A stretch of 64,000 nucleotides of DNA from an uncultured Chloroflexia bacterium. GTDB taxonomy: Bacteria; Chloroflexota; Limnocylindria; Limnocylindrales; CSP1-4. Position 1 is the stretch's first letter. Each line of letters opens with the position of its first letter. Below the pieces are notes generated by a model, which saw only the letters and a list, made by a program, of their open reading frames with translations, was not told the DNA's origin and did no database searches. This document shows positions 1-64,000 of the stretch, piece after piece. The DNA is taken from positions 672,001 through 736,000 of the forward strand of contig CAWFXA010000003.1 in assembly GCA_963819655.1 (NCBI GenBank), in the 5' to 3' direction. The position numbers were made by a program, and so were the translations under genes.

Positions 1-717
1 GCGCGCGATGTTGCTGGCGAAGGTGGCCACGATGACCCGCCCTTCGAGCGGCTCCATGATCTCGCGGAACGCCTCGCCGACGGTCCGCTCGGACGGGGTG
101 TAGCCCGGGTTCTCGGCGCGCGTCGAGTCGGACAGGAGGCAGATGACCCCTTCGGCGCCCATCCGTGCGAGCGTGGCGAAGTCGGACAGCTTGCCGTCGA
201 CCGGTGTGTGGTCGAACTTGAAGTCGCCCGTATGGACGATGGTCCCGATCGGCGTCCGGAGGGCGATGCCCATCGCATCCGGGATCGAATGGCCGACGCG
301 GAACGGGACGACATGGAACGGCCCGACGTCGATCTCGTCGCCGGGGTCGAGCGCGAGCACCGGATTGTTGTGGAGCTTGTGCTCCTTGATCTTGCTGCCG
401 AGGAGTCCGCGGGCCAGCGTGCTGGCATAGACGGGCACGCCCGGGAACTCGGGGAGCACGTACGGCAGCGCACCGACGTGGTCCTCGTGGGCATGTGTGA
501 TCAGGAAGGCCCTGACCTTTTCGCGGTTCTCCTTGAGGTAGGTGACATCGGGGATGACGAGGTCGATGCCGAACATCTCCTCGTCGGGGAACATGAGCCC
601 GCAGTCGATCACGACGATGTCGTCGCCGTACTCGAACACGTACATGTTCTTGCCGATCTCGCCCACCCCGCCGAGCGGGATGATGCGAAGCGGCACGTCT
701 GGGTCGGTGATGGTCAT
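1..717 (-). CDS. rnj: Ribonuclease J (5' part; runs off the window start)
   Basis: Hand translation gives MTITDPDVPLRIIPLGGVGEIGKNMYV..., ITHAHEDHVGA (metallo-beta-lactamase motif), HSIPDA and HTGDFKFD. ATG at 717 with AGGA upstream. Confidence 0.95.
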   Translation of the reverse strand, partial: MTITDPDVPLRIIPLGGVGEIGKNMYVFEYGDDIVVIDCGLMFPDEEMFGIDLVIPDVTYLKENREKVRAFLITHAHEDHVGALPYVLPEFPGVPVYASTLARGLLGSKIKEHKLHNNPVLALDPGDEIDVGPFHVVPFRVGHSIPDAMGIALRTPIGTIVHTGDFKFDHTPVDGKLSDFATLARMGAEGVICLLSDSTRAENPGYTPSERTVGEAFREIMEPLEGRVIVATFASNIAR

Positions 718-737
718 TCGGTTCCTATGGTTCGGTT

Positions 738-1442
738 CTAGAAGATGGTGAGTTGGTCGGTGGGGTCCGCCACCGTGTCGGCGTCCACCGCGGGGATCGT
801 CGCGGCGACCGAGACCGCCGTCTCGGCGGCGGCGAGGGTGCTCTGTCTGCGTCTCTCGCGGGCGTCGGTCAGCACGCGCGGGATGAGCGCGGCGTCCTCG
901 TAGCTCTCACGCTCGATCGATGGGGTACGGAGCGCGGCGGCGGGGTGATACATCGCCAAGACCGTCGCGTCGTGGGCTCCGGTCGCCGGGTCTGCGAGAC
1001 GGGTGGTGCCGTGTGCCTGCGAGATCCGCGCGCCGGGCATGAACCGGCCCATCGAGTGGCGGCCGAGCGTCACGATGACCGCAGGGTCGAGCGCCTCGAG
1101 CTGCCGCTGGAGATACGGCGCGCACGCGGCCACCTCGTCGGGCTCCGGGTCGCGGTTGCCGGGCGGACGGCACTTCACGATGTTGGTGATGAATACGTCC
1201 CCGCGCGTCCAGCCGATGTGGCCGAGCAGCTTCACCAATAGATCGCCGGCGCGGCCGACGAACGGCCGGCCCTGGAGATCCTCGTTCTGGCCCGGACCTT
1301 CGCCGACGAACAGAACCTCGGTCGACGGATCGCCCTCGCCAGGGACGGCGTTCGTGCGGGTGGTGTGGAGGCGGCAGCGCGTGCAGACGCGGACCTCCGC
1401 TGCGATCGCCTCGAGCGCCGCACGGCGCTCGGCCTCGGTCAC
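738..1442 (-). CDS. Uracil-DNA glycosylase, family 4 (Fe-S)
   Basis: CTRCRL, GEGPG, KCRPPGNRDP, CAPYL and HPAA motifs. GTG start overlaps the asd stop (GTGA). Confidence 0.93.
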   Translation of the reverse strand: MTEAERRAALEAIAAEVRVCTRCRLHTTRTNAVPGEGDPSTEVLFVGEGPGQNEDLQGRPFVGRAGDLLVKLLGHIGWTRGDVFITNIVKCRPPGNRDPEPDEVAACAPYLQRQLEALDPAVIVTLGRHSMGRFMPGARISQAHGTTRLADPATGAHDATVLAMYHPAAALRTPSIERESYEDAALIPRVLTDARERRRQSTLAAAETAVSVAATIPAVDADTVADPTDQLTIF

Positions 1443-2512
1443 GCGGGGGATCCGGCCGCGTCCCGTGTCGCGGCGGCCTTGACCCACCCGCGCTCGACCA
1501 GCAGCTCAGCCAGCTGGACGGCGTTGGTGGCGGCTCCCTTGCGGAGGTTGTCGCTGACGACCCAGAACGCCAGGCCTCGCCCGCCGTCGATCGATGGATC
1601 CTGGCGGACGCGCCCGACATAGATCTCGTCGGTGCCGGCCGCTTCGGTGGCCAGCGGATAGGTCGAGGTCGAGGGGTCGTCCTGGACGACGACGCCCGGT
1701 ACGGCGCCGAACAAGGTCCTGGCACGGTCCGGCGTGATCGGATCGGTCGTCTCGACGTGGACTGCCTCCGAATGCGCGACGAACACGGGGATGCGGACGG
1801 CCGTGCTCGAGATCCGCAGGTCCGGGAGGTGGAGGATCTTGCGGCTCTCCGTCACGACCTTCCACTCTTCCTTGGTGTAGCCGTTATCCAGGAACACATC
1901 GACCTGCGGGAGGGCGTTGAAGGCGATCTGGTGGGGGTAGACGCTCGCCTCGATCGGTTGGGCCTTGACATGTGCCTCGACCTGCGACTGCAGCTCGGTG
2001 ATCGCCTTGCCGCCGGTGCCGGAGACCGCCTGGTAGGTATCGACCACGACGCGCTCGAGGCCGACCGAATCGCGTAGAGCCATCAGGACCGGGACGAGCT
2101 GCATCGTCGAACAGTTCGGGTTGGCCACGATCCCTTCATGCCACCCCAGGTCGTCCGGATTGACCTGGCTGACGACGAGCGGCACAGAGGGATCCATGCG
2201 CCACGCGCTCGAGTTGTCGATGACGGTCGCGCCGCGCCTGGCGGCCTCTGGCGCCAGGGCCTTGGAGGCATCGCCACCCGCTGAGAAGAGCGCGATGTCG
2301 ACGCCGTCGAAGGCGTCGGGCGCGGCCTCACGGACGGGATGGCGGGTGCCGTTGACATCGAGCTCCGCGCCCGCGCTGCGGGCACTCGCGAGTAGCCGCA
2401 ACTCCCCGAACGGGAACTCCCGCTCGAGCAACATCCGGATCATCGTCCCGCCGACGACGCCGGTCGCGCCGACGACCGCGATCGTGAGTGGCTTGCTGGT
2501 CACCGAGGGCAT
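1439..2512 (-). CDS. asd: Aspartate-semialdehyde dehydrogenase
   Basis: VVGATGVVG, IDNSSAWRM, ANPNCST and DNLRKGAATNAVQ. Start trimmed to the ATG at 2512 (GGAG upstream). Confidence 0.96.
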   Translation of the reverse strand: MPSVTSKPLTIAVVGATGVVGGTMIRMLLEREFPFGELRLLASARSAGAELDVNGTRHPVREAAPDAFDGVDIALFSAGGDASKALAPEAARRGATVIDNSSAWRMDPSVPLVVSQVNPDDLGWHEGIVANPNCSTMQLVPVLMALRDSVGLERVVVDTYQAVSGTGGKAITELQSQVEAHVKAQPIEASVYPHQIAFNALPQVDVFLDNGYTKEEWKVVTESRKILHLPDLRISSTAVRIPVFVAHSEAVHVETTDPITPDRARTLFGAVPGVVVQDDPSTSTYPLATEAAGTDEIYVGRVRQDPSIDGGRGLAFWVVSDNLRKGAATNAVQLAELLVERGWVKAAATRDAAGSPA

Positions 2513-2550
2513 GGCTCCGCAGTGGTCTTGATCACGTCGGGCACGGCGGG

Positions 2551-2559
2551 AGTATAGCA
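2551..2559 (-). promoter_or_regulatory. Extended -10 element (TGcTATACT) upstream of asd
   Basis: TGn-TANNNT match 38 nt upstream of the asd start. The same pattern recurs upstream of rpsB, rplS and rpsO. Confidence 0.6.
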
Positions 2560-2669
2560 GCGAGTGTTGGCGGCACCCGACGTGGTCGGGCCGTTCGCCG
2601 ATCCCGGCGATGCGAGCATGATCCGCTACCTGCGTGACTGGCACGGGGCCGCCGCCTGGTGTCGGTCCG

Positions 2670-2826
2670 GATTCTGTCCCCACCAGACGATCGGGGCGTT
2701 CGGAGGCGATAACGGTGGGTTGATGCGGGTATTCGCTCACGGCCGAGCGTGTGGGAGGCGTTGGCGACCGGCCGTCGATGGCCTTATGGCACTCCAAGCG
2801 CCGGATCGTCTGCTGCCACCAGAATC
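2670..2826. repeat. Long imperfect inverted repeat (~45-bp arms)
   Basis: GATTCTG(2670)/CAGAATC(2820), CAGACGATC(2684)/GATCGTCTG(2804), GGAG/CTCC and ATAA/TTAT pair about one axis at ~2748. Confidence 0.7.
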
Positions 2827-2987
2827 GCGAGGCGCATTGGTCCGCCGTGTGCGCCTTGTGCGCCGTGCCGCCGATCGTCGCCGATCTCGACGGTGGCCGA
2901 CGCCGCTCTAACGCGGATCGCCGACCCACGACGATCGCCACGGCGCCGCACGCCAGCCCGAGCGTGAGCGGCACCAACCGTGACCCG

Positions 2988-3026
2988 AAAAGCAAGACCG
3001 GCCGGGCCCGGAGGCGCCGACCGGTC
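2988..3026 (-). terminator. Intrinsic terminator after pnp
   Basis: Minus-strand stem GACCGGTCGG...CCGGCCGGTC followed by TTGCTTTT, ~30 nt after the pnp stop. Confidence 0.7.
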
Positions 3027-3054
3027 GAATGTCGCTGGGGTTGTACCCGAGGAG

Positions 3055-5643
3055 TTAACTCCCGACAGGCTCCTTGGCGAGGTGTCGCTGCATCGCGGCC
3101 TTGCGCGACAGGTTGACGCGGCCCTGCCGGTCGATCTCGGTCACGACGACCATCACCTCGTCGCCGACGGACACGACGTCCTCGACGGTGGGCACGTGGT
3201 AGTCGGCGAGCTCGCCGATGCGGACCAGGCCCTCCTTGCCGGGCAGGATCTCGACGAACGCGCCGAAGCCCATGATCCGGGTCACCTTGCCGAGATACAG
3301 GGCGCCGATCTCGACCTCGCGGGTCAGGCTCTCGATCCACTGGATCGCCTTGCGCGAGTTCTCGCCGGACACGGCCGCGATCTCCACGGTGCCGTCGTCC
3401 TCGACGTTGATCTCGGTCTGGGTCTCTTCCTGGATCTTGCGGATCATCGATCCGCCCTTGCCGATGATCTCGCGGATCTTCTCGGGGTTGATCTTGATCG
3501 TGATGATGCGCGGCGCGAAGTCGCTCATCTCCACGCGGGCCTCTGGCAGCACCGCGGTCATCTTGTCGAGGATCTCGAGGCGGGCCACGAGAGCCTGCTT
3601 GAGACCGTCACGGATGATCGCCTCGCTGATGCCCTGGACCTTGATGTCCATCTGCAGGGCGGTCACGCCGTCCCGCGTGCCGGTCACCTTGAAGTCCATG
3701 TCCCCGATCGAATCCTCCTTGCCGAGGATGTCGGTCAGGACCACGAACCGGCCGTCGGGCTCGCTGATCAGGCCCATCGCCGCACCGGCGACCGGTGCCT
3801 TGATCGGCACGCCGGCGTCCATCAGCGCGAGGGTCGATCCGCACGTCGAGGCCATCGACGTCGAGCCATTCGACGTCACGCACTCGCTCACGAGGCGGAT
3901 GACGTACGGGAACTCATCGTGGTCCGGGAGGACAGGCACGAGTGCCCGCTCGGCGAGATGGCCATGGCCGATGTCGCGCCGGCTGGGCCCGCGCATCGGC
4001 TTGTTCTCGCCGGTGCTGTACGGCGGGAAGTTGTAGTGGTGGAGGTAGCGCTTCTCGGTCTCCGGGCTGATCGTGTCGATCCGCTGGACGTCCGAGGACG
4101 AACCGAGCGTCGCCACGGTCAGCGCCTGCGTATCACCGCGCGTGAACAGGCCGGAGCCATGGGCGCGTGGGACGAGTCCGACCTCCACGCTGATGGGCCG
4201 GATCTCGGTCAGACCGCGACCGTCGATGCGGATGCCCTCGTCGAGGACGAGCTGGCGGACGGTCTTCTTCTGGATCAGGTTGAACAGGCCCTTGCTGACA
4301 CGTGCGTCGCGGCGGGCGAACTCGAGCAGGCTGGCAGTGTCGCCACCCGTGCGCTGGGCGCGGACCGCGTCGGCGATCGCTGTGCGCAGGGTCGAGATCC
4401 GACCCGGCAGGTCCCTCGCGAACCAGATCAGGAGGTTCGCGGTCGCCTCGGCGTCCGGGAGCGCCCGATGGCTCTGGGTCAGGTCGACGCCGAAGAAGCG
4501 CGCCAGGTCCGGGAGCTTGTACGAGTCGCCGCCAGGGTAGCCCTCGCGGGCGATGATCAGGGTGTCGAGGTATGTGCCGGGCTGGAAGCGGAACCCGTCG
4601 CCCTTGGCCTCTTCCATGAAGGCGAGGTCGAAGCCGACGTTGTGCCCGACGACCTTGGCGTCGCCCACGAAGGCGAGCAGCTGATCGGCCGCCTCGCGGG
4701 GACTCGGCGCGCCCTTGACGTCCTTGTCGGTGATGCCGTGCATCTGGTTGCCGACGATGGGCCGGCCGGGGTTCACGAAGGTCGACCAGCGGTCAACGAT
4801 GTCCGTGCCCTTGACCTTGACCGCGGCGACCTCGAGGAGGTCGGCCATCTTCGGATCGGTGCCGGTCGTCTCCACGTCGATGACGACGAGCTCGCGCTTG
4901 TCGTCGGTCGCGGAGGCGAACTCGAGGACCGAGCTCGTCGGGGGCTCGAGGTACGGGACGCGCTTCGCCTTGCCGACCGCCTTCTGGATCTCCTCCTGGA
5001 GGTCCACGATCGGCTGCAGCGCGCGATGCCCGAACAGGATGGCCTCGGCCATGACGTCCTCGGGCAGCAGCTTGGCGCCGGCCTCGACCATCATGATCGC
5101 GTCGCGTGTGCCGGCGACGATCAGGTCGAGCTCGGAGTCGGCGAGTTGGCTGAAGGTCGGGTTGACGACGAACTCTCCGCCGATGCGCCCGACACGGACC
5201 GAGCCGATCGGCCCGTTGAACGGGATCTCACTGATCGTCAGGGCGGCTGATGCCGCGATCGTGCCGACCACGTCGGGGAGGTTCTCCTGGTCGGTCGAGA
5301 GGACCGTGATGACCAGCTGGACGTCGTCCTTGTAGCCCTCGGGGAAGAGGGGACGGATCGGTCGGTCCGTCTGGCGGGCCGCGAGGATCGCGTTCTCCGA
5401 TGGACGGGCCTCGCGCTTGATGAAGCCGCCCGGGATCTTGCCCGCGGCGTACATCCGCTCCTCGAAATCGACGGTGAGCGGGAAGAAGTCCAGCCCGGGG
5501 CGGGGCTCGGAACGGTTGGCAGTGCCGAGCACCATGGTGTCACCGTAGCGGACGGTGACGGAACCGCCGGCGAGCCGTGCAAGCTTGCCGGTTTCGATGG
5601 TCAGTGTGCGACCACCGAACTCTGTCTCGAAAGTCTGAGACAA
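3055..5643 (-). CDS. pnp: Polyribonucleotide nucleotidyltransferase (PNPase) with an inserted DEDDh 3'-5' exonuclease domain
   Basis: PH1 ([27 protein letters not shown]), PH2 ([33 protein letters not shown]), KH (IIGKGG) and S1 are present. Residues ~250-410 carry [15 protein letters not shown] and HRALPD. Lies downstream of rpsO; TTG start with GGAGG. Confidence 0.96.
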
Positions 5644-5766
5644 GGGAAACGATCCTCCTTGGTCGTGGAGGAGAAGTCGACCCGCGGGCGGGTCAGCCTG
5701 CTTCGCAGCCGGCGCCGTGTATGCGAGGACCCCGGGCGGTCTGCCCGAGGTCCGTGAGCGGCGACG

Positions 5767-6036
5767 CTAGCGGCGGAGTCCGAGCCGTCCGATGACGGTC
5801 CGGTAGCGCGCGCTGTCCTTCTTCATCAGGTATGCGAGAAGGCGGCGGCGCTGGCCGACGAGCTTGAGGAGGCCGCGACGCGAATGGTTGTCCTTCGGGA
5901 AGCGCCGGAGATGGTCCGTCAGGTCCTTGATCCGCTCGGTCAAGAGCGCGACCTGGACCTCTGGTGAACCGGTATCGCCATCGTTTGTGGCGTAGCCGGT
6001 GACGATCTCCTGCTTCAGTTCCCGCGCGAGCGGCAC
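5767..6036 (-). CDS. rpsO: 30S ribosomal protein S15
   Basis: [13 protein letters not shown]...[23 protein letters not shown] start with GGAGG. Confidence 0.97.
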
Positions 6037-6159
6037 TCGGTCCTCCGACACGATCTGTGTGCTTGTACCTTCCTGTTTGACCGGCGGATGGTAGCAGAGA
6101 GGCCTCGAACGCGCCATCGAGCGCCGGTCGGCCCGTCCGACCCCGGCTATCCTTCGCCC

Positions 6160-6723
6160 ATGCCGCGGCTGACGAGGATCTACACGAAGACCGGCGACGA
6201 GGGGATGACCGGGCTCGGTGGCGGCAGGCGCGTGGCGAAGGACTCTCCGCGGGTCCGCGCGTACGGCACCGTCGACGAGTTGAACTCCGCGATCGGGGTC
6301 GCCCTCGCGCTCGGGCTCACCGACCGGCTCACGAGCGAGCTCGGATCTATCCAGAACGAGCTGTTCGACCTCGGGTCGGACCTGTGCTGGCCCGAGGACG
6401 ACGAACGCCGCGCGCGTATCCCGACCGTGCAGCCAAAGCACGTCCGGAGGCTCGAGGCGCTCATCGATGAGCTCAACGAGGTGGTCGGTCCGCTGACGAA
6501 CTTCCTGCTCCCGGGCGGCGCACCGGGCGCTGCGCAGCTCCACGTCGCCCGCACGATCTGCCGGCGCGCTGAACGCGAGGCGATCACGCTGTCACATGAG
6601 GAGCCGATCGGACAGCTGGTCCTCCCCTATCTCAATCGGTTGTCGGACGCGCTGTTCGTCATGGCCCGTTTCGAGAACCACGAACGCGGCGTCGACGAGC
6701 CGCTCTGGCAGCCCGGGCTGTAG
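6160..6723 (+). CDS. ATP:cob(I)alamin adenosyltransferase, PduO type
   Basis: [29 protein letters not shown] and [13 protein letters not shown] lies 6 nt after TATCCT, so probably leaderless. Confidence 0.93.
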
Positions 6724-6726
6724 GCG

Positions 6727-7242
6727 TCAGGACGCGGCGCGCTCCGGCCAGCAGAACTCGGCGTCGACCATCGGTTCGCCGGGACCCGCCGCCCCCGGTT
6801 CGAATGGCGTCCGGAACGTGAACGCAGCGGGCGTCGGGCCGTCGCGCCGCAGACGCTCGAGCCGATCGAGGGCTTGGTCGAGGGTCGGGATCTGCCCGGC
6901 CGGTACCCACCACAGCACGAGGTGCGCTGTCGCCAGCCGCTCGAACCACGATCGCCGTTCGCGGAGCACGTGGACGTGAGCCGTCGTGTACGTGAACGCG
7001 CGAAGCGCCTCGAGCGACCTCCACACGCTCATGTTGATCAGGAACAGGTCATCCTCGGTCGACCGGATCGACGTCGCGTTCCCGGCGTCCGTCTGGAGCC
7101 GCCACACCATCCCCGGGTCGGCGTCAGCCAAGGCGTTGATGGGCTCGAGCTGAGCCACGAAGCCGGCGATAGCCGGCGACTCGACAGGTGCCAGCAGGCG
7201 ACCGACATTGAGCTGGGCCAGGTGCCACTGCGACTCGGTCAC
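6727..7242 (-). CDS. DUF3291-family protein
   Basis: HLAQLNVGRL, INALAD..PGMVWRLQ, NMSVW and LWWVPAG..PT pattern. GTGA overlap with the ribF stop. Confidence 0.8.
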   Translation of the reverse strand: MTESQWHLAQLNVGRLLAPVESPAIAGFVAQLEPINALADADPGMVWRLQTDAGNATSIRSTEDDLFLINMSVWRSLEALRAFTYTTAHVHVLRERRSWFERLATAHLVLWWVPAGQIPTLDQALDRLERLRRDGPTPAAFTFRTPFEPGAAGPGEPMVDAEFCWPERAAS

Positions 7243-7979
7243 GCCGTCAACTCCATGCTGATGGGTCCGTCCTCCACGGGCAGCGCGATCTCGACCGTAC
7301 CATCCCGCACGGTGACGCTCGTCGGCCGTCCATCGATGCGGGACGCGTACCGCCCGGGGGGAGGCATCGCCAGAGGCCACCCGAACGTGACGGCCCTGTC
7401 ACGGACCTGGCCGCGCAGGGAGACCGGTCGACCGAGCAGGCGCTCCGCCGTCGCCAGGTCCCCGGCGCCGATGGCCTCACGGATCGCGGAGCTGCTGACG
7501 GATGCACCATCGAGGACGAACGGCTCGACGACCACGAGATCGAACCCCTTCGTCTTGCCCAAAGCGGCGACGGCCTCCGGAGTGCCGCGGCGCTCGAAGC
7601 CGAACGCGGCGTCTGGCGTCATGAGGAGGCCGGCGAGCTCGGACCCGTTCCGGATCGCGGCGATGAAGTCGTCGTATGTCGTTCGCCGGACCGCCTCGTC
7701 GAAATGCTGTACCACGGTGACCTCGACGCCCAGCGCGGCGAGTCGCTCGAGGCGCTCGTCCGGGTGGACCAGCAATGGCGGCGCCGACCCGGTCAGGACC
7801 TCGTCGGGGTGGTGGTCGAAGGTGATCACCGTCGGCCGGGCGTGGCGCGCTTCCGCCTCGCGCACCAGGTGCTCGAGCAGGTAGACGTGTCCGCGGTGCA
7901 GGCCATCGAACACACCGATCACCGCAAATACCGGCCCATGCCCGGGACGAAGCCCCTCGACCCCGGCGACGACATCCAT
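7239..7979 (-). CDS. ribF: FAD synthetase (FMN adenylyltransferase) with truncated or degenerate riboflavin kinase module
   Basis: IGVFDGLHRGH, ITFDHHP, VSSSAIR and LLGRP; follows truB. Only 246 aa and has no PTAN motif. Confidence 0.85.
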   Translation of the reverse strand: MDVVAGVEGLRPGHGPVFAVIGVFDGLHRGHVYLLEHLVREAEARHARPTVITFDHHPDEVLTGSAPPLLVHPDERLERLAALGVEVTVVQHFDEAVRRTTYDDFIAAIRNGSELAGLLMTPDAAFGFERRGTPEAVAALGKTKGFDLVVVEPFVLDGASVSSSAIREAIGAGDLATAERLLGRPVSLRGQVRDRAVTFGWPLAMPPPGRYASRIDGRPTSVTVRDGTVEIALPVEDGPISMELTA

Positions 7980-8941
7980 CAGGCGGGCGTGCCGGCTCCG
8001 GCGGGTGCATCGGCCGCGACCAGCACCTTGTCTGGGGCCAGCCTGCCTGGTCCGGCGGGGATCGCGATCGCGACGAGGGTCCCGGCGGGACCTCGCAGGC
8101 GGTAGTGGTCCGCGCCGGCTGGAACTTGAGCCGAGGGTCGGACGAACTGGCCACGGGCCACGGCAGCGACCTCGTCGCGCGTGAGATCGACGACCGGGAA
8201 ACGGTCGAGCCCGGTGTCGATCGGTCGCAGGAGGGCCGTCAGCGACGACGGCCCGTCGGCGGCTGCCTCGCGGACGCGGTCGAGCTGGATCGCATCGGCC
8301 TCCGTGAATGGACCGGCCGCGGTCCTGCGCAGCGCCCCGAGGTATGCGGCGCTGCCGAGCCGCTCACCGAGGTCGCGCGCAAGGGCGCGGATATAGGTGC
8401 CGGCGGAACAGACGACGTCGACGATGGCGATCGGGCGCTCCGGTTCGGAATCGTCCCAGGAGACGAGCGTCAGGTCCTCGATGACGACCTCGCGGGTCTT
8501 CAATTCGAGCGTGCCGCCTGCACGGGCCACTGCGTAGGCACGCCGGCCACCGACCTTGATCGCGGAGAAGGCCGGCGGCCGCTGCGAGATGGTGCCCGTG
8601 AACTCGGGCAACGCGGCTTCGACGCGCGCGCGATCCGGCGCCGGACCGGTCGCCGGCGTCATCTCACCCTCGAGGTCATCGGTCGTCGATGACGCCCCGA
8701 AGCAGATCGTCGCCCGATACGCCTTGCGGTCGGCCAGATGGAATTCGACGATCCTGGTCGCCCGTCCGAGGAACACGGGCAGGACCCCCGATGCGAATGG
8801 GTCGAGCGTCCCGCCGTGGCCGACGCGCTTCGTGGCGGCCAGACGCCGGACGAGCCCGACGATGTCGTGCGAGGTCGGGCCGATCGGCTTGTCAATGACA
8901 AGGATCCCGTCGAGACCGGGGCCCAGCGAGGAGCGGGCCAT
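7979..8941 (-). CDS. truB: tRNA pseudouridine(55) synthase
   Basis: DKPIGPTSHD, GHGGTLDPFASG, CSAGTYIRALARD. Confidence 0.96.
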   Translation of the reverse strand: MARSSLGPGLDGILVIDKPIGPTSHDIVGLVRRLAATKRVGHGGTLDPFASGVLPVFLGRATRIVEFHLADRKAYRATICFGASSTTDDLEGEMTPATGPAPDRARVEAALPEFTGTISQRPPAFSAIKVGGRRAYAVARAGGTLELKTREVVIEDLTLVSWDDSEPERPIAIVDVVCSAGTYIRALARDLGERLGSAAYLGALRRTAAGPFTEADAIQLDRVREAAADGPSSLTALLRPIDTGLDRFPVVDLTRDEVAAVARGQFVRPSAQVPAGADHYRLRGPAGTLVAIAIPAGPGRLAPDKVLVAADAPAGAGTPA

Positions 8942-8942
8942 G

Positions 8943-9962
8943 TCAGCGAGCGACCGCCGCGGCGGACCGGCGGGCCTCGGCGAGCACGGCGTCGCGTGCG
9001 CGGTCCATGGGGAGCGGCACGGTCGCGCCGGCCGCCCGGGCATGCCCGCCGCCCCCGAAGATCCCGGTCAGGACGGTCGCGTCTACCCCACCCGGCTTGG
9101 TGCGCACGCTGATACGAGTCCCGTCCGCCGCCTCCTTGAACAGGATCGCCACCTCGGCATCCTCGGCCTGGGCGAGCAGGTCGATGATGCCCTCGGCGTG
9201 CGGCGGTTGGGTGCCGGTCGCCACGAGATCCGCGTCGAACAGCGTCGATGCGACGACGCGGCCCGCATCGAAGCTCTCGAGCCGGTCGAGGACGCGGCCG
9301 AACAGCCGCAGCTGGACCGCCGGCTTTGAGCGATACAGGCGACGCGAGATGTCCGACAGCGGCGCACCCGCGTCCACCAGCGCGGCGGAGACCGCGAGCG
9401 TTCGCGGCGTGGAATTCGGATGGGCGAAGGTCGCGGTGTCCATGACGATCCCTGCCATCAGGGCGGTCGCCAATGCCCCGCCGGCGGCATCGAGCGGGAC
9501 GCCCAGTCTGACGGCGAGCAACGTGACCATCTCGCAGGTCGCTGCGGCCGCAGGGTCGATCCAGTCGGCTTCTCCCGCAGCCTCGTTCGAGGCGTGGTGG
9601 TCGATGACGACACGTGCAAGGCGGTCGAACAGGTCCCGATGTCTTTCGCCGACCGCCCCCACGCGCTCCAGCGTCGCGCAATCGGAGATCACGAGCAGGT
9701 CGTAGTCAGCGTCCGGGTCGGGGTCGGTCCGAAACCGGTCGACGCCCTCGAGGAAGTCGTACAGCGGCGGGACGGGGTCCGTGCACACCGGGTCGGCCGT
9801 GCCGCCGAACGCCTCGACGAGATGGACGATCGCAAGCGTAGCGCCCAGGGTGTCGGCATCGGGGTTCTCGTGGCTGACGGCGAGCACCCGTCGCGCGTTG
9901 CGGATCCGCTCGACCACGACATCGGGCACGGCGTCGAGGTAGACCGCCAGGTCGACGGTCAT
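8943..9962 (-). CDS. nrnA: DHH-DHHA1 phosphoesterase (NrnA-like nanoRNase/pAp phosphatase)
   Basis: HENPDAD, IDHH, DTATF and GGGGHARAAG; located between rbfA and truB. Confidence 0.9.
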   Translation of the reverse strand: MTVDLAVYLDAVPDVVVERIRNARRVLAVSHENPDADTLGATLAIVHLVEAFGGTADPVCTDPVPPLYDFLEGVDRFRTDPDPDADYDLLVISDCATLERVGAVGERHRDLFDRLARVVIDHHASNEAAGEADWIDPAAAATCEMVTLLAVRLGVPLDAAGGALATALMAGIVMDTATFAHPNSTPRTLAVSAALVDAGAPLSDISRRLYRSKPAVQLRLFGRVLDRLESFDAGRVVASTLFDADLVATGTQPPHAEGIIDLLAQAEDAEVAILFKEAADGTRISVRTKPGGVDATVLTGIFGGGGHARAAGATVPLPMDRARDAVLAEARRSAAAVAR

Positions 9963-10465
9963 CGGTGCTTCCGTGGGGCGGGTCGGCCCGTCGGTCTGCC
10001 GCGACGGCGCGGCTTGGGCGGCACGACGGCCGATGGAGGCTCCTCCGCCGAATCGCCCTCGTGATGCACGCGGGCGACGGGTGTCGGCAGCGTCTCGCCG
10101 AGCGGCAAGTCGCTCTCAGGTGCCGTTCCTGCACTGAGCTCATCGAGCAGGTGCAGGACACGCGTACCGCGCTCCGCCGCATCGTCGAGCTCGACGTGCA
10201 GGTCCGGGATCCGCTTCAGCCGCAGGTTCCGGCCAAGTTCACGCCGCACGAACGGCATCGCCCGCGCGAGCGCCGCGATCGTCTGGGTCCGCTCCTTCGG
10301 CTGGCCGATGACGCTGACCCACACCTTGGCGTGCCGCAGGTCGGGCGTCGTCTCGACCTTTGTGATGGTCGCGAACCCGATCCGCGGATCCGCGACCTCC
10401 CGAGTGACGATGACCCCGATCTCCTGCCTCAGCAGCTCGTCGATCCGGTCAGTACGCTGACTCAC
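9959..10465 (-). CDS. rbfA: Ribosome-binding factor A with C-terminal tail
   Basis: DPRIGFATIT.V..TPDLRHAKVWVS and LKRIPDL; follows infB. Confidence 0.94.
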   Translation of the reverse strand: MSQRTDRIDELLRQEIGVIVTREVADPRIGFATITKVETTPDLRHAKVWVSVIGQPKERTQTIAALARAMPFVRRELGRNLRLKRIPDLHVELDDAAERGTRVLHLLDELSAGTAPESDLPLGETLPTPVARVHHEGDSAEEPPSAVVPPKPRRRGRPTGRPAPRKHR

Positions 10466-10471
10466 CGGGCA

Positions 10472-12379
10472 TCAAGCGGTCGCGACGCGTGACACCGTCT
10501 GGCTGGTGAAACATTCGATGATGTCGCCTTCCTCGAGGTCCGTGAACGATGCGAGGCCGATGCCGCACTCGTAGTTCGCCTGGACTTCGCGGACGTCGTC
10601 GCGGAACCTGCGGAGCGACTCGATCCGGTCGGTGGCGATGACCTTGCCTCCGCGCCAGACACGCGCGCCGCCGCGGACGATACGTCCGTCGGTGACATAC
10701 GACCCGGCGATGACCGTGTTCTTGCCGACTCGGATGACCTGGCGGACCTCCGCGCGGCCCTCGACGACCTCGATGATCTCCGGCTCGAGGAGGCCCTTGA
10801 GTGCCGCTTCGATGTCGTCGGTCAGCTTGTAGATGATGTCGTAGAGGCGGACATCGACCCCTTCGGCCTCGGCCGCCCGTCGGGCGGTGTCGGTGATCGA
10901 CGTGCTGAAGCCGACGACGATCGCATTCGACGCCGCGGCCAGCATGATGTCGTTGTCGGTGATGTCGCCGGCGGCCTCATGCAGGATGTTGATGCGGACC
11001 TCGTCCTGATCGAGCTGCTCGAGTGCATGGGTGATGGCACCGAGCGAGCCGGACACGTCCGACTTGAGGATGATCCGCAGCTCCTTGGCCTGGCCGGCCT
11101 GGATCTGGCGATACAGGTCCTCCAGGGTCGCGCGACCGCTTCCTTCGCCGCCCTTTGCGGCGAGCTGGCCCTTGCGCGCGTCGACCAGGGCGCGGGCAGC
11201 CTTGTCATCGGCCACGACGCGCAGGATGTCGCCGGCCTCCGGGACCTCCGAGAGCCCGAGCACGACGACGGCGCTGGCGGGGCCCGCCTGCTTGACGCGC
11301 TTGCCGCGATCGTTCTCGAGCGCCCGGACGCGACCGAACGTCTCGCCGACGACGATGATGTCGCCGACATTGAGCGTGCCGGTCTGGACCAGGGCGGTCG
11401 CGACGGCGCCGCGGTTCTTGTCCATCTGCGCCTCGACGATCGTGCCGATCGCGGGGCGGTCCGGATTCGCCTTGAGCTCCTGCAGGTCTGCGACCAGCAG
11501 GACCATCTCGATCAGCTCGTCGAGGCCCTGGCGGGTCTTCGCCGAAACGGGCACGAGCGGGACTTCGCCGCCGTACTCCTCGATGACGATGCCGGCCTCG
11601 GTCAGCTCGGTCTTCACCCGGGTTGGGTCGGCGTCCGGCTTGTCGATCTTGTTGAGTGCGATGATGATCGGCACCTTCGCGGCCTTGGCGTGGCTGATCG
11701 CCTCGAGCGTCTGGGGCATCACGCCGTCGTCGGCGGCAACCACGATGATCGCGATGTCGGTGACGCGGGCTCCGCGCGCACGCATCGCCGTGAACGCCTC
11801 ATGACCGGGCGTGTCCAGAAAGACGACGCGCTTGCCGTCGTGGACGACCTCCGACGCGCCGATGTGCTGGGTGATGCCACCCCGCTCCCCCGCTGCGACC
11901 TCGGTCGAGCGGAGCGCATCGAGCAGGCTTGTCTTGCCGTGGTCGACGTGGCCCATGACCGTCACGATCGGTGCACGCGGCTGGAGCTTCTTCGGGTCGT
12001 CCTCCTCGAAGAGGACTTCCTTGGTCGCCTCGGGCGCGGCGCCGTCGGTCTCGCCGTCGGGGCCGGTCCCGTTCGTCGACGCGGCGACGGTCTCCGCCAC
12101 CTCGTAGCCGAGCTCGGACGCGACGAGCGACGCCGTGTCGCGGTCGATCAGCTGGTTGATCGTCGCGAAGATGCCGCTCTTGATCAGCTCGCGGATGACA
12201 TCCGCGACATTGACCGAGAGGAGGTCGGCGAGCTCCTTGACGGTGATGGTGCCGGGCAGCTCGATCGCCCCGCGCTCGCGGGGATCGACGACCTGCACGG
12301 GCGATGTGAACGCGTTGTCGCGGCGCGGCGGCTTGCGCGGCCCGCGACGGCCGCGGGTGCCGCTCCTACTCCTGGCCAC
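10472..12379 (-). CDS. infB: Translation initiation factor IF-2 (short form)
   Basis: [33 protein letters not shown] and ECGI. Confidence 0.97.
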
Positions 12380-12698
12380 GGGCTCCTCCTTCGATGGTGT
12401 TCGTGGTTGTGGCCCCCGGGTCGACGCTCGCGAGGAACGCCGCCGGAAGCGGGATCTCCAGCGCCCGTCTCAGGGCGCCTTTCTTGATGGCGATGGAAAG
12501 ACAGTCGGTGTCGTGACAGACGTACGCCCCGCGGCCCGCGAGTCGCCCCGTCGGATCGACCACGACCTCACCCGCCGGTGTCCGGACGATCCGCTGCAGG
12601 TCGCGCTTTGCACGCGACGTGCGGCACGCCACGCACGTCCGCGTCGGGACGCGTCGCGGCGTCTCGGCCGTAGCCGCGCGTCCGGCGGGCGCGGCTAC
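12366..12698 (-). CDS. ylxR: YlxR/RnpM-family RNA-binding protein (start uncertain, probably non-canonical GTA)
   Basis: PTRTCVACR...L.RIV...GRGAYVC...C; sits between nusA and infB. Confidence 0.85.
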   Translation of the reverse strand, partial: VAAPAGRAATAETPRRVPTRTCVACRTSRAKRDLQRIVRTPAGEVVVDPTGRLAGRGAYVCHDTDCLSIAIKKGALRRALEIPLPAAFLASVDPGATTTNTIEGGARGQE

Positions 12699-14185
12699 GG
12701 CGCCACCTCCTCGGCCGGTTCGGTGGCGGGCGAAGGTTCGTCGGCGGGTGCCGGTTCGGTAGCCGGCGCCTCGACGGCGGCACCATCGTCGGAGTCGGTC
12801 GAGGCGGTCGAGGCGGCCGCTGCGGCCTTCTTCGTCGTTCGCTTCGGCTTGGCGGGCGCCTCCGCGGTCACGCCGTCGGTCGACGCGGTCGTACCGTTCG
12901 CCGACGCGGTCGTACCGTCTGCCACCTCCGCCGCCTCCGCCGCCTCCGCCGCCTCTGCCGCGGCCGCGGCCTTCTTGGTGACACGCTTCGGCTTCGCGGC
13001 CGCGGCCCGCTTCGTCGGGGCGGCCTCCTCGGTGGCGGGCTCGCCTCCGACCGCGGCTGCGGCATCGGCCGGAGAGGCGGCGCCGTCGGTGCTCCCGCCG
13101 TCGATCGCGGCCGGTTGCGTCGCCTCCGCCTCGGCGGCGGCCTTCGCCTCGGCGACCGAGACGTCGCTCCGGATGTCGATCCGCCAGCCGGTCAGGCGAG
13201 CGGCGAGCCGCGCGTTCTGCCCCTCGCGGCCGATGGCCAGCGACAGCATCCGCTCGGGCACGGTGACCGACGCGATGCGCTTCTCCTCGTCGATGTCGAC
13301 CGACAGGACCTGGGCAGGGCTCAACGCATTGGCCACGAACACGGCCGGGTCGTCGCTCCACGGGATGACGTCGATCTTCTCGCCGGCCAGCTCGGCCACG
13401 ACGGCCTGGACACGGGCGCCCCGCTGTCCGACCGTCGCTCCGACCGGGTCGAGCCCATCCTGGCGAGACGAGACCGCGACCTTCGAGCGGCTGCCCGCCT
13501 CGCGCGCGATGGCCTTGATCTCGACCGTCCCGGAATGGATCTCGGGCACCTCGAGCTCGAACAGACGGCGCAGGAAGCCCTTGTGGGTGCGGCTGACGAA
13601 GATCTGTGGACCACGCACCGAGCGCCGCACCTCGAGCACGAACGCCTTGACGTTCTGGCCGATGCGGTAGTGCTCGAGCGCGCTCTGCTCGGTCGTGGCC
13701 AGGATCGCTTCCGTGTTCTTGCCGACGTCGAGGATGATCGCGCGCGGCTCGACCCGGTTGACGGTCCCGGTGATCAGCTCGCCCTCGCGGCTCGCGAACT
13801 GGTCGAAGACCTGGTCGCGCTCGACCTCGCGGATGCGCTGCAACACGATCTGCTTGGCGGTCTGGGCACCGATGCGCCCGAAGACGTCGCCATCGAGCTG
13901 CTCGGTCTCGATCACATCACCCGGCTTGGCGTTGGGGTCGTGCTTGCGGGCGTCCTCGACGGTGATCTGGGTCAGTTCGTCCTCGATCTCTTCGACGACC
14001 AGGCGGGCGCGGTACACGCGGATGCGGCCGGACTCGGCATCGATCTGGACATGGATGTCCTCGTCCCCAGCCACGCGACGATATGCGGACTGGATCCCGT
14101 CCTCCACCGCCCCGATGAGCTGTTCGCGCGAGACCTGCTTCTCCGCATTCAGCTGAAGGAGGGCGCCCACGAAGTCTCGACTCAC
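12695..14185 (-). CDS. nusA: Transcription factor NusA with long Ala/Glu/Lys-rich tail
   Basis: FGRIGAQTAKQ, LFELEVPEI, AREAGSRSKVAV and LAIGREGQNARLAARLTGWRIDI. GTG start with GGAGG. Confidence 0.96.
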   Translation of the reverse strand: MSRDFVGALLQLNAEKQVSREQLIGAVEDGIQSAYRRVAGDEDIHVQIDAESGRIRVYRARLVVEEIEDELTQITVEDARKHDPNAKPGDVIETEQLDGDVFGRIGAQTAKQIVLQRIREVERDQVFDQFASREGELITGTVNRVEPRAIILDVGKNTEAILATTEQSALEHYRIGQNVKAFVLEVRRSVRGPQIFVSRTHKGFLRRLFELEVPEIHSGTVEIKAIAREAGSRSKVAVSSRQDGLDPVGATVGQRGARVQAVVAELAGEKIDVIPWSDDPAVFVANALSPAQVLSVDIDEEKRIASVTVPERMLSLAIGREGQNARLAARLTGWRIDIRSDVSVAEAKAAAEAEATQPAAIDGGSTDGAASPADAAAAVGGEPATEEAAPTKRAAAAKPKRVTKKAAAAAEAAEAAEAAEVADGTTASANGTTASTDGVTAEAPAKPKRTTKKAAAAASTASTDSDDGAAVEAPATEPAPADEPSPATEPAEEVAP

Positions 14186-14229
14186 GATCGCCTCCCTTCC
14201 ACGCCAGATGCCAAGCAACGACCGGTCCG

Positions 14230-14257
14230 AAAAAAATACGTGGGGGTCACCCACGTA
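14230..14257 (-). promoter_or_regulatory. Leader hairpin plus U-tract (rimP/nusA-leader-like attenuator)
   Basis: Minus strand reads TACGTGGG-TGACC-CCCACGTA-TTTTTTT, between a TATACT -10 (14283-14288) and the nusA start. Confidence 0.7.
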
Positions 14258-14381
14258 ACGGAGCGGCCGTTCAGTTGTGCGAAGTATACACCCGGACGCG
14301 TGGACGAGTCGAAGCACGGCCTGCTCGTGCTAGCCTACCGCTCCGTCCGAGCAAACGCGTGGACATGAGGGGAGTCGACCG

Positions 14382-15866
14382 TTGGCCGAGCCGACCGCGC
14401 CCACGCTGCCCCTGATCCAGCGCACCGAGGTCGATGGCGTCCCGCTCCTGTGGGCCGACGCACCAGGCCAGCCGATCCTGGCCCTTCACTTCCGCGTAGG
14501 CCGGGCCGACGAACGCGCCTGGGAAGGCGGCCTGACCCACCTCGTCGAGCATCTCGCGATGGGCACCATCGGCCAGCCCCGCTACGAGCACAACGCGTGG
14601 GTCGATACGACACGGACCGTGTTCTATGCCAACGGGTCGAAGGTCGATGTCGCCTCATTCGGGGGTGCCATCACGACGGCGCTTGCCACCCTGCCCACCG
14701 ACCGGTTGGAGCACGAGCGCTCCATCCTGAAGCGGGAAGCCGCAGGCCAGAGCGCGGGAATCAGCGACAGCCATCTGAACTTCAGGTTCGGGATGGCGGG
14801 TTTCGGGTTGTCGGGTCAGCCGGAATTCGGGCTCGGGGCGGTGACCGCCGGGCGGGTCGCCGAGTGGGCGCGGGAGCGGTTCGGACGCAGCAATGTCATG
14901 GCATTCATGACCGGTCCCCCGCCGGCCGATCTCCGTCTGCAGCTGAACGAGGGCGCCGCGTTCCCGAACCCGCGCCCGATCCCGGAATCGACGGTCCCGC
15001 TGCCGTCGCACGTGAGGACACCCAGCGGCGGTGTCGCGATCGGCTTCCTGCTCGAGCGCAAGATCGGCGCCGGAACGTTCCTCGCGCTCTACCACCGGAT
15101 GCTGCGCCAGCGCCTTCGGCTGGAGCGCGGGCTGATCTACGACGTGTTGGCCGACTACCAGCCCCTCGACGCGACGTGGGCGGCTGCGCTCGTCGGCGGC
15201 GAGTGCGATCCCACGCACGCCCAGGAGGTCGCGGACATCGCGCTGGACGAACTTAGCCGTCTGATGAACGGCGAGGTCGACCAGGCTGAGGTCGACGCCG
15301 AGACCGACGACTTCCGGCAGTCGATCGAGGATCCGACGCAGGTCGCCGGGCTGCTCGACTCGATGGTCCGTGACGAGCTTGCCGGCATGCCGTTCCGGAC
15401 CGCCGAGGATCGCTATCGCGAGCAGCAGGCGACGACGGCCGAACACATCGCCGGCCACGCCGCCCAGGCACGTCGCTCGCTCATCCTGCTCGCCGACGTC
15501 GAGCAGCACACCAGCGACATCGTCGCCTATCCGATGTCGTCGACCGACCTGGTGGCCGGCCGTGAGGTCAAGCCGCTGCTGTCGGTCCTCGGCTTCGGAC
15601 CGAAGGTCCGGCTGACCATCGGCCCGGACGGCGTGTCGCTGCGCGGCAAGGACGGCTCGCTGGCGACCGTGCGCTACGCCGACTGCGTGGTGCTGGAGCG
15701 GCCCAAGGAGGATGAGCTGGTCATGTGGGGCCGCGACCTGTCACGGGTCTACGTGCCGGCGGCCTTCTGGCGGGGCGGCGAGCAAGTCCTGGCCGAGATA
15801 GAAGCTGCCGTGCCGCCCGAGATCGTCGTCCGCGACACGTTCAGCCACGACTACATCGAGGACTGA
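14382..15866 (+). CDS. M16 (inverzincin)-family peptidase-like protein with extra C-terminal domain
   Basis: GLTHLVEHL (HxxEH), NAWV..T.T.FY and ERSILKRE. TTG start after GAGGGGAG. Confidence 0.75.
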   Translation: MAEPTAPTLPLIQRTEVDGVPLLWADAPGQPILALHFRVGRADERAWEGGLTHLVEHLAMGTIGQPRYEHNAWVDTTRTVFYANGSKVDVASFGGAITTALATLPTDRLEHERSILKREAAGQSAGISDSHLNFRFGMAGFGLSGQPEFGLGAVTAGRVAEWARERFGRSNVMAFMTGPPPADLRLQLNEGAAFPNPRPIPESTVPLPSHVRTPSGGVAIGFLLERKIGAGTFLALYHRMLRQRLRLERGLIYDVLADYQPLDATWAAALVGGECDPTHAQEVADIALDELSRLMNGEVDQAEVDAETDDFRQSIEDPTQVAGLLDSMVRDELAGMPFRTAEDRYREQQATTAEHIAGHAAQARRSLILLADVEQHTSDIVAYPMSSTDLVAGREVKPLLSVLGFGPKVRLTIGPDGVSLRGKDGSLATVRYADCVVLERPKEDELVMWGRDLSRVYVPAAFWRGGEQVLAEIEAAVPPEIVVRDTFSHDYIED

Positions 15867-15902
15867 CGGCCTGTCTCGGGCCGACGACGCGCAGGCGCGG
15901 GG

Positions 15903-17147
15903 TCAGCGCGCGGCCGGGACCGCGGGTCCCGGGAACCGCTGCGCGACGTAGTCCTCGAGGATGACGATGAACTCATCGACGAGCCCCTCGCCGCGGAGCG
16001 TGCGATCGAGGCGGCCGTCGATGAACACCGGCGCGACCGGCTCCTCGAAGGTACCGGGCAGGCTGATGCCGATGTCGGCGTGCTTCGATTCGCCCGGGCC
16101 GTTGACGACGCAGCCCATCACCGCCACGCGTAGGTCTTCGGCGCCCGGATGCGTCTCCTTCCACTCCGGCATCCGGTCCTTGAGGTAGGCCTGGATCTGT
16201 TGGGCCATCTCCTGGAAGAACGTCGACGTGGTTCGACCGCAGCCCGGGCAGGCCGAGACCTGGGGCAGGAACGAGCGCAGACCCATCGACTGGAGGACCT
16301 GCTGGGCGATCTCGACCTCGCGCTCGCGCGGGGCGCCCGGCTCCGGGGTGAGCGAGACGCGGATCGTGTCTCCGATCCCCTCGTGCAGCAGGATCGCCAG
16401 GCCGGCCGTCGACGCGATGACGCCCTTGTCGCCCATCCCGGCCTCGGTCAGGCCGAGGTGGAGCGGGTAGTCGCAGCGGGCGGCGAGCAGGCGGTAGACG
16501 TCGACGAGGTCGCGAACGCCACTGACCTTGGCGCTGATGATGATCCGGTCGTGGCCGAGCCCGGTCGCCTCCGCGAGCTCGGCCGAGCGGAGCGCCGACT
16601 GGAGCATCGCCTCGATCATGACGTCGCGCGAGTCCCGCGGCTCGGATAGCTGGGCATTCGCGTCCATGAGCTCGGTCAGGATCGCCTGGTCGAGCGAGCC
16701 CCAGTTGACACCGATGCGGACCGGCTTGTCGTTGTCGATCGCGACCTTGACGATCGTCGCGAAGTGCTCGTCGTGGCGCTTGGCGCCGACGTTGCCGGGG
16801 TTGATCCGGTATTTGGCGAGCAGGCTGGCCGCTTCGGGATACTCCACGAGGAGCTTGTGCCCGTTGTAGTGGAAGTCCCCGATGATCGGGACATCGACCC
16901 CCAGGCCGCGGACCTTGCGGACCATCTCGGGCACGGCCGCTGCGGCTTCCTCGGTGTTCACGGTCACGCGGACGAGCTCGGACCCTGCGTGGGCCAGACG
17001 CGCGACCTGGATCGCGGTCGCGTCCGGATCGGCGGTGTCCGTGTTCGTCATCGACTGGACCACGATCGGATGGGCGCCACCGACCGGGACGCCGCCCACA
17101 TCGACGGTGACGGAGTTCCTGCGCACTGGGGCCTCGGCCTGGGTCAA
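15903..17147 (-). CDS. ispG: HMB-PP synthase IspG
   Basis: [28 protein letters not shown] and [10 protein letters not shown]. Confidence 0.96.
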
Positions 17148-18268
17148 GGAGCGGCTGGTGGCGGTCCCCCGCCGAGGGTCCTGATGATGTCGAACCCGGA
17201 GACCCAGATGATGAATCCGAACAGGAACACGAACCCGACCAGATAGGTCAGCTGCTCCGCGCGCACGCTGATACGCCGGCCGAAGATGCGCTTGAGCGTG
17301 ATCATCAGCATCCGCCCGCCATCGAGCGGTGGGAAGGGCAGGATGTTCACGACGGCGAGGTTCGCCGACAGGATGCCCGCGACGTACAGGGTCATGATCG
17401 GGCCGGCGTTGAAGAACACGTCACCGATCTGCGTCGCGATGCCGATCGGCCCGGACACGGGCGGCGGCGCGGTCGGGTCAGCGGCCACGGACGCGACGAG
17501 CGATCCCAGGCCCCCGATGATCAGGCCCATCCAGCGGATGGTGTGATCCGAGCCGACCTGCACGGCAGTTCCCAGGTCATTGGTGGTCGTGGCCCCATCG
17601 AAATAGGCCTCGAACGGCTTGGTGTTGCCGACGATCCCGAGGGCACCCTGGCCCGCGTCGATTGCCGCCTGGTCGCGGAGGGTGACCGTGACGTCGCGCC
17701 GGGACCCATCGGGGTTGTCGATGGTGAGGACGACTGTGTCCCCGGCGTGCCCGCGCAGGCCCCCGATGATCGCGGGGCCGGTCATGAGCTGATAGCGCTG
17801 ACCGTCGATGGCGACGATCGCGTCACCCGGCATCAAGCCGGCCTGGGCGGCCGGCGAACCGGGCTCGACCTCATGGAACCTGATGCCGGCCAGCGGCGAC
17901 GCGAGCCACACGATGCCGGCGAAGATCACGAACGCCAAAGCGAGGTTCATCACGACACCGGACACGAGGATGAGCAGGCGGACCGGCAGGCTCTGCGCCG
18001 AGAATGCCCGCGGATCGCCGCTCCGGTCGCCGTCTTCGCCCTCGAGCTTCACGAAGCCGCCGATGGGCAGCCAGTTCAGGGTGTACAGCGTCTCGCCCTT
18101 CGATCTCAGGACCTTCGCCCGTGGCGGGAAGCCGATCCCGAACTCGAGGACGCGCACGCGCGCGAGGCGGGCGGTGATGAAGTGACCCAGCTCGTGGATG
18201 ACCACGAGCGTGCCCAGGATGCCGAAGAACAGGACGATCGTGACGATCGTCTGGAGGGCGTCGGTCAC
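17144..18268 (-). CDS. rseP: Site-2 protease RseP (M50, PDZ)
   Basis: [14 protein letters not shown], a PDZ segment and [11 protein letters not shown]. Confidence 0.93.
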
Positions 18269-19452
18269 GCCGGACCTCCCACGGACCCGGTCGCGAACGC
18301 CGCGCGGACCTCGGCGTCGAGGGCGATGAGCTCGTCGACGTCTGGCTCGCTCGGTCCGGTGCCCTCGCCGACGCCGAAGCGCTCGACGGCCGCCTCCAGC
18401 ACTCGCGGGATGCCGAGGAAGTCGAGGGATCCGGCGAGGAAGCGGGTCACTGCGACGTCGTCCGCGGCGATCAACGCGGCCGAGGCGCGCGGGCCTGCGA
18501 TCCCGGCCTCGCGCGCGATGCGGAGCGCCGGGAAGCGGTCCTCATCGGGCGCTCGGAAATCGAGTCGCGCCGTCGCGATCAGGTCGGGTGGGGCGGCGGG
18601 CGACGGTCGGCGGTCGGGGTAAGTCATGGCGTACTGGATCGGGAGGCGCATATCCGGGGTGCCCAATTGGGCCTTCAGGGAGCCGTCGACGAACCGGACG
18701 GCGGAGTGGACGACGCTCTGCGGGTGGATGACCACCTCGATCGCCTCGTACGCGACATCGTACAGCCAGTGCGCTTCGATGACCTCCAGGCCCTTGTTCG
18801 CGAGCGTCGCCGAGTCGATGGTGATCTTGTTGCCCATCGTCCAGGTCGGGTGATGCAGCGCGGCCTCCGGGGTCACCGCCGCGAGCTGACCGGGCGTCGC
18901 GTCGAGGAACGGTCCGCCCGAGGCAGTCAGGATCAGCGCCTCGACCGAGGCCATCGATTCACCGACGAGGCACTGCCACAGTGCCGAGTGCTCCGAATCG
19001 ATCGGGCGGAGCCAGGCGAGCGGGCTGGCGAACGGGTCGCCAGGAGTCGCGGACGCGACCCCCGCGGCATGACCGCGTGCAATGGGCATGACCAGGTGCC
19101 CGCCCGCGACGAGCGTTTCCTTGTTCGCGGTCGCGACGACCTTGCCCGCCGCGAGCGCCGCCAGGACCGGCCGCAGGCTGACGATGCCGCCGGTGGCGAC
19201 GACCACGAGGTCGACGTCGTCGCGCGTCGCGAACTCGATCAGCGTGGCGTCGGACGGCGTCACCGCAGAGGTGGTCGGGTTCAGTCGCGCGACCTGCTCG
19301 TCCAGCGCGGCACGGTTCGAGCCCGTCGCCAGCGCGACCGCGTGGAATGCCTCGGGGTGCGCGACCAGGACGTCGACGACCTGGTGCCCGATCGAGCCAG
19401 TCGACCCGAGGAGGGCGACGCCGCGGGACCTAGGCGATGACGGCGACGACAT
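18265..19452 (-). CDS. dxr: 1-deoxy-D-xylulose-5-phosphate reductoisomerase
   Basis: [39 protein letters not shown] and [10 protein letters not shown]. Confidence 0.95.
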
Positions 19453-20257
19453 ACAGCGTCATCACGGGTGCCGCGAAGAGGAACGAGTCGACACGATCGA
19501 GGATGCCCCCGTGCCCGGGGATGAGCGTGCCGGAGTCCTTGGCATTGGCGGCGCGCTTGAGCATCGATTCCGCGAGATCGCCCGCCTGGGCGGCGAGCGC
19601 CGTGAGGGGTCCCAGCACGATGGCGTGGAGCGGCGACTGGCCGAGTCCGGCGAGGAGTAGCGCGACGACGACTGTCGAGGCTGCCACGCCGCCGACCAGG
19701 CCCGCATAGGTCTTGGAGGGCGATATGTGGGTCAGGAACCGTTCCCGCCCGAAGCGCCGACCCGCGAGATAGGCGCCCGTGTCGTACGCCCAGACCGTCA
19801 GGATCAGGAGCACGATCCAGCCGCGTTCCTGCCCCAGCACCGCCAGCGGCGCGGTGTCGGGCGGGGTCGGGCCGGCGTGTCCAAGGCGCACGACGAAGCC
19901 GAGCAGGCTCACGTAGATCGCCCCGAAGATCGTCGCCATCCACGTCGCCAGCCCGTCCCGCGGGTCGGGCCGCGTGAAGGCCGCGACCGCGACGAGGACG
20001 ACGCCGATGGCGATGAGCAGCAATCCGCTGCCCTCCAGGAGGTCGGGCACGGCCGCGTCGAGGATGACCGTGAGTGCCAGCACCGACCCGAGGGCAGGCA
20101 GGGTCGGATGTCCCGCAGCACGGAGGAGAGCGAACGCCTCGCGCGCCGCCAGGACAGTAAGGACCGCGATCGCGATCGACAGGGCAGCGCCGCCGAGCGC
20201 GACGACGATGAGGAGGAGCGGGACGAGGACGGCGGCGCTGGTCGCGCGCTGGCGCAC
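19430..20257 (-). CDS. cdsA: Phosphatidate cytidylyltransferase
   Basis: Multiple hydrophobic helices; ISPSKT and [10 protein letters not shown]...[18 protein letters not shown]. Confidence 0.94.
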
Positions 20258-20263
20258 CCTGCC

Positions 20264-21085
20264 CTACCGCCCGAAACGGCGTTGGCGGCGCGCGAACTCG
20301 AGCAGGGCCTCGTCGAATGCGGCCGGCCCGAAGTCCGGCCACAGCGCCTCGCAGAAATAGAGCTCCGCGTAGGCCGACTGCCAGATGAGGAAGTTCGACA
20401 GCCGCTGCTCGCCGCCGGTCCGGATGACGAGGTCGGGGTCCGGCAGACCGGCCGTGTAGAGCGCCGTACCGACGGTCGCCTCGTCGATCGCCTCGGGCGG
20501 CGTGCCGGCGGCGACGAGCCGGCGGACCGCGTCGACCAGCTCGGTCCGGCCCGCATAGTTGAACGCGATGTTGAGAGTCAGGCGATCGCCGTCCGCCGTG
20601 GCGTCCAGCGCCTCGCCGATCGAACGGCGGGTCTCGTCTGGGAGCTCGTCCAGTCGGCCGAGCAGGCGCACGCGAACGCCCTGACGGCGCAGCTCGTCTG
20701 TCTCGCTTCGCACGGCCGCTTCCAGGAGCCCGAACAGGCCCGTGACCTCGTCGTCGGAGCGCGCCCAGTTCTCGCGACTGAACGCATACAGCGTCATGAC
20801 CGGCACGCCGCGGCGGACCGCGTGGCGGAGGATCTCGCGGATCGACTCGACCCCGGCGGCATGCCCCTCGATCTCGGGCAGCTCGTGCTGGCGTGCCCAG
20901 CGCCGGTTGCCATCCATGATGATCGCGACGTGGCGGGGCAGGTCGTCGGGCGTCAGGAAGGGCTCGGCCGCCTCCACCGCGCCGAGATCCGGCGCCTCGG
21001 TCGTTGCCGGCACGGCCGGCTCGTCGGTCGCCTCGTGGGCGATCGGCGGCGCGTCGGTCGGTCGTGCCAGCGGTGCGCGGGCCAC
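20264..21085 (-). CDS. uppS: Polyprenyl diphosphate synthase UppS
   Basis: HVAIIMDGNRRWA, YAFSRENW and IRTGGEQRLSNFLIWQ. Confidence 0.96.
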   Translation of the reverse strand: MARAPLARPTDAPPIAHEATDEPAVPATTEAPDLGAVEAAEPFLTPDDLPRHVAIIMDGNRRWARQHELPEIEGHAAGVESIREILRHAVRRGVPVMTLYAFSRENWARSDDEVTGLFGLLEAAVRSETDELRRQGVRVRLLGRLDELPDETRRSIGEALDATADGDRLTLNIAFNYAGRTELVDAVRRLVAAGTPPEAIDEATVGTALYTAGLPDPDLVIRTGGEQRLSNFLIWQSAYAELYFCEALWPDFGPAAFDEALLEFARRQRRFGR

Positions 21086-21643
21086 CTAGACCTCGAGGAC
21101 CTCCTGCTCCTTGGACGACCCGCGCCGATCGACCTCGGCGATGTGCCTGTCGGTCGTCTTCTGCAGCGAGTCGACCTGGCGATGCGACTCGTCCGTACCG
21201 ACCCCGCCATCGCGCTCCTCGCGCTTCAGGTGATCGTTGGCGTCTCGCCGGATGTTGCGGATCTCCACACGCGCCTCCTCCATGCGCTTGTGGACGACCT
21301 TGACGAGCTCCTTGCGACGTTCCTCGGTCAATGGCGGGATGTTGAGGCGCACGACCGTGCCATCCACATTGGGCGTCAGGCCGATCTCGCTCTTCGTGAT
21401 GGCCTTCTCGATCGCGCCCAGCACGCTCCGATCCCACGGCTGGATGACGATCTGGTGCGGCTCCGGGACGCTGATCCCGGCGAGCTGGTTGAGCGGCGTC
21501 TGGGTCCCGTAGTAATCCACGAGGATGCGTTCGACCAGCGCCGTCGAAGCGCGGCCGGTGCGCACGGCCTGGAAGTCGCGCTCCATGGCATCCACGGCTC
21601 GGGCCATCTTGTGGTCGGCGTCGGAGAGGATCTCGTCGCTCAT
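21086..21643 (-). CDS. frr: Ribosome recycling factor
   Basis: VRTGRAS, YYG..TPLNQLA and [13 protein letters not shown]. Confidence 0.97.
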
Positions 21644-22404
21644 GCAGTCGGCCCTCCGCTCGAGATCAGCGTCCCGACCGGCTCGCCGGTCGCGACCTTC
21701 GTGATGTTGTCAGGTTGATTGAGGTCGAACACGATGATCGGGAGATCGTTCTCCATGCACAGACTCACGGCAGCCGCGTCCATGACCTTGAGCTGGTCGC
21801 GCAGGAGATCGGCATAGTCCAGTCGAGCGTAGCGCCGGGCTCCTTCGTTCGTCATCGGGTCGCGGTCGTACACGCCGTCGACCTTGGTCGCCTTGAGCAG
21901 GACCTCGGCGTTGATCTCAACCGCACGCAGGGCCGCAGCGGTATCGGTCGTGAAGTACGGATTGCCGGTGCCGGCCACGAAGATCGCCACGCGGCCCTTC
22001 TCGAGGTGGCGGATCGCGCGCCGCCGGATGTACGGCTCGGCGACCTCGTTCATCGCGATGGCGGTCATCACGCGGGTCGGCACGCCGGCCTTCTCGAGGG
22101 CGTCCTGGAGGGCCAGGCCGTTCATCACGGTCGCCAGCATGCCGATGTAGTCGCCGGTCGCCCGATCCATGCCGCGGGCGGCAGCCGCCATCCCGCGGAA
22201 GATGTTCCCGCCACCGACCACGATGCCGACCTGCACGCCCAGTGCATGGACGTGCTTGACCTGATCTGCGATGAACGCGCAGAACTCCGGGTCCACGCCG
22301 TATGGCCGGTCGCCCAGCAGGGCCTCGCCGGAGAGCTTGAGCAGGACGCGCCCGTAGGTGACGCCGCGTTCCTCGGCCACGGCTGTCGGGGCGGTGTCGC
22401 TCAC
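21640..22404 (-). CDS. pyrH: UMP kinase
   Basis: [19 protein letters not shown] and [14 protein letters not shown] overlap with tsf. Confidence 0.96.
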
Positions 22405-23000
22405 AGCTCTTCCCCAAGCGCGTACCGCGTGAACCGGCGCACGCGGATGTTCTCGCCGATCGTCGCGATCTTCTCCACGATCAGCGCGCGGACCGTTCGT
22501 TCCTCGTCGCGGAACGGCTGATCGACCAGGCAGACCTGGGCGTACCACTTTTTGAGCTGCCCTTCGACGATCTGCGGACGGATGGCCTCGGGCTTGCTGT
22601 TGACGGACTCGTCGGCGGCCAGCTCTGACTTTTTCGCCTCGAGGTCCCCCGGCGGGATCGACTCCTGGTCGACATAGAGCGGCGCGAGTCCGGCGACCTG
22701 GACCGCCAGGTCCTTCACGAGCTTCTGGAACTCGTCCGTCCGAGCGACGAAGTCGGTCTCGCAGTTGACCTCGATGAGCACACCGACTCGACCGCCCGTG
22801 TGGATGTAGCTCGAGACGAGGCCCTCGCGGGCATCACGGCTCGACTTCTTGGCAGCCGCGGCCAGACCCCGCTCGCGCAGGATCACGACGGCCTTGTCGA
22901 GATCGCCGTCGGCCTCGGTGAGGGCCTTCTTGCAGTCCATGAAGCCGGCGCCGGTCCGATCGCGCAGTTCCTTGACCAGCTCCGCCGAGATGTCTGCCAT
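22401..23000 (-). CDS. tsf: Elongation factor Ts (short, ~200-aa type)
   Basis: [30 protein letters not shown] and GENIRVRRF. Confidence 0.97.
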
Positions 23001-23101
23001 GGGTGGGTGTGCTCCTGTTCCTTGGTGTCATGCGGGCGCGCCGGGCGCCGCGGTGATCGATGCGTCGTGCGGGTGGCGCCGCGATCGTGCGGCGCCGGGT
23101 C

Positions 23102-24067
23102 TCAGACCGGGTTGTCGACCTCGGCCTTCTCGGCCGCTTCGCGGGCGAGCTCGGCGGCGATCTCCTCGGGGGTCGCCTCCGCGGCCTCGGCCACGGCCGC
23201 CTCGGCGCGCGCGACGCGGTCGCCGGGCAGCAGGTCGTCGTCGTCGGCATCGGGCTCGAATGTGAGCGCGGCACCGCCGGCGAGCGCGGCGACGAGTTCG
23301 TCGCTCGCGCCTGGGGCCTCGTCCTCGCCCTCAGCCGCGGCCGCCGGCTCGAACACCTCGGGCTCGCTCGCCGCGCGGTTCGAGCGCTCCTGGGCACCCT
23401 CGATCGCGGCCTCCGCCACGAGCGTGCAGAGCAGCCGGATCGCGCGGATGGCGTCGTCGTTCGCTGGGATGATGAAGTCGAGCTCGTCGGGGTCGACGTT
23501 GGTGTCGCCGGTCCCCACGACCGGGATCTCGAGCTTGTTGGCTTCGGTCACGGCGATGCGCTCGCGGTGGGGGTCGATGATGAAGATCGCGCCGGGCAGG
23601 CGCTTCATCTTGCGCATGCCGCCGACCGTGGCCTGGAGCTTGATCATCTCCTCGGTCAGCTTGGCGGCTTCCTTCTTCGTCATGCGCTCGAAGTCGCCGG
23701 CGCCCTGCCGTGCCTCGAGCTGCTCGAGCAGGCCGATGCGCTTCTTGATGGTCGTGAAGTTCGTCAGCATGCCACCGAGCCAGCGCTTGTTGACGAACGG
23801 CTGGTTGGCTCGCGTCGCTTCGGCGGAGATGGGCTCCTGGGCCTGCTTCTTCGTGCCGACGAACAGCACCTGCTCGCCGCGGGCAACGGTCTCGCGGACG
23901 GCCTCGAGGGCGACGTCGAGCCGCTGCACGGTCTGGGCGAGATCGATGATGTGGATCCCGTTGCGCTCCGCGAAGATGAACGGGCGCATCTTGGGGTTCC
24001 AGCGGCGCGTCTGGTGGCCGAAATGGACCCCGGCTTCGAGAAGTTGCCGCATGGAAACGGACGGCAT
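23102..24067 (-). CDS. rpsB: 30S ribosomal protein S2 with acidic tail
   Basis: [28 protein letters not shown] and [14 protein letters not shown] at 24067 after AGGAGG. Confidence 0.97.
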
Positions 24068-24086
24068 GATGAGGCGACCTCCTGTC

Positions 24087-24176
24087 GGTTGATTCCTCCG
24101 CGGACCCTCGCTGATCCCCGGGGACCGGTCGCTTGCGACGGCCGGCACCGCCCGGTGGGAACGGTCCGCGTGTGGG
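24087..24176 (-). promoter_or_regulatory. rpsB (S2) autoregulatory leader RNA
   Basis: Minus strand CCCACACGCGGACC...GGTGCC...GGTCCGCGGAGGAATCAACC matches the ACAC...GGAGG..AACC architecture I recall for rpsB leaders. Extended -10 TGcTACACT at 24252-24260. Confidence 0.75.
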
Positions 24177-24595
24177 CTCCGCTCGGTGCCGTGGGGACGG
24201 CGTCGGCGGGCGATGCGGTTGGTGGCCGGAATCCGGCCCGGACCGGCGCGGAGTGTAGCACAGGGGTCGTGTTCGACCTGCGGATGCCGAGGAGCGGCGT
24301 CGCCAGTTTCGTGCACCCCCGAGGGGCCCCTGGCGGCGCGGCGGGTCTCACGACCCGCGGCGGGCTCCAAACCACGAATGTCGCGTCTGAGGACGACCTA
24401 ATGTCCTGTCCAAGGGCCGGATCGGCCGCCTGGGCCGCGATGGAGGCCCGTTTTCCGCATCCGACCGTGCGCTGTGTCGGGCTCCATCCGCGTTCGGCAT
24501 GTTGGGTCAGACGGCGGACGCCTTAAGGTCGCCACGATCCGCGTCCTCCATGGTCGCCGGACCATTCGGAGTCCGGGCGGGGCTGTGCCCCTCGC

Positions 24596-25009
24596 TCAGA
24601 ACGCCGCGCGGTGGTGCCGAACGCGCGGCTCCCCTCCCCCGACACCGGGCTCGACCACGACCAGGTCGAAGCGGACCGGCAGCCGCGGCAGGTTAACGCC
24701 GTCGGGGAGCACGCCTCGATCGAGCAAGCCATACGTCGCCATCCGGACGTGCGTGCGCTTGCGGTGGTCGACGGTCTCCTCCGGCAGCCCGAAGCTCCGA
24801 GACGCCCGCCAGCGGACCTCGACGACCACGAGCGTGGCCGGCGGACCCGGGTCGACCGCCACGAGATCGAGCTCGTGACGGCCGACATGGACGTTCCGGG
24901 CCAGGACGGTCCAGCCAGACGCCAGAAGGCGGACCAGGACCAGCGATTCGGCGGTGTCACCTGCCTGCTGGGCGGCGGTCCGGAGTGGCGAGCCGGTCGA
25001 GCCTTCCAT
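24596..25009 (-). CDS. YraN (UPF0102) family predicted nuclease
   Basis: G..AE......L...GW.VLARN.....ELDLVA......LVVVEVR.R....G.PEETV; follows rnhB. Confidence 0.88.
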   Translation of the reverse strand: MEGSTGSPLRTAAQQAGDTAESLVLVRLLASGWTVLARNVHVGRHELDLVAVDPGPPATLVVVEVRWRASRSFGLPEETVDHRKRTHVRMATYGLLDRGVLPDGVNLPRLPVRFDLVVVEPGVGGGEPRVRHHRAAF

Positions 25010-25113
25010 GCGTCGGATGATGATGAGAACCGCTCACCGGTCGGACATCGCCCGCTTCACCCGCGCTTATCCGGCCCGTCCGGCTCGCGAGCAGTGCGCG
25101 CGGCACATCGTCG

Positions 25114-25887
25114 TCAGGCGGGAGACGACTCCAGCGCGACCAGGTCGCCCGCATCGAGCGCCGCATCGTCGACCATGACCGGCACGAGCTCCTGCTCCAG
25201 CAGCTCATGGATCGACTGCGACGCCGCCGGATCGCCGAGCAGATCGAAGTCGAGCTGGTCGCCGGCCAGCGTGCGCTGCAGCGCCAGGAACGACCGGCGG
25301 TGGAACGGCGTGAGGCCGAGCGCCCGGATGGCGTCCCGGTGGTGGCGTGTCGCATAGCCCTGGTTGTGCTCCCAGCCATAGCCCGGGTAGCGGGCCGCGA
25401 GTTTGATCATCATCCGGTCGCGCACGACCTTGGCCACGATCGACGCGCACGCGATCGAATAGACCTTCGCGTCGCCGTCGACGACGTTCGAGTACGGACC
25501 GACCTGCGCCTCGAATCCGACGATCCGGTTGCCGTCGACGATCACATGCTCATGGCCGCCGATTCGCCCGATCGCCCGGCGCATCGCCAGGTGCGTCGCA
25601 TGATAGATGTTCAGCTGGTCGATCTCGCGCACTGAGGCCGCCCCGACCCCGATCGCCACCGCGCGCTTGCGGATGATCGGCGCGAGACGTTCGCGCTGGG
25701 CCATCGACAGCGTCTTCGAGTCCCGCACGCCGGGGATCCGATGGCAGCCAGGCTTCATGATCACCGCGGCGGCGACGACCGCGCCACACGTCGGCGCGAC
25801 CCCGACCTCATCCACGCCGACGACGCGGGTCAGACCCTCATTCCAGAGACGGCGTTCGTGGCGGAGGGTCGGGACGATGACGGCCAT
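25114..25887 (-). CDS. rnhB: Ribonuclease HII (atypical: GRG motif replaced)
   Basis: GVDEVG, RDSKTLS, EIDQLNI, VIVDG, SIACASIVAKVVRD and GY.T..H; rplS-rnhB-yraN synteny. Confidence 0.88.
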   Translation of the reverse strand: MAVIVPTLRHERRLWNEGLTRVVGVDEVGVAPTCGAVVAAAVIMKPGCHRIPGVRDSKTLSMAQRERLAPIIRKRAVAIGVGAASVREIDQLNIYHATHLAMRRAIGRIGGHEHVIVDGNRIVGFEAQVGPYSNVVDGDAKVYSIACASIVAKVVRDRMMIKLAARYPGYGWEHNQGYATRHHRDAIRALGLTPFHRRSFLALQRTLAGDQLDFDLLGDPAASQSIHELLEQELVPVMVDDAALDAGDLVALESSPA

Positions 25888-25965
25888 TCGGGTGACAAGC
25901 GTACCCGAATCGAACGACCCCGCCGGTGGGACGGGGTCGGAGGAGTCGCCGAGGCGGTCGCCAGG

Positions 25966-26310
25966 CTAGCTGCGGCGCTCGCGGAGGGTCGCGGCCTTGC
26001 CGACGCGCTTGCGCAGGAAGTACAGCTGCGCGCGGCGGACCTCGCCGTGGCGGAGGACCTCGATCTTGTCGATGCGCGGGCTGTGGATCTTGAAGGTCCG
26101 CTCGACGCCGACCCCGGACGCGATGCGCCGAACCGTGATGGAGCGAGTGATGCCACCGCCGCGGAGACGCATCACGATGCCCTCGAAGACCTGGATGCGC
26201 TCGCGGTTGCCCTCGACGACCTTGGCGGAGACTTTCACGGTGTCACCCGTGGCGAGCTCCGGCAAGTCCGTGCGGAGCTGGTCCTGGACGATCTCGTCGA
26301 GCACGTTCAC
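25966..26310 (-). CDS. rplS: 50S ribosomal protein L19
   Basis: GDTVKV...[20 protein letters not shown] and [13 protein letters not shown] start. Confidence 0.97.
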
Positions 26311-26391
26311 GCGGCGGTTCCTTGATCGTTGGCAGCCGAAACTGCGGGTCGGGCGATGGGAGGTGGCCGCGTGGTGGGCGACCGACGGCGG

Positions 26392-26400
26392 AGTATAGCA
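26392..26400 (-). promoter_or_regulatory. Extended -10 (TGcTATACT) upstream of rplS
   Basis: TGn-TANNNT match ~80 nt upstream of the start. Confidence 0.6.
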
Positions 26401-26447
26401 CGGGGTCCTGTTCCAGCCGGGCCGTCGCGGGGCCGGACGTCGCGGGC

Positions 26448-26556
26448 GTCGTATCGTCAGAGGTGACAAGCGACGGAGGGATCCGCTGCGCGATCGTCCC
26501 GGTGGAAGGACCCCCGGCCCTCGTCAGCCGCTCCTTATCACTCCTGACACAACGAC
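26448..26556. repeat. Imperfect inverted repeat with 23-bp arms
   Basis: Left arm GTCGTATCGTCAGAGGTGACAAG versus reverse complement of right arm GTCGTTGTGTCAGGAGTGATAAG; 17/23 identical, in register. Confidence 0.6.
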
Positions 26557-26573
26557 CAGGCAAGCATTCCTGA

Positions 26574-27251
26574 TCAGCGGTCCTCGCGCAACAGATCCGG
26601 CCGGCGCGCGCGGGTCCGCTCGAGCGCGCGCTCCTGGCGCCACGCAGCCACCGCGCCGTGGTCGCCCGACGTCAGGATCGGTGGCACGTCCATGCCGCGG
26701 AACGACGGTGGCCGTGTGTATTGCGGATATTCCAGGAGGCCTGCGCTGAACGACTCCTCGTCGGTCGACGCGTCGTCGATGGCGCCGGGAAGCAGCCGGA
26801 TCACGGCATCGATTACCACCAGTGCCGGCAGCTCACCGCCCGTCACCACGTAATCGCCGATCGACAGCTCGATGTCGACGAAGGCGCGGATCCGCTCGTC
26901 GACGCCTTCGTAGCGCGGGCAGACCAACACGATGTGATCGCGCTGGGCGAGGTCCATCGCACGGGCGTGGCCGAAGACCTCGCCACCCGGGTCGAGCAGG
27001 ACGACCAACGACTCTGGCCGTTGCACGGATTCGATCGCCGCCACGACGGGCTCGACACGCATCACCATCCCGGCACCACCACCGTACGGCGTGTCGTCGA
27101 CCGATCGGTGCCGCCCCAGGCCGAACTCGCGCAGGTCGTGGACACCGATCGTGGCGAGGCCGCGCTCCTGGATCCGACCCGGGATGCTCTCGGACAGCGG
27201 GCCGGAGACCATCGATGGGAAGAGCGTCAGGACGTCGATCTCGAGCGTCAC
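26574..27251 (-). CDS. trmD: tRNA (guanine-37-N1) methyltransferase
   Basis: [31 protein letters not shown] and EYPQYTRP. Confidence 0.96.
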
Positions 27252-27940
27252 AGGGAGTTTTCCGCTGGCGGGGGTGAGCCTCCCGGGGGACGGGTCGAGC
27301 CTTCCTCCGGCGCGCCCTCGGGCAGCGAGTCTTCAGGCGGTCGCGGCCGACGCGTCTTCCGGCGTGGTGCACGAGGCCGATCGGGATCGGTCCGTCGGAC
27401 CTTGGGCGGCTGGAGACCGAGCGCCTCGGCATCGACCACGATCTCGCCTCGCCGTGGAGCAAAGACCCTGATGAACGCACGGACCGCCGGCAGGTCGAAC
27501 GTCCCGAATGGCTCCCCGGTCACCACGTAGACCTCGTTCTCCCCGACACGGTAGATGTCCTGGACGACCCCGAGGTCGCGGCCGTCGACGTCACGGATGG
27601 TCACCCCCATCACCTCGTGCCAGTACACCTCGCCGCGGGCGAGGTCGGCTGAGGGACGCACAACGGTCTCCAGGTACGCACCCCGCAGGGCGTCGGCCGC
27701 ATCGCGGCTCGTGACCTCGCTGAATCGGATGCGCCAGCCGGGTCCGTCGGCGACCGCTTCGGCAGATGTGATCGTCAACGGCGCGTCGGATCCCTCTCGA
27801 TGGAGCACGACGCCTGGGCGGAAGCGTTCCTCCGGGCGGTCGGTGAGCACCTCGACACGGACCGCGCCGCGCAGGCCATGGACGCCGCGCACGAGGGCGA
27901 CGACGAGTCGCTGCGTGGCGTCGCCGAGACCGGCGGCCAC
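27248..27940 (-). CDS. rimM: Ribosome maturation factor RimM
   Basis: [16 protein letters not shown] and EVYWHEVMG; between khpA and trmD. Confidence 0.9.
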
Positions 27941-27954
27941 CGAAGCCGTCTCGC

Positions 27955-28188
27955 TCAGACGATCTCGAGCTGGACCGGCTCCCCGTCCCGGGCGGCGGTC
28001 ACCTTGAGCAGGGTGCGCAGGGCCTTGGCGACACTGCCGTTGCGGCCGATGACCTTGCCCATGTCGTCGTCGGCGACGTGGAGCTCGATGACGGTCGCAC
28101 CGTCTTCCTCGATCACCTCGACCTTCACTGCATCGGGATCATCGACCAGCGACTTCGCGACGTACTCGACCAGTTCCTTGGCTGCCAT
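27955..28188 (-). CDS. khpA: KH-domain RNA-binding protein KhpA
   Basis: ELVEYVAKSLVDDP...DDMGKVIGRNG; downstream of rpsP. Confidence 0.92.
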   Translation of the reverse strand: MAAKELVEYVAKSLVDDPDAVKVEVIEEDGATVIELHVADDDMGKVIGRNGSVAKALRTLLKVTAARDGEPVQLEIV

Positions 28189-28199
28189 CGTTCGCGCTC

Positions 28200-28454
28200 C
28201 TACTTGCCGCTGGGCAGGATGCCCGCCTGCTTGAACAACCGGGCGACGGTGTCGGACGGCTGAGCGCCCTTCGAGAGCCACGCCTTCGCCTTGTCGGCAT
28301 CGACGCTCAGCTCGATCGGCTCGGTTCGTGGGTTGTAGTGACCGATGGTCTCGATCGCGCGGCTGTCCCGCGCGCTGCGAGCGTCGGCGACGACCACTCT
28401 GTAGGTCGGCTGCTTGGTCGCGCCGACGCGCGTCAGCCGGATGCGGACTGCCAT
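28200..28454 (-). CDS. rpsP: 30S ribosomal protein S16
   Basis: [11 protein letters not shown]...YRVVVAD.R..RD...IE.IG.YNP...GAQPSDTV. Confidence 0.97.
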
Positions 28455-28498
28455 CTGTGTCGTATCCCTCCTTGGGCTGGGGCGGGCTGGGGACCCGC

Positions 28499-30355
28499 CT
28501 ACTTGACCGTGATCAGCGTGTGCGTCTCCGCGAGCTCCCCACTGACCGCGCCCGTCGAGATGAGAGCGTCGAACGGCGTGAGGAACGGCTTGATGGACTG
28601 CTCGTACTCGGCGCGCTCCTGGGCCGTCGCACCGGACATCGCGCCCTCGGCGAGACCGCGGATCGCCGCGATATCGACGAAGGTGACTCCCGTGTTCTCC
28701 CCATCGACCCGCCCGAGCAAGTCCGTGTATCGGGCATCGTCGGCGAGCGAGGCGCCCGCTCCCGCGTCGAGGACGTGCTTGATGAAGTCGGCCGAGCTGC
28801 CGATCGCGATGACCTCGTCCGTCGCGACGTATGCGATCTGGGCACGCCCCTCCGGCAGGCTGGACGGATCGGTGGGCAGCGGTCCAACGCCACCCGCCAT
28901 GGCGGCCAGGTCGCGCAGGTCGCCAAGGTCGATGACCGTGATCGTCTCGCCCTGGTATTGCTCATCACGGATCGTGACGCCGGCCTGGGCGCCGCCGAGC
29001 TGCAGGAGGCTGCGGATGGTGGTCAGCAGCTGACGCCCACCGGACGCGTCGGCCGGGACGCTGACGAGGCCGCCCTCGACGGACTCGCCCGACGTGGCGA
29101 TCACGACACCGGTGTCCCCCATCCAACTGAGGAGTGCCTCGAGGCCACCGAGCATGCCGGCTGCCTGGTCGATCTGCGCGAAGGCGTCGGCGAGGGTCGG
29201 CTCAGTGCGATACAGCTCGATCCAGTCAAGGAGCGAGCGTCCGTAATCGTTTCCGGCGAGCAGGGCGACGGTCGATGGCGGCGCGAACGCGGCCACCCCG
29301 TTCGCCCGGTTCTCGTCGGGCCCCGGCATGCCCGCCTTGTGTTGCGTGACCGCGTCGATCCGCAGAGCGTCTGCCTCGACACGGATGCGCATCGCGGCCC
29401 AGTCCGGGATCAAGTTGGTGATCGCGCTGCTCAGCGGCGACGCCGACGACAGCGAACCCGTGATACGGGTCGACGCCTCGAACAGCGCATTGGTGTCAAG
29501 GAACATGAACCCGAGATCGTCGCCGGTCAGCGCGGCCTGAGCGGCTGCGACGCCAGGGGCCTTGGACAGCGCGCTGGAGCCCTTGGTATCGATAGCGGCC
29601 TTCACCGACGCGACGTCCCCGACGATGGCGACCTTGCCGCCGGCCAGCGCGAACGCGGCCTGCTCGGTCGGTGCGTCAGGGCTGGCGAACACGGTCAGCT
29701 CCGTGCCCTGATAGCTCTCGGACGTGCCGGTCACGCCGGCTTGGTTGAGTGTGTTCGTGAACCACGTTCGGGCGAGCGCCTCGTCCTTGACGGACACGAG
29801 CAGCACGCCGCGGGCAGTGGACGACATGGGCGCGTTGGGATCGACGTCCGGGATCGGACCGATCGCGAAGCCGAGCTGCCCGCCGAACCACGGCTTCACG
29901 TCGCGGGCAAAGGTCTGCTTGCCCTGGCTGCCCTCGGAGATCAATCGGTCGAGGACTTCGTCGATCTTCGTCTCGAGCGCCGCCTGATCGGCAAAGCCCG
30001 GGAACTTCGACAAGAACTGGCCGACCTTCTGGCGCTGATCGCCGGGCAGGTCGAGCCGCATCTCACCGTAGGCGACGCTGTCGGTCGGCACGTAGCCGAG
30101 GACGACGGACGACGGCGACGAGCTCGTCAGGACGATCGCCGCGAGGGCGGTCACCAGGATCACGAGGGCGATCGCACCGCCGGCCGCGATCCAGCGCGCC
30201 CGGCTCTGGGGTGGCCGGTCGCCAGCCCCGGCGGGCACCGTCGGCGTCGTCGCGACCGGCACCGCTGTCGTGTCGCTGTCGACGGCGCTCGGTGGCGGCA
30301 TCGGCGACGTCGGCGGCGTCCCCGTCGGAGTCGTCGGTCGTTCGGAATCGGTCAT
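28499..30355 (-). CDS. Membrane-anchored exported protein, DUF3352-like
   Basis: Pro/Thr-rich N-terminus, one TM helix ([21 protein letters not shown]), then [13 protein letters not shown] and a repeated beta-rich module. Confidence 0.7.
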
Positions 30356-30375
30356 CGCGTGGTCTCCCCCGGCGC

Positions 30376-31710
30376 CTAGCGCCGATTCCCCATGAGGCTG
30401 CCGAGCGCGCCGCGCCGACCGCCTCCGGAAAGCTGCTTCATGAGTTTCTGCATCTCGCCGAATTGCTTCACCAACCGGTTGACTTCCGGCAGGCTCGTGC
30501 CCGCGCCCGCCGCGATGCGGCGTCGACGCGAGCCGGTCAGGATCGCCGGATCGCGACGCTCGGCCGGGGTCATCGCCCGGATGATCGCCTCGGTCCTTTT
30601 CAAGTCACCGCGGTCCACCGCGGCCTGCGCTTCCCCGGCCATGTTGCCCATGCCCGGGATCATCGACATGATCTGGCCGATCGGCCCCATCTTCTGGACC
30701 TGCTGGAGCTGATCGAGCATGTCCTCGAGGGTGAAGCTCGCCTTGCGGAGCTTCTCGTCCATCTGTTGCGCCTGGTTGACATCGAATGTCTCCTGCGCCC
30801 GTTCGACGAGCGTCAGGATGTCGCCCATCCCGAGGATGCGGCCGGCAAGCCGGTCCGGGTGGAAGGGCTCGAGAGCGTCGGTCTTCTCGCCGGTGCCCAG
30901 GAACTTGACCGGGAGCCCTGTGACGGCGCTGATGCTGAGGGCGGCCCCACCGCGGGCGTCGCCATCGATCTTGGTGAGGATGAGCCCGGTCACCGGCACG
31001 GCCGCGACGAAAGCCTGGGCGACGGCGACTGCCTCCTGGCCGGTCATGGCGTCGACGACAAGGAGCGTCTCGACCGGCTTGACCGCCGCATCCACGGCGG
31101 CGATCTCCTGCATGAGTGCCTCGTCGACGCTGAGCCGGCCGGCGGTGTCGAGGATGACCACGTCGCGGGTCCCCCGCTTGGCTGCCTCGACGCCCTGACG
31201 GGCGATGTCCGGGACGGACGTGCCCTCGGCCGCGCGATAGACGGGGACGTCGAGTTGCTTGCCGAGCGTCTCGAGCTGGTCGGCGGCGGCGGGCCGGTAT
31301 GGGTCGGCCGCGACGAGGAGGGGTCGCCGCCCCTGTTTGATGACGTAGCGCGCCAGCTTCGCCGTGGTCGTCGTCTTGCCGGAACCCTGCAGGCCGACCA
31401 TCGTGACGACGGCGGGGTTGCCCGAGAGATGGAAGACGCGGTCGCCGGTGCCGAGCAGGTCGACCAGCTCGTCGTGGACGATCTTCACGACGGCCTGCCC
31501 CGCGGTCAGGCTCTGGAGGATGTCCTGGCCGAGGGCCTTCTCGCGGACGCGGCCCACGAAGTCCCTGACGACCTTGAAGTTGACGTCGGCTTCGAGCAGC
31601 GCGAGACGGACCTCGCGCATCGCGGCATCGACGTCGGCCTCGCTGATCCGGCCTCGGCCGGTCAGCGTGCCGAGCGTGGCTCGGAGGCGCTCGCTGAGAG
31701 TGTCGAACAC
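30376..31710 (-). CDS. ffh: Signal recognition particle protein Ffh
   Basis: ALLEADV, GLQGSGKTT, DTAGR, TKIDGDARGG and a Met-rich M domain. Confidence 0.97.
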   Translation of the reverse strand: MFDTLSERLRATLGTLTGRGRISEADVDAAMREVRLALLEADVNFKVVRDFVGRVREKALGQDILQSLTAGQAVVKIVHDELVDLLGTGDRVFHLSGNPAVVTMVGLQGSGKTTTTAKLARYVIKQGRRPLLVAADPYRPAAADQLETLGKQLDVPVYRAAEGTSVPDIARQGVEAAKRGTRDVVILDTAGRLSVDEALMQEIAAVDAAVKPVETLLVVDAMTGQEAVAVAQAFVAAVPVTGLILTKIDGDARGGAALSISAVTGLPVKFLGTGEKTDALEPFHPDRLAGRILGMGDILTLVERAQETFDVNQAQQMDEKLRKASFTLEDMLDQLQQVQKMGPIGQIMSMIPGMGNMAGEAQAAVDRGDLKRTEAIIRAMTPAERRDPAILTGSRRRRIAAGAGTSLPEVNRLVKQFGEMQKLMKQLSGGGRRGALGSLMGNRR

Positions 31711-31922
31711 GGCCCGATCAGGACTCCGTCATCGTGGTGGACCGACCGTGGTCGCGGGTCGCGCGGCGTCGGGCCGGGTGATGCGCGGGTTCTGGCGCAT
31801 CGAGGCGGGGGCAGTGTAGCGCAGGGTTACCGGAGGCGCGCCCGTGACGATGGTCCGGTGCGGGCGCGCCATCGCCGGTGCCTCGCCTCGGGGGGACGTC
31901 CCGCCGCTATGCTGCGCGCTCC

Positions 31923-33233
31923 GTGCGCAATCCCTTCACATCTCCACTCTGGCAGAACCACGCCTTCGTTCGGGTCTGGGCGGCGGCGAGCATCTCGATC
32001 TTCGGGTCGCTGGTCACCCGGATCGCCCTGCCGCTCGTCGCGATCCTGACGCTCGGCGCAGGCCCGATCGAGGTCGCCGTCCTGCGCAGCATGGATGTCG
32101 CGGCGGCCCTCGTGGTCGGCCTGGTGGCAGGCGCATGGGTCGATCGACTGCGGCGCCGGCCGGTCCTCATCTGGGCCGACCTCGGACGGGCGGTCCTGCT
32201 TGGCTCGATCCCGATCTCGTTCGTGCTCGGGACGCTCGCGCTGTGGCAGCTCGTGGTGGTCGCGGCGATGGCCGCCGTGCTCACCACGTTCTTCGACGCG
32301 GCCGATAACGCGTACCTGCCGACCATCGTCGCGCGAGAGCGGCTGGTCGAGGCGAACAGCGCCCTTGCGGCGAGCGGCTCGGTGGCCGAGTTCGCAGGCT
32401 TCGGCATCAGCGGGTTCCTCGTCCAATTGATGACCGGCCCGATCACGATCGTGATCAACGCCGTCACGTACCTCATCTCCGCCGTGCTGCTGCTCTCGGT
32501 CCGGCGACCGGAGGCACCACCACCGCCTCGCTCCGAGCGGGAACCCGTCCTCGACGAGATCCGCCACGGGCTGCGACTCGTGCGTGGCGACCCCGTGCTC
32601 CGGGCCTTCGTCGGGGCACAGATGTTGATGTCGATGCTGTGGGGCGTCTTCGGTGCGACCTGGTTCCTATTCGCCCTCGATGACCTCGGTGTCAGTCCGG
32701 CGCTGATCGGCGTCATCGCGGGAGCCGGTGGCGCGTCGTCGTTCATCGGGGCGCTGGTGGCGACGCGATCGACACGACGATGGGGCGTCGGTCCGGTCGC
32801 CATCGCCGCGATGTTGCTGGCGGCCGCGGGCAACCTGCTGATCCCGCTCGCACCTGCAGGCATGCCGCTTGTCGCGGTCGCGTTCCTGCTCGGGCAGCAG
32901 CTCGTCGCCGACTCGGCCATCACCGTCTACGACGTGACCGAGACGTCCGTTCGCCAGTCGCTCGTCGCCGATCGCGAGCTCGGCCGCGTCACCTCGACAT
33001 TCCAGGTCGCGTCGGCCGGCGCCCAGCTGGCGGCGACGATCGCGGCCGGGCTGCTAGCCGAGGTCATCGGGCTGCGCCTGACGTCGTTCCTCGCACCGCT
33101 CGGTGGCCTGCTCGCCGCCGCGATCCTGTTCTGGTCGCCCGTCCGCTATCTCCGCGAGTTGCCAGTCATGGACGATCGACGTCCCGCCAAAGTCGTCGTC
33201 GACGTCGAACGCGATCAGCCGCCGGGCGCCTGA
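31923..33233 (+). CDS. MFS transporter
   Basis: ~12 hydrophobic segments; motif A GAWVDRLRRRPV. GTG 9 nt after TATGCT. Confidence 0.88.
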   Translation: MRNPFTSPLWQNHAFVRVWAAASISIFGSLVTRIALPLVAILTLGAGPIEVAVLRSMDVAAALVVGLVAGAWVDRLRRRPVLIWADLGRAVLLGSIPISFVLGTLALWQLVVVAAMAAVLTTFFDAADNAYLPTIVARERLVEANSALAASGSVAEFAGFGISGFLVQLMTGPITIVINAVTYLISAVLLLSVRRPEAPPPPRSEREPVLDEIRHGLRLVRGDPVLRAFVGAQMLMSMLWGVFGATWFLFALDDLGVSPALIGVIAGAGGASSFIGALVATRSTRRWGVGPVAIAAMLLAAAGNLLIPLAPAGMPLVAVAFLLGQQLVADSAITVYDVTETSVRQSLVADRELGRVTSTFQVASAGAQLAATIAAGLLAEVIGLRLTSFLAPLGGLLAAAILFWSPVRYLRELPVMDDRRPAKVVVDVERDQPPGA

Positions 33234-33691
33234 GCCAGGAAGTCCGCAGCGGCTGCTCGCAGATCGGACTCAGACACGAACTCATGTACGTCGAGGAACC
33301 CTTCCGCCGTTTGCCCGAGATCACTGAGCGCGTCCGCGTAGTCGGTATCGACCCACAGACTCCACAGAGTCGCCGCCGCCGACTTCGGGTCCTGTCGTCC
33401 GTCCAAGAGCTCCGCCGCGACCGATCCCGCATACCGAACAGCGGCCTCTTCGAACGTCATGGCGCCGAGACCGAGAGCGGCAAGAGCACGGTCGAGGTCG
33501 TTCTCGAGTTCCCGATCATCCACTCGATCATCACCGGCAACGATGGCAACTTCGGGAAGGTCGATACCCTCGAGGAGCAACCCGACTGCTGCCTCAACCA
33601 CCTCCGTCGATGCACGCACTCGTCGAAGGCGAAAGCGAGCCTCCGCGTCGCGCAATCGATCCAGCCTGGCCGGATCGACGGGCGAGCCCAT
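33215..33691 (-). CDS. Hypothetical acidic helical protein
   Basis: 158-aa ORF coupled to ftsY by a TGATG overlap, with protein-like composition. Confidence 0.7.
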   Translation of the reverse strand: MGSPVDPARLDRLRDAEARFRLRRVRASTEVVEAAVGLLLEGIDLPEVAIVAGDDRVDDRELENDLDRALAALGLGAMTFEEAAVRYAGSVAAELLDGRQDPKSAAATLWSLWVDTDYADALSDLGQTAEGFLDVHEFVSESDLRAAAADFLAQAPGG

Positions 33692-34800
33692 CAGGCGAAC
33701 AGCGCCTCGACGAAGGCGTCGGGGTCGAACGGCAGGAGGTCGTTGATGCCCTCCCCGACCCCGACGAAACGGACCGGGACCTTGAGCGCGTCCTCGATGG
33801 CGAACACGATCCCGCCCTTGGCGGTCGAGTCGAGCTTGGTCAGCACGATGCCGGTCAGGCCGACCGCCTCGTGGAACGCCTTCGCCTGTGACAGGCCGTT
33901 CTGGCCAGTGGTCGCATCGAGCACGAACAGCGTCTCGGGTTGGGCGTCCGGGAGCCGCTTGTCGATGATCCGGCGGATCTTGGTCAGCTCATCCATGAGG
34001 TTCGACTTCGTGTGGAGCCGGCCGGCGGTGTCGGCGATGACGAGGGTCGCCCCGCGCGCCACGGCCGCGTCGAGCGCGTCGTACACGACAGCGCCGGGAT
34101 CGGCGCCGGGAGCGTGTGCCACGACGGGAACGCCGGCTCGGTCGGCCCAGATCCGAAGCTGATCGATCGCGGCGGCACGGAACGTGTCCGCGGCAGCGAG
34201 GATGATCGACTGCCCCTCCTCGAGATAGCGCGCGGCGAGCTTGCCGATCGTCGTCGTCTTGCCGGTGCCATTGACACCGACGACGAGGACCACCGCAGGC
34301 CCGCCGGATGGCGTCGGTCGCGGCGTCCAGTCCAGGTCCCGCTTGACAAGAAGCGCCGCGAGCTCGTCGCGGATCGCGGCCTCGGGTCCATCGGGGTGCC
34401 GGCGACTGCGCGCCCGCTCCACGAGGTCCATCGCCAGCGCCGCGCCCACGTCGCCCGCGATGAGCGTCTCCTCGACGTCGTCCCAGGCCGGACCGTCGAC
34501 GCCGCCGAGATAGCCGCGGAGCTGGGTCATGAACGTGCCGCGCGTCCGCTCCAGGCCCTGATCGAGCGTGTGCGCGGGGGCGACCGCGAGGAACGCGGTC
34601 GGGTCGAATGCAGCGTAGCCCGGTTCTGGCTCGGGTTCCGCGGGCGTCTGTTCTGGGGCGGACGCGGGCTGTTCTGGGGCGGGCCCCTCGAGATCGACCG
34701 GTTCAGGCGGGGCCCCGTCCTCCACCGGAACCTGCTCCCCGGGCTGTACCTGCTCCCCGGGCTGTGCCGAGTCCTCGGAACGCCGGCGCCAGAACGGCAT
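33691..34800 (-). CDS. ftsY: SRP receptor FtsY
   Basis: GVNGTGKTTTIGKL, DTFRAAA, DTAGR and TKLDSTAKGG; acidic Pro-rich N-domain. Confidence 0.96.
   Translation of the reverse strand: MPFWRRRSEDSAQPGEQVQPGEQVPVEDGAPPEPVDLEGPAPEQPASAPEQTPAEPEPEPGYAAFDPTAFLAVAPAHTLDQGLERTRGTFMTQLRGYLGGVDGPAWDDVEETLIAGDVGAALAMDLVERARSRRHPDGPEAAIRDELAALLVKRDLDWTPRPTPSGGPAVVLVVGVNGTGKTTTIGKLAARYLEEGQSIILAAADTFRAAAIDQLRIWADRAGVPVVAHAPGADPGAVVYDALDAAVARGATLVIADTAGRLHTKSNLMDELTKIRRIIDKRLPDAQPETLFVLDATTGQNGLSQAKAFHEAVGLTGIVLTKLDSTAKGGIVFAIEDALKVPVRFVGVGEGINDLLPFDPDAFVEALFA
34730..34765. repeat. Perfect 18-bp tandem repeat in ftsY (QPGEQV x2)
   Basis: ACCTGCTCCCCGGGCTGT at 34730 and 34748. Confidence 0.85.
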
Positions 34801-37800
34801 CAGCCCGCCGCGCTGAGCTCGCGGCGCTCGGACGCGAGGGCCTGGGCCTCATCGAGTCGCAGGCTGATCACGCGCGACACCGAGTCGTCGCCGACCGTGA
34901 CGCCGTACAGCGCATCGGCCGCCTCGATCGTGCCGCGGTTATGGGTGATGACGATGAACTGGGTCCGATCGGCCAGGCTCCGAAGCGCCTCGGCGAACCG
35001 GCCGATGTTCGCCTCATCGAGCGCCGCATCGACCTCGTCGAGCACGCAGAACGGCACGGGTCGCACCTCGAGCATCGCGAACAGGAGCGCCACGGCCGTC
35101 AGGGCACGCTCCCCGCCCGAGAGCATCGCCAGGGCCTGCTGCTTCTTGCCCGGCGGGCGGGCCACGATCTCGACACCGGTCGACCCGAGATCGCTCGGGT
35201 CCGTGAGTGACAGCTTCGCGAACCCGCCGTCGAACAATTGCTCGAAGCGCCGCTCGAACGCAGTCTCGAGGGCGGCGAACGTCGTGCGGAACTGGGTCGC
35301 GATCATCGTGTCGAGCTCCACGATCAGCTCGCGCGTGCGACCGATCGCCGATCGCAGGTCGTTGCCCTGGGTCTCGAGCGACTCGAGTCGCGCCTTCAGC
35401 TCGGTGTATTCCTCGACGGCATACGGGTTGGCCGCACCGAGCTCGTGGTAGCGGCGCCGCAGCTGCGCAAGTCGACCGGGAGTCGGCGGCGCGTCAGTGG
35501 GCGCCTCTACGGACCATCTTTCGGAGAGTGCCGTCAACGCCGACTCGAGAGCGGTCGAGTCGTCGGCCTCGCTTTGGGTGGCGGTATCGGCCTCGACCGT
35601 CGCCTCGGGGAGCGCGATCCCGAGGCTCGCGAGTCCGAGCTCGCCGAGGCCCGCCAACTCGATGAGGACGCTGTCACGGAGCGACTCCAACCCGAGCCGG
35701 GCCTCCAGCTCGGCGTGGTCGGCGGCGCGCGCGCGCTCGTCAGCTGCCCGGAGGCGATCGCGGGCGGAGGCAGCAGCCCGTTCCGACTCGGCCAGTCGCG
35801 CGCGATCAGCTGCGTCCGCGGCGTGGAGCGCCAAAAGTGCCTCGCGAGCCTCGCGCTCCCTGGTCGTGGCCGTCGCGATCTCGGTGCTGATGGCGTCCCG
35901 CTCGGACCCGAGGGCATTCTCTCGTTCGACGAGCGCCTCGGCTTCGCGGTCGGCACGGGCGGTGCGCTCCTCCGCGATCGCGACGGCAGCCTCGGCCCTC
36001 GCCCGGGCATGCTCGGCATCCCGGCGCTGGGCGTCGTGACTGGCCGATCGGGCGGCGAGGCGGTCTCGACGCTCGCGGAGCTCGGTCGCGCGTGACTCCC
36101 ACGCGGTCAATGCGGAACGCTCGTCCCCGATCGGCTGGTCGATCGCGGGCTCCCCGTCGGTGAGGGGCTCCGTCGCGACGGACTCGCGAAGCCGCGTGAG
36201 CTCCGCGTCGAGTCGGGCCTGCTGTGCTTCGTGCCAGGCTGCTTCGCGCGCCACCGCTTCACTCTCACGGAGAGCCGCCCGCTCGGCCTCATCGGTCCTC
36301 CGTCGGTCGGCCACCAGCCGCGTCTCCTCCGCACGGGCCTCATCGAGTGCGGCGCGGGCCGTTGCAGCTCGTTGCTCGGCCGCTGCGGCCGTCGTGCGCA
36401 GCTCCGCGAGCTCCGCCTCGGCGCGCTCCAGCTCGGACGACACGCGCGCGTGTTCGGCCCGGCGATCGAGGACCGGGTCGGATGTCCCGAGGGCGAGACC
36501 CGTGTCATCGAGCACGGCTGTGCCATCGCGCGGGACGGCCACCCACCCAGGCGGCATCGAGGATTGGAGCGCGAGGCAGTCGTCCAGGTCGGGGAGCCAT
36601 ACGGCGCGCTCGAGCAGGCGCCGGACGCCCCCGGACCCATCGCGTCGGACGCCGTCGGCCAGCCGCCCGCCACCGGCAGCCGCGACGGCATCGAGCCATC
36701 GGCGGGTGAGTGCATCCGCCGCCGGGCCGTTCCCCGTCAGGCGTTCCTCGACCAGGAGGTGCCCGCGTTCGCCAGCCAGGGCGGCGACCTGCTCGGCGGC
36801 GACAAGATAGGCCCGCACCCGATCCGCCAGCGCCGCTTCGATCGCGCGACGCAGCGCGGGGTCGACTGTCAGGTCCTCGTCGAGACGCCGGCCACCGCGC
36901 TTGCGCGCCGCCCGGGCGATCGGACGGTGCTCGTCCTCGTCCAGATGCGATGCGAGTGCCTCGACCCGCCCCCGCAGCGCAGCGACGCTCGCTGCCGCAC
37001 TCGCCAGTCCCTCGGCCGAGGCCGATCGGTCGGCCTCCGCCGATCCCGACGCGAGGCGCGCGGTCTCGCGCGCGGCCTGGGCATTGCGCTCCGCGCCGGC
37101 GGCGAACTCGAGCGCGCGACGAGCCGCCTCCGTTCGTCCAAGGACCTCGTCGCGTCGGGCGACGGCGGTCGTCGCGGCCGCGTGTTCCTCGGCAGCTCGC
37201 CGTTCCGCCTCCGCGAGCCGACGTGTGGCGGTCTCTGCCTCCGCCGCCCGGATCGCCTCGGCACGCCGGACCGCTGCCGCATCCTCGTCCCGGGCTGCCG
37301 ACGCGGACCGCAGCGTGGCAAGCTCGGCCAGGGCTTCCGCGAGAACCCGATCGGCCTCGGTCACGGCCGCCTCGAGATCGACGTCGCGAGCGGGCACAGG
37401 CGCCGCCATCGCGCGTCGCTGGCCCGCGGCGTCAGACTCGGCAGCCGCGCGTTCGTCCGCCAGCCGGACGCGGTCGCGCTCGATCGCCTCGAGATCCGCG
37501 GCAAGCCGCCCGTCGCGCAACTGGAGCCCGGTCAGGATCGACCGTGCGGTCTCGTTGGTTTCGCGTCGCGCGCGCTCCAGCTCGGCGCGTGCAGACAGCT
37601 CGTCGGCCAGCGACGCGGCCGTCGCCTCGGCCTCCTCGAGCTCGGCCATCGCCCGCTTCGCCTCGGCCTCGGTCGTGGCGCGTCGTTCCGTTGCGACAGC
37701 CAGCCTCGCCGCGGCGTCATGCCAGCGGGCGTGGCTCGAGGCAAGCAGCGCCGCTGCCAGCTCGTCGGCCACCGACGAACGCGTGGTCTGCTGTTCCGCC

Positions 37801-38444
37801 TGGGCCGCCAGGCGACGTGCCTGCGGCCTGAGCTCGGCCAGGATGTCGTCGACCCTGGCGAGGTTCGTCTCCGACTCCGCCAGCTGATCCTCGGCCTTGC
37901 GCCGGCGTCGCTCGTGGCGGCGGACACCGGCGACCTCCTCGAACAGCGGGCGCCGCTCCTCGGGCCGCAGCGCGAGGGCCTGGTCGACCATGCCCTGGCC
38001 GATGAACAGGAACGCGTTGTCGGCGAGGTGCGCCGCGTCGAGGAGGTCGACCAGATCGCGCAGGCGGATGCGCTGCTTGTTGAGCAGGTATTCGTTCTCG
38101 CCACTGCGATACAGGCGCCGGCCGAATTCGAGGACCTGGAAGTCGACGGGCAGCAAGCCGTCAGCGTTGTCCAGGACCAACGTGACGTCGGCCATGCCCT
38201 GGGCTGTCCGCTTCTCCGATCCGGCCCAGATGACGTCTTCCGCCTTGCGCGAGCGGAGCGCGCGACCCTGCTCGCCGAGCGCCCAGCGGAGCGCGTCGGC
38301 CAGGTTGCTCTTGCCCGAGCCGTTCGGTCCGACGACTGCGCTTATGCCGCCGCCGAACTCGACCTTGGTCCGCTCCGCGAACGACTTGAACCCCTGGACA
38401 CGCAACGCGAGAAGGCGTGGCGGTGCGCTCTGCTGCTCGATCAT
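34800..38444 (-). CDS. smc: Chromosome segregation ATPase SMC
   Basis: GFKSF, GPNGSGKSN, long coiled coils, LSGGE, VLDEVDAALD and ITH; rnc-smc-ftsY synteny. Confidence 0.94.
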   Translation of the reverse strand: MIEQQSAPPRLLALRVQGFKSFAERTKVEFGGGISAVVGPNGSGKSNLADALRWALGEQGRALRSRKAEDVIWAGSEKRTAQGMADVTLVLDNADGLLPVDFQVLEFGRRLYRSGENEYLLNKQRIRLRDLVDLLDAAHLADNAFLFIGQGMVDQALALRPEERRPLFEEVAGVRRHERRRRKAEDQLAESETNLARVDDILAELRPQARRLAAQAEQQTTRSSVADELAAALLASSHARWHDAAARLAVATERRATTEAEAKRAMAELEEAEATAASLADELSARAELERARRETNETARSILTGLQLRDGRLAADLEAIERDRVRLADERAAAESDAAGQRRAMAAPVPARDVDLEAAVTEADRVLAEALAELATLRSASAARDEDAAAVRRAEAIRAAEAETATRRLAEAERRAAEEHAAATTAVARRDEVLGRTEAARRALEFAAGAERNAQAARETARLASGSAEADRSASAEGLASAAASVAALRGRVEALASHLDEDEHRPIARAARKRGGRRLDEDLTVDPALRRAIEAALADRVRAYLVAAEQVAALAGERGHLLVEERLTGNGPAADALTRRWLDAVAAAGGGRLADGVRRDGSGGVRRLLERAVWLPDLDDCLALQSSMPPGWVAVPRDGTAVLDDTGLALGTSDPVLDRRAEHARVSSELERAEAELAELRTTAAAAEQRAATARAALDEARAEETRLVADRRRTDEAERAALRESEAVAREAAWHEAQQARLDAELTRLRESVATEPLTDGEPAIDQPIGDERSALTAWESRATELRERRDRLAARSASHDAQRRDAEHARARAEAAVAIAEERTARADREAEALVERENALGSERDAISTEIATATTREREAREALLALHAADAADRARLAESERAAASARDRLRAADERARAADHAELEARLGLESLRDSVLIELAGLGELGLASLGIALPEATVEADTATQSEADDSTALESALTALSERWSVEAPTDAPPTPGRLAQLRRRYHELGAANPYAVEEYTELKARLESLETQGNDLRSAIGRTRELIVELDTMIATQFRTTFAALETAFERRFEQLFDGGFAKLSLTDPSDLGSTGVEIVARPPGKKQQALAMLSGGERALTAVALLFAMLEVRPVPFCVLDEVDAALDEANIGRFAEALRSLADRTQFIVITHNRGTIEAADALYGVTVGDDSVSRVISLRLDEAQALASERRELSAAG

Positions 38445-39226
38445 GCCGGTCGCCGCTGACGCTCGCGTCGGTCGGCACGGCGGGATCGGCGGCCCGCGTC
38501 GGGTCGGGTCGCGCGCCCTGCCCGTTCGGCGGCTCGCTCGGCACGGATCCGCTCGATGGCCTGGGCGGCGGCCGACGTCTCGGCCGTCCGACGGGACGGT
38601 CCCTCGCCGGCACCGAGGATCTCGCCCTCGATCCAGACCTCGACGCGGAACGACTTCTCGTGGTCGGGACCGGATGCCTCGACGAGCCTGTAATCGGGGC
38701 GTTCGCCGGATCGCCGTTGTGTGTATTCCTGCAAGCGTGACTTCGGGCTCTTGAGCGAGAGGACCGGCTCCTCGAGAGACAGCTCGGGGTCCGCGAGGTC
38801 CTGCAGCCAGCGATGCACCAGCTCGTAGCCGAGGTCGAGGTACAGGGCCCCGGTCAGAGCCTCGAACGAGGAGGCGAGCAATGAGGGTCGGCGACGCCCG
38901 CTGCGCTGCGACTCTCCCTCGCCCAGCAACAGGTACTTGCCGAGCTCGATGCGACCGGCGAGCCGGGCAAGCCCGGACGTCGATACGATGGCGGCACGGC
39001 GCGCCGACAGGGCCCCCTCGTCTTCGTCCGGGTGGCGCGCATAGAGCGCCTCCGAGATGGTCAGGTTCACGACGGCATCACCGAGGAACTCGAGCCGTTC
39101 GTTGTGGCCGCGCGCGGCATCCGGGTGCTCATGGAGCCACGATGAGTGGACGAGGGCCTGCTCCAGCAGATCGAGGTCGCGAACCGGGAGCCCGAGGCGT
39201 TCGGCGACGTCCTGACCGGGACGCAC
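38441..39226 (-). CDS. rnc: Ribonuclease III
   Basis: HNERLEFLGDAV, FEAL.GALYLD and dsRBD (KSRLQE...GPDH). Confidence 0.96.
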   Translation of the reverse strand: MRPGQDVAERLGLPVRDLDLLEQALVHSSWLHEHPDAARGHNERLEFLGDAVVNLTISEALYARHPDEDEGALSARRAAIVSTSGLARLAGRIELGKYLLLGEGESQRSGRRRPSLLASSFEALTGALYLDLGYELVHRWLQDLADPELSLEEPVLSLKSPKSRLQEYTQRRSGERPDYRLVEASGPDHEKSFRVEVWIEGEILGAGEGPSRRTAETSAAAQAIERIRAERAAERAGRATRPDAGRRSRRADRRERQRRPA

Positions 39227-39245
39227 CTCGGACGTGGCCGACCGG

Positions 39246-39482
39246 TTAGGAAGAGTGCTCGTCGATGTAGTCGACGGCGTCCTGGACGGTCCGGATCTTC
39301 TCCGCGTCCTCGTCCGAGATCTCCGTCCCGAACTCCTCTTCCAGGCTCATGATCAACTCGACGAGGTCCAGCGAGTCGGCGTTGAGGTCGTCGACGAACG
39401 AGGCCTCGGGCTTGACCTCATCCTCGTCGGCGCCGAGCTGCTCGACGACGATCTTCTTGAGCCGGTCGTACGTTGTGGCCAC
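39246..39482 (-). CDS. acpP: Acyl carrier protein
   Basis: [20 protein letters not shown]; GTG after GAGGAGG. Confidence 0.97.
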
Positions 39483-39918
39483 TGACTCCCTCCTCGGAGC
39501 TGGGTGCTGGGGAGATCGTCCCGAGAACGCCGTTCATGAGGCGTCGCATCGGCTCTCCGCTGTAGACGCGTGCCAGCTCGACCCACTCGGCGATGGCCAC
39601 CCGGGCCGGCGTGGCGGAGTGTAGCACCTCACCGATGGCGGTTCGGAGCAGCGCGCGGTCCATCTTGGCGAGGCCGGTGACCGGATAGCGGGGTGCGACG
39701 CGGGTGATCGCGGCGTCGATGTCGGCTCGGTCGCGGGTCACGGCCGCGACCAGCTCGCGGGCGAGCGCCGCGGCCAATTCGTCGCGCTCGGTCTCGGCCA
39801 GGTGACGCTCCAGGATGGCGTCGGCGGTGCGTTGCCCGAAGTCGGCCTCGAAGATGGCCGCCAGCGCGAGTCGTCGTCCCGTGCGACGTCCGCGCTGCTT
39901 GTCAGCCTCCGACGCCAT
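39418..39918 (-). CDS. nusB: Transcription antitermination factor NusB
   Basis: [32 protein letters not shown] and MNGVLG. Its 3' end overlaps acpP by 65 nt. Confidence 0.88.
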
Positions 39919-40216
39919 CGACGATGACCGTCACGGCCCCGAGGTCGAGCCCGAGCAGGCGTTCGATGGTCGCGGCCACGGCTGTCCGGACCTCGGCCGC
40001 CAGCGGTCCGAGCGTGTGACCGGGGCGGGCGACGATCCGCAGGCGAACGAGCACGCGATCGTTGACGACCCGGACGCGGACGGCGGGTCCGGCCAGCCAG
40101 CCGCGCCAAGACGGACCGCCGTACCCGACGCGGGCCACGCCGGGGACCTCGAATGCCGCTGTCTTGACGAGCTCGGCGATGACACCCTTGCCGACCGTGA
40201 GGACGGGACCGCTCAT
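39902..40216 (-). CDS. Asp23/Gls24 family protein
   Basis: VIAELV..AA.EVPGV...VR.AV...IE...GL....V.V.V.GV; ATGA overlap with plsX. Confidence 0.8.
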   Translation of the reverse strand: MSGPVLTVGKGVIAELVKTAAFEVPGVARVGYGGPSWRGWLAGPAVRVRVVNDRVLVRLRIVARPGHTLGPLAAEVRTAVAATIERLLGLDLGAVTVIVDGVGG

Positions 40217-41247
40217 GTCGTCACCTCCTCGATCGCGGGCGAAATGGCCGCCAGCAGCGCGTTGTCCTCGGCGAGGGCCTCGGCGATGAGGTCGGGGACG
40301 CGTGCGCTGGCGGTCTTGGCGGCCACCTCGCAGGCGAACCCGATCATCCGCCGCGTGGCCCGCCCGTGCGTGATGATGACCGTCCCCTTGACGCCGAGCA
40401 ACGGGGAGCCGCCCTGCGTCTCGTAGTCGAACACCTCGCGGATGCGGCCGATGCCGGGGCGCATGAGGAGATACGCGAGCCTTCCTCGCCAGGTCCGCCG
40501 GAACTCGGTCCGCCACAGGTCGAAGATGTAGGTCGATAGGCCTTCGAAGAACTTGATGACCACGTTGCCGGCGACCGCGTCGGTGACGACCACATCGGCG
40601 AGGTGCTTGGCCAGGTCGCCACCCTCCACGTTGCCGACGAAGCGGAGCGTGGACGCGTCGAGCAGCACCGTCGCGCGCTGGATGCGGGCGTCGCCCTTGC
40701 CCTTCTCCTCGCCGATGCTCAGCAATGCGACGCGCGGGTCGGCCACGCCTAGGACGCGCTCGGCGAAGATCGCGCCCATCCGGGCGTACTGCGCGAGGTT
40801 CTCCGGGGTCGAGTCCGGGTTCGCCCCGATGTCGATGAGCACGAGCGGACCGGCCTCGGTGATCATCTGGACCGCCAGCCCGGGTCGCTCGACGCCCGGC
40901 AGCCGGCCGAGCTTGAGGATGCCGGCGGCCATACCCGCCCCGGTGTGGCCCGCCGTCACGACAGCATCGGCCTTGCCGTCGCGGACGAGCTGCGTCGCGA
41001 CCAGGATCGACGAATCCTTCTTGTCGCGCAGCGCGCGAGCAGGATGCTCGTCCATACCGATCACGGATCCCGCATGCACGATGCGGACGTTGGGGGGCAG
41101 TGACCCGGCGATCGCCTGGATGGTGTCGGTCAGACCGACGAGGATCAGCTCGACCGTCGGATTGCGGCGCGCGTAGTCGAGGACTCCCGGGACGACCTCG
41201 GTCGGTCCGTGGTCGCCGCCCATCGCGTCGAACGCGATGCGGACCAC
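40213..41247 (-). CDS. plsX: Phosphate acyltransferase PlsX
   Basis: IAFDAMGGDHGP, AGHTGA, DIGAN, IGEEKGKG, FVGNVEG and GGSPLLGV....HG. Confidence 0.95.
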   Translation of the reverse strand: MVRIAFDAMGGDHGPTEVVPGVLDYARRNPTVELILVGLTDTIQAIAGSLPPNVRIVHAGSVIGMDEHPARALRDKKDSSILVATQLVRDGKADAVVTAGHTGAGMAAGILKLGRLPGVERPGLAVQMITEAGPLVLIDIGANPDSTPENLAQYARMGAIFAERVLGVADPRVALLSIGEEKGKGDARIQRATVLLDASTLRFVGNVEGGDLAKHLADVVVTDAVAGNVVIKFFEGLSTYIFDLWRTEFRRTWRGRLAYLLMRPGIGRIREVFDYETQGGSPLLGVKGTVIITHGRATRRMIGFACEVAAKTASARVPDLIAEALAEDNALLAAISPAIEEVTT

Positions 41248-41251
41248 GGAA

Positions 41252-41461
41252 TCAGCGCGCGGAGTCGTCGCTGCCGGTGCTGACCGGCTTCGGGGGAACG
41301 GCCAGACGGCCCTGGTAGTAGCCGCAATTCGGGCAGACGCGATGCGGCAGCTTCATCTCGTGGCAGTGCGGACACTCCTCGAGCTTGGGCAGGTCGATCG
41401 CGAGATGCGAGCGGCGCTCGCCCTGGCGGGCATGCGAGACGCGTCGCTTCGGTACACCCAT
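41252..41461 (-). CDS. rpmF: 50S ribosomal protein L32 (zinc-ribbon form)
   Basis: MGVPKRRVS..R...RRSH and CPHC...PHRVCPNCGYY. Confidence 0.96.
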   Translation of the reverse strand: MGVPKRRVSHARQGERRSHLAIDLPKLEECPHCHEMKLPHRVCPNCGYYQGRLAVPPKPVSTGSDDSAR

Positions 41462-41566
41462 GGGGTCGTTGGGCTCCTTGTGTCGTTCGTGGTGCGCGGT
41501 CGCGGGACGGCGCTCGGGGTACGAGCGCGGTCGGCGCCGACGGCGGAGTCTACCGCGAAACCTCGA

Positions 41567-41783
41567 TCACCGTCACGGTCCGCGTTCGTCGCACGGGCCC
41601 ACCTTACGCTCGCCGTTCGTCGCCCAGCGGTGCTATCGACGAACGAGCACTCGCCCCTTCGTCAGCCGCACCGCGCTGCGCTGAGGCCGACGGCCGAGGC
41701 CAGCCTCCTCCGCCGACCTCATCGCTCAGCGAGGGACCGACCGACGTGCTTCGTCAGCAGCACCGCTCAGCGGTGACAGTTAT
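41567..41783. other. Structured intergenic element (candidate ncRNA or palindromic repeat)
   Basis: 17/18-nt direct repeat (41657, 41749), a 9-bp stem whose loop is complementary to a distal 9-mer, and imperfect terminal pairing. Confidence 0.45.
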
Positions 41784-41842
41784 GCAGTGGGACGTGATTC
41801 TCGCGGCCCGGCGCGTGATGCTCTCCGCTATCCAAGAAGCCC

Positions 41843-42388
41843 TCACTCCGGGCGGAATGCCTTCAAGGCTTCGAGGCGCGGATCGATGTCGTCGTCCGGG
41901 TGGTCGTGCTCGCCCTCGTCGAGCGGCAGCCCGCACACGACGCACAAGCCGGGACAATCCGGGCGGTCGAGCGGGGCGATCGGCTCGGCCAGGATGATCG
42001 CGTCGCGCACGGACGGCTCGAGATCGAGCTCGTGGTGGTCGGTCAGCCGGAGGGCGTCCGGCTCGGCGTCGGCGTCGACCGCGCGGCCGGTCTGCAGGTC
42101 GACCGAGGGCAGGTACTCCTCAGCGAGCTTGACGTCGATCGGTGTCGTCAGGGGCCGCAGGCAGCGGGCGCACTCACCGGCGAGCGACGTGGTGAGCCGA
42201 GCGTCGGCGAAGATCCCGCGATTGGTGCGTGTTAGGCGGACCTGTCCGGAGATCGGCTCGGCGAGCACCAGGTCCGGAAGCTCGACCTGCGCGTCTGCGA
42301 CGTCGTAGGTCCGACCCGCACCGACATCGTCGCCGAGCAGGCCGGACACGTTCCAGGTGAAGGGGCCGTCGGTCGAAGGGGCGCTCAT
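41843..42388 (-). CDS. DUF177/YceD-family protein
   Basis: ECARCL, ELDL...VR..IIL..P...L....CPGLC..CG and DPRL..L; upstream of rpmF. Confidence 0.9.
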   Translation of the reverse strand: MSAPSTDGPFTWNVSGLLGDDVGAGRTYDVADAQVELPDLVLAEPISGQVRLTRTNRGIFADARLTTSLAGECARCLRPLTTPIDVKLAEEYLPSVDLQTGRAVDADAEPDALRLTDHHELDLEPSVRDAIILAEPIAPLDRPDCPGLCVVCGLPLDEGEHDHPDDDIDPRLEALKAFRPE

Positions 42389-42398
42389 CGGCGCTACG

Positions 42399-42956
42399 TC
42401 ACGTCCGGGCGGGCGCTGCGGCGTCCTCCGCCTCGTCGTTCCACTGGTCGTCCTCGAGGCGTGCCTCGCCTGGGTCGCCGGGGACCTCGGGCGGCAGCGC
42501 CATCAGTGTCGCGCGCCGTTCGTCGAGCAGGTTCAGGCCCTTCTGGATGCTCTGGAGCGTTCTGTGGACGTCGCCCTCCAGGCCCTCGAGCACGCTCACG
42601 GCGTACTCGTCGGCGCCGGCCCGGATCCGGTCGGCATCTCCGTGGGCCTCCTCGATGACACGGCGGCTTTCCGTCTCGGCCGCCTGGGTCAGGCCGCGCT
42701 CGTCGATCAGGAAGGCAGCCTGTTCCTGCGCACGGCCGACGATCCGCTCCGCCTCTTCCTGCGCCTTCTCGATGATGCGCTCGCCCTCGGAGTTGATCCG
42801 CTTCGCCGCTCGGACTTCTTCGGGGACGGCGACCCGGAGCTCGTCGATGAGCCCAAGAGCAGCGTTCTGGTCGACCACCACATTCGTCGTGAGCGGCAGT
42901 TTCTTGCCGTTGGCGATGAGCGATTCGAGACGCTCGACGAGGAAGATGATGTCGAT
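42399..42956 (-). CDS. Conserved coiled-coil protein (DivIVA/SepIVA-like family between coaD and DUF177); probable ATC start
   Basis: DIIFLVERLESLI.....LPLT..V.VD....L.LIDELR..VPEEV..A followed by AQEEA heptads. AGGAGG lies 9 nt before the ATC at 42956. Confidence 0.8.
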   Translation of the reverse strand: MDIIFLVERLESLIANGKKLPLTTNVVVDQNAALGLIDELRVAVPEEVRAAKRINSEGERIIEKAQEEAERIVGRAQEQAAFLIDERGLTQAAETESRRVIEEAHGDADRIRAGADEYAVSVLEGLEGDVHRTLQSIQKGLNLLDERRATLMALPPEVPGDPGEARLEDDQWNDEAEDAAAPART

Positions 42957-43001
42957 GTCGGTGGCCCTCCTGCGCCGTCGATTATGGCACGGGCCGCTCG
43001 G

Positions 43002-43496
43002 TCAGCGACGAGCGAAGGCTCGTTCCAGGGCTGCGCGAGCCGCCGGCGGCACCATGGTCGAGACGTCGCCACCGAACGACGCGATCTCCTTCACCAGGCT
43101 CGAGCTCACGTAGCTGTTGGCGGCCGAGGTCATGAAGAAGACCGAATCGACGTGGGGCGCCAGGACCCGGTTGTTGTGGGCAAGCTGCAGCTCCGCCTCG
43201 AAGTCACTGATCGCGCGCAGGCCGCGGACGATCGCACCAGCGTCGCGGGCGCGGGCGAAGTCGACGGTCAGCCCGTCGAACGAGGCGACCTCGATCCGGT
43301 CGGCGTCGACGGCATGCTCGAGCAGGGCTTGGCGGATGATCCCGATGCGCTCGTCGACCGACAGGAGGGGCGCCTTCCGCGGGTTGGCGAGGACGGCGAC
43401 CACGACCGTGTCGAACACATTCGCGGCGCGCTCGACGATGTCGAGATGGCCGTTCGTGATCGGGTCGAACGAGCCGGGATAGACCGCGACGCTCAT
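43002..43496 (-). CDS. coaD: Phosphopantetheine adenylyltransferase
   Basis: YPGSFDPITNGHLD, VRGLRAISDFE and VSSSLVKE. Confidence 0.96.
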   Translation of the reverse strand: MSVAVYPGSFDPITNGHLDIVERAANVFDTVVVAVLANPRKAPLLSVDERIGIIRQALLEHAVDADRIEVASFDGLTVDFARARDAGAIVRGLRAISDFEAELQLAHNNRVLAPHVDSVFFMTSAANSYVSSSLVKEIASFGGDVSTMVPPAARAALERAFARR

Positions 43497-44098
43497 GCCT
43501 CCTCCGTGCTCTCCGCTGGACCGGGCGTCGGGTCGCGCCGCCCGTAGAACGTCAGCGCAGTCTCGCCGAACCGGCGCTCGCGCTCGGATGCTAGCAGCCC
43601 GATGGCCGTCGGCGGAGTCGTGCGCCAGAAGTGCTTCGCGACGACGCGGGCGTCCGGAGCGACGAGCGGCGGCAGGTGCTCGAGGGCGCTGCGGAGCGCG
43701 GTCTCGTCGTCGTAGGGCGGGTCGACGAAAGCCATGTCGAAGGGTTGCTCGTGACTCCGGCCGGCGTCGCGCAGCCACGTCAGGGCATCGGCGCGGACGA
43801 TCCTGGCGCGGCCTCCGGCGCGCAGTCCGGTGCGCTCGAGGTTGGACTCGATGACACCGATGGCGGCGCGGTCGCGCTCGACGAAGGTGGCGTGGGCCGC
43901 GCCCCTCGACAGCGCCTCGATGCCGGCCGCGCCGCTCCCCGCGAACAGGTCGAGGAAACGAGCGCCGCGCAGATCCGGCTCGAGGATCGCGAACAGCGTC
44001 TGCTTGACGCGATCGCCCAGGGGCCTGGTGTTCGGTCCGGGCGCCTCGAGCCGGATCGAGCGGGCGGTACCCGCGATGACCCGGCCGGCGTCAGGCAC
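43493..44098 (-). CDS. rsmD: 16S rRNA m2G966 methyltransferase
   Basis: RVIAG, TRP..DRVK, LDLFAGSG..GIEALSRGA and DPPY. Confidence 0.93.
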   Translation of the reverse strand: MPDAGRVIAGTARSIRLEAPGPNTRPLGDRVKQTLFAILEPDLRGARFLDLFAGSGAAGIEALSRGAAHATFVERDRAAIGVIESNLERTGLRAGGRARIVRADALTWLRDAGRSHEQPFDMAFVDPPYDDETALRSALEHLPPLVAPDARVVAKHFWRTTPPTAIGLLASERERRFGETALTFYGRRDPTPGPAESTEEA

Positions 44099-44107
44099 GA
44101 GAGCAGG

Positions 44108-46327
44108 TCATGAGCCGGAGGCCGGGTCGGCGGTCGCGAGACGGCGAAGCCAACCGGTCGCCAGCTCCGCGGCGAGCGGTTCCAGGTCCGATCGCCCGGG
44201 ATCGAGCGCGCCATCGGCGTCGAGCAGACGCTCGGCTGCGGCTCGCGCCTGGACCGCGAGTTCGCGATGGTCGGTCCGTGTCAACGATGCGACACGCATC
44301 CCCGGCAGACCGCTCTGGGCGAAGCCGAGCACGTCGCCCTCGCGTCGCAGCTCGAAGTCGCGCTCGGCCAGCTCGAACCCGTCGGACAGGTCGGCGATAG
44401 CGCGCAGACGGGCGACGGCGGTCTCGTCGGTCGCGCTCGATACGAGCACGCAGTAGGACTCGACGGTCCCGCGACCCACCCGGCCACGCAGCTGGTGCAA
44501 CTGAGCCAAACCGAACCGATCGGCGTTCTGGACGATCATCATCGTCGCCTCGGGGACGTCGACCCCCACCTCGACAACGGTCGTGCCGACCAGCACGTCC
44601 AGGTCGCCGTCGCGGAACCGGCCCATCTCGGTATCACGGTCGAGCGGGCGCATCCGCCCGTGGACCAACCCGACACGCAGCGGCGCCAGCAGCTCCGTCA
44701 GCCGTTGCGCCTCTGTCTCCGCCGCCACGGCCGAACCCGCGCTGCCGTCGTCGACGCCGTCGCTGCCCTCCTCGATCAGCGGCACCACGACGAACGTGCG
44801 ATGACCGGCGGCGGCCTCCTCACGGACCTTGGCCCACGTCGGCTCGAGCCGGTCGGGCGTGCGGATCCCGGTCCGGATCGGGACGCGGCCGGCGGGGGGT
44901 GTGCGCAGGTCGGACACGTCGAGGTCGGCGTACAGCACCTGGCCGAGCGTCCGCGGGATCGGTGTCGCGGTCATCAGCAGCACGTGAGGCGTCACACCAT
45001 CTGCGGCCTTGGCCTCGAGCTGGCCGCGCTGCTCGACCCCGAAGCGGTGCTGCTCATCGACGACTGCGAGGCCCAGCCGAGCGAACGTCACCGACTCGCT
45101 GAACAGGGCGTGCGTCCCGACGATCACCGAAGCCTGGCCCGAGGCGATCAGGTCGTTGGCGTGGGCCCGGTCGCGCGCGTTCAAGGATCCGGTGACCAGC
45201 AGCACGTCGACGCCCGCCCCGACGAGGAGCGCGCCGACGGTGTCCCGGTGCTGGCGTGCCAGCAGGTCGGTCGGCGCCAGGAGGGCGCCCTGGTAGCCGG
45301 CTCGTGCGGCGGCCGCGAGGGCGTAGGCCGCCACTGCGGTCTTGCCCGAGCCGACGTCGCCCTGCAGGAGCCGCAGCATCGGCGTCGAGGCCGCGAGATC
45401 TGCCCGGATGGCATCGATCGACGCGGTCTGGTCGGTAGTCAGCTCGACCGGATGGCCGATGCGCGCCCCGAGCGCGTCAACGAGCGCCCCGCGGATCACT
45501 GCATCCGTCCCGTCGTCGACCTCGACCACCGGAGCCCGATCGCGGCCGCGCGCCCGGCGCCGACCGACCATCCCGATCTGGAGGGCAAGCAGCTCGTCGA
45601 ACGCGAGGCGACGGAGCGAAGCGTCCCGTCCCTCGAACGACTCCGGATAATGGGCAGACTCGATCGACTCGGCGATGCCCCCGAGCCGCTCCTCGCGGCG
45701 CAGGTCCGCCGGGAGGTACTCCGGGTAGGCGTACCCGGCGCGGTCGAGAGCCTCGCGCATGGCGACCCGCAGGCGCGCGGCGGTCAACCCGGCCGTCAAT
45801 CGATAGACCGGCACGATCCGCCCGGCGTGGAGCACCTCGCCGTCACCCTCGACCGCCTGGAACTCGGGGTTATCGATCGTGAGCGACCGGCCGAACCGCT
45901 TCAACCGGCCCGAGACGACGATCTGTTGCCCCTTCTTCAGCCGCCGCTCGATGAACCGCCGGCCGAACCATGTCGCCTCGATCTGGCCGGTCTCGTCGCT
46001 GAGGCGGGCGATCGTGCGCTGGACGCGGCGACGCCAGGACGCCTCGACCCTGACGGAGTCGACCTGGACACGTGCCGAGACTACGGTCCCCTCCTCTGCC
46101 CAGACGAGGTCACCCAATCTCGACAGCTCCCGCAGATCGTCGTACCTGCGCGGGAGGTGGAACAGCAGGTCGCGCACGTCGTACCAGCCGAGCCGGATCC
46201 CGGCGCGTCGCAGCAGACCGGCGGCGGTCAACCCCGAATGAGCCAGCGGCGTGCGCAGGAGCTCGACCGGGTCGGTGGGTGCCGGCGGGAGCTTCGGTTT
46301 CCGGGGCGCGCTCGCGGTCTTCGCCAT
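44108..46327 (-). CDS. recG: ATP-dependent DNA helicase RecG
   Basis: LLQGDVGSGKT, DEQHRFGV, MTATPIPR, QLHQLRGRVGRG and DGFELAE.D..LR..G. Confidence 0.96.
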   Translation of the reverse strand: MAKTASAPRKPKLPPAPTDPVELLRTPLAHSGLTAAGLLRRAGIRLGWYDVRDLLFHLPRRYDDLRELSRLGDLVWAEEGTVVSARVQVDSVRVEASWRRRVQRTIARLSDETGQIEATWFGRRFIERRLKKGQQIVVSGRLKRFGRSLTIDNPEFQAVEGDGEVLHAGRIVPVYRLTAGLTAARLRVAMREALDRAGYAYPEYLPADLRREERLGGIAESIESAHYPESFEGRDASLRRLAFDELLALQIGMVGRRRARGRDRAPVVEVDDGTDAVIRGALVDALGARIGHPVELTTDQTASIDAIRADLAASTPMLRLLQGDVGSGKTAVAAYALAAAARAGYQGALLAPTDLLARQHRDTVGALLVGAGVDVLLVTGSLNARDRAHANDLIASGQASVIVGTHALFSESVTFARLGLAVVDEQHRFGVEQRGQLEAKAADGVTPHVLLMTATPIPRTLGQVLYADLDVSDLRTPPAGRVPIRTGIRTPDRLEPTWAKVREEAAAGHRTFVVVPLIEEGSDGVDDGSAGSAVAAETEAQRLTELLAPLRVGLVHGRMRPLDRDTEMGRFRDGDLDVLVGTTVVEVGVDVPEATMMIVQNADRFGLAQLHQLRGRVGRGTVESYCVLVSSATDETAVARLRAIADLSDGFELAERDFELRREGDVLGFAQSGLPGMRVASLTRTDHRELAVQARAAAERLLDADGALDPGRSDLEPLAAELATGWLRRLATADPASGS

Positions 46328-46336
46328 CGAGACCGG

Positions 46337-48046
46337 CTACTCGGCCGAGATGAGATACCGGTAGAAGGGCTGACCGCCGTGCCGGACCTCGATCTCGACG
46401 CCGGGCACCGTCGTGCCGATCGTGCGAGCCATCGCCTCGGCCTCGGCGAGGTCCGCGCCGTCCCCGTAGAACAGCGTCACGAGCTCGAACCCCGGGGTCA
46501 GCGCGGCCATGGCGCTCAGGACGGCCTTCTGGCGGTCGTTGTTCACCGCGACCAGTCCGTCGTCGGGGTCGAGGGCGATCGTCTGGCCCCGCTTCACCTT
46601 CTTGCCGCCGATCGTCGCATCCCGAACCGCCTCGGTGACGACCACGGTCTGGATCGCCCGGCCGGCCTCGGTCATCGGGCCGACGTTGGCGGCGGCGTCG
46701 ACCCCGGGATCCAGGGCGAGGAGCGCGGCGAAGCCCTCGGCGGCGTTCCGCGTCGGGACGACCTGGACGGGTCGGTCGGTCATCGATGCGACCTGCCGAG
46801 CGGCGAGGATGACGTTCGGGTTGTTCGGCAGCAGCAGGACCTCCTTTGCGGGGACCGCACCGACCGCCTCCAGCAGCTCGCCGGTGCTCGGGTTCGCGCT
46901 CTGGCCACCCTGGACGACCGACGCGACGCCGAACTCGCGAAAGATCGCGGCGAGGCCGTCCCCCGACGCGACCGCGATGACCGCCAGGCCGGGAAGGTCG
47001 GCTGTGGCCCCAGACCCGTTGCCACGATCGGTACCGCCGTCCGGCCTGGCGATGCTCTGTTCACTGGCCTCCGGGGACGGTGTACCGGTGAACGCGGCGG
47101 CCCGTGTCTCGCGGACGTCCTGCGCCTGGTTGTCGAGGTTCTCGACCGTGATGCGGCTCAGGTCACCGAGCGACAGGCCGTACCCGATGACGAGGTCCGG
47201 GCGCTCGTTGTGGACGTGCACCTTGAGCGCGCGCGCGTCGCCGGCCACGAGGACCGACTCGCCGATCGATTCGAGGTGATCGCGGATGGCGTCGACATCG
47301 AGCAGCTGACGGTCGGCTGCCCTCAGCAGGAACATCGTCTCGTAGCCGAAGCCCTCGTCGGCGCGGGCAACGAGCGTGCTTGGCGCCGGGCCGGCCGTCG
47401 TGCGCCCCCGCGCGGCCCGCACAGGGGTCTTGCCCGTCATGTGCAGCAGCGCACCCTGGAACAGCCGGTACAGCCCCTGGCCACCCGAGTCGACGACACC
47501 GGCCTCGCGCAGGATCGCCAGCAGGCTCGGCGTCCTGGCCACGGACTTCTCGGCGGCCTTCAGCGTCGCGCTTAGGACGGCCTCGATGTCGTCGTCGCGT
47601 TCCGCGGCCGCGACCGCCCCCGTCGCCGACTCGCGGATGACCGTGAGGATCGTCCCCTCGACCGGTTTGGCGACCGCCCCATAGGCCGTCTTGGCGCCCT
47701 CACTCAGGGCGTGGGCGAGATCCAGGCCGTTGAACCGCTTCTTGCCGCCGAGAGCCTCGGCCATGCCGCGAAAGATCTGGCTCGTGATGACCCCAGAGTT
47801 GCCGCGGGCTCCCATGAGGGCTCCGAAGCTGATGGCGGCGGCGACCCGGTCGGCGGGCTGGCCGGCGACGGCCTCGGCCTCGTCGAGCGCGGCCTTGACG
47901 GTCGCGAACATGTTCGAACCCGTATCGCCGTCAGGGACCGGATAGACGTTGAGGCTGTTGATCTCGTCGACGTGGGCCTCGAGGTTCGCGACCGCCGCGC
48001 GGAACGCGTCGAGCAGACCCGTCCCGTCGCAGGCGCGGCGCGCCAT
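46337..48046 (-). CDS. DAK2-domain protein (fatty acid kinase FakA/YloV)
   Basis: INSLNVYPVPDGDTGSNM, GARGNSGVI, PVEGTILTV, VVDSGG, GGQSANPS and GGQP.Y.Y.IS.E. Confidence 0.92.
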   Translation of the reverse strand: MARRACDGTGLLDAFRAAVANLEAHVDEINSLNVYPVPDGDTGSNMFATVKAALDEAEAVAGQPADRVAAAISFGALMGARGNSGVITSQIFRGMAEALGGKKRFNGLDLAHALSEGAKTAYGAVAKPVEGTILTVIRESATGAVAAAERDDDIEAVLSATLKAAEKSVARTPSLLAILREAGVVDSGGQGLYRLFQGALLHMTGKTPVRAARGRTTAGPAPSTLVARADEGFGYETMFLLRAADRQLLDVDAIRDHLESIGESVLVAGDARALKVHVHNERPDLVIGYGLSLGDLSRITVENLDNQAQDVRETRAAAFTGTPSPEASEQSIARPDGGTDRGNGSGATADLPGLAVIAVASGDGLAAIFREFGVASVVQGGQSANPSTGELLEAVGAVPAKEVLLLPNNPNVILAARQVASMTDRPVQVVPTRNAAEGFAALLALDPGVDAAANVGPMTEAGRAIQTVVVTEAVRDATIGGKKVKRGQTIALDPDDGLVAVNNDRQKAVLSAMAALTPGFELVTLFYGDGADLAEAEAMARTIGTTVPGVEIEVRHGGQPFYRYLISAE

Positions 48047-48472
48047 CTAGGCGACGTCCGTCCCGCTGTCGGCCAGATCTCGGGGTCGGATGCCACCGAC
48101 CGGCAGGGTGGTCGGCGCGACGGGGACGTTGCCGCCCGTCGGGACGTGCAGACCGTCGATGTGGATGATGATCCGGGCGACGTCGCGTTCCAGCGCGCGG
48201 CGGATCGAATACCTGATCGCGGAATTGACCTGCCGGGCGACCTCGGCGATCGGCACGCCGAGCGCGACCGTGATGTCGAGCTCGATCTCGATCCCGTCAT
48301 CGAGTCGGACCGCGAGCCCGGGCTGAGCCAGCCCCAGGCGGCCGATGAGGCGGCTCAAGGGGCCGCCGGCGAACCCGGTCACGCCGTACGACCCGAGGGT
48401 CGCCGTGCGGATGATGTCGTGCAGAGCGCGGCCGGTGACGAGCGATCGGCCGGGCGTGGGGCGGATGGCCAC
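48047..48472 (-). CDS. Asp23/Gls24 family protein (YloU-like)
   Basis: II..A...YGV.G, IEIELDI.V..G..I.EVA..V and I.IHIDGL; upstream of DAK2 and divergent from rpmB. Confidence 0.8.
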   Translation of the reverse strand: MAIRPTPGRSLVTGRALHDIIRTATLGSYGVTGFAGGPLSRLIGRLGLAQPGLAVRLDDGIEIELDITVALGVPIAEVARQVNSAIRYSIRRALERDVARIIIHIDGLHVPTGGNVPVAPTTLPVGGIRPRDLADSGTDVA

Positions 48473-48595
48473 GCTGGCTGGGTCTCCCTGGTGGGCTCCC
48501 ACGGCGGGCTGGCCGGAAGCGCGTGCTATCATACCGCCCCGCTCGGGCCAGCCAGCCTGATGCACCTGTCCCTGAAGCGCTTTCTGAGGAATCAC

Positions 48596-48793
48596 ATGGC
48601 CCGCTCCTGCGCGATCTGCGGCAAGGTCTCGATGGGCGGTTTCAACCCGCAGTCGTCGGGTTCGAACCGCGTTCGAGCTCACCGCCGCATGCAGCCCAAC
48701 CTGCAGCCGCTCGTCATCGAGCGGCATGGCGCCCCGGTCAAGGCGCTCGTCTGCACGCGCTGCCGGCGCACGCTGCTCAAAGCCTCGAAGTAG
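48596..48793 (+). CDS. rpmB: 50S ribosomal protein L28
   Basis: MARSCAICGK...RRMQPNLQ...VCTRC.RT; GAGG upstream; TGcTATCAT -10 at 48524-48532. Confidence 0.9.
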   Translation: MARSCAICGKVSMGGFNPQSSGSNRVRAHRRMQPNLQPLVIERHGAPVKALVCTRCRRTLLKASK

Positions 48794-48830
48794 GGCGCCG
48801 GGCCCGCCGACGGCTCTCCCTGTCGGCGGC

Positions 48831-49277
48831 CTACCGCTCGGCGGTATCGAGCCAGATCGTGAACGGGCCGTCGTTCACGAGCTCGAGCGCCATCTCGGCA
48901 CCGAAGCGGCCGGTTCCGACGCGCACGTCGTGTTCCCGCAACGCGGCCGCGAACCTCTCGTAGAGGCGCTCGGCGTGCTCCGGCGCGGCGGCCTGGGTGA
49001 ACCCCGGCCGGCGGCCACGACTCGTGTCGGCGAACAACGTGAACTGCGACACGACCAGGGCCTCACCGCGGACGTCGATCAGCGACCGATTGGTCCGCCC
49101 CTCCTCGTCGCGGAAGATCCGCAGCTCGGTGACGCGCCGTGCCAGGGCATCGGCGATCGCCGGATCGTCCTCGTGCGAGACCCCTACCAGGATCGCCAGA
49201 CCCGGCCCGATCGACGCAAGCACCTCGTCGCCGACCCGCACCGACGCTCCCGACACCCGCTGGAGGAGGGCGCGCAC
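48831..49277 (-). CDS. dtd: D-aminoacyl-tRNA deacylase
   Basis: ALLQRV..ASV, LRIF.D, VSQFTL and NDGPFT. Confidence 0.95.
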   Translation of the reverse strand: MRALLQRVSGASVRVGDEVLASIGPGLAILVGVSHEDDPAIADALARRVTELRIFRDEEGRTNRSLIDVRGEALVVSQFTLFADTSRGRRPGFTQAAAPEHAERLYERFAAALREHDVRVGTGRFGAEMALELVNDGPFTIWLDTAER

Positions 49278-49281
49278 GCCG

Positions 49282-50250
49282 TCAGGCCTTGGCCGCGAAC
49301 GACGCGCGCCACGCGTCCGCCTCAGCCATGAGGTCGTCGCGGGTCGGTCCGTGGTGCTCGATGACGTGCCGTTCGACCGCGGCTGGGATCAGCAGGTCGT
49401 AATCGCGGACGCCGTCCGGGTTGATCTGGCCGTCGCCGCGCAGCATCATCACCGGGATCCCGGTCCCCTCGATCTCGTCCATCAGGCGATGGGCGAGGTG
49501 CTTGGGCAGCGACGCGAAGCGCGTCATCCGGTCGGCCGGGATAGGCGGATCGCCGCCGTTCGGGCCGTACTGGAAGCCCTCGTCGGCGAGGGCCCGGATC
49601 AGCCGCACCTCGCGGCCCATGTCGCGGCCCCGGACGAACAGCGCAGACCCGACGACGAACACGTCGACGCCGTGCGACCCGGCGAACTCGGCCGTCTCAC
49701 GGTTGACACCGCCATCGACGTGGATCTCGCCGCCGTACAGCTTGCTCCGCAGCACATGACGCGCACCCGGCGCCTTGGCGGCGAGGACGTCGGCCATGAA
49801 CAGCTGCCCGCCAAAGCCCGGCTCGACGGTCATGATCAGCACGATGTCGAGCAGCTCGGCGTACGGCTCGAGGGCCTCGATCGGGGTCCCGGGCCGGACC
49901 GACAGGCCGGCAGCAAGGCCGGCGTCTCGGATCGCGACAAGGGTGGGTTCGATCGGTTCCTCGATCTCGACGTGGAACGTGATCGAGTCGCAGCCGGCGT
50001 CGATGAACTGGTCGATGTACCGGCTCGGCTCGCTGATCATGAGGTGGGCGTCGAAGGGCACGGTCGTGCGCGGGCGGAGCGCCTTGACGGTCCTCGGTCC
50101 GAACGTGATGTTCGGGACGAAGTGGCCGTCCATCACGTCGAGGTGAACCCGATCGACCCCGGCGGCGACGACCCTCCGCAGCGCGTTCGCGAGGTTGCCG
50201 AGATCGGCGTCGAGGATGCTCGCGGCGATGCGCGCCCGGCCGTCTCCCAT
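49282..50250 (-). CDS. rpe: Ribulose-phosphate 3-epimerase with ~100-aa C-terminal extension
   Basis: HLDVMDGHFVPNITFG, DAHLMI, MTVEPGFGGQ, VDGG and VGSALF. Confidence 0.93.
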   Translation of the reverse strand: MGDGRARIAASILDADLGNLANALRRVVAAGVDRVHLDVMDGHFVPNITFGPRTVKALRPRTTVPFDAHLMISEPSRYIDQFIDAGCDSITFHVEIEEPIEPTLVAIRDAGLAAGLSVRPGTPIEALEPYAELLDIVLIMTVEPGFGGQLFMADVLAAKAPGARHVLRSKLYGGEIHVDGGVNRETAEFAGSHGVDVFVVGSALFVRGRDMGREVRLIRALADEGFQYGPNGGDPPIPADRMTRFASLPKHLAHRLMDEIEGTGIPVMMLRGDGQINPDGVRDYDLLIPAAVERHVIEHHGPTRDDLMAEADAWRASFAAKA

Positions 50251-50252
50251 CG

Positions 50253-51434
50253 CTACTCGCCGACCCCGACCGGGACCGGTTCGTGGCTCCGCTCGCCACG
50301 GAGCGCAGCGGCGCTCTCCTCCTCGAGTCGCTCTCGACGCCGGGCCACGGCGGGAGCCGGCGGCTCACCGGCGCGCTCCGCGGCGAGCTGGCCACAGGCG
50401 GCCCCGACCTCCTGGCCCCGATTGCGCCGGATCGTGGTCGAGATCCCGGCATCGCGCAGCGTCGCGGCGAAGCGTTCGATGACCGCCATCGGGCTGGCCT
50501 GCCAGGGGGTATGGGCGACCGGGTTCATCGGGATCAGGTTGACGTGAGCGTGGTCGCCACGGAGCAGGTCGGCCATGGCTTGCGCGTCCATCTGTGTGTC
50601 GTTCACGCCGCCGATCATGGTCGTCTCGTAGGTGATCCGCCGGCCCGTCGCGGCGGCGTGGTCGCGCGCGGCGGCGACCACCTCGGCGACCGGCCAGCGC
50701 CGGTTCAGCGGCACCAGCACGTCACGCAACGCGTCGCGCGCCGCGTGCAGCGACACCGCGAGCGTGAACTGCGGGCCGAGCGCCGTCAGCCGCCGGATGC
50801 CCGGCACGACCCCCGACGTGGAGACCGTGATGTGCCGCGCACCCAGACCGAACCGCCGAGGATCGTTGAGCGCCTCGACCGCGCCCAGGACCCGGTCGAG
50901 GTTGAGCAGCGGTTCGCCCATCCCCATGAACACGATGTTGGTGAGGTGGCCGCCGTCGGCAGCCAGCCGGCGCTGCGCATGCCGCGCCTGGTCGACGATC
51001 TCGGCGACCTCGAGGTCGCGCCCGGCGCCGAGCTCGCCCGTGGCGCAGAACGGGCACCCGACGGCACAGCCGGCCTGGCTCGAGATGCACAGCGTGTGGC
51101 GTTCCCGTGACGCGCCGCGAGCCGGGTAATGCATCAGGACGGATTCGATCAGGGCGCCATCATCGAGTCGGTGGAGGGCCTTCTCGGTCGCGCCGCCGTC
51201 GGCCAGCCTTATCTCCGTGTCCGCCACCGTGTCGAGCAGGAAGTCGCGCGCCAGCGCCTCGCGCAGGGGACCCGGGAGGACCCGGATCGCGGCGGCTTCC
51301 GTCACGCCGCCGTCCTTCCAGACGGCGTCCGCGATCTGGCGGGCGCGGTACGACGGCTGGCCCTGCGCCTCGACCCACGCGGTCAGCTGCTCCGGGGTGA
51401 GACCGGAGATCCCCGGCGTCGTGGTCGTCGTCAC
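50253..51434 (-). CDS. rlmN: Radical-SAM RNA methyltransferase RlmN
   Basis: CISSQAGCAVGCPFC, FMGMGEP and AACGQL. Confidence 0.95.
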   Translation of the reverse strand: MTTTTTPGISGLTPEQLTAWVEAQGQPSYRARQIADAVWKDGGVTEAAAIRVLPGPLREALARDFLLDTVADTEIRLADGGATEKALHRLDDGALIESVLMHYPARGASRERHTLCISSQAGCAVGCPFCATGELGAGRDLEVAEIVDQARHAQRRLAADGGHLTNIVFMGMGEPLLNLDRVLGAVEALNDPRRFGLGARHITVSTSGVVPGIRRLTALGPQFTLAVSLHAARDALRDVLVPLNRRWPVAEVVAAARDHAAATGRRITYETTMIGGVNDTQMDAQAMADLLRGDHAHVNLIPMNPVAHTPWQASPMAVIERFAATLRDAGISTTIRRNRGQEVGAACGQLAAERAGEPPAPAVARRRERLEEESAAALRGERSHEPVPVGVGE

Positions 51435-52363
51435 TCGACGATGCTAGCGCCGATGATCGCCGGCCGGCCCCGGACATAGGCGTCCCACGACATGCGCGTG
51501 CCACCGGCCGGTTGGACCTCGAGCAGCCGCAGACGCCGGCCGTCGCCTGTGCCGATCCCTTCGCGGTCGAAGGCCCCGATCGGCGGACCGCCCACCGCCG
51601 GCTCCGCAGACCAGACGATGAGCCGGCCCAGCGGCGTGTCCACGAACGACCCCGGCCACGGCTGGTACGCACGGACCTGCCGCTCCAGCTCCGCGGCAGA
51701 GCGCGACACATCGAGGCGCCCGTTCTCGCGCCGCAGTGGCCTTGTCATCGTCACGCCCGCGGCGGGCTGCGGTCGCGCCTCGATCTCGCCGCGCAGCCAC
51801 CGACCGACATGCTCGCCGAGCAGGTCCGCGGCGACCTCGGCCAGCCTGGCCTCGAGCTCTGGCGCGGTCTCGCCGGCACCGAGCGGTACCACGGTCCGTG
51901 CCACGACCGGGCCGGAGTCCAGCCCCTCGTCCATGCGCATCAGCGTGACGCCGGTCTCGGTGTCGCCGGCGAGGATGGCTGCGGGGATGGGGGTGGCACC
52001 GCGATGCCGCGGCAACAGGGATGGATGGAGGTTCAGCGCTCCTCGTCCGACATCGAGCAACGCGGACGGCACGATCTGGCCGTAATCGGCCAGGACGATC
52101 AGGTCGGGGCGGAGCGCGAGCAGTGCGTCGATCGCGTCGGGCGCGCGCAACCGTTCGGGCGTCTGGACGACCCGGACCGCCGACTCGACGGCGGCGTCGT
52201 GGATCGCTGTCGAGGTCGGGCGGCCATGCCGGCCGGCCGGCCGTGGCGGTGCGGTCACCACGCCGACGAGCTCGGTGTCGTCAAGAGCAGCGAGGCGTCG
52301 CAGACTCGGGCGGCCGAACTCGCCGCTGCCGATGAAGACGGTCCGCGCCCGCCCTCCCGTCAC
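51431..52363 (-). CDS. fmt: Methionyl-tRNA formyltransferase
   Basis: VVT.P.RPAGR, NLHPSLLPRHRGATP and MDEGLDSG; GTGA overlap with def. Confidence 0.94.
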   Translation of the reverse strand: MTGGRARTVFIGSGEFGRPSLRRLAALDDTELVGVVTAPPRPAGRHGRPTSTAIHDAAVESAVRVVQTPERLRAPDAIDALLALRPDLIVLADYGQIVPSALLDVGRGALNLHPSLLPRHRGATPIPAAILAGDTETGVTLMRMDEGLDSGPVVARTVVPLGAGETAPELEARLAEVAADLLGEHVGRWLRGEIEARPQPAAGVTMTRPLRRENGRLDVSRSAAELERQVRAYQPWPGSFVDTPLGRLIVWSAEPAVGGPPIGAFDREGIGTGDGRRLRLLEVQPAGGTRMSWDAYVRGRPAIIGASIVE

Positions 52364-52881
52364 GCCAGGGCGCTCGTCGCCTCGCGGATCTCGGCGTCCT
52401 CCTCGGCATCCTCGCCCTGGCCGACCGGGATCAGCTCGTCCATCGACTCGAGGTAATCGATATACAGCTTGCCGTCGAGGTGGTCGAGCTCGTGCTGGAG
52501 CGCCCGTCCGAGCAGGCCGCCCCCGGCGACCTTGAACTTCTTGCCTTGCCGATCCTGCGCGACCACCCAGACCTTCTCGTGACGCGTCACGTAGGCGACG
52601 TAGCCCGGGATCGACAGGCAACCTTCGAGATCGCGATCGTCGCCGCTCGCGCGGACGATGCGCGGGTTCACCAGCTCGTAGAGGTGGTTCTCGACCTCGA
52701 TGACGCAGGCCTGCATCGCCTCGCCGAGCTGAGGCGCGGCCAGGCCCACCCCCGGCGCGTCGCGCATGGTGTGCGCGAGGTCGTCGAGCAGCTCATGCAG
52801 GTACTTCCCGAAGGCGTCGACCGGCTTGCCCTTCAGGCGCAGCCGGGGATCGCCGAGCATGACGATGGGTCGGACGGACAT
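52360..52881 (-). CDS. def: Peptide deformylase
   Basis: GVGLAAPQ, EGCLS and QHELDHL. Confidence 0.96.
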   Translation of the reverse strand: MSVRPIVMLGDPRLRLKGKPVDAFGKYLHELLDDLAHTMRDAPGVGLAAPQLGEAMQACVIEVENHLYELVNPRIVRASGDDRDLEGCLSIPGYVAYVTRHEKVWVVAQDRQGKKFKVAGGGLLGRALQHELDHLDGKLYIDYLESMDELIPVGQGEDAEEDAEIREATSALA

Positions 52882-52924
52882 CGCCGCGAAGTATATGGGC
52901 GACCGGCCTCTGGGGCCGGGCGTG

Positions 52925-53356
52925 TCAGAGCGGCGGGTTCCCCTCGGTTGTGTCCTTCGCGGCATCCTTCGTCGCGTCGCTCGCCTTCTTGCCGGCGTCG
53001 CCGACCTGCTCGCGGATATCGGCCGCCCAGCTGCGCGACTTCTCGGCGAGCTTGCCGCTGGCCTCGGCGGTTACCTCGCCGGCCTTCTGGACCACGGGAG
53101 CGGCCTTGTCGGCCGCGACCGCGACGAGCTCGGCGGCCTTCGCGGAGAACTCTCGAACGGTGGGTGCGGCCTTCTCGGCGAAGTCCTCGACCACGTCGCG
53201 GATCTGCTCGAATACCTCGCTGGCCTTTGCGGAGGCGTCGGCGGCTGTGTCCTTAGCCGTGTCCTTGGCCGTCTCGGGACCTGTTTGGCCGGTGAAGCCG
53301 GCGTCGCGCGGCCCCTCGGCGGGTTCGTCGTGTGCTGGATTGAGCGGGTCGGTCAT
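52925..53356 (-). CDS. Hypothetical Ala/Lys/Glu-rich helical protein (LEA/apolipoprotein-like)
   Basis: Quasi-repeats (TAKD x2, KAAP x2); GAGGAG upstream of the ATG. Confidence 0.7.
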   Translation of the reverse strand: MTDPLNPAHDEPAEGPRDAGFTGQTGPETAKDTAKDTAADASAKASEVFEQIRDVVEDFAEKAAPTVREFSAKAAELVAVAADKAAPVVQKAGEVTAEASGKLAEKSRSWAADIREQVGDAGKKASDATKDAAKDTTEGNPPL

Positions 53357-53477
53357 GGCGTGCGTCTCCTCATCGTGGGGAGCGCATCCTCGCACGAACC
53401 AGGCTGAAAGGCACGGGGTCCGATGGTCCCGGGCGTATCATCGGCAGATCAGACGCGCGCTCAGATGGAGGATCGAG

Positions 53478-53729
53478 ATGACGGCTGCGGAATGGACGTT
53501 CGCGGAGCTCGAACCCGCGCAGGTCGATCTCATCCATGAGGCGGAGCGGACGCTCGGTACCGACGTGGTGATGGCCTACACCCCGAGTCGCTGGGGGACA
53601 GTCGACCCGGACGCCATCGGCGATGGCCTGACCCCGGTCGAGCTCGAGGCAAGCCAGCTTGAGTACCTGCAGGGGCTCGAACGGATGGTCGGTGGTGTTC
53701 TCGTGGCATACCGCCTGAAGGTCGACTGA
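53478..53729 (+). CDS. Small hypothetical protein made of two internal repeats
   Basis: GGAGG SD and TATCAT -10 at 53436; repeats AELEPAQ...ERTLG..VVMAY and VELEASQ...ERMVG.VLVAY. Confidence 0.7.
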   Translation: MTAAEWTFAELEPAQVDLIHEAERTLGTDVVMAYTPSRWGTVDPDAIGDGLTPVELEASQLEYLQGLERMVGGVLVAYRLKVD

Positions 53730-53739
53730 GACCGTCCGT

Positions 53740-56238
53740 TCAGAGCAGCGATTCCGGGTCCACATCGATGGACCACGGCGGTCCCGGGTCGGCACCGAGG
53801 ACGCCGCGGGGATCCTCGCCGCGCAGGATCACGTGGTATCGCCAGCGATCGTTGCGTCGCGCGATATAGGCGGGCGCGGGCCCGATGACCGTCGTTCCCC
53901 CGCCGGCGGCACGCTCGCGCAGCCGGTCGGCCATGGCGCCAGCCTCGCGCTCCGCCGCCTCCCGCTCCGGGAGCGCGACGGTGAGCTTCACGAGCGACCC
54001 GAACGGCGGTGACCCGAACCGCCGCCGCAGCACGAGCTCGTCCGTGTAGAACGTGTCACCGTCGCCGGCGGCCACGGCCCGGATGACCGCGTGCTCCGGC
54101 TGGTACGTCTGCAGGATCGCGCGGCCCGGGCGCCCCCCGCGCCCGGCACGTCCGACCGCCTGGCTCAGGAGCTGGTATGTCCGCTCAGCGGCGCGTTCGT
54201 CGGGGAGGTTCAGCGCGACATCGGAGGACACGACACCGACCAACGTCACGTTCGGCACGTCCAGGCCCTTGGCGACGAGGCTCGTGCCGACAAGTACGTC
54301 GACCCCGCCGCTCGTGAAGGCGTCGATCACCCTCTCGGCCGCACCGCGGCGGTCGACGACGTCGCGATCGAGGCGCGCCACCCGGAGCCTGGGATGCGCC
54401 TCGCGAACCTCCCGCTCGACCCGCTCCGTGCCACCGCCGAGATAGCGGATCCGGGGCGACCGACAGTTCGGGCAACGCGTCGCGAGCGGCGTCGCGCGGC
54501 CGCAGTGGTGGCAGCGCAGCGTGGTCCCGGCCTGGTGGTAGACCAGCGGACGCTCGCAGTCCGGGCAGGCCTGGACGTGGCCGCAATCCCGGCACAGGAC
54601 GACCGAGGCGGTCCCGCGTCGATTGAGGACCATGATCGCCTGGTCGCCGGCTGCGGTGTCGAGGGTAGCCAGTGCCTCGTCGAGAGCCCGAGACAGGAGG
54701 CCGCGGTTGCCCTCGCCCAGCTCGGCCCGCATGTCGACGACATCGATCGCCGGTGGACGTCCGGTCGGTCGGGTCGGCAGGACCACCCGGTCGTATCGAC
54801 CGTCGAGCGCGCGACCGAGGCTCTCGACCGCCGGCGTCGCCGAGCCGAGGATGACCGCCGCGCCCGCGAGCTCCGCCAGGCGGATCGCCGCATCACGCGC
54901 CTGGAGCCGGGGCGTTCGGTCGCTCTTGTAGGCGGGATCGTGCTCCTCGTCGACGATGACGACGCCGATGTCGGCGAGTGGCGCGACGACCGCCAGTCGC
55001 GTCCCGACGACGATGTCGACGTCGCCGGCACGGATCCGGCGCCACTCGTCGGCCCGCTCGCCGTCGCCGAGGCCGGAGTGGATGAGCGCGATCCGCGCCT
55101 CGAGGTCGGCCCGGAGGCGATCGACCAGTGGCAGGGCCATCGCGATCTCCGGGACGAGGACGAGCGCCGCCCGGCCCTCCCCCAATGCTGCCGCGATGGC
55201 TTCGACGTAGATCGCCGTCTTGCCGCCGCCGGTCACGCCGTCGAGCAGGAGTGGGCGCGGATCTCGGCCGCGGATCGCCTCCTCTGCCCGCGCGACCGCG
55301 CTCGCTTGCTCCGGCGAGAGATCGGACGCCGGCGGTCGGCCACCGCGCCGACCGGGGGTTCGTGCGGCGAGCGGTCGACGCGGCCGTTCGCGCGTCTCGG
55401 CCTCGGCGAAACCACGCCGGACGAGCGACGCGACCGATGACGTGCCGTGTCGGCCGGCGAGCTCCGGGCCGGCGACCCCTGCGGGAGCGGCGGCGAGCTC
55501 CTCGAGGGCGGCTGTCTGCCTGGGTCCCAGCGGCCGGCCCGGCGGTCGCTCGCCGGTCGCCAGCGCCGTGGCCGCGGCCAGCCCTGCCTCGGTCGGCCGA
55601 ACCCAGCGCTCGTAGCGCGGGCCGGCCGATGCTCCGAGCAGCGTCCAGTCGAGGGTGACCAGCCCGCGGTCGGCCAGGGCGCGGAGCCGGCGGAGAAGAC
55701 CGGCGCGCCCGTCGGGTGCTGCGAGATCGCGTGCCGGGCGTGCTCCCGCCTCCACCTGGTCGAGCAGGTCGGCGTCGACCGCGTCGAGGCTCTCATCACC
55801 CGCCGCGACCGGCGTCGGCGTCCGTTCCGCGACGAGCTCCAGCCGCTCGAGCAGGCCGGGCGGCAGCATCGCCCGGATCACCAGCGCAGGCGGCGCGAGG
55901 TAGTGCTCAGCGATCCAGCGCGCGAGCGCCAGGGATAAACCCGGCAGCAGCGGCCCGTCGGCCCGGACGCGATCGACGATCGGCTTGGCCACGACGCCAT
56001 CGGTCGCGGTCGACGCGCCGAGCACGATCCCGAGTGCCTGTCGCCGCCCGAACTCGACGAGCACGGCCTCGCCATCGAGCAGGTCGGCAAGGGCGTCCGG
56101 GACGGCGTAGGTGTACGGCCGTGCTCCCCCGGCGCCGGCCGCGTCGACCGCGACGTCGACGAGACGACGGTCACCCCGGCCCGGACCTGCGGTCACCGCC
56201 TCGCCCGTCCCGTGCTCGGGCCCGAGCCCGAGGGTCAT
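53740..56238 (-). CDS. priA: Primosomal protein N' (replication restart helicase)
   Basis: GVTGGGKT, DEEH, GSATP, CxxC-CxxC-CxxC-CxxC zinc module and Q..GRAGR. Confidence 0.96.
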   Translation of the reverse strand: MTLGLGPEHGTGEAVTAGPGRGDRRLVDVAVDAAGAGGARPYTYAVPDALADLLDGEAVLVEFGRRQALGIVLGASTATDGVVAKPIVDRVRADGPLLPGLSLALARWIAEHYLAPPALVIRAMLPPGLLERLELVAERTPTPVAAGDESLDAVDADLLDQVEAGARPARDLAAPDGRAGLLRRLRALADRGLVTLDWTLLGASAGPRYERWVRPTEAGLAAATALATGERPPGRPLGPRQTAALEELAAAPAGVAGPELAGRHGTSSVASLVRRGFAEAETRERPRRPLAARTPGRRGGRPPASDLSPEQASAVARAEEAIRGRDPRPLLLDGVTGGGKTAIYVEAIAAALGEGRAALVLVPEIAMALPLVDRLRADLEARIALIHSGLGDGERADEWRRIRAGDVDIVVGTRLAVVAPLADIGVVIVDEEHDPAYKSDRTPRLQARDAAIRLAELAGAAVILGSATPAVESLGRALDGRYDRVVLPTRPTGRPPAIDVVDMRAELGEGNRGLLSRALDEALATLDTAAGDQAIMVLNRRGTASVVLCRDCGHVQACPDCERPLVYHQAGTTLRCHHCGRATPLATRCPNCRSPRIRYLGGGTERVEREVREAHPRLRVARLDRDVVDRRGAAERVIDAFTSGGVDVLVGTSLVAKGLDVPNVTLVGVVSSDVALNLPDERAAERTYQLLSQAVGRAGRGGRPGRAILQTYQPEHAVIRAVAAGDGDTFYTDELVLRRRFGSPPFGSLVKLTVALPEREAAEREAGAMADRLRERAAGGGTTVIGPAPAYIARRNDRWRYHVILRGEDPRGVLGADPGPPWSIDVDPESLL

Positions 56239-56244
56239 GCCGGC

Positions 56245-56964
56245 CTAGACGCGGACCCGCCGGCCCGCGTGCGCCGCCCGCTCCGTGGCGATGATCGCCT
56301 CGATCTCGTCGGCCGTGCGGCTGACCTGGCCGGTCTCGTTGACGACGACGTGGTCGTAGTCGTCCTGGCGAGCCAGCTCGATGGCCGCGTCGCGCTGGCG
56401 GATCTCGAGCTCGTCCGCATTCTCGGTCGCCCGGGCTCGCAGGCGTGCGAACAGGGTCTCCTGCGAGGGCGGGATCACGAAGATCAGGAGTGCCTCGGAG
56501 ACCTGCTCCTTGACCTTCTGCGCGCCCTGGACGTCGATCTTAAGGATCACATCCTTCCCGCCCAGCAGTGCCTCTCGGACCTGATCGCGCGGCGAGCCGT
56601 ACCAGTTGCCATGCACCTCGTTCGATTCGAGGAACCCACGGGCTCTCCAGATCCGCAGGAACTCTTCGCGAGTCACGAAGTGGTAATCGACCGTATCGAC
56701 CTCGCCATCCCGCGGCGCCCGAGTCGTCATCGTCACGACGTAGTGCCGCGCGCCATCGCGACCCGCCGCGGCTTCCCGGCGGCGCATCTCGTCGATGATC
56801 GTGTCCTTCCCCACCCCCGACGGCCCCGAGATGATGACCAGGATCGCGCCCGGAGCGCCCTCGATCGTGTAGTCCGGACGGCCCGGATCGTCCGAGATCC
56901 GGGTCGGCTCGACGAGCCGATCCAGCGCATCCTCGAGACCGGGCGCGTCGCGGCGCTCTGTCAC
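56245..56964 (-). CDS. gmk: Guanylate kinase
   Basis: SGPSGVGK, TTRAPR.GE, DYHFV, YGSP and IDVQGA; GTGA overlap with the upstream gene. Confidence 0.95.
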   Translation of the reverse strand: MTERRDAPGLEDALDRLVEPTRISDDPGRPDYTIEGAPGAILVIISGPSGVGKDTIIDEMRRREAAAGRDGARHYVVTMTTRAPRDGEVDTVDYHFVTREEFLRIWRARGFLESNEVHGNWYGSPRDQVREALLGGKDVILKIDVQGAQKVKEQVSEALLIFVIPPSQETLFARLRARATENADELEIRQRDAAIELARQDDYDHVVVNETGQVSRTADEIEAIIATERAAHAGRRVRV

Positions 56965-57920
56965 CGCCCCGCCTCCGCGTGTCGCAGGCCGTCGAGGACC
57001 GCCTCGAGCTCCCCGGGGAGTGGCGCGGTGGCGCGGATGAGGTGCCCATCCCCGGGCGCCGCGAGCTCGAGTCGCCAGGCGTGGAGGAACAGCCGGTCGA
57101 GCCCGTCGGGGCCGCGCCGCGACGTTCCCGTCCCATACACGGGATCGCCGGCCACGGGATGACCGATGCCGTCGAGGTGGACGCGGATCTGGTGGGTCCG
57201 CCCCGTGACGAGGTCCAGCTCGAGGAGCGTCCAACCGGCGAAGCGCTCGCGGACGCGATAGCCGGTCACCGACGGCCGTCCGTCCGGCACGACCGCCATC
57301 CGCGTCCGGTGCTTCGGATCGCGCCCGATCGGCGCCTCGATCCGGCCGACGGCAGCAGCCACGCTGCCTGCCACGAGCGCCAGGTAGGTCTTGCGGATGC
57401 GGCGCGCCTTGAGCTGGGCCATGAGCGACTGTTGGGCCGCATCGTGCTTGGCGACCATGATGAGCCCGCTCGTGTCGCGGTCGAGCCGGTGCACGATGCC
57501 CGGCCGCGCGACCCCGGCGATGCCGCCGTACTCCGATCCACCCGCGCGTGCCAGCAGCGCGTTCACGAGCGTGTCGCCGTCGTGATGGCCAGGCGATGGA
57601 TGCACGACGAGGCCCGCCGGCTTGTCCACGATCAGGAGGTCGTCGTCCTCGTAGACGATCCGGATGGGGATATCCGGAGCGGGCGCGAGATCGAGCGCCA
57701 CGGGTTCCGGGACGTCCAGACGCACCTCGGACCCAGGCGCCACGAGCGCGTTGGCCCGCACCGCGACCCCGTCGACGGTCAGCCGGCCAGCTGAGATCAG
57801 CTTCTGCACGTGGCTGCGCGACAGACCCGTCGCGTCGGCGACGAACCGGTCGATCCGCCCGGCCGTCCCGTCCGGAACGCGCACGGTGCGGACGCCGGCG
57901 GCGACCGGCGCCTCAGGCAT
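56961..57920 (-). CDS. rluD: RluA/RluD-family pseudouridine synthase
   Basis: S4 domain, DKPAGLVVHP, HRLDRDTSG and TGRTHQIRVH; follows lspA. Confidence 0.9.
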   Translation of the reverse strand: MPEAPVAAGVRTVRVPDGTAGRIDRFVADATGLSRSHVQKLISAGRLTVDGVAVRANALVAPGSEVRLDVPEPVALDLAPAPDIPIRIVYEDDDLLIVDKPAGLVVHPSPGHHDGDTLVNALLARAGGSEYGGIAGVARPGIVHRLDRDTSGLIMVAKHDAAQQSLMAQLKARRIRKTYLALVAGSVAAAVGRIEAPIGRDPKHRTRMAVVPDGRPSVTGYRVRERFAGWTLLELDLVTGRTHQIRVHLDGIGHPVAGDPVYGTGTSRRGPDGLDRLFLHAWRLELAAPGDGHLIRATAPLPGELEAVLDGLRHAEAGR

Positions 57921-58443
57921 GCGGCGACTCCGGCGTGGGCCGCGCCCGGTCGACGACGAACGTGCTCAGCAGGAGCAGCAGGATCGCGCCGCTGATCGCC
58001 GCGTCGGCCACATTGAACGTGTACCAGCGCAGCGTCCCGATCCCGAGGTCGACGAAGTCGACGACGTAGCCCATCCGGAACCGGTCGGCCATGTTGCCGA
58101 GCGCGCCTCCCAGCAGCAGCCCCAGGGCGACCGACAGGAGCGTGTTCCGACCGGACGAGCGGTGGAACCAGATGATCGCCCCGACGACCCCGACCGACAC
58201 GATCGCGAACACGATCGCCTGGTCACGGAACAGGCCGAACAGCGCGCCGTTGTTCTGCGAATGGACCAGCCGGACGTAGTCGCCGAGGACATCGACACGC
58301 TGGCCCGGCGCCAGGAACGACACGAGCCACGCCTTGCTGATCTGATCGGCAACGAAGACGACCGCCGCGAGGCCGAAGAAGATCGGCCAGCGTGCTCGGC
58401 CGCGGGCCGCCGGGCGCGTTGCCGACGCAGTCGTCGCCGTCAA
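57913..58443 (-). CDS. lspA: Lipoprotein signal peptidase
   Basis: DQISK, N.GA.FG, GGALGN..DR, VVDF and FNVAD. Confidence 0.95.
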   Translation of the reverse strand: MTATTASATRPAARGRARWPIFFGLAAVVFVADQISKAWLVSFLAPGQRVDVLGDYVRLVHSQNNGALFGLFRDQAIVFAIVSVGVVGAIIWFHRSSGRNTLLSVALGLLLGGALGNMADRFRMGYVVDFVDLGIGTLRWYTFNVADAAISGAILLLLLSTFVVDRARPTPESPHA

Positions 58444-61400
58444 CCGAGCCTCCGCAGCGCGATCGTCACGGAACCCGCGTCAAGCGCGACCGTCGCCGTC
58501 GGCGTGCCGGGCGGCGGCTCGCCTGCGCGCAGCTCGGCAAGCGTGTCTGCGGCGATCGCCGGCAGGTGGCCGGCGACGGCAGCCGGCAGGCCCTCGACCC
58601 ACAGCTCGATCACGTCGTCCAGCTCGAGACCCGCCTCACGGCGCAGGTCCTGCACCGCCCGCGCGAGCTCTCGGGCGTCGCCTTCGGCGCGCAGCTCGTC
58701 GGTCAGGGCGGTGTCGAGGACCATCACGAGCCCATCATCCTCCGCCACGGCCGTGCCTGGTCGCGGCGTCGCCTGGATCTCGACCTCGTCGGCTGCCAGG
58801 GTCTCACCGGCGAGCGTCACCGACCCATCGTCGTGGAACGTCGCGGACCCGTCGCGAGCGGCGGCCATGACCGCCGGGATGGCTGCACCGAGTCGCTTAC
58901 CGACCTTGGGAAGCAGGACCTTGACCCGACGATCCACCAGGTCGGAGCCGTCGATGATCGGCTCGACCTCCTTCACGTTGATCTCCGACGCGACGATGTC
59001 GAGCAGGTCCGGAGACAGCGCCCCGTCGCCGCTGGGTGCGGCGACCCACGCCCGGGCCAGCGGCTGACGGGTCTTGAGTCGATTCGCGCTTCGGAGGGTG
59101 CGCGCCAGGTCGACCGCCCGCCGCGCGACGTCCATCGAGGCCTCGAGGTCGCGGTCGCGGTCCGCGACGAGCTCCCCGGTCGGGAACCGGGTCAGATGGA
59201 CGCTGTCCGGGGCCGCGTCGTCGACGTTGGCCACGAGATTCCCGTACATGGCGTCGGCCAGGAACGGCAGGGTCGGCGCGAGCATCCGCGTCGTCGTGAC
59301 GAGTGCGGCGTGCAACGTGGCGAACGCCGCCGACTGGTCGGCGGCGTCATCGGATCGCGAGAAGCGACGTCGGGTGAGCCGCAGGTACCAGGTCGACAGG
59401 CCGTCCAGGTACGCAGATAGCGCCCGCGTCGCGCCGAGCGCATCCACGTCGCGCAACCGCTCCTCGACGATCTCGGCGGTCCCGGCCGCGCGCGACAGGA
59501 TCCAGCGATCAAGCGCCGGGCGCTCGGCGACCGGCGGGGTCGGGTCCGACGGCTGCCAGCCAGCCAGGCGCGCGTACGTGACGAAGAACGCGTAGACGTT
59601 CCAGAGCACCAGCAGCTCGCGGCGCGCCTCGTCGGCCGCGTGCCAGCCGAACAGGATGTTCTCCTCGGGCCGCGCCTTGGCGAACATCCAGCGCATCACG
59701 TCGACGCCCATCCGCTCCGCGGCCTCGTCGAAGTCGATCGCGTTGCCCCAGCTCTTGTGCATCGGCCGACCGTCCTCGCCGAAGACGAGGGCGTAGCCGA
59801 AGATCGTGTTGAACGGCACCTGCCGCTTGAGCACCGTCGACATCGCCAGCATCGAATAGAACCAGTTGCGGAACTGGCCCGGGAAGCTCTCGGTGATGAA
59901 GTCGGCCGGGAACCACTTCGCCCAGTAGTCCGGATCCTCGCGGTAGTGGAGAGTCGAGAACGGCACGATCCCCGCGTCCAGCCACGGATTGCCGACGTCC
60001 TTGATCCGTTCCACCGGCTCGCCGCAGTTCGGGCAGGCGATCCTGACCTCGTCCACCCACGGTCGATGCGGCGTGTGACCCTCGAACCGGTCCCAACCGT
60101 CGACCGCGCGGTCCTTGAGCTCCTCGCGACCGCCGATGACCTCCACGGTGCCGCACGCGGCACAGTCGTAGATCGGCAGCGCCAGGCCCCAGTAGCGCTT
60201 CTTGCTGATCATCCAGTCGTGCATGTTCCGGAGCCAATCGAGCTCGCGCTCGTAGCCAAAGTCCGGGATCCAGCGGATCTGGTCGACGATCTCCATGATC
60301 TGGTAGCGCAGGCTGGCGTCGATCTGCTCCATCGTGAGCGTGTCGCGCGGCTGGTCGTACACCGGGCCCATGCTGATGAACCATTCGTCGACCAGCCGGA
60401 ACACGAGCGGCGTCCCGCACCGCCAACAGTGCGGGTAGCGGTGGACGTACGGCTCGACCCGGTAAAAGTGGTCCGTGTCCTTGAGGTGCTCGATGATCGG
60501 CTCGGCCACATCGCGCACGTCGCGGCTGCTCAATGACCCGAACCCCTCGAGGAAGATGCCGGACTCGTCGATCGGCGCGATGACGGGCAGTCCGAGCGCC
60601 TTGCCGAGCTGGAAGTCCTCGGCGCCGCATCCGGGCGCGATGTGGACGATGCCGGTCCCCTCGTCCTCGCCGACTTCGTCCCATGCGACGACGCGGTGCT
60701 CGTAGCCTGACTCGGCGAAGGCGGCACGCACCGCCGGCAGCTCGTCGAACGGCCCTTCGTAGCGCCAGCCGACCAGCTCGCTGCCGGGTCGCTCCTCGAT
60801 GACCTCGAACGGTCCAGTCAAGGCGGTCGTCAGCGTGCCCTTGCCGAGCCAGAACGTGTCGTCGCCCTGGCGGACGCGGACGTACCGGAGGTCGTCACCC
60901 ACGGCGGCGGCGACATTGGACGTAAGCGTCCAGGGCGTGGTCGTCCATACGAGAAGGGACTCTCCCGGCCGGTCGACGAGCGGGAACGTGACCGTCAGCC
61001 CCGGGTCCTCGCGATCCTGATACCCCTCGTTCATCTCCATCTGCGAAAGGCCGGTGCCGCAGCGCGCGCACCACGGCATCGTGTCGTGGCCCTTGTACAG
61101 CCAGCCGCGTCGGTGGCACTCCTGGAGGAACCACCAGATCAGGTCATTGTTCTCGTTGCTGAACGTGAAGTAGCTGCCCCCGGTCTCGGGCATCCCAAGC
61201 CGGCCGACGAGCATCTCCACGGTGTCGGTCACCGGGCCGTTCGGCCCTTCGATCGTGGCGATCTCGGACGGATCCGTGGCGAGCAGGTCACGCAGTCGAC
61301 GCAGCTCGTCCGGGTCGTTCCAGTCCATCCACATCCCGAGCCGGATCGACTGCTCGGTCTGGCGCGCGGCGTAGGTCAGGACGCGCTGCTTGCAAAGAGT

Positions 61401-61751
61401 GACGAACCGGTCGATGCCGTACGCCTCGATGTCACGCTTCGAGGTGAAGCCGAGGTCACGCTCGACGTTGACCTCGACCCACAACCCCTGACAGTCGAAG
61501 CCGTTCTGGTAGCGCTGGTCCTCGCCGAGCATGGCGTGGAACCGCTGGTAGAGGTCCTTGTAGGCGCGGCCCCAGGCGTGGTGGACGCCCATGGGGTTGT
61601 TGGCGGTGATGGGTCCGTCGAGAAAGCTCCAGCGCGGTCCGCCAGCGTTCTGGGATCGCAGCCGGGCGAAGGTCCGGCGTTCCTGCCACGCCTCGAGCAG
61701 TTCGTGTTCCTGGGCAACGAGATCGGGCTTCGAGGTGACGGGTCGGAACAT
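58440..61751 (-). CDS. ileS: Isoleucine-tRNA ligase, type 2
   Basis: DGPITAN, GFDCQG, WTTTPWTL, GTGIVHIAPG, YPHCWRC, DWMISKKRYWG and C-terminal EG.ARE..R.VQ.LR...GL typical of IleRS2. No C-terminal zinc finger. Confidence 0.94.
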   Translation of the reverse strand: MFRPVTSKPDLVAQEHELLEAWQERRTFARLRSQNAGGPRWSFLDGPITANNPMGVHHAWGRAYKDLYQRFHAMLGEDQRYQNGFDCQGLWVEVNVERDLGFTSKRDIEAYGIDRFVTLCKQRVLTYAARQTEQSIRLGMWMDWNDPDELRRLRDLLATDPSEIATIEGPNGPVTDTVEMLVGRLGMPETGGSYFTFSNENNDLIWWFLQECHRRGWLYKGHDTMPWCARCGTGLSQMEMNEGYQDREDPGLTVTFPLVDRPGESLLVWTTTPWTLTSNVAAAVGDDLRYVRVRQGDDTFWLGKGTLTTALTGPFEVIEERPGSELVGWRYEGPFDELPAVRAAFAESGYEHRVVAWDEVGEDEGTGIVHIAPGCGAEDFQLGKALGLPVIAPIDESGIFLEGFGSLSSRDVRDVAEPIIEHLKDTDHFYRVEPYVHRYPHCWRCGTPLVFRLVDEWFISMGPVYDQPRDTLTMEQIDASLRYQIMEIVDQIRWIPDFGYERELDWLRNMHDWMISKKRYWGLALPIYDCAACGTVEVIGGREELKDRAVDGWDRFEGHTPHRPWVDEVRIACPNCGEPVERIKDVGNPWLDAGIVPFSTLHYREDPDYWAKWFPADFITESFPGQFRNWFYSMLAMSTVLKRQVPFNTIFGYALVFGEDGRPMHKSWGNAIDFDEAAERMGVDVMRWMFAKARPEENILFGWHAADEARRELLVLWNVYAFFVTYARLAGWQPSDPTPPVAERPALDRWILSRAAGTAEIVEERLRDVDALGATRALSAYLDGLSTWYLRLTRRRFSRSDDAADQSAAFATLHAALVTTTRMLAPTLPFLADAMYGNLVANVDDAAPDSVHLTRFPTGELVADRDRDLEASMDVARRAVDLARTLRSANRLKTRQPLARAWVAAPSGDGALSPDLLDIVASEINVKEVEPIIDGSDLVDRRVKVLLPKVGKRLGAAIPAVMAAARDGSATFHDDGSVTLAGETLAADEVEIQATPRPGTAVAEDDGLVMVLDTALTDELRAEGDARELARAVQDLRREAGLELDDVIELWVEGLPAAVAGHLPAIAADTLAELRAGEPPPGTPTATVALDAGSVTIALRRLG

Positions 61752-61835
61752 GCATCTCCGGGGTGCGAGGACGACGGCAGCCAGCCGGAACCGGCCCGGG
61801 CGACCCGTCCGGCGAGTCCGAGTATCCTACCCGCG

Positions 61836-63641
61836 ATGCAGAACCCGCAGGAGGCGCGACCGCGCACCAAGTCGCCCTTCACGGCGGCGTTCCTGTCCCT
61901 CCTCTTCCCCGGTCTCGGCCACCTGTACGCCGGCGCCCCGATCCGGGCTCTGGGCTTCGCGGCCGCGCCCATCCTGCTCCTGGCGCTGAGCGCGGGGTTC
62001 GTCCTCCGGCTCGACCGCTTCGAGCTGCTGGGCGCGTTCCTCCAGCTCGTCGGCGCGATCTTCGTCTTCAACGTCATCGCCCTCGTCTACCGGCTAGTCG
62101 CGATCGTCGATGCCTATCGTGTGACCCAGTACCTCAACGCCCATGCCGCATCGGGCGACGGACGGCTCGGACGCGCGCGACTCCCGCGCGACCCACTGTC
62201 GATCGCCGGTCTCGCGGCGGTGATCCTGGTGATGGCCGGCTCGCACGTCGTCGTGGCCCGCTACGACATGCTCGCGCAGGACGCCCTCGGGAGCTGCATC
62301 TTCGTCAACCAGGCGAGCGACGCCGACTGCGAGCCCGAGTCGACACCCTCGGCGGGGCCGACCGGCCCCACCAACGACAGCCCGGAGCCGAGCACGACCG
62401 CCACGCCCGAGCCGTCGCTAGTCGGGACGCCTGTCCCGAGCGTCGAGGTCCCGCCGTGGGATGGCCGCGAGCGCCTCAACATCGTCCTGATCGGCTCAGA
62501 TGAGCAACGGGGCGGGCACAACACCGACACGCTCATCACCGTCTCGATCGATCCGGTCACAAAGCAGGTCGCGATGTTCAGCCTGCCGCGCGACACGGTC
62601 GACGTGCCGGTGCCACCTGGACCCGCCCAGCGCGTCTGGGGCCGGAGCTACCGCAGCAAGATCAACGCCTGGTTCGCGGAGAACCGGCGCAGGGCTGACT
62701 TGTGGCCAGGCAACGACCGGCAGCGTGGCTACAACTCGCTCAAGGCGATCCTCGGCGAACTGTATGACCTCAAAGTCCGCTACTTCGTGGAGGTCAACTT
62801 CGATGGCTTCAAGAAGGTCGTCGACTCCGTCGGGGGCGTGACGATCAACGTCCAGGTGCCCGTCGTCGACGACCAGTTCCCCGGAACGACCGGCCGCGCA
62901 CAACGCCTGTACATCCCGAGCGGGCTCCAGCACATGGACGGCGAGCAGGCGCTTCGCTACGCGCGGTCGCGCCACACCTCGACCGACTTCGATCGCGGCG
63001 CGCGCCAGCAGCGCGTGCTCCTGTCGCTGCGCGAACAGGCCGACCCACAGACGCTGATCCCGCGTCTGCCCGAGCTCGTCGCGGCGCTCAAGACCGCCGT
63101 CCGGACCGACATCCCGATCGATCAGCTCGACGAGCTGCTCGGACTCGCGTCGCAGGTCGATACCGCGAACATCCGGTCCTACGTCTTCGCGCCACCGCTG
63201 TACTCACGCGACACGTGCCAGGACGCCCGTGGCTGCGTCGTCATCCCGAACATCGCCCGGATCAAGCAGGCGGTGAAGAACGCGTTCACCGTCGACCCGC
63301 GTGATGAAGCCCTGCGCCAGACGCTCGCCGGCGAGGGCGCCCACGTCTGGGTGCTGAACGGCACGTCGACCACGAATCGCGGGGCGCGGCTGGCCGGCTA
63401 CCTCGAGTACCACGGCCTGGATGCCTCGGCGCCGCGCGGCAAGCCCAAGGGCTCGGTGCCAGCAAAGACGGTGATCACTGTCTACAACGGTGCCGAGACG
63501 GACCTGTCGGCCACGATCGCCTATCTCGAGGCGCTCTTCGACGTGAAGATCAAGACCGCCAACGATCCTGCGGTGGCCGCCGACGTGGTCATTACCGTCG
63601 GTCGGACGACGCCGGACCTGGAGCCGCCACCCTCCTCGTGA
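61836..63641 (+). CDS. LCP (LytR-CpsA-Psr) family protein with N-terminal TM region and LytR_C domain
   Basis: NIVLIGSD, TDTL, SLPRD, KINA, VDSVGGV, ALRYARSR...DFDR..RQQ and VLNGT. Confidence 0.92.
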   Translation: MQNPQEARPRTKSPFTAAFLSLLFPGLGHLYAGAPIRALGFAAAPILLLALSAGFVLRLDRFELLGAFLQLVGAIFVFNVIALVYRLVAIVDAYRVTQYLNAHAASGDGRLGRARLPRDPLSIAGLAAVILVMAGSHVVVARYDMLAQDALGSCIFVNQASDADCEPESTPSAGPTGPTNDSPEPSTTATPEPSLVGTPVPSVEVPPWDGRERLNIVLIGSDEQRGGHNTDTLITVSIDPVTKQVAMFSLPRDTVDVPVPPGPAQRVWGRSYRSKINAWFAENRRRADLWPGNDRQRGYNSLKAILGELYDLKVRYFVEVNFDGFKKVVDSVGGVTINVQVPVVDDQFPGTTGRAQRLYIPSGLQHMDGEQALRYARSRHTSTDFDRGARQQRVLLSLREQADPQTLIPRLPELVAALKTAVRTDIPIDQLDELLGLASQVDTANIRSYVFAPPLYSRDTCQDARGCVVIPNIARIKQAVKNAFTVDPRDEALRQTLAGEGAHVWVLNGTSTTNRGARLAGYLEYHGLDASAPRGKPKGSVPAKTVITVYNGAETDLSATIAYLEALFDVKIKTANDPAVAADVVITVGRTTPDLEPPPSS

Positions 63642-63656
63642 GCCGCCGGGCGGCGG

Positions 63657-64000
63657 CTACTCGATCGGGGTCAGCCAGTGCTGATATGCGGGGAGACGAC
63701 CCCGGACCGCGTCGAAGTACCGGTCGCGGACCAGTCGCGCGATCGGCCCGATCTCGCCGGACCCGACCGGCCGGTGGTCGACCTCGATGACCGGCGACAC
63801 CTGGACGCCCGTGCCGCACACGAAGATCTCGTCCGCCACGTAGAGCTCCGAGCGGTCGATCGAACGCTCCGCGGTCGGGATCCCTTCGTTCGTCATCAGC
63901 TCCATCAGGGCCTTGCGGGTCACGCCTTCGAGCAGGTCGTCGCTGACGGTCGGGGTGATCGCCACACCATCGCGGACCACGAAGATGTTGGCGGCGGACG
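63657..64000 (-). CDS. ilvE: Branched-chain amino acid aminotransferase (class IV), 3' part
   Basis: ANIFVV, LEGVTR, ELYVADEIFVCGTG and WLTP; runs off the window end. Confidence 0.85.
   Translation of the reverse strand, partial: SAANIFVVRDGVAITPTVSDDLLEGVTRKALMELMTNEGIPTAERSIDRSELYVADEIFVCGTGVQVSPVIEVDHRPVGSGEIGPIARLVRDRYFDAVRGRLPAYQHWLTPIE

Follow-up and report, generated by a model that had tools for sequence, protein, structure and literature searches.

Few RNA-decay enzymes have been studied as closely as polynucleotide phosphorylase (PNPase), whose solved or characterized forms all work, to our knowledge, by phosphorolysis only. Rings of PH-type domains are also found teamed with a hydrolytic 3'-5' nuclease of the DEDD superfamily. 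In the eukaryotic RNA exosome, a catalytically dead PH-like ring is joined by the hydrolytic nucleases Rrp6 (DEDD-type) and Rrp44. PNPase is reported to be paired with RNase D in the Caulobacter crescentus degradosome, and with REXO2 in human mitochondria (PMC4245959, PMC7261184). In all three systems the hydrolytic partners are separate polypeptides. DEDDh exonuclease domains also occur in DinG of Firmicutes, Actinomycetota and Chloroflexota (TIGR01407/NF005981), where the domain is N-terminal and followed by a helicase, and in PolC, whose proofreading domain belongs to the same subfamily and is nested inside a PHP domain (2p1j, 9qpc).

Here we describe a pnp gene, found in a stretch of 64,000 nucleotides (the window), whose 862-residue product appears to be a true PNPase with a complete DEDDh domain nested within it, both active sites looking intact. 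Its features are as follows.

3055..5643, minus strand: pnp, 862 codons plus stop with a TTG start, encoding a PNPase with a nested DEDDh domain
4951..5643, minus strand: residues 1–231, first RNase PH domain (PH1) with RNase_PH_C (144–208) and the first linker helix (210–223), ending in GKAKRVP
4888..4950, minus strand: residues 232–252, N-terminal connector, in which a short helix (237–247; SVLxF motif) is conserved
4429..4887, minus strand: residues 253–405, DEDDh (RNase_T/DnaQ-like) exonuclease domain, from Pfam, NCBIfam and PDB sequence matches
4861..4884, minus strand: Exo I motif VIDVETTG, residues 254–261 (D256, E258)
4627..4647, minus strand: Exo II motif GHNVGFD, residues 333–339 (D339)
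4453..4470, minus strand: Exo III motif HRALPD, residues 392–397 (H392, D397)
4219..4428, minus strand: residues 406–475, alpha-helical domain, predicted to be retained (AlphaFold2, PF03726 and length comparison)
3544..4218, minus strand: residues 476–700, second, catalytic RNase PH domain (PH2) with RRDIGHG (555–561) and NGSTSM (592–597)
3100..3504, minus strand: KH (714–771) and S1 (777–848) RNA-binding domains, from Pfam

A sequence-only reading of this DNA had proposed a DEDDh domain in the PNPase ring at 4414–4896, which corresponds exactly to residues 250–410, and all the motifs that it quoted lie where it had placed them. Pfam returned RNase_PH and RNase_PH_C twice each, KH_1 and S1 on the 862-residue open reading frame, with RNase_T between the PH halves, so that the predicted order (RNase_PH - RNase_T - RNase_PH - KH - S1) was recovered. 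A lack of any DEDDh profile match over residues 250–410 had been named as evidence against the proposal; instead, PF00929 (RNase_T) aligned over its full length (profile positions 1–164 of 164) to residues 253–405, with an E-value of 1.1e-28 and 101.3 bits (cut-off 24). The PNPase model TIGR03591 scored 947.9 bits (cut-off 525.05) in two stretches with the insert between them, and the top Foldseek matches were all PNPases at 30–42% identity (7ogk, 4aim, 3gcm, 1e3p and 8wxf among the solved examples). KAKRVP occupies residues 225–230, and the segment at the start of PH2 ([15 protein letters not shown]) residues 462–476. Ten PH2 residues (R555, R556, H560, N592, G593, S594, S596, D644, D650 and K652) were invariant in 37 sequences (alignment A1), and we take them to be equivalent to the catalytic residues of the phosphate/metal site of E. 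coli PNPase. The protein shares with canonical PNPase (TIGR03591) the PH1, PH2, KH and S1 domains, the PH2 residues and the rpsO-pnp context, and probably the helical domain as well. It differs in the DEDDh domain of ~155 amino acids and its connectors, which are lacking from all the solved PNPase chains listed, 494–730 amino acids in length.

The sequence-only reading also held that the insert had largely replaced the helical domain, and this part was not supported. Outside the exonuclease, the stretch from GKxK to RxDGR comprises ~85 residues, as against ~78 in canonical sister PNPases. AlphaFold2 places helices at 394–432, 436–447 and 451–469 ahead of PH2 (pLDDT 84–94), and the first of these is unbroken (pLDDT 88–94), so that the last exonuclease helix runs on into the helical domain. 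PF03726 matched residues 449–476, a match that covers profile positions 53–80 only and lies exactly at the 24.6-bit cut-off. The helical domain is predicted to be retained, with the DEDDh domain nested at its start. In parts of the literature this domain is said to regulate access of phosphate/NDP to the PNPase active site (PMC6181284), and to touch the RNA substrate in the human enzyme (PMC12685370).

The same architecture, which the earlier reading had suggested looking for, was found throughout a group of relatives. Among genus relatives, 23 of 24 carry the insert in frame, as do 16 of 16 genomes of family f2; in the class sample it is present in f1 (44 of 44), f2 (6 of 6) and f4 (49 of 50). 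In a 251-genome sample of the phylum, a junction-spanning query aligned over its full length in 29 of 29 genomes of the class, and no full match occurred among the listed rows of other classes, where the longest coverage was query positions 1–141. All genomes are metagenome-type assemblies, 59–99% complete. NCBI labels of near relatives assign the uncultured carriers to Chloroflexota/Limnocylindrales, and the nearest Atlas clusters are all Chloroflexota; PNPase-DEDDh fusions outside the class were absent from these clusters and from the 150 best of 30424 representatives, a search that reaches fusions with DEDDh domains similar to this one. The fusion is not class-wide: f1, f2 and f4 are fused, whereas the sister families f3 and f5 have a canonical PNPase (5 of 5) together with a DEDDh-DinG helicase.

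Next, we considered where the insert came from. Its best NCBIfam matches are PRK07883, DinG, PolC and epsilon, with an E-value of 8e-37 to NF005981 (DinG), and its PDB sequence matches include 2p1j and 9qpc (PolC; the best) and 8zef (S. aureus DinG, 1.6e-17). RNase T and Orn, with which the insert had at first been compared, were absent from the top 25 of the 66 NCBIfam matches and from the nine PDB sequence matches. By these matches, the insert is of the DnaQ/DinG/PolC (DNA-enzyme) type rather than the RNase T/Orn type. All inserts sit at the same site and have a single origin, forming one clade (SH-aLRT 98 in a 145-row tree; 99/98 in a 51-row tree). The 51-row tree, as well as the approximately unbiased (AU) tests, used a subset chosen from 154 extracted exonuclease domains. 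In the maximum-likelihood tree the inserts lie among exonuclease domains of DinG type (80/80), and the tree neighbours were verified as proteins of RNase_T, DEAD and Helicase_C_2 domains; the immediate sister in the 51-row tree has a bootstrap of 17, and its named members are DinG of Actinomycetota, not of Chloroflexota. The tree is no proof of a DinG origin, since AU tests do not separate a DinG from a PolC donor: both a clade of the inserts with the class's own DinG exonuclease (p 0.28) and one with the PolC exonuclease (p 0.46, log-likelihood difference 1.26) were kept. The PolC domain, which sits in a different host enzyme, is an origin that the maximum-likelihood tree does not favour and the AU test does not reject. 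The likeness to DinG lies in the exonuclease subfamily and in the placement in the tree; in the fusion the domain is internal and its host is an RNA phosphorylase. As only the exonuclease domain is related to DinG and a helicase core is missing, the fusion protein is not itself a DinG.

The distribution of DinG helicases bears on the same question. In f3 and f5, insert-query matches fell at the N-terminus of open reading frames of ~890–1040 amino acids that lack PNPase motifs (6 of 6 fetched). Helicase_C_2 was found in 47 of 49 f3 genomes and in the one f5 genome, as against 1 of 44 in f1, 0 of 6 in f2 and 1 of 50 in f4, the two exceptions being a 2041-residue open reading frame (G121, f1) and a contig-edge fragment (G075, f4); because this complementarity reflects one event in related genomes, it counts as a single correlated observation and not as statistics. 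With a full-length f3 DinG as query, only the PNPase insert (query 5–176) was recovered from each of the five fusion genomes searched, where the helicase part of the query gave no match. PF13307 (Helicase_C_2) had no match in the organism's own genome, and the fusion protein contains no helicase domain. The own genome has a single PF00929 match. A search for PF01612 gave matches in f3 genomes only, too weak (27.3 and 22.6 bits) for any reading to be based on them.

On balance, we lean towards the view that a DnaQ/DinG/PolC-type DEDDh 3'-5' exonuclease was inserted once into a housekeeping PNPase, and that the resulting head is probably a DinG-type nuclease that the lineage has relocated or replaced in this way: in fusion genomes the DinG helicase appears to be gone, and the insert is the main or only PF00929 domain. 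One polypeptide would then hold two 3'-5' sites, the phosphorolytic site of PH2 and a hydrolytic, two-metal DEDDh site, and a dual-chemistry nuclease of this kind is plausible. If the protein trimerizes like other PNPases, each trimer would carry three hydrolytic heads. We infer an active head that would trim single-stranded nucleic acid from the 3' end without phosphate, an activity that would be useful in a lineage without RNase II/R. RNase II/R (RNB) domains were found in 0 of 151 genomes of the class; this absence is common to non-fusion families and hence cannot alone explain the fusion.

A bolder version of this view, which we put forward tentatively and consider doubtful, is that the protein is a single-chain bacterial counterpart of the exosome principle. 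An active PH ring would bear three rigid DEDDh heads beside its active sites, DinG would have been dismantled and its nuclease moved onto PNPase, and 3' ends could be passed between the sites, so that RNA, R-loop RNA and ssDNA ends would be cleared with or without phosphate. The hydrolase of the fusion is covalently nested, unlike in the exosome, the degradosome and the PNPase/REXO2 pair, and the phosphorolytic site looks intact, unlike in the exosome; the likeness to these systems is an analogy of function, not membership.

Alternatively, the head may serve genome maintenance only, doing DinG's DNA/R-loop job with PNPase as a mere scaffold at DNA ends and playing no role in RNA decay. The DinG-type domain and the lack of DinG in the fusion clade fit this idea, as do reports that B. 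subtilis DinG favours ssDNA and RNA-DNA hybrids over ssRNA, and B. subtilis PNPase degrades ssDNA in the 3'-5' direction and acts in DNA repair, including that of double-strand breaks (PMC2709576, PMC3241651). We nevertheless judge it unlikely. In a class without RNase II/R, a head that hydrolyses RNA would clearly be of service, and S. aureus DinG is reported, in work cited in a passage of PMC12525004, to degrade ssRNA with Mg2+. The gene neighbourhood also argues against it, as pnp has stayed in a translation/RNA context, directly downstream of rpsO, and DNA-repair genes are absent nearby. The relevant neighbours are the following.

5770..6060, minus strand: rpsO (ribosomal protein S15), directly upstream of pnp
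8946..9962, minus strand: gene for an NrnA-like DHH/DHHA1 protein, clustered with pnp

The pair rpsO-pnp is a classical one, and the whole cluster reads nusA-ylxR-infB-rbfA-nrnA-truB-ribF ... rpsO-pnp. Rfam gave no match at the gathering score over positions 1–16000 of the window.

The NrnA-like gene weighs on the role that the sequence-only reading had preferred, in which the head finishes nanoRNA by degrading the 2–5-nt oligoribonucleotides left by PNPase, as a built-in Orn. Such a role would suit fusion genomes in which no other Orn-type protein was found (PF00929 being single in the two tested, G000 and G043), a head seated on a domain, the helical one, that borders the active site, and a human PNPase whose minimal 5' product is given as a trinucleotide in a part of PMC12685370. 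It is weakened by the NrnA-like gene, which lies in the same cluster and is present in all five class genomes tested, with or without the fusion. The best matches of the insert, moreover, are to DinG, PolC, PRK07883 and epsilon and not to Orn/RNase T, and the non-fusion sister families do without a head. We regard this role as quite improbable.

We also asked what selection says of a head that has lost its nuclease and is now structural or regulatory, for instance gating phosphate/NDP or binding nucleic acid. The insert does evolve faster than the core, with identities within the fusion clade of 45–60% versus 70–84%, and dN/dS of 0.10–0.50 for the exonuclease domain versus 0.03–0.19 for the core (12 pairs). 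Yet dN/dS stays below 1, the insert being under purifying selection, and the five DEDDh residues are intact in every one of 24 aligned fusions and 120 database proteins, across lineages with inserts only ~45% identical; loss of the nuclease is very hard to reconcile with these numbers.

Lastly, an assembly chimera or a recent mobile insertion (intein, transposon) can be dismissed, as more than 120 database proteins and well over 100 independent assemblies share the in-frame junctions, both junctions are crossed by contigs of three independent runs, base composition is native and repeat scars are lacking. The sequence-only reading had described genome-like G/C-ending codons and an absence of intein or repeat scars, and had asked for support at ~4414 and ~4896, and each point held up. 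GC3 is 0.95 in the insert and 0.89 and 0.93 in the flanking core, and a repeat search around the insert returned nothing convincing, short imperfect matches only. Of the runs with bridging contigs, two are DNA runs, each from a different study (X1, X3), and the third is a metatranscriptome library (X4), with records 1, 17 and 25 across the junction at ~4414–4430 and records 7, 21, 30 and 32 across that at ~4888–4950; the labels of the runs are sediment, soil and freshwater-sediment metagenome. Separately, in one X1 contig position 4233 is followed directly by 5079, so that 845 bases are missing, and the shorter side has only 22 letters at 85% likeness; we treated it as another organism's PNPase or as chance.

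In the searchable part of the literature, we found no description of a PNPase with a DEDDh insert, and the nested architecture is absent from the solved PNPase structures among the Foldseek matches listed, in keeping with the earlier impression that it was undescribed. Many of the fusion proteins bear the JGI name 'DNA polymerase III epsilon subunit family exonuclease', which could be misread as the presence of DnaQ, and the probable relocation of a domain between a DNA helicase and an RNA phosphorylase has consequences for annotation. A natural, conserved PNPase with a second, hydrolytic site would provide a ready-made system in which to study the division of labour between phosphorolysis and hydrolysis. 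It would also open questions on what limits PNPase where oligonucleotides are short, ends are structured or phosphate is low, and on how the reported DNA/R-loop roles of PNPase connect with those of DinG. Should the exosome-like reading be true, RNA decay would be tied directly to the easing of conflicts between replication and transcription, the lineage having neither RNase II/R nor DinG.

The 862-aa product of the window's pnp ORF carried two RNase_PH and two RNase_PH_C domains in a Pfam search, together with KH_1 and S1 domains and, between the two PH halves, a full-length RNase_T/DEDD domain. The features used here are as follows.

Window 3058–5643, minus strand: pnp ORF, 862 codons, TTG start
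Residues 253–405 of the protein, between the PH halves: RNase_T/DEDD domain PF00929 (Pfam; profile positions 1–164 of 164, E = 1.1e-28)
Residues 714–771: KH_1 (Pfam)
Residues 777–848: S1 (Pfam)
Window 8946–9962, minus strand: DHH/DHHA1 NrnA-like gene, between rbfA and truB in the rpsO-pnp cluster

The sequence-only reading had placed a DEDDh exonuclease domain at 4414–4896, which is exactly residues 250–410, and the HMM match that it expected over this insert is the PF00929 match. Its quoted motifs and residue numbers were all correct when checked against the translated ORF, as were its remarks on genome-like base composition (GC3 of 0.95 in the insert vs 0.89 and 0.93 in the core, the PNPase part outside it) and on the lack of repeat scars, none of which were found around the insert. 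The PNPase model TIGR03591 matched in two stretches (947.9 bits vs a cut-off of 525). The best NCBIfam matches of the insert were PRK07883 DEDD exonuclease (1e-40), DinG (7.8e-37), and the PolC exonuclease region (5.8e-35); no fusion-specific NCBIfam model was found. The gene lies in a classical cluster, nusA-ylxR-infB-rbfA-(DHH/DHHA1 NrnA-like)-truB-ribF ... rpsO-pnp-asd. We noted that the ribF ... rpsO-pnp run is broken up by an opposite-strand cobalamin adenosyltransferase gene (6088–6720, plus), which a long spurious minus-strand ORF (5767–6543) overlaps.

Using the insert (residues 230–450) as a query, we found in-frame matches in 23 of 24 same-genus genomes, the sole exception being 65% complete, and in 16/16 genomes of a second family in the same order. 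At least 1500 database proteins matched; among the best 120, PF00929 and RNase_PH occurred together in every one, NCBI labels were Chloroflexota or Candidatus Limnocylindrales, and the JGI label was often "DNA polymerase III epsilon subunit family exonuclease". Spanning contigs for both junctions, for which read support had been sought, came from two DNA runs belonging to different studies and from one metatranscriptome library; a contig of an RNA library is no proof of transcription. We regard an artefact as practically out of the question. Separately, the insert was broken over two reading frames in three genomes (G001, G007, and G034), possibly through frameshifts, sequencing errors, or pseudogene formation, and was divided between two contig ends in G038. 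No description of a PNPase with a DEDD domain was found in the searchable literature.

The suggestion that the insert largely replaces the helical domain was not borne out. From GKPK to RPDGR at the start of PH2, canonical sister PNPases have ~78 residues; the same stretch of the fusion has ~85 non-exonuclease residues plus the 153-residue domain. An AlphaFold2 monomer model built from 37 sequences (mean pLDDT 81.7, pTM 0.74) showed a short helix (237–247), an alpha/beta exonuclease domain (251–383), a last exonuclease helix continuous over 394–432, and helices 436–447 and 451–469 before PH2, with pLDDT of 84–94 across residues 391–470. The spacing and the modelled helices thus indicate that the helical domain is kept, with the nuclease nested at its N-terminal edge; in the model, the nuclease also appears rigidly coupled to it on the nuclease's C-terminal side. 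Among the matches listed, a Foldseek search returned only canonical PNPases of 494–730 residues.

Next, we consider the distribution of the fusion. Among 251 Chloroflexota genomes, a junction-spanning query (residues 140–420) matched full length (1–279 or more) in 29/29 genomes of the window's class (14 of family f1, including the window's own genome, 1 of f2, and 14 of f4). In the remaining 222 genomes, all from outside this class, PNPase covered at most query positions 1–141 and the DEDDh part lay in separate ORFs, among the matches listed (all but the 402 weaker ones). In a class sample, 148 of 151 genomes gave matches. The pattern varied inside the class. The sister families f3 and f5 have canonical PNPases (5/5; only residues ~5–236 and ~453–851 matched, open frames of 737–814 aa), and at 6/6 fetched f3/f5 loci the DxETTG motif stood at the N-terminus of ~890–1040-aa ORFs without PNPase motifs. 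Helicase_C_2 was found in 47/49 f3 and 1/1 f5 genomes vs 1/44 f1, 0/6 f2, and 1/50 f4, the two exceptions being an ORF of 2041 aa and a fragment at the edge of a contig. With a complete f3 DinG as query, the PNPase insert (query 5–176) was the sole match in 5/5 fusion genomes, and the helicase part had no match in any of the five. The window's own genome (three contigs, 91% complete) had one PF00929 match, the pnp insert. Hence the fusion is not class-wide, and f3 and f5 have canonical PNPase plus DinG instead. Some of the genomes counted in the class-sample, phylum-sample, and Helicase_C_2 tallies carry an unpublished flag (G131, G156, G122, G139, G126, G102, G145, G216, G343, and G326), and no individual claim depends on them.

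Some individual loci deserve mention. In G044 (f3; fetched locus L015, 2519–2620), the open frame of the DinG-type protein begins just 10 codons ahead of its Exo I aspartate. It has no ATG, GTG, or TTG upstream of that motif, the first lying past it at 2591. Translation probably begins at a rare codon (CTG, ATA, or ATC); if it does not, Exo I would be missing from the annotated protein. Small f2 genomes (1.0–1.4 Mb) have an extra stand-alone DEDDh ORF (G025:C2:301392-301853, with equivalents in 10 other f2 genomes; open frames of 191–328 aa, 29–38% identity to the insert), some matches having in-frame stops (G025, G032, and G034). Weak PF01612 (DNA_pol_A_exo1) matches occurred in ~960–1130-aa ORFs of the two f3 genomes (G055:C3:52468-52674 and G044:C8:444111-444314), and none in the three fusion-clade genomes tested.

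In the PDB, the insert matched PolC exonuclease (2p1j, 9qpc), S. aureus-type DinG (8zef), DnaQ, Cas2-DEDDh, and epsilon. An exhaustive representative search gave 30424 matches, and the 43 at ≤1e-30 were mostly pieces of the same fusion. The same domain type also occurs at the DinG N-terminus, inside the PolC PHP domain, tripled with GIY-YIG (P0136, 1045 aa: three tandem domains, then GIY-YIG and UVR), after VRR-NUC (P0184, 736 aa: FAN1_HTH, VRR_NUC, and a C-terminal DEDDh domain), and nested in RecJ (P0270, 746 aa: between DHH and DHHA1 of a RecJ-like protein with RecJ_OB). In a 145-row tree (154 rows minus nine fragmentary ones), PNPase inserts formed one clade (SH-aLRT 98) adjoining DinG-type domains (support 85–87); eight further representatives (715–750 aa) with a C-terminal exonuclease domain clustered with P0184. 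A 51-row tree likewise recovered the insert clade (99/98) and grouped it with DinG-type domains (80/80), but its immediate sister, whose named members are Actinomycetota DinG proteins, had a bootstrap of only 17. Neither of two groupings was rejected in AU tests: the inserts with the DinG exonuclease of the class itself gave p = 0.28, and the inserts with the PolC exonuclease gave p = 0.46. The tree therefore does not settle the donor. What mainly supports the DinG reading is the complementary distribution of the genes, and that distribution stems from one historical event.

We lean, by a little, towards the fusion acting as a two-site 3'-5' exonuclease, phosphorolytic and hydrolytic. Single-stranded 3' ends would be bound by the KH/S1 domains and the ring; nucleotides would be taken off by phosphorolysis at the PH2 site and by phosphate-independent hydrolysis at a DEDDh head mounted on the helical domain. 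In published reports, the helical domain gates phosphate/NDP access in PNPase (PMC6181284) and, in human PNPase, touches RNA (PMC12685370). Ten PH2 residues (R555, R556, H560, N592, G593, S594, S596, D644, D650, and K652) were invariant in fusions and canonical sisters. That the head is purely a DNA/R-loop nuclease seems unlikely to us. Somewhat less likely still is a finisher of nanoRNA, a role weakened by the NrnA-like gene; NrnA-like and RecJ-like DHH proteins were present in 5/5 class genomes tested, fusion or not. An inactive structural domain is very improbable: all five DEDDh residues were retained in 24/24 aligned fusions from f1, f2, and f4 (D-x-E-T-T-[G/A/S], H-[N/S/A]-[V/L]-x-F-D, and H-R-[A/G]-x-x-D-A) and in 120/120 database proteins. 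Inserts were 45–60% identical where cores were 70–84%, and dN/dS over 12 pairs was 0.10–0.50 in the exonuclease domain and 0.03–0.19 in the core; selection on the insert is purifying, and more relaxed than on the core.

RNB (RNase II/R) domains were found in 0/151 class genomes, with 11/14 reference genomes positive in a control search, and PNPase may therefore be the only processive 3'-5' exoribonuclease of the class. Two reports describe PNPase itself as active on ssDNA ends in repair (PMC2709576, PMC3241651). Within the two-site enzyme that we favor, the head probably also inherits the substrates of DinG, since it is DinG-like and DinG is gone.
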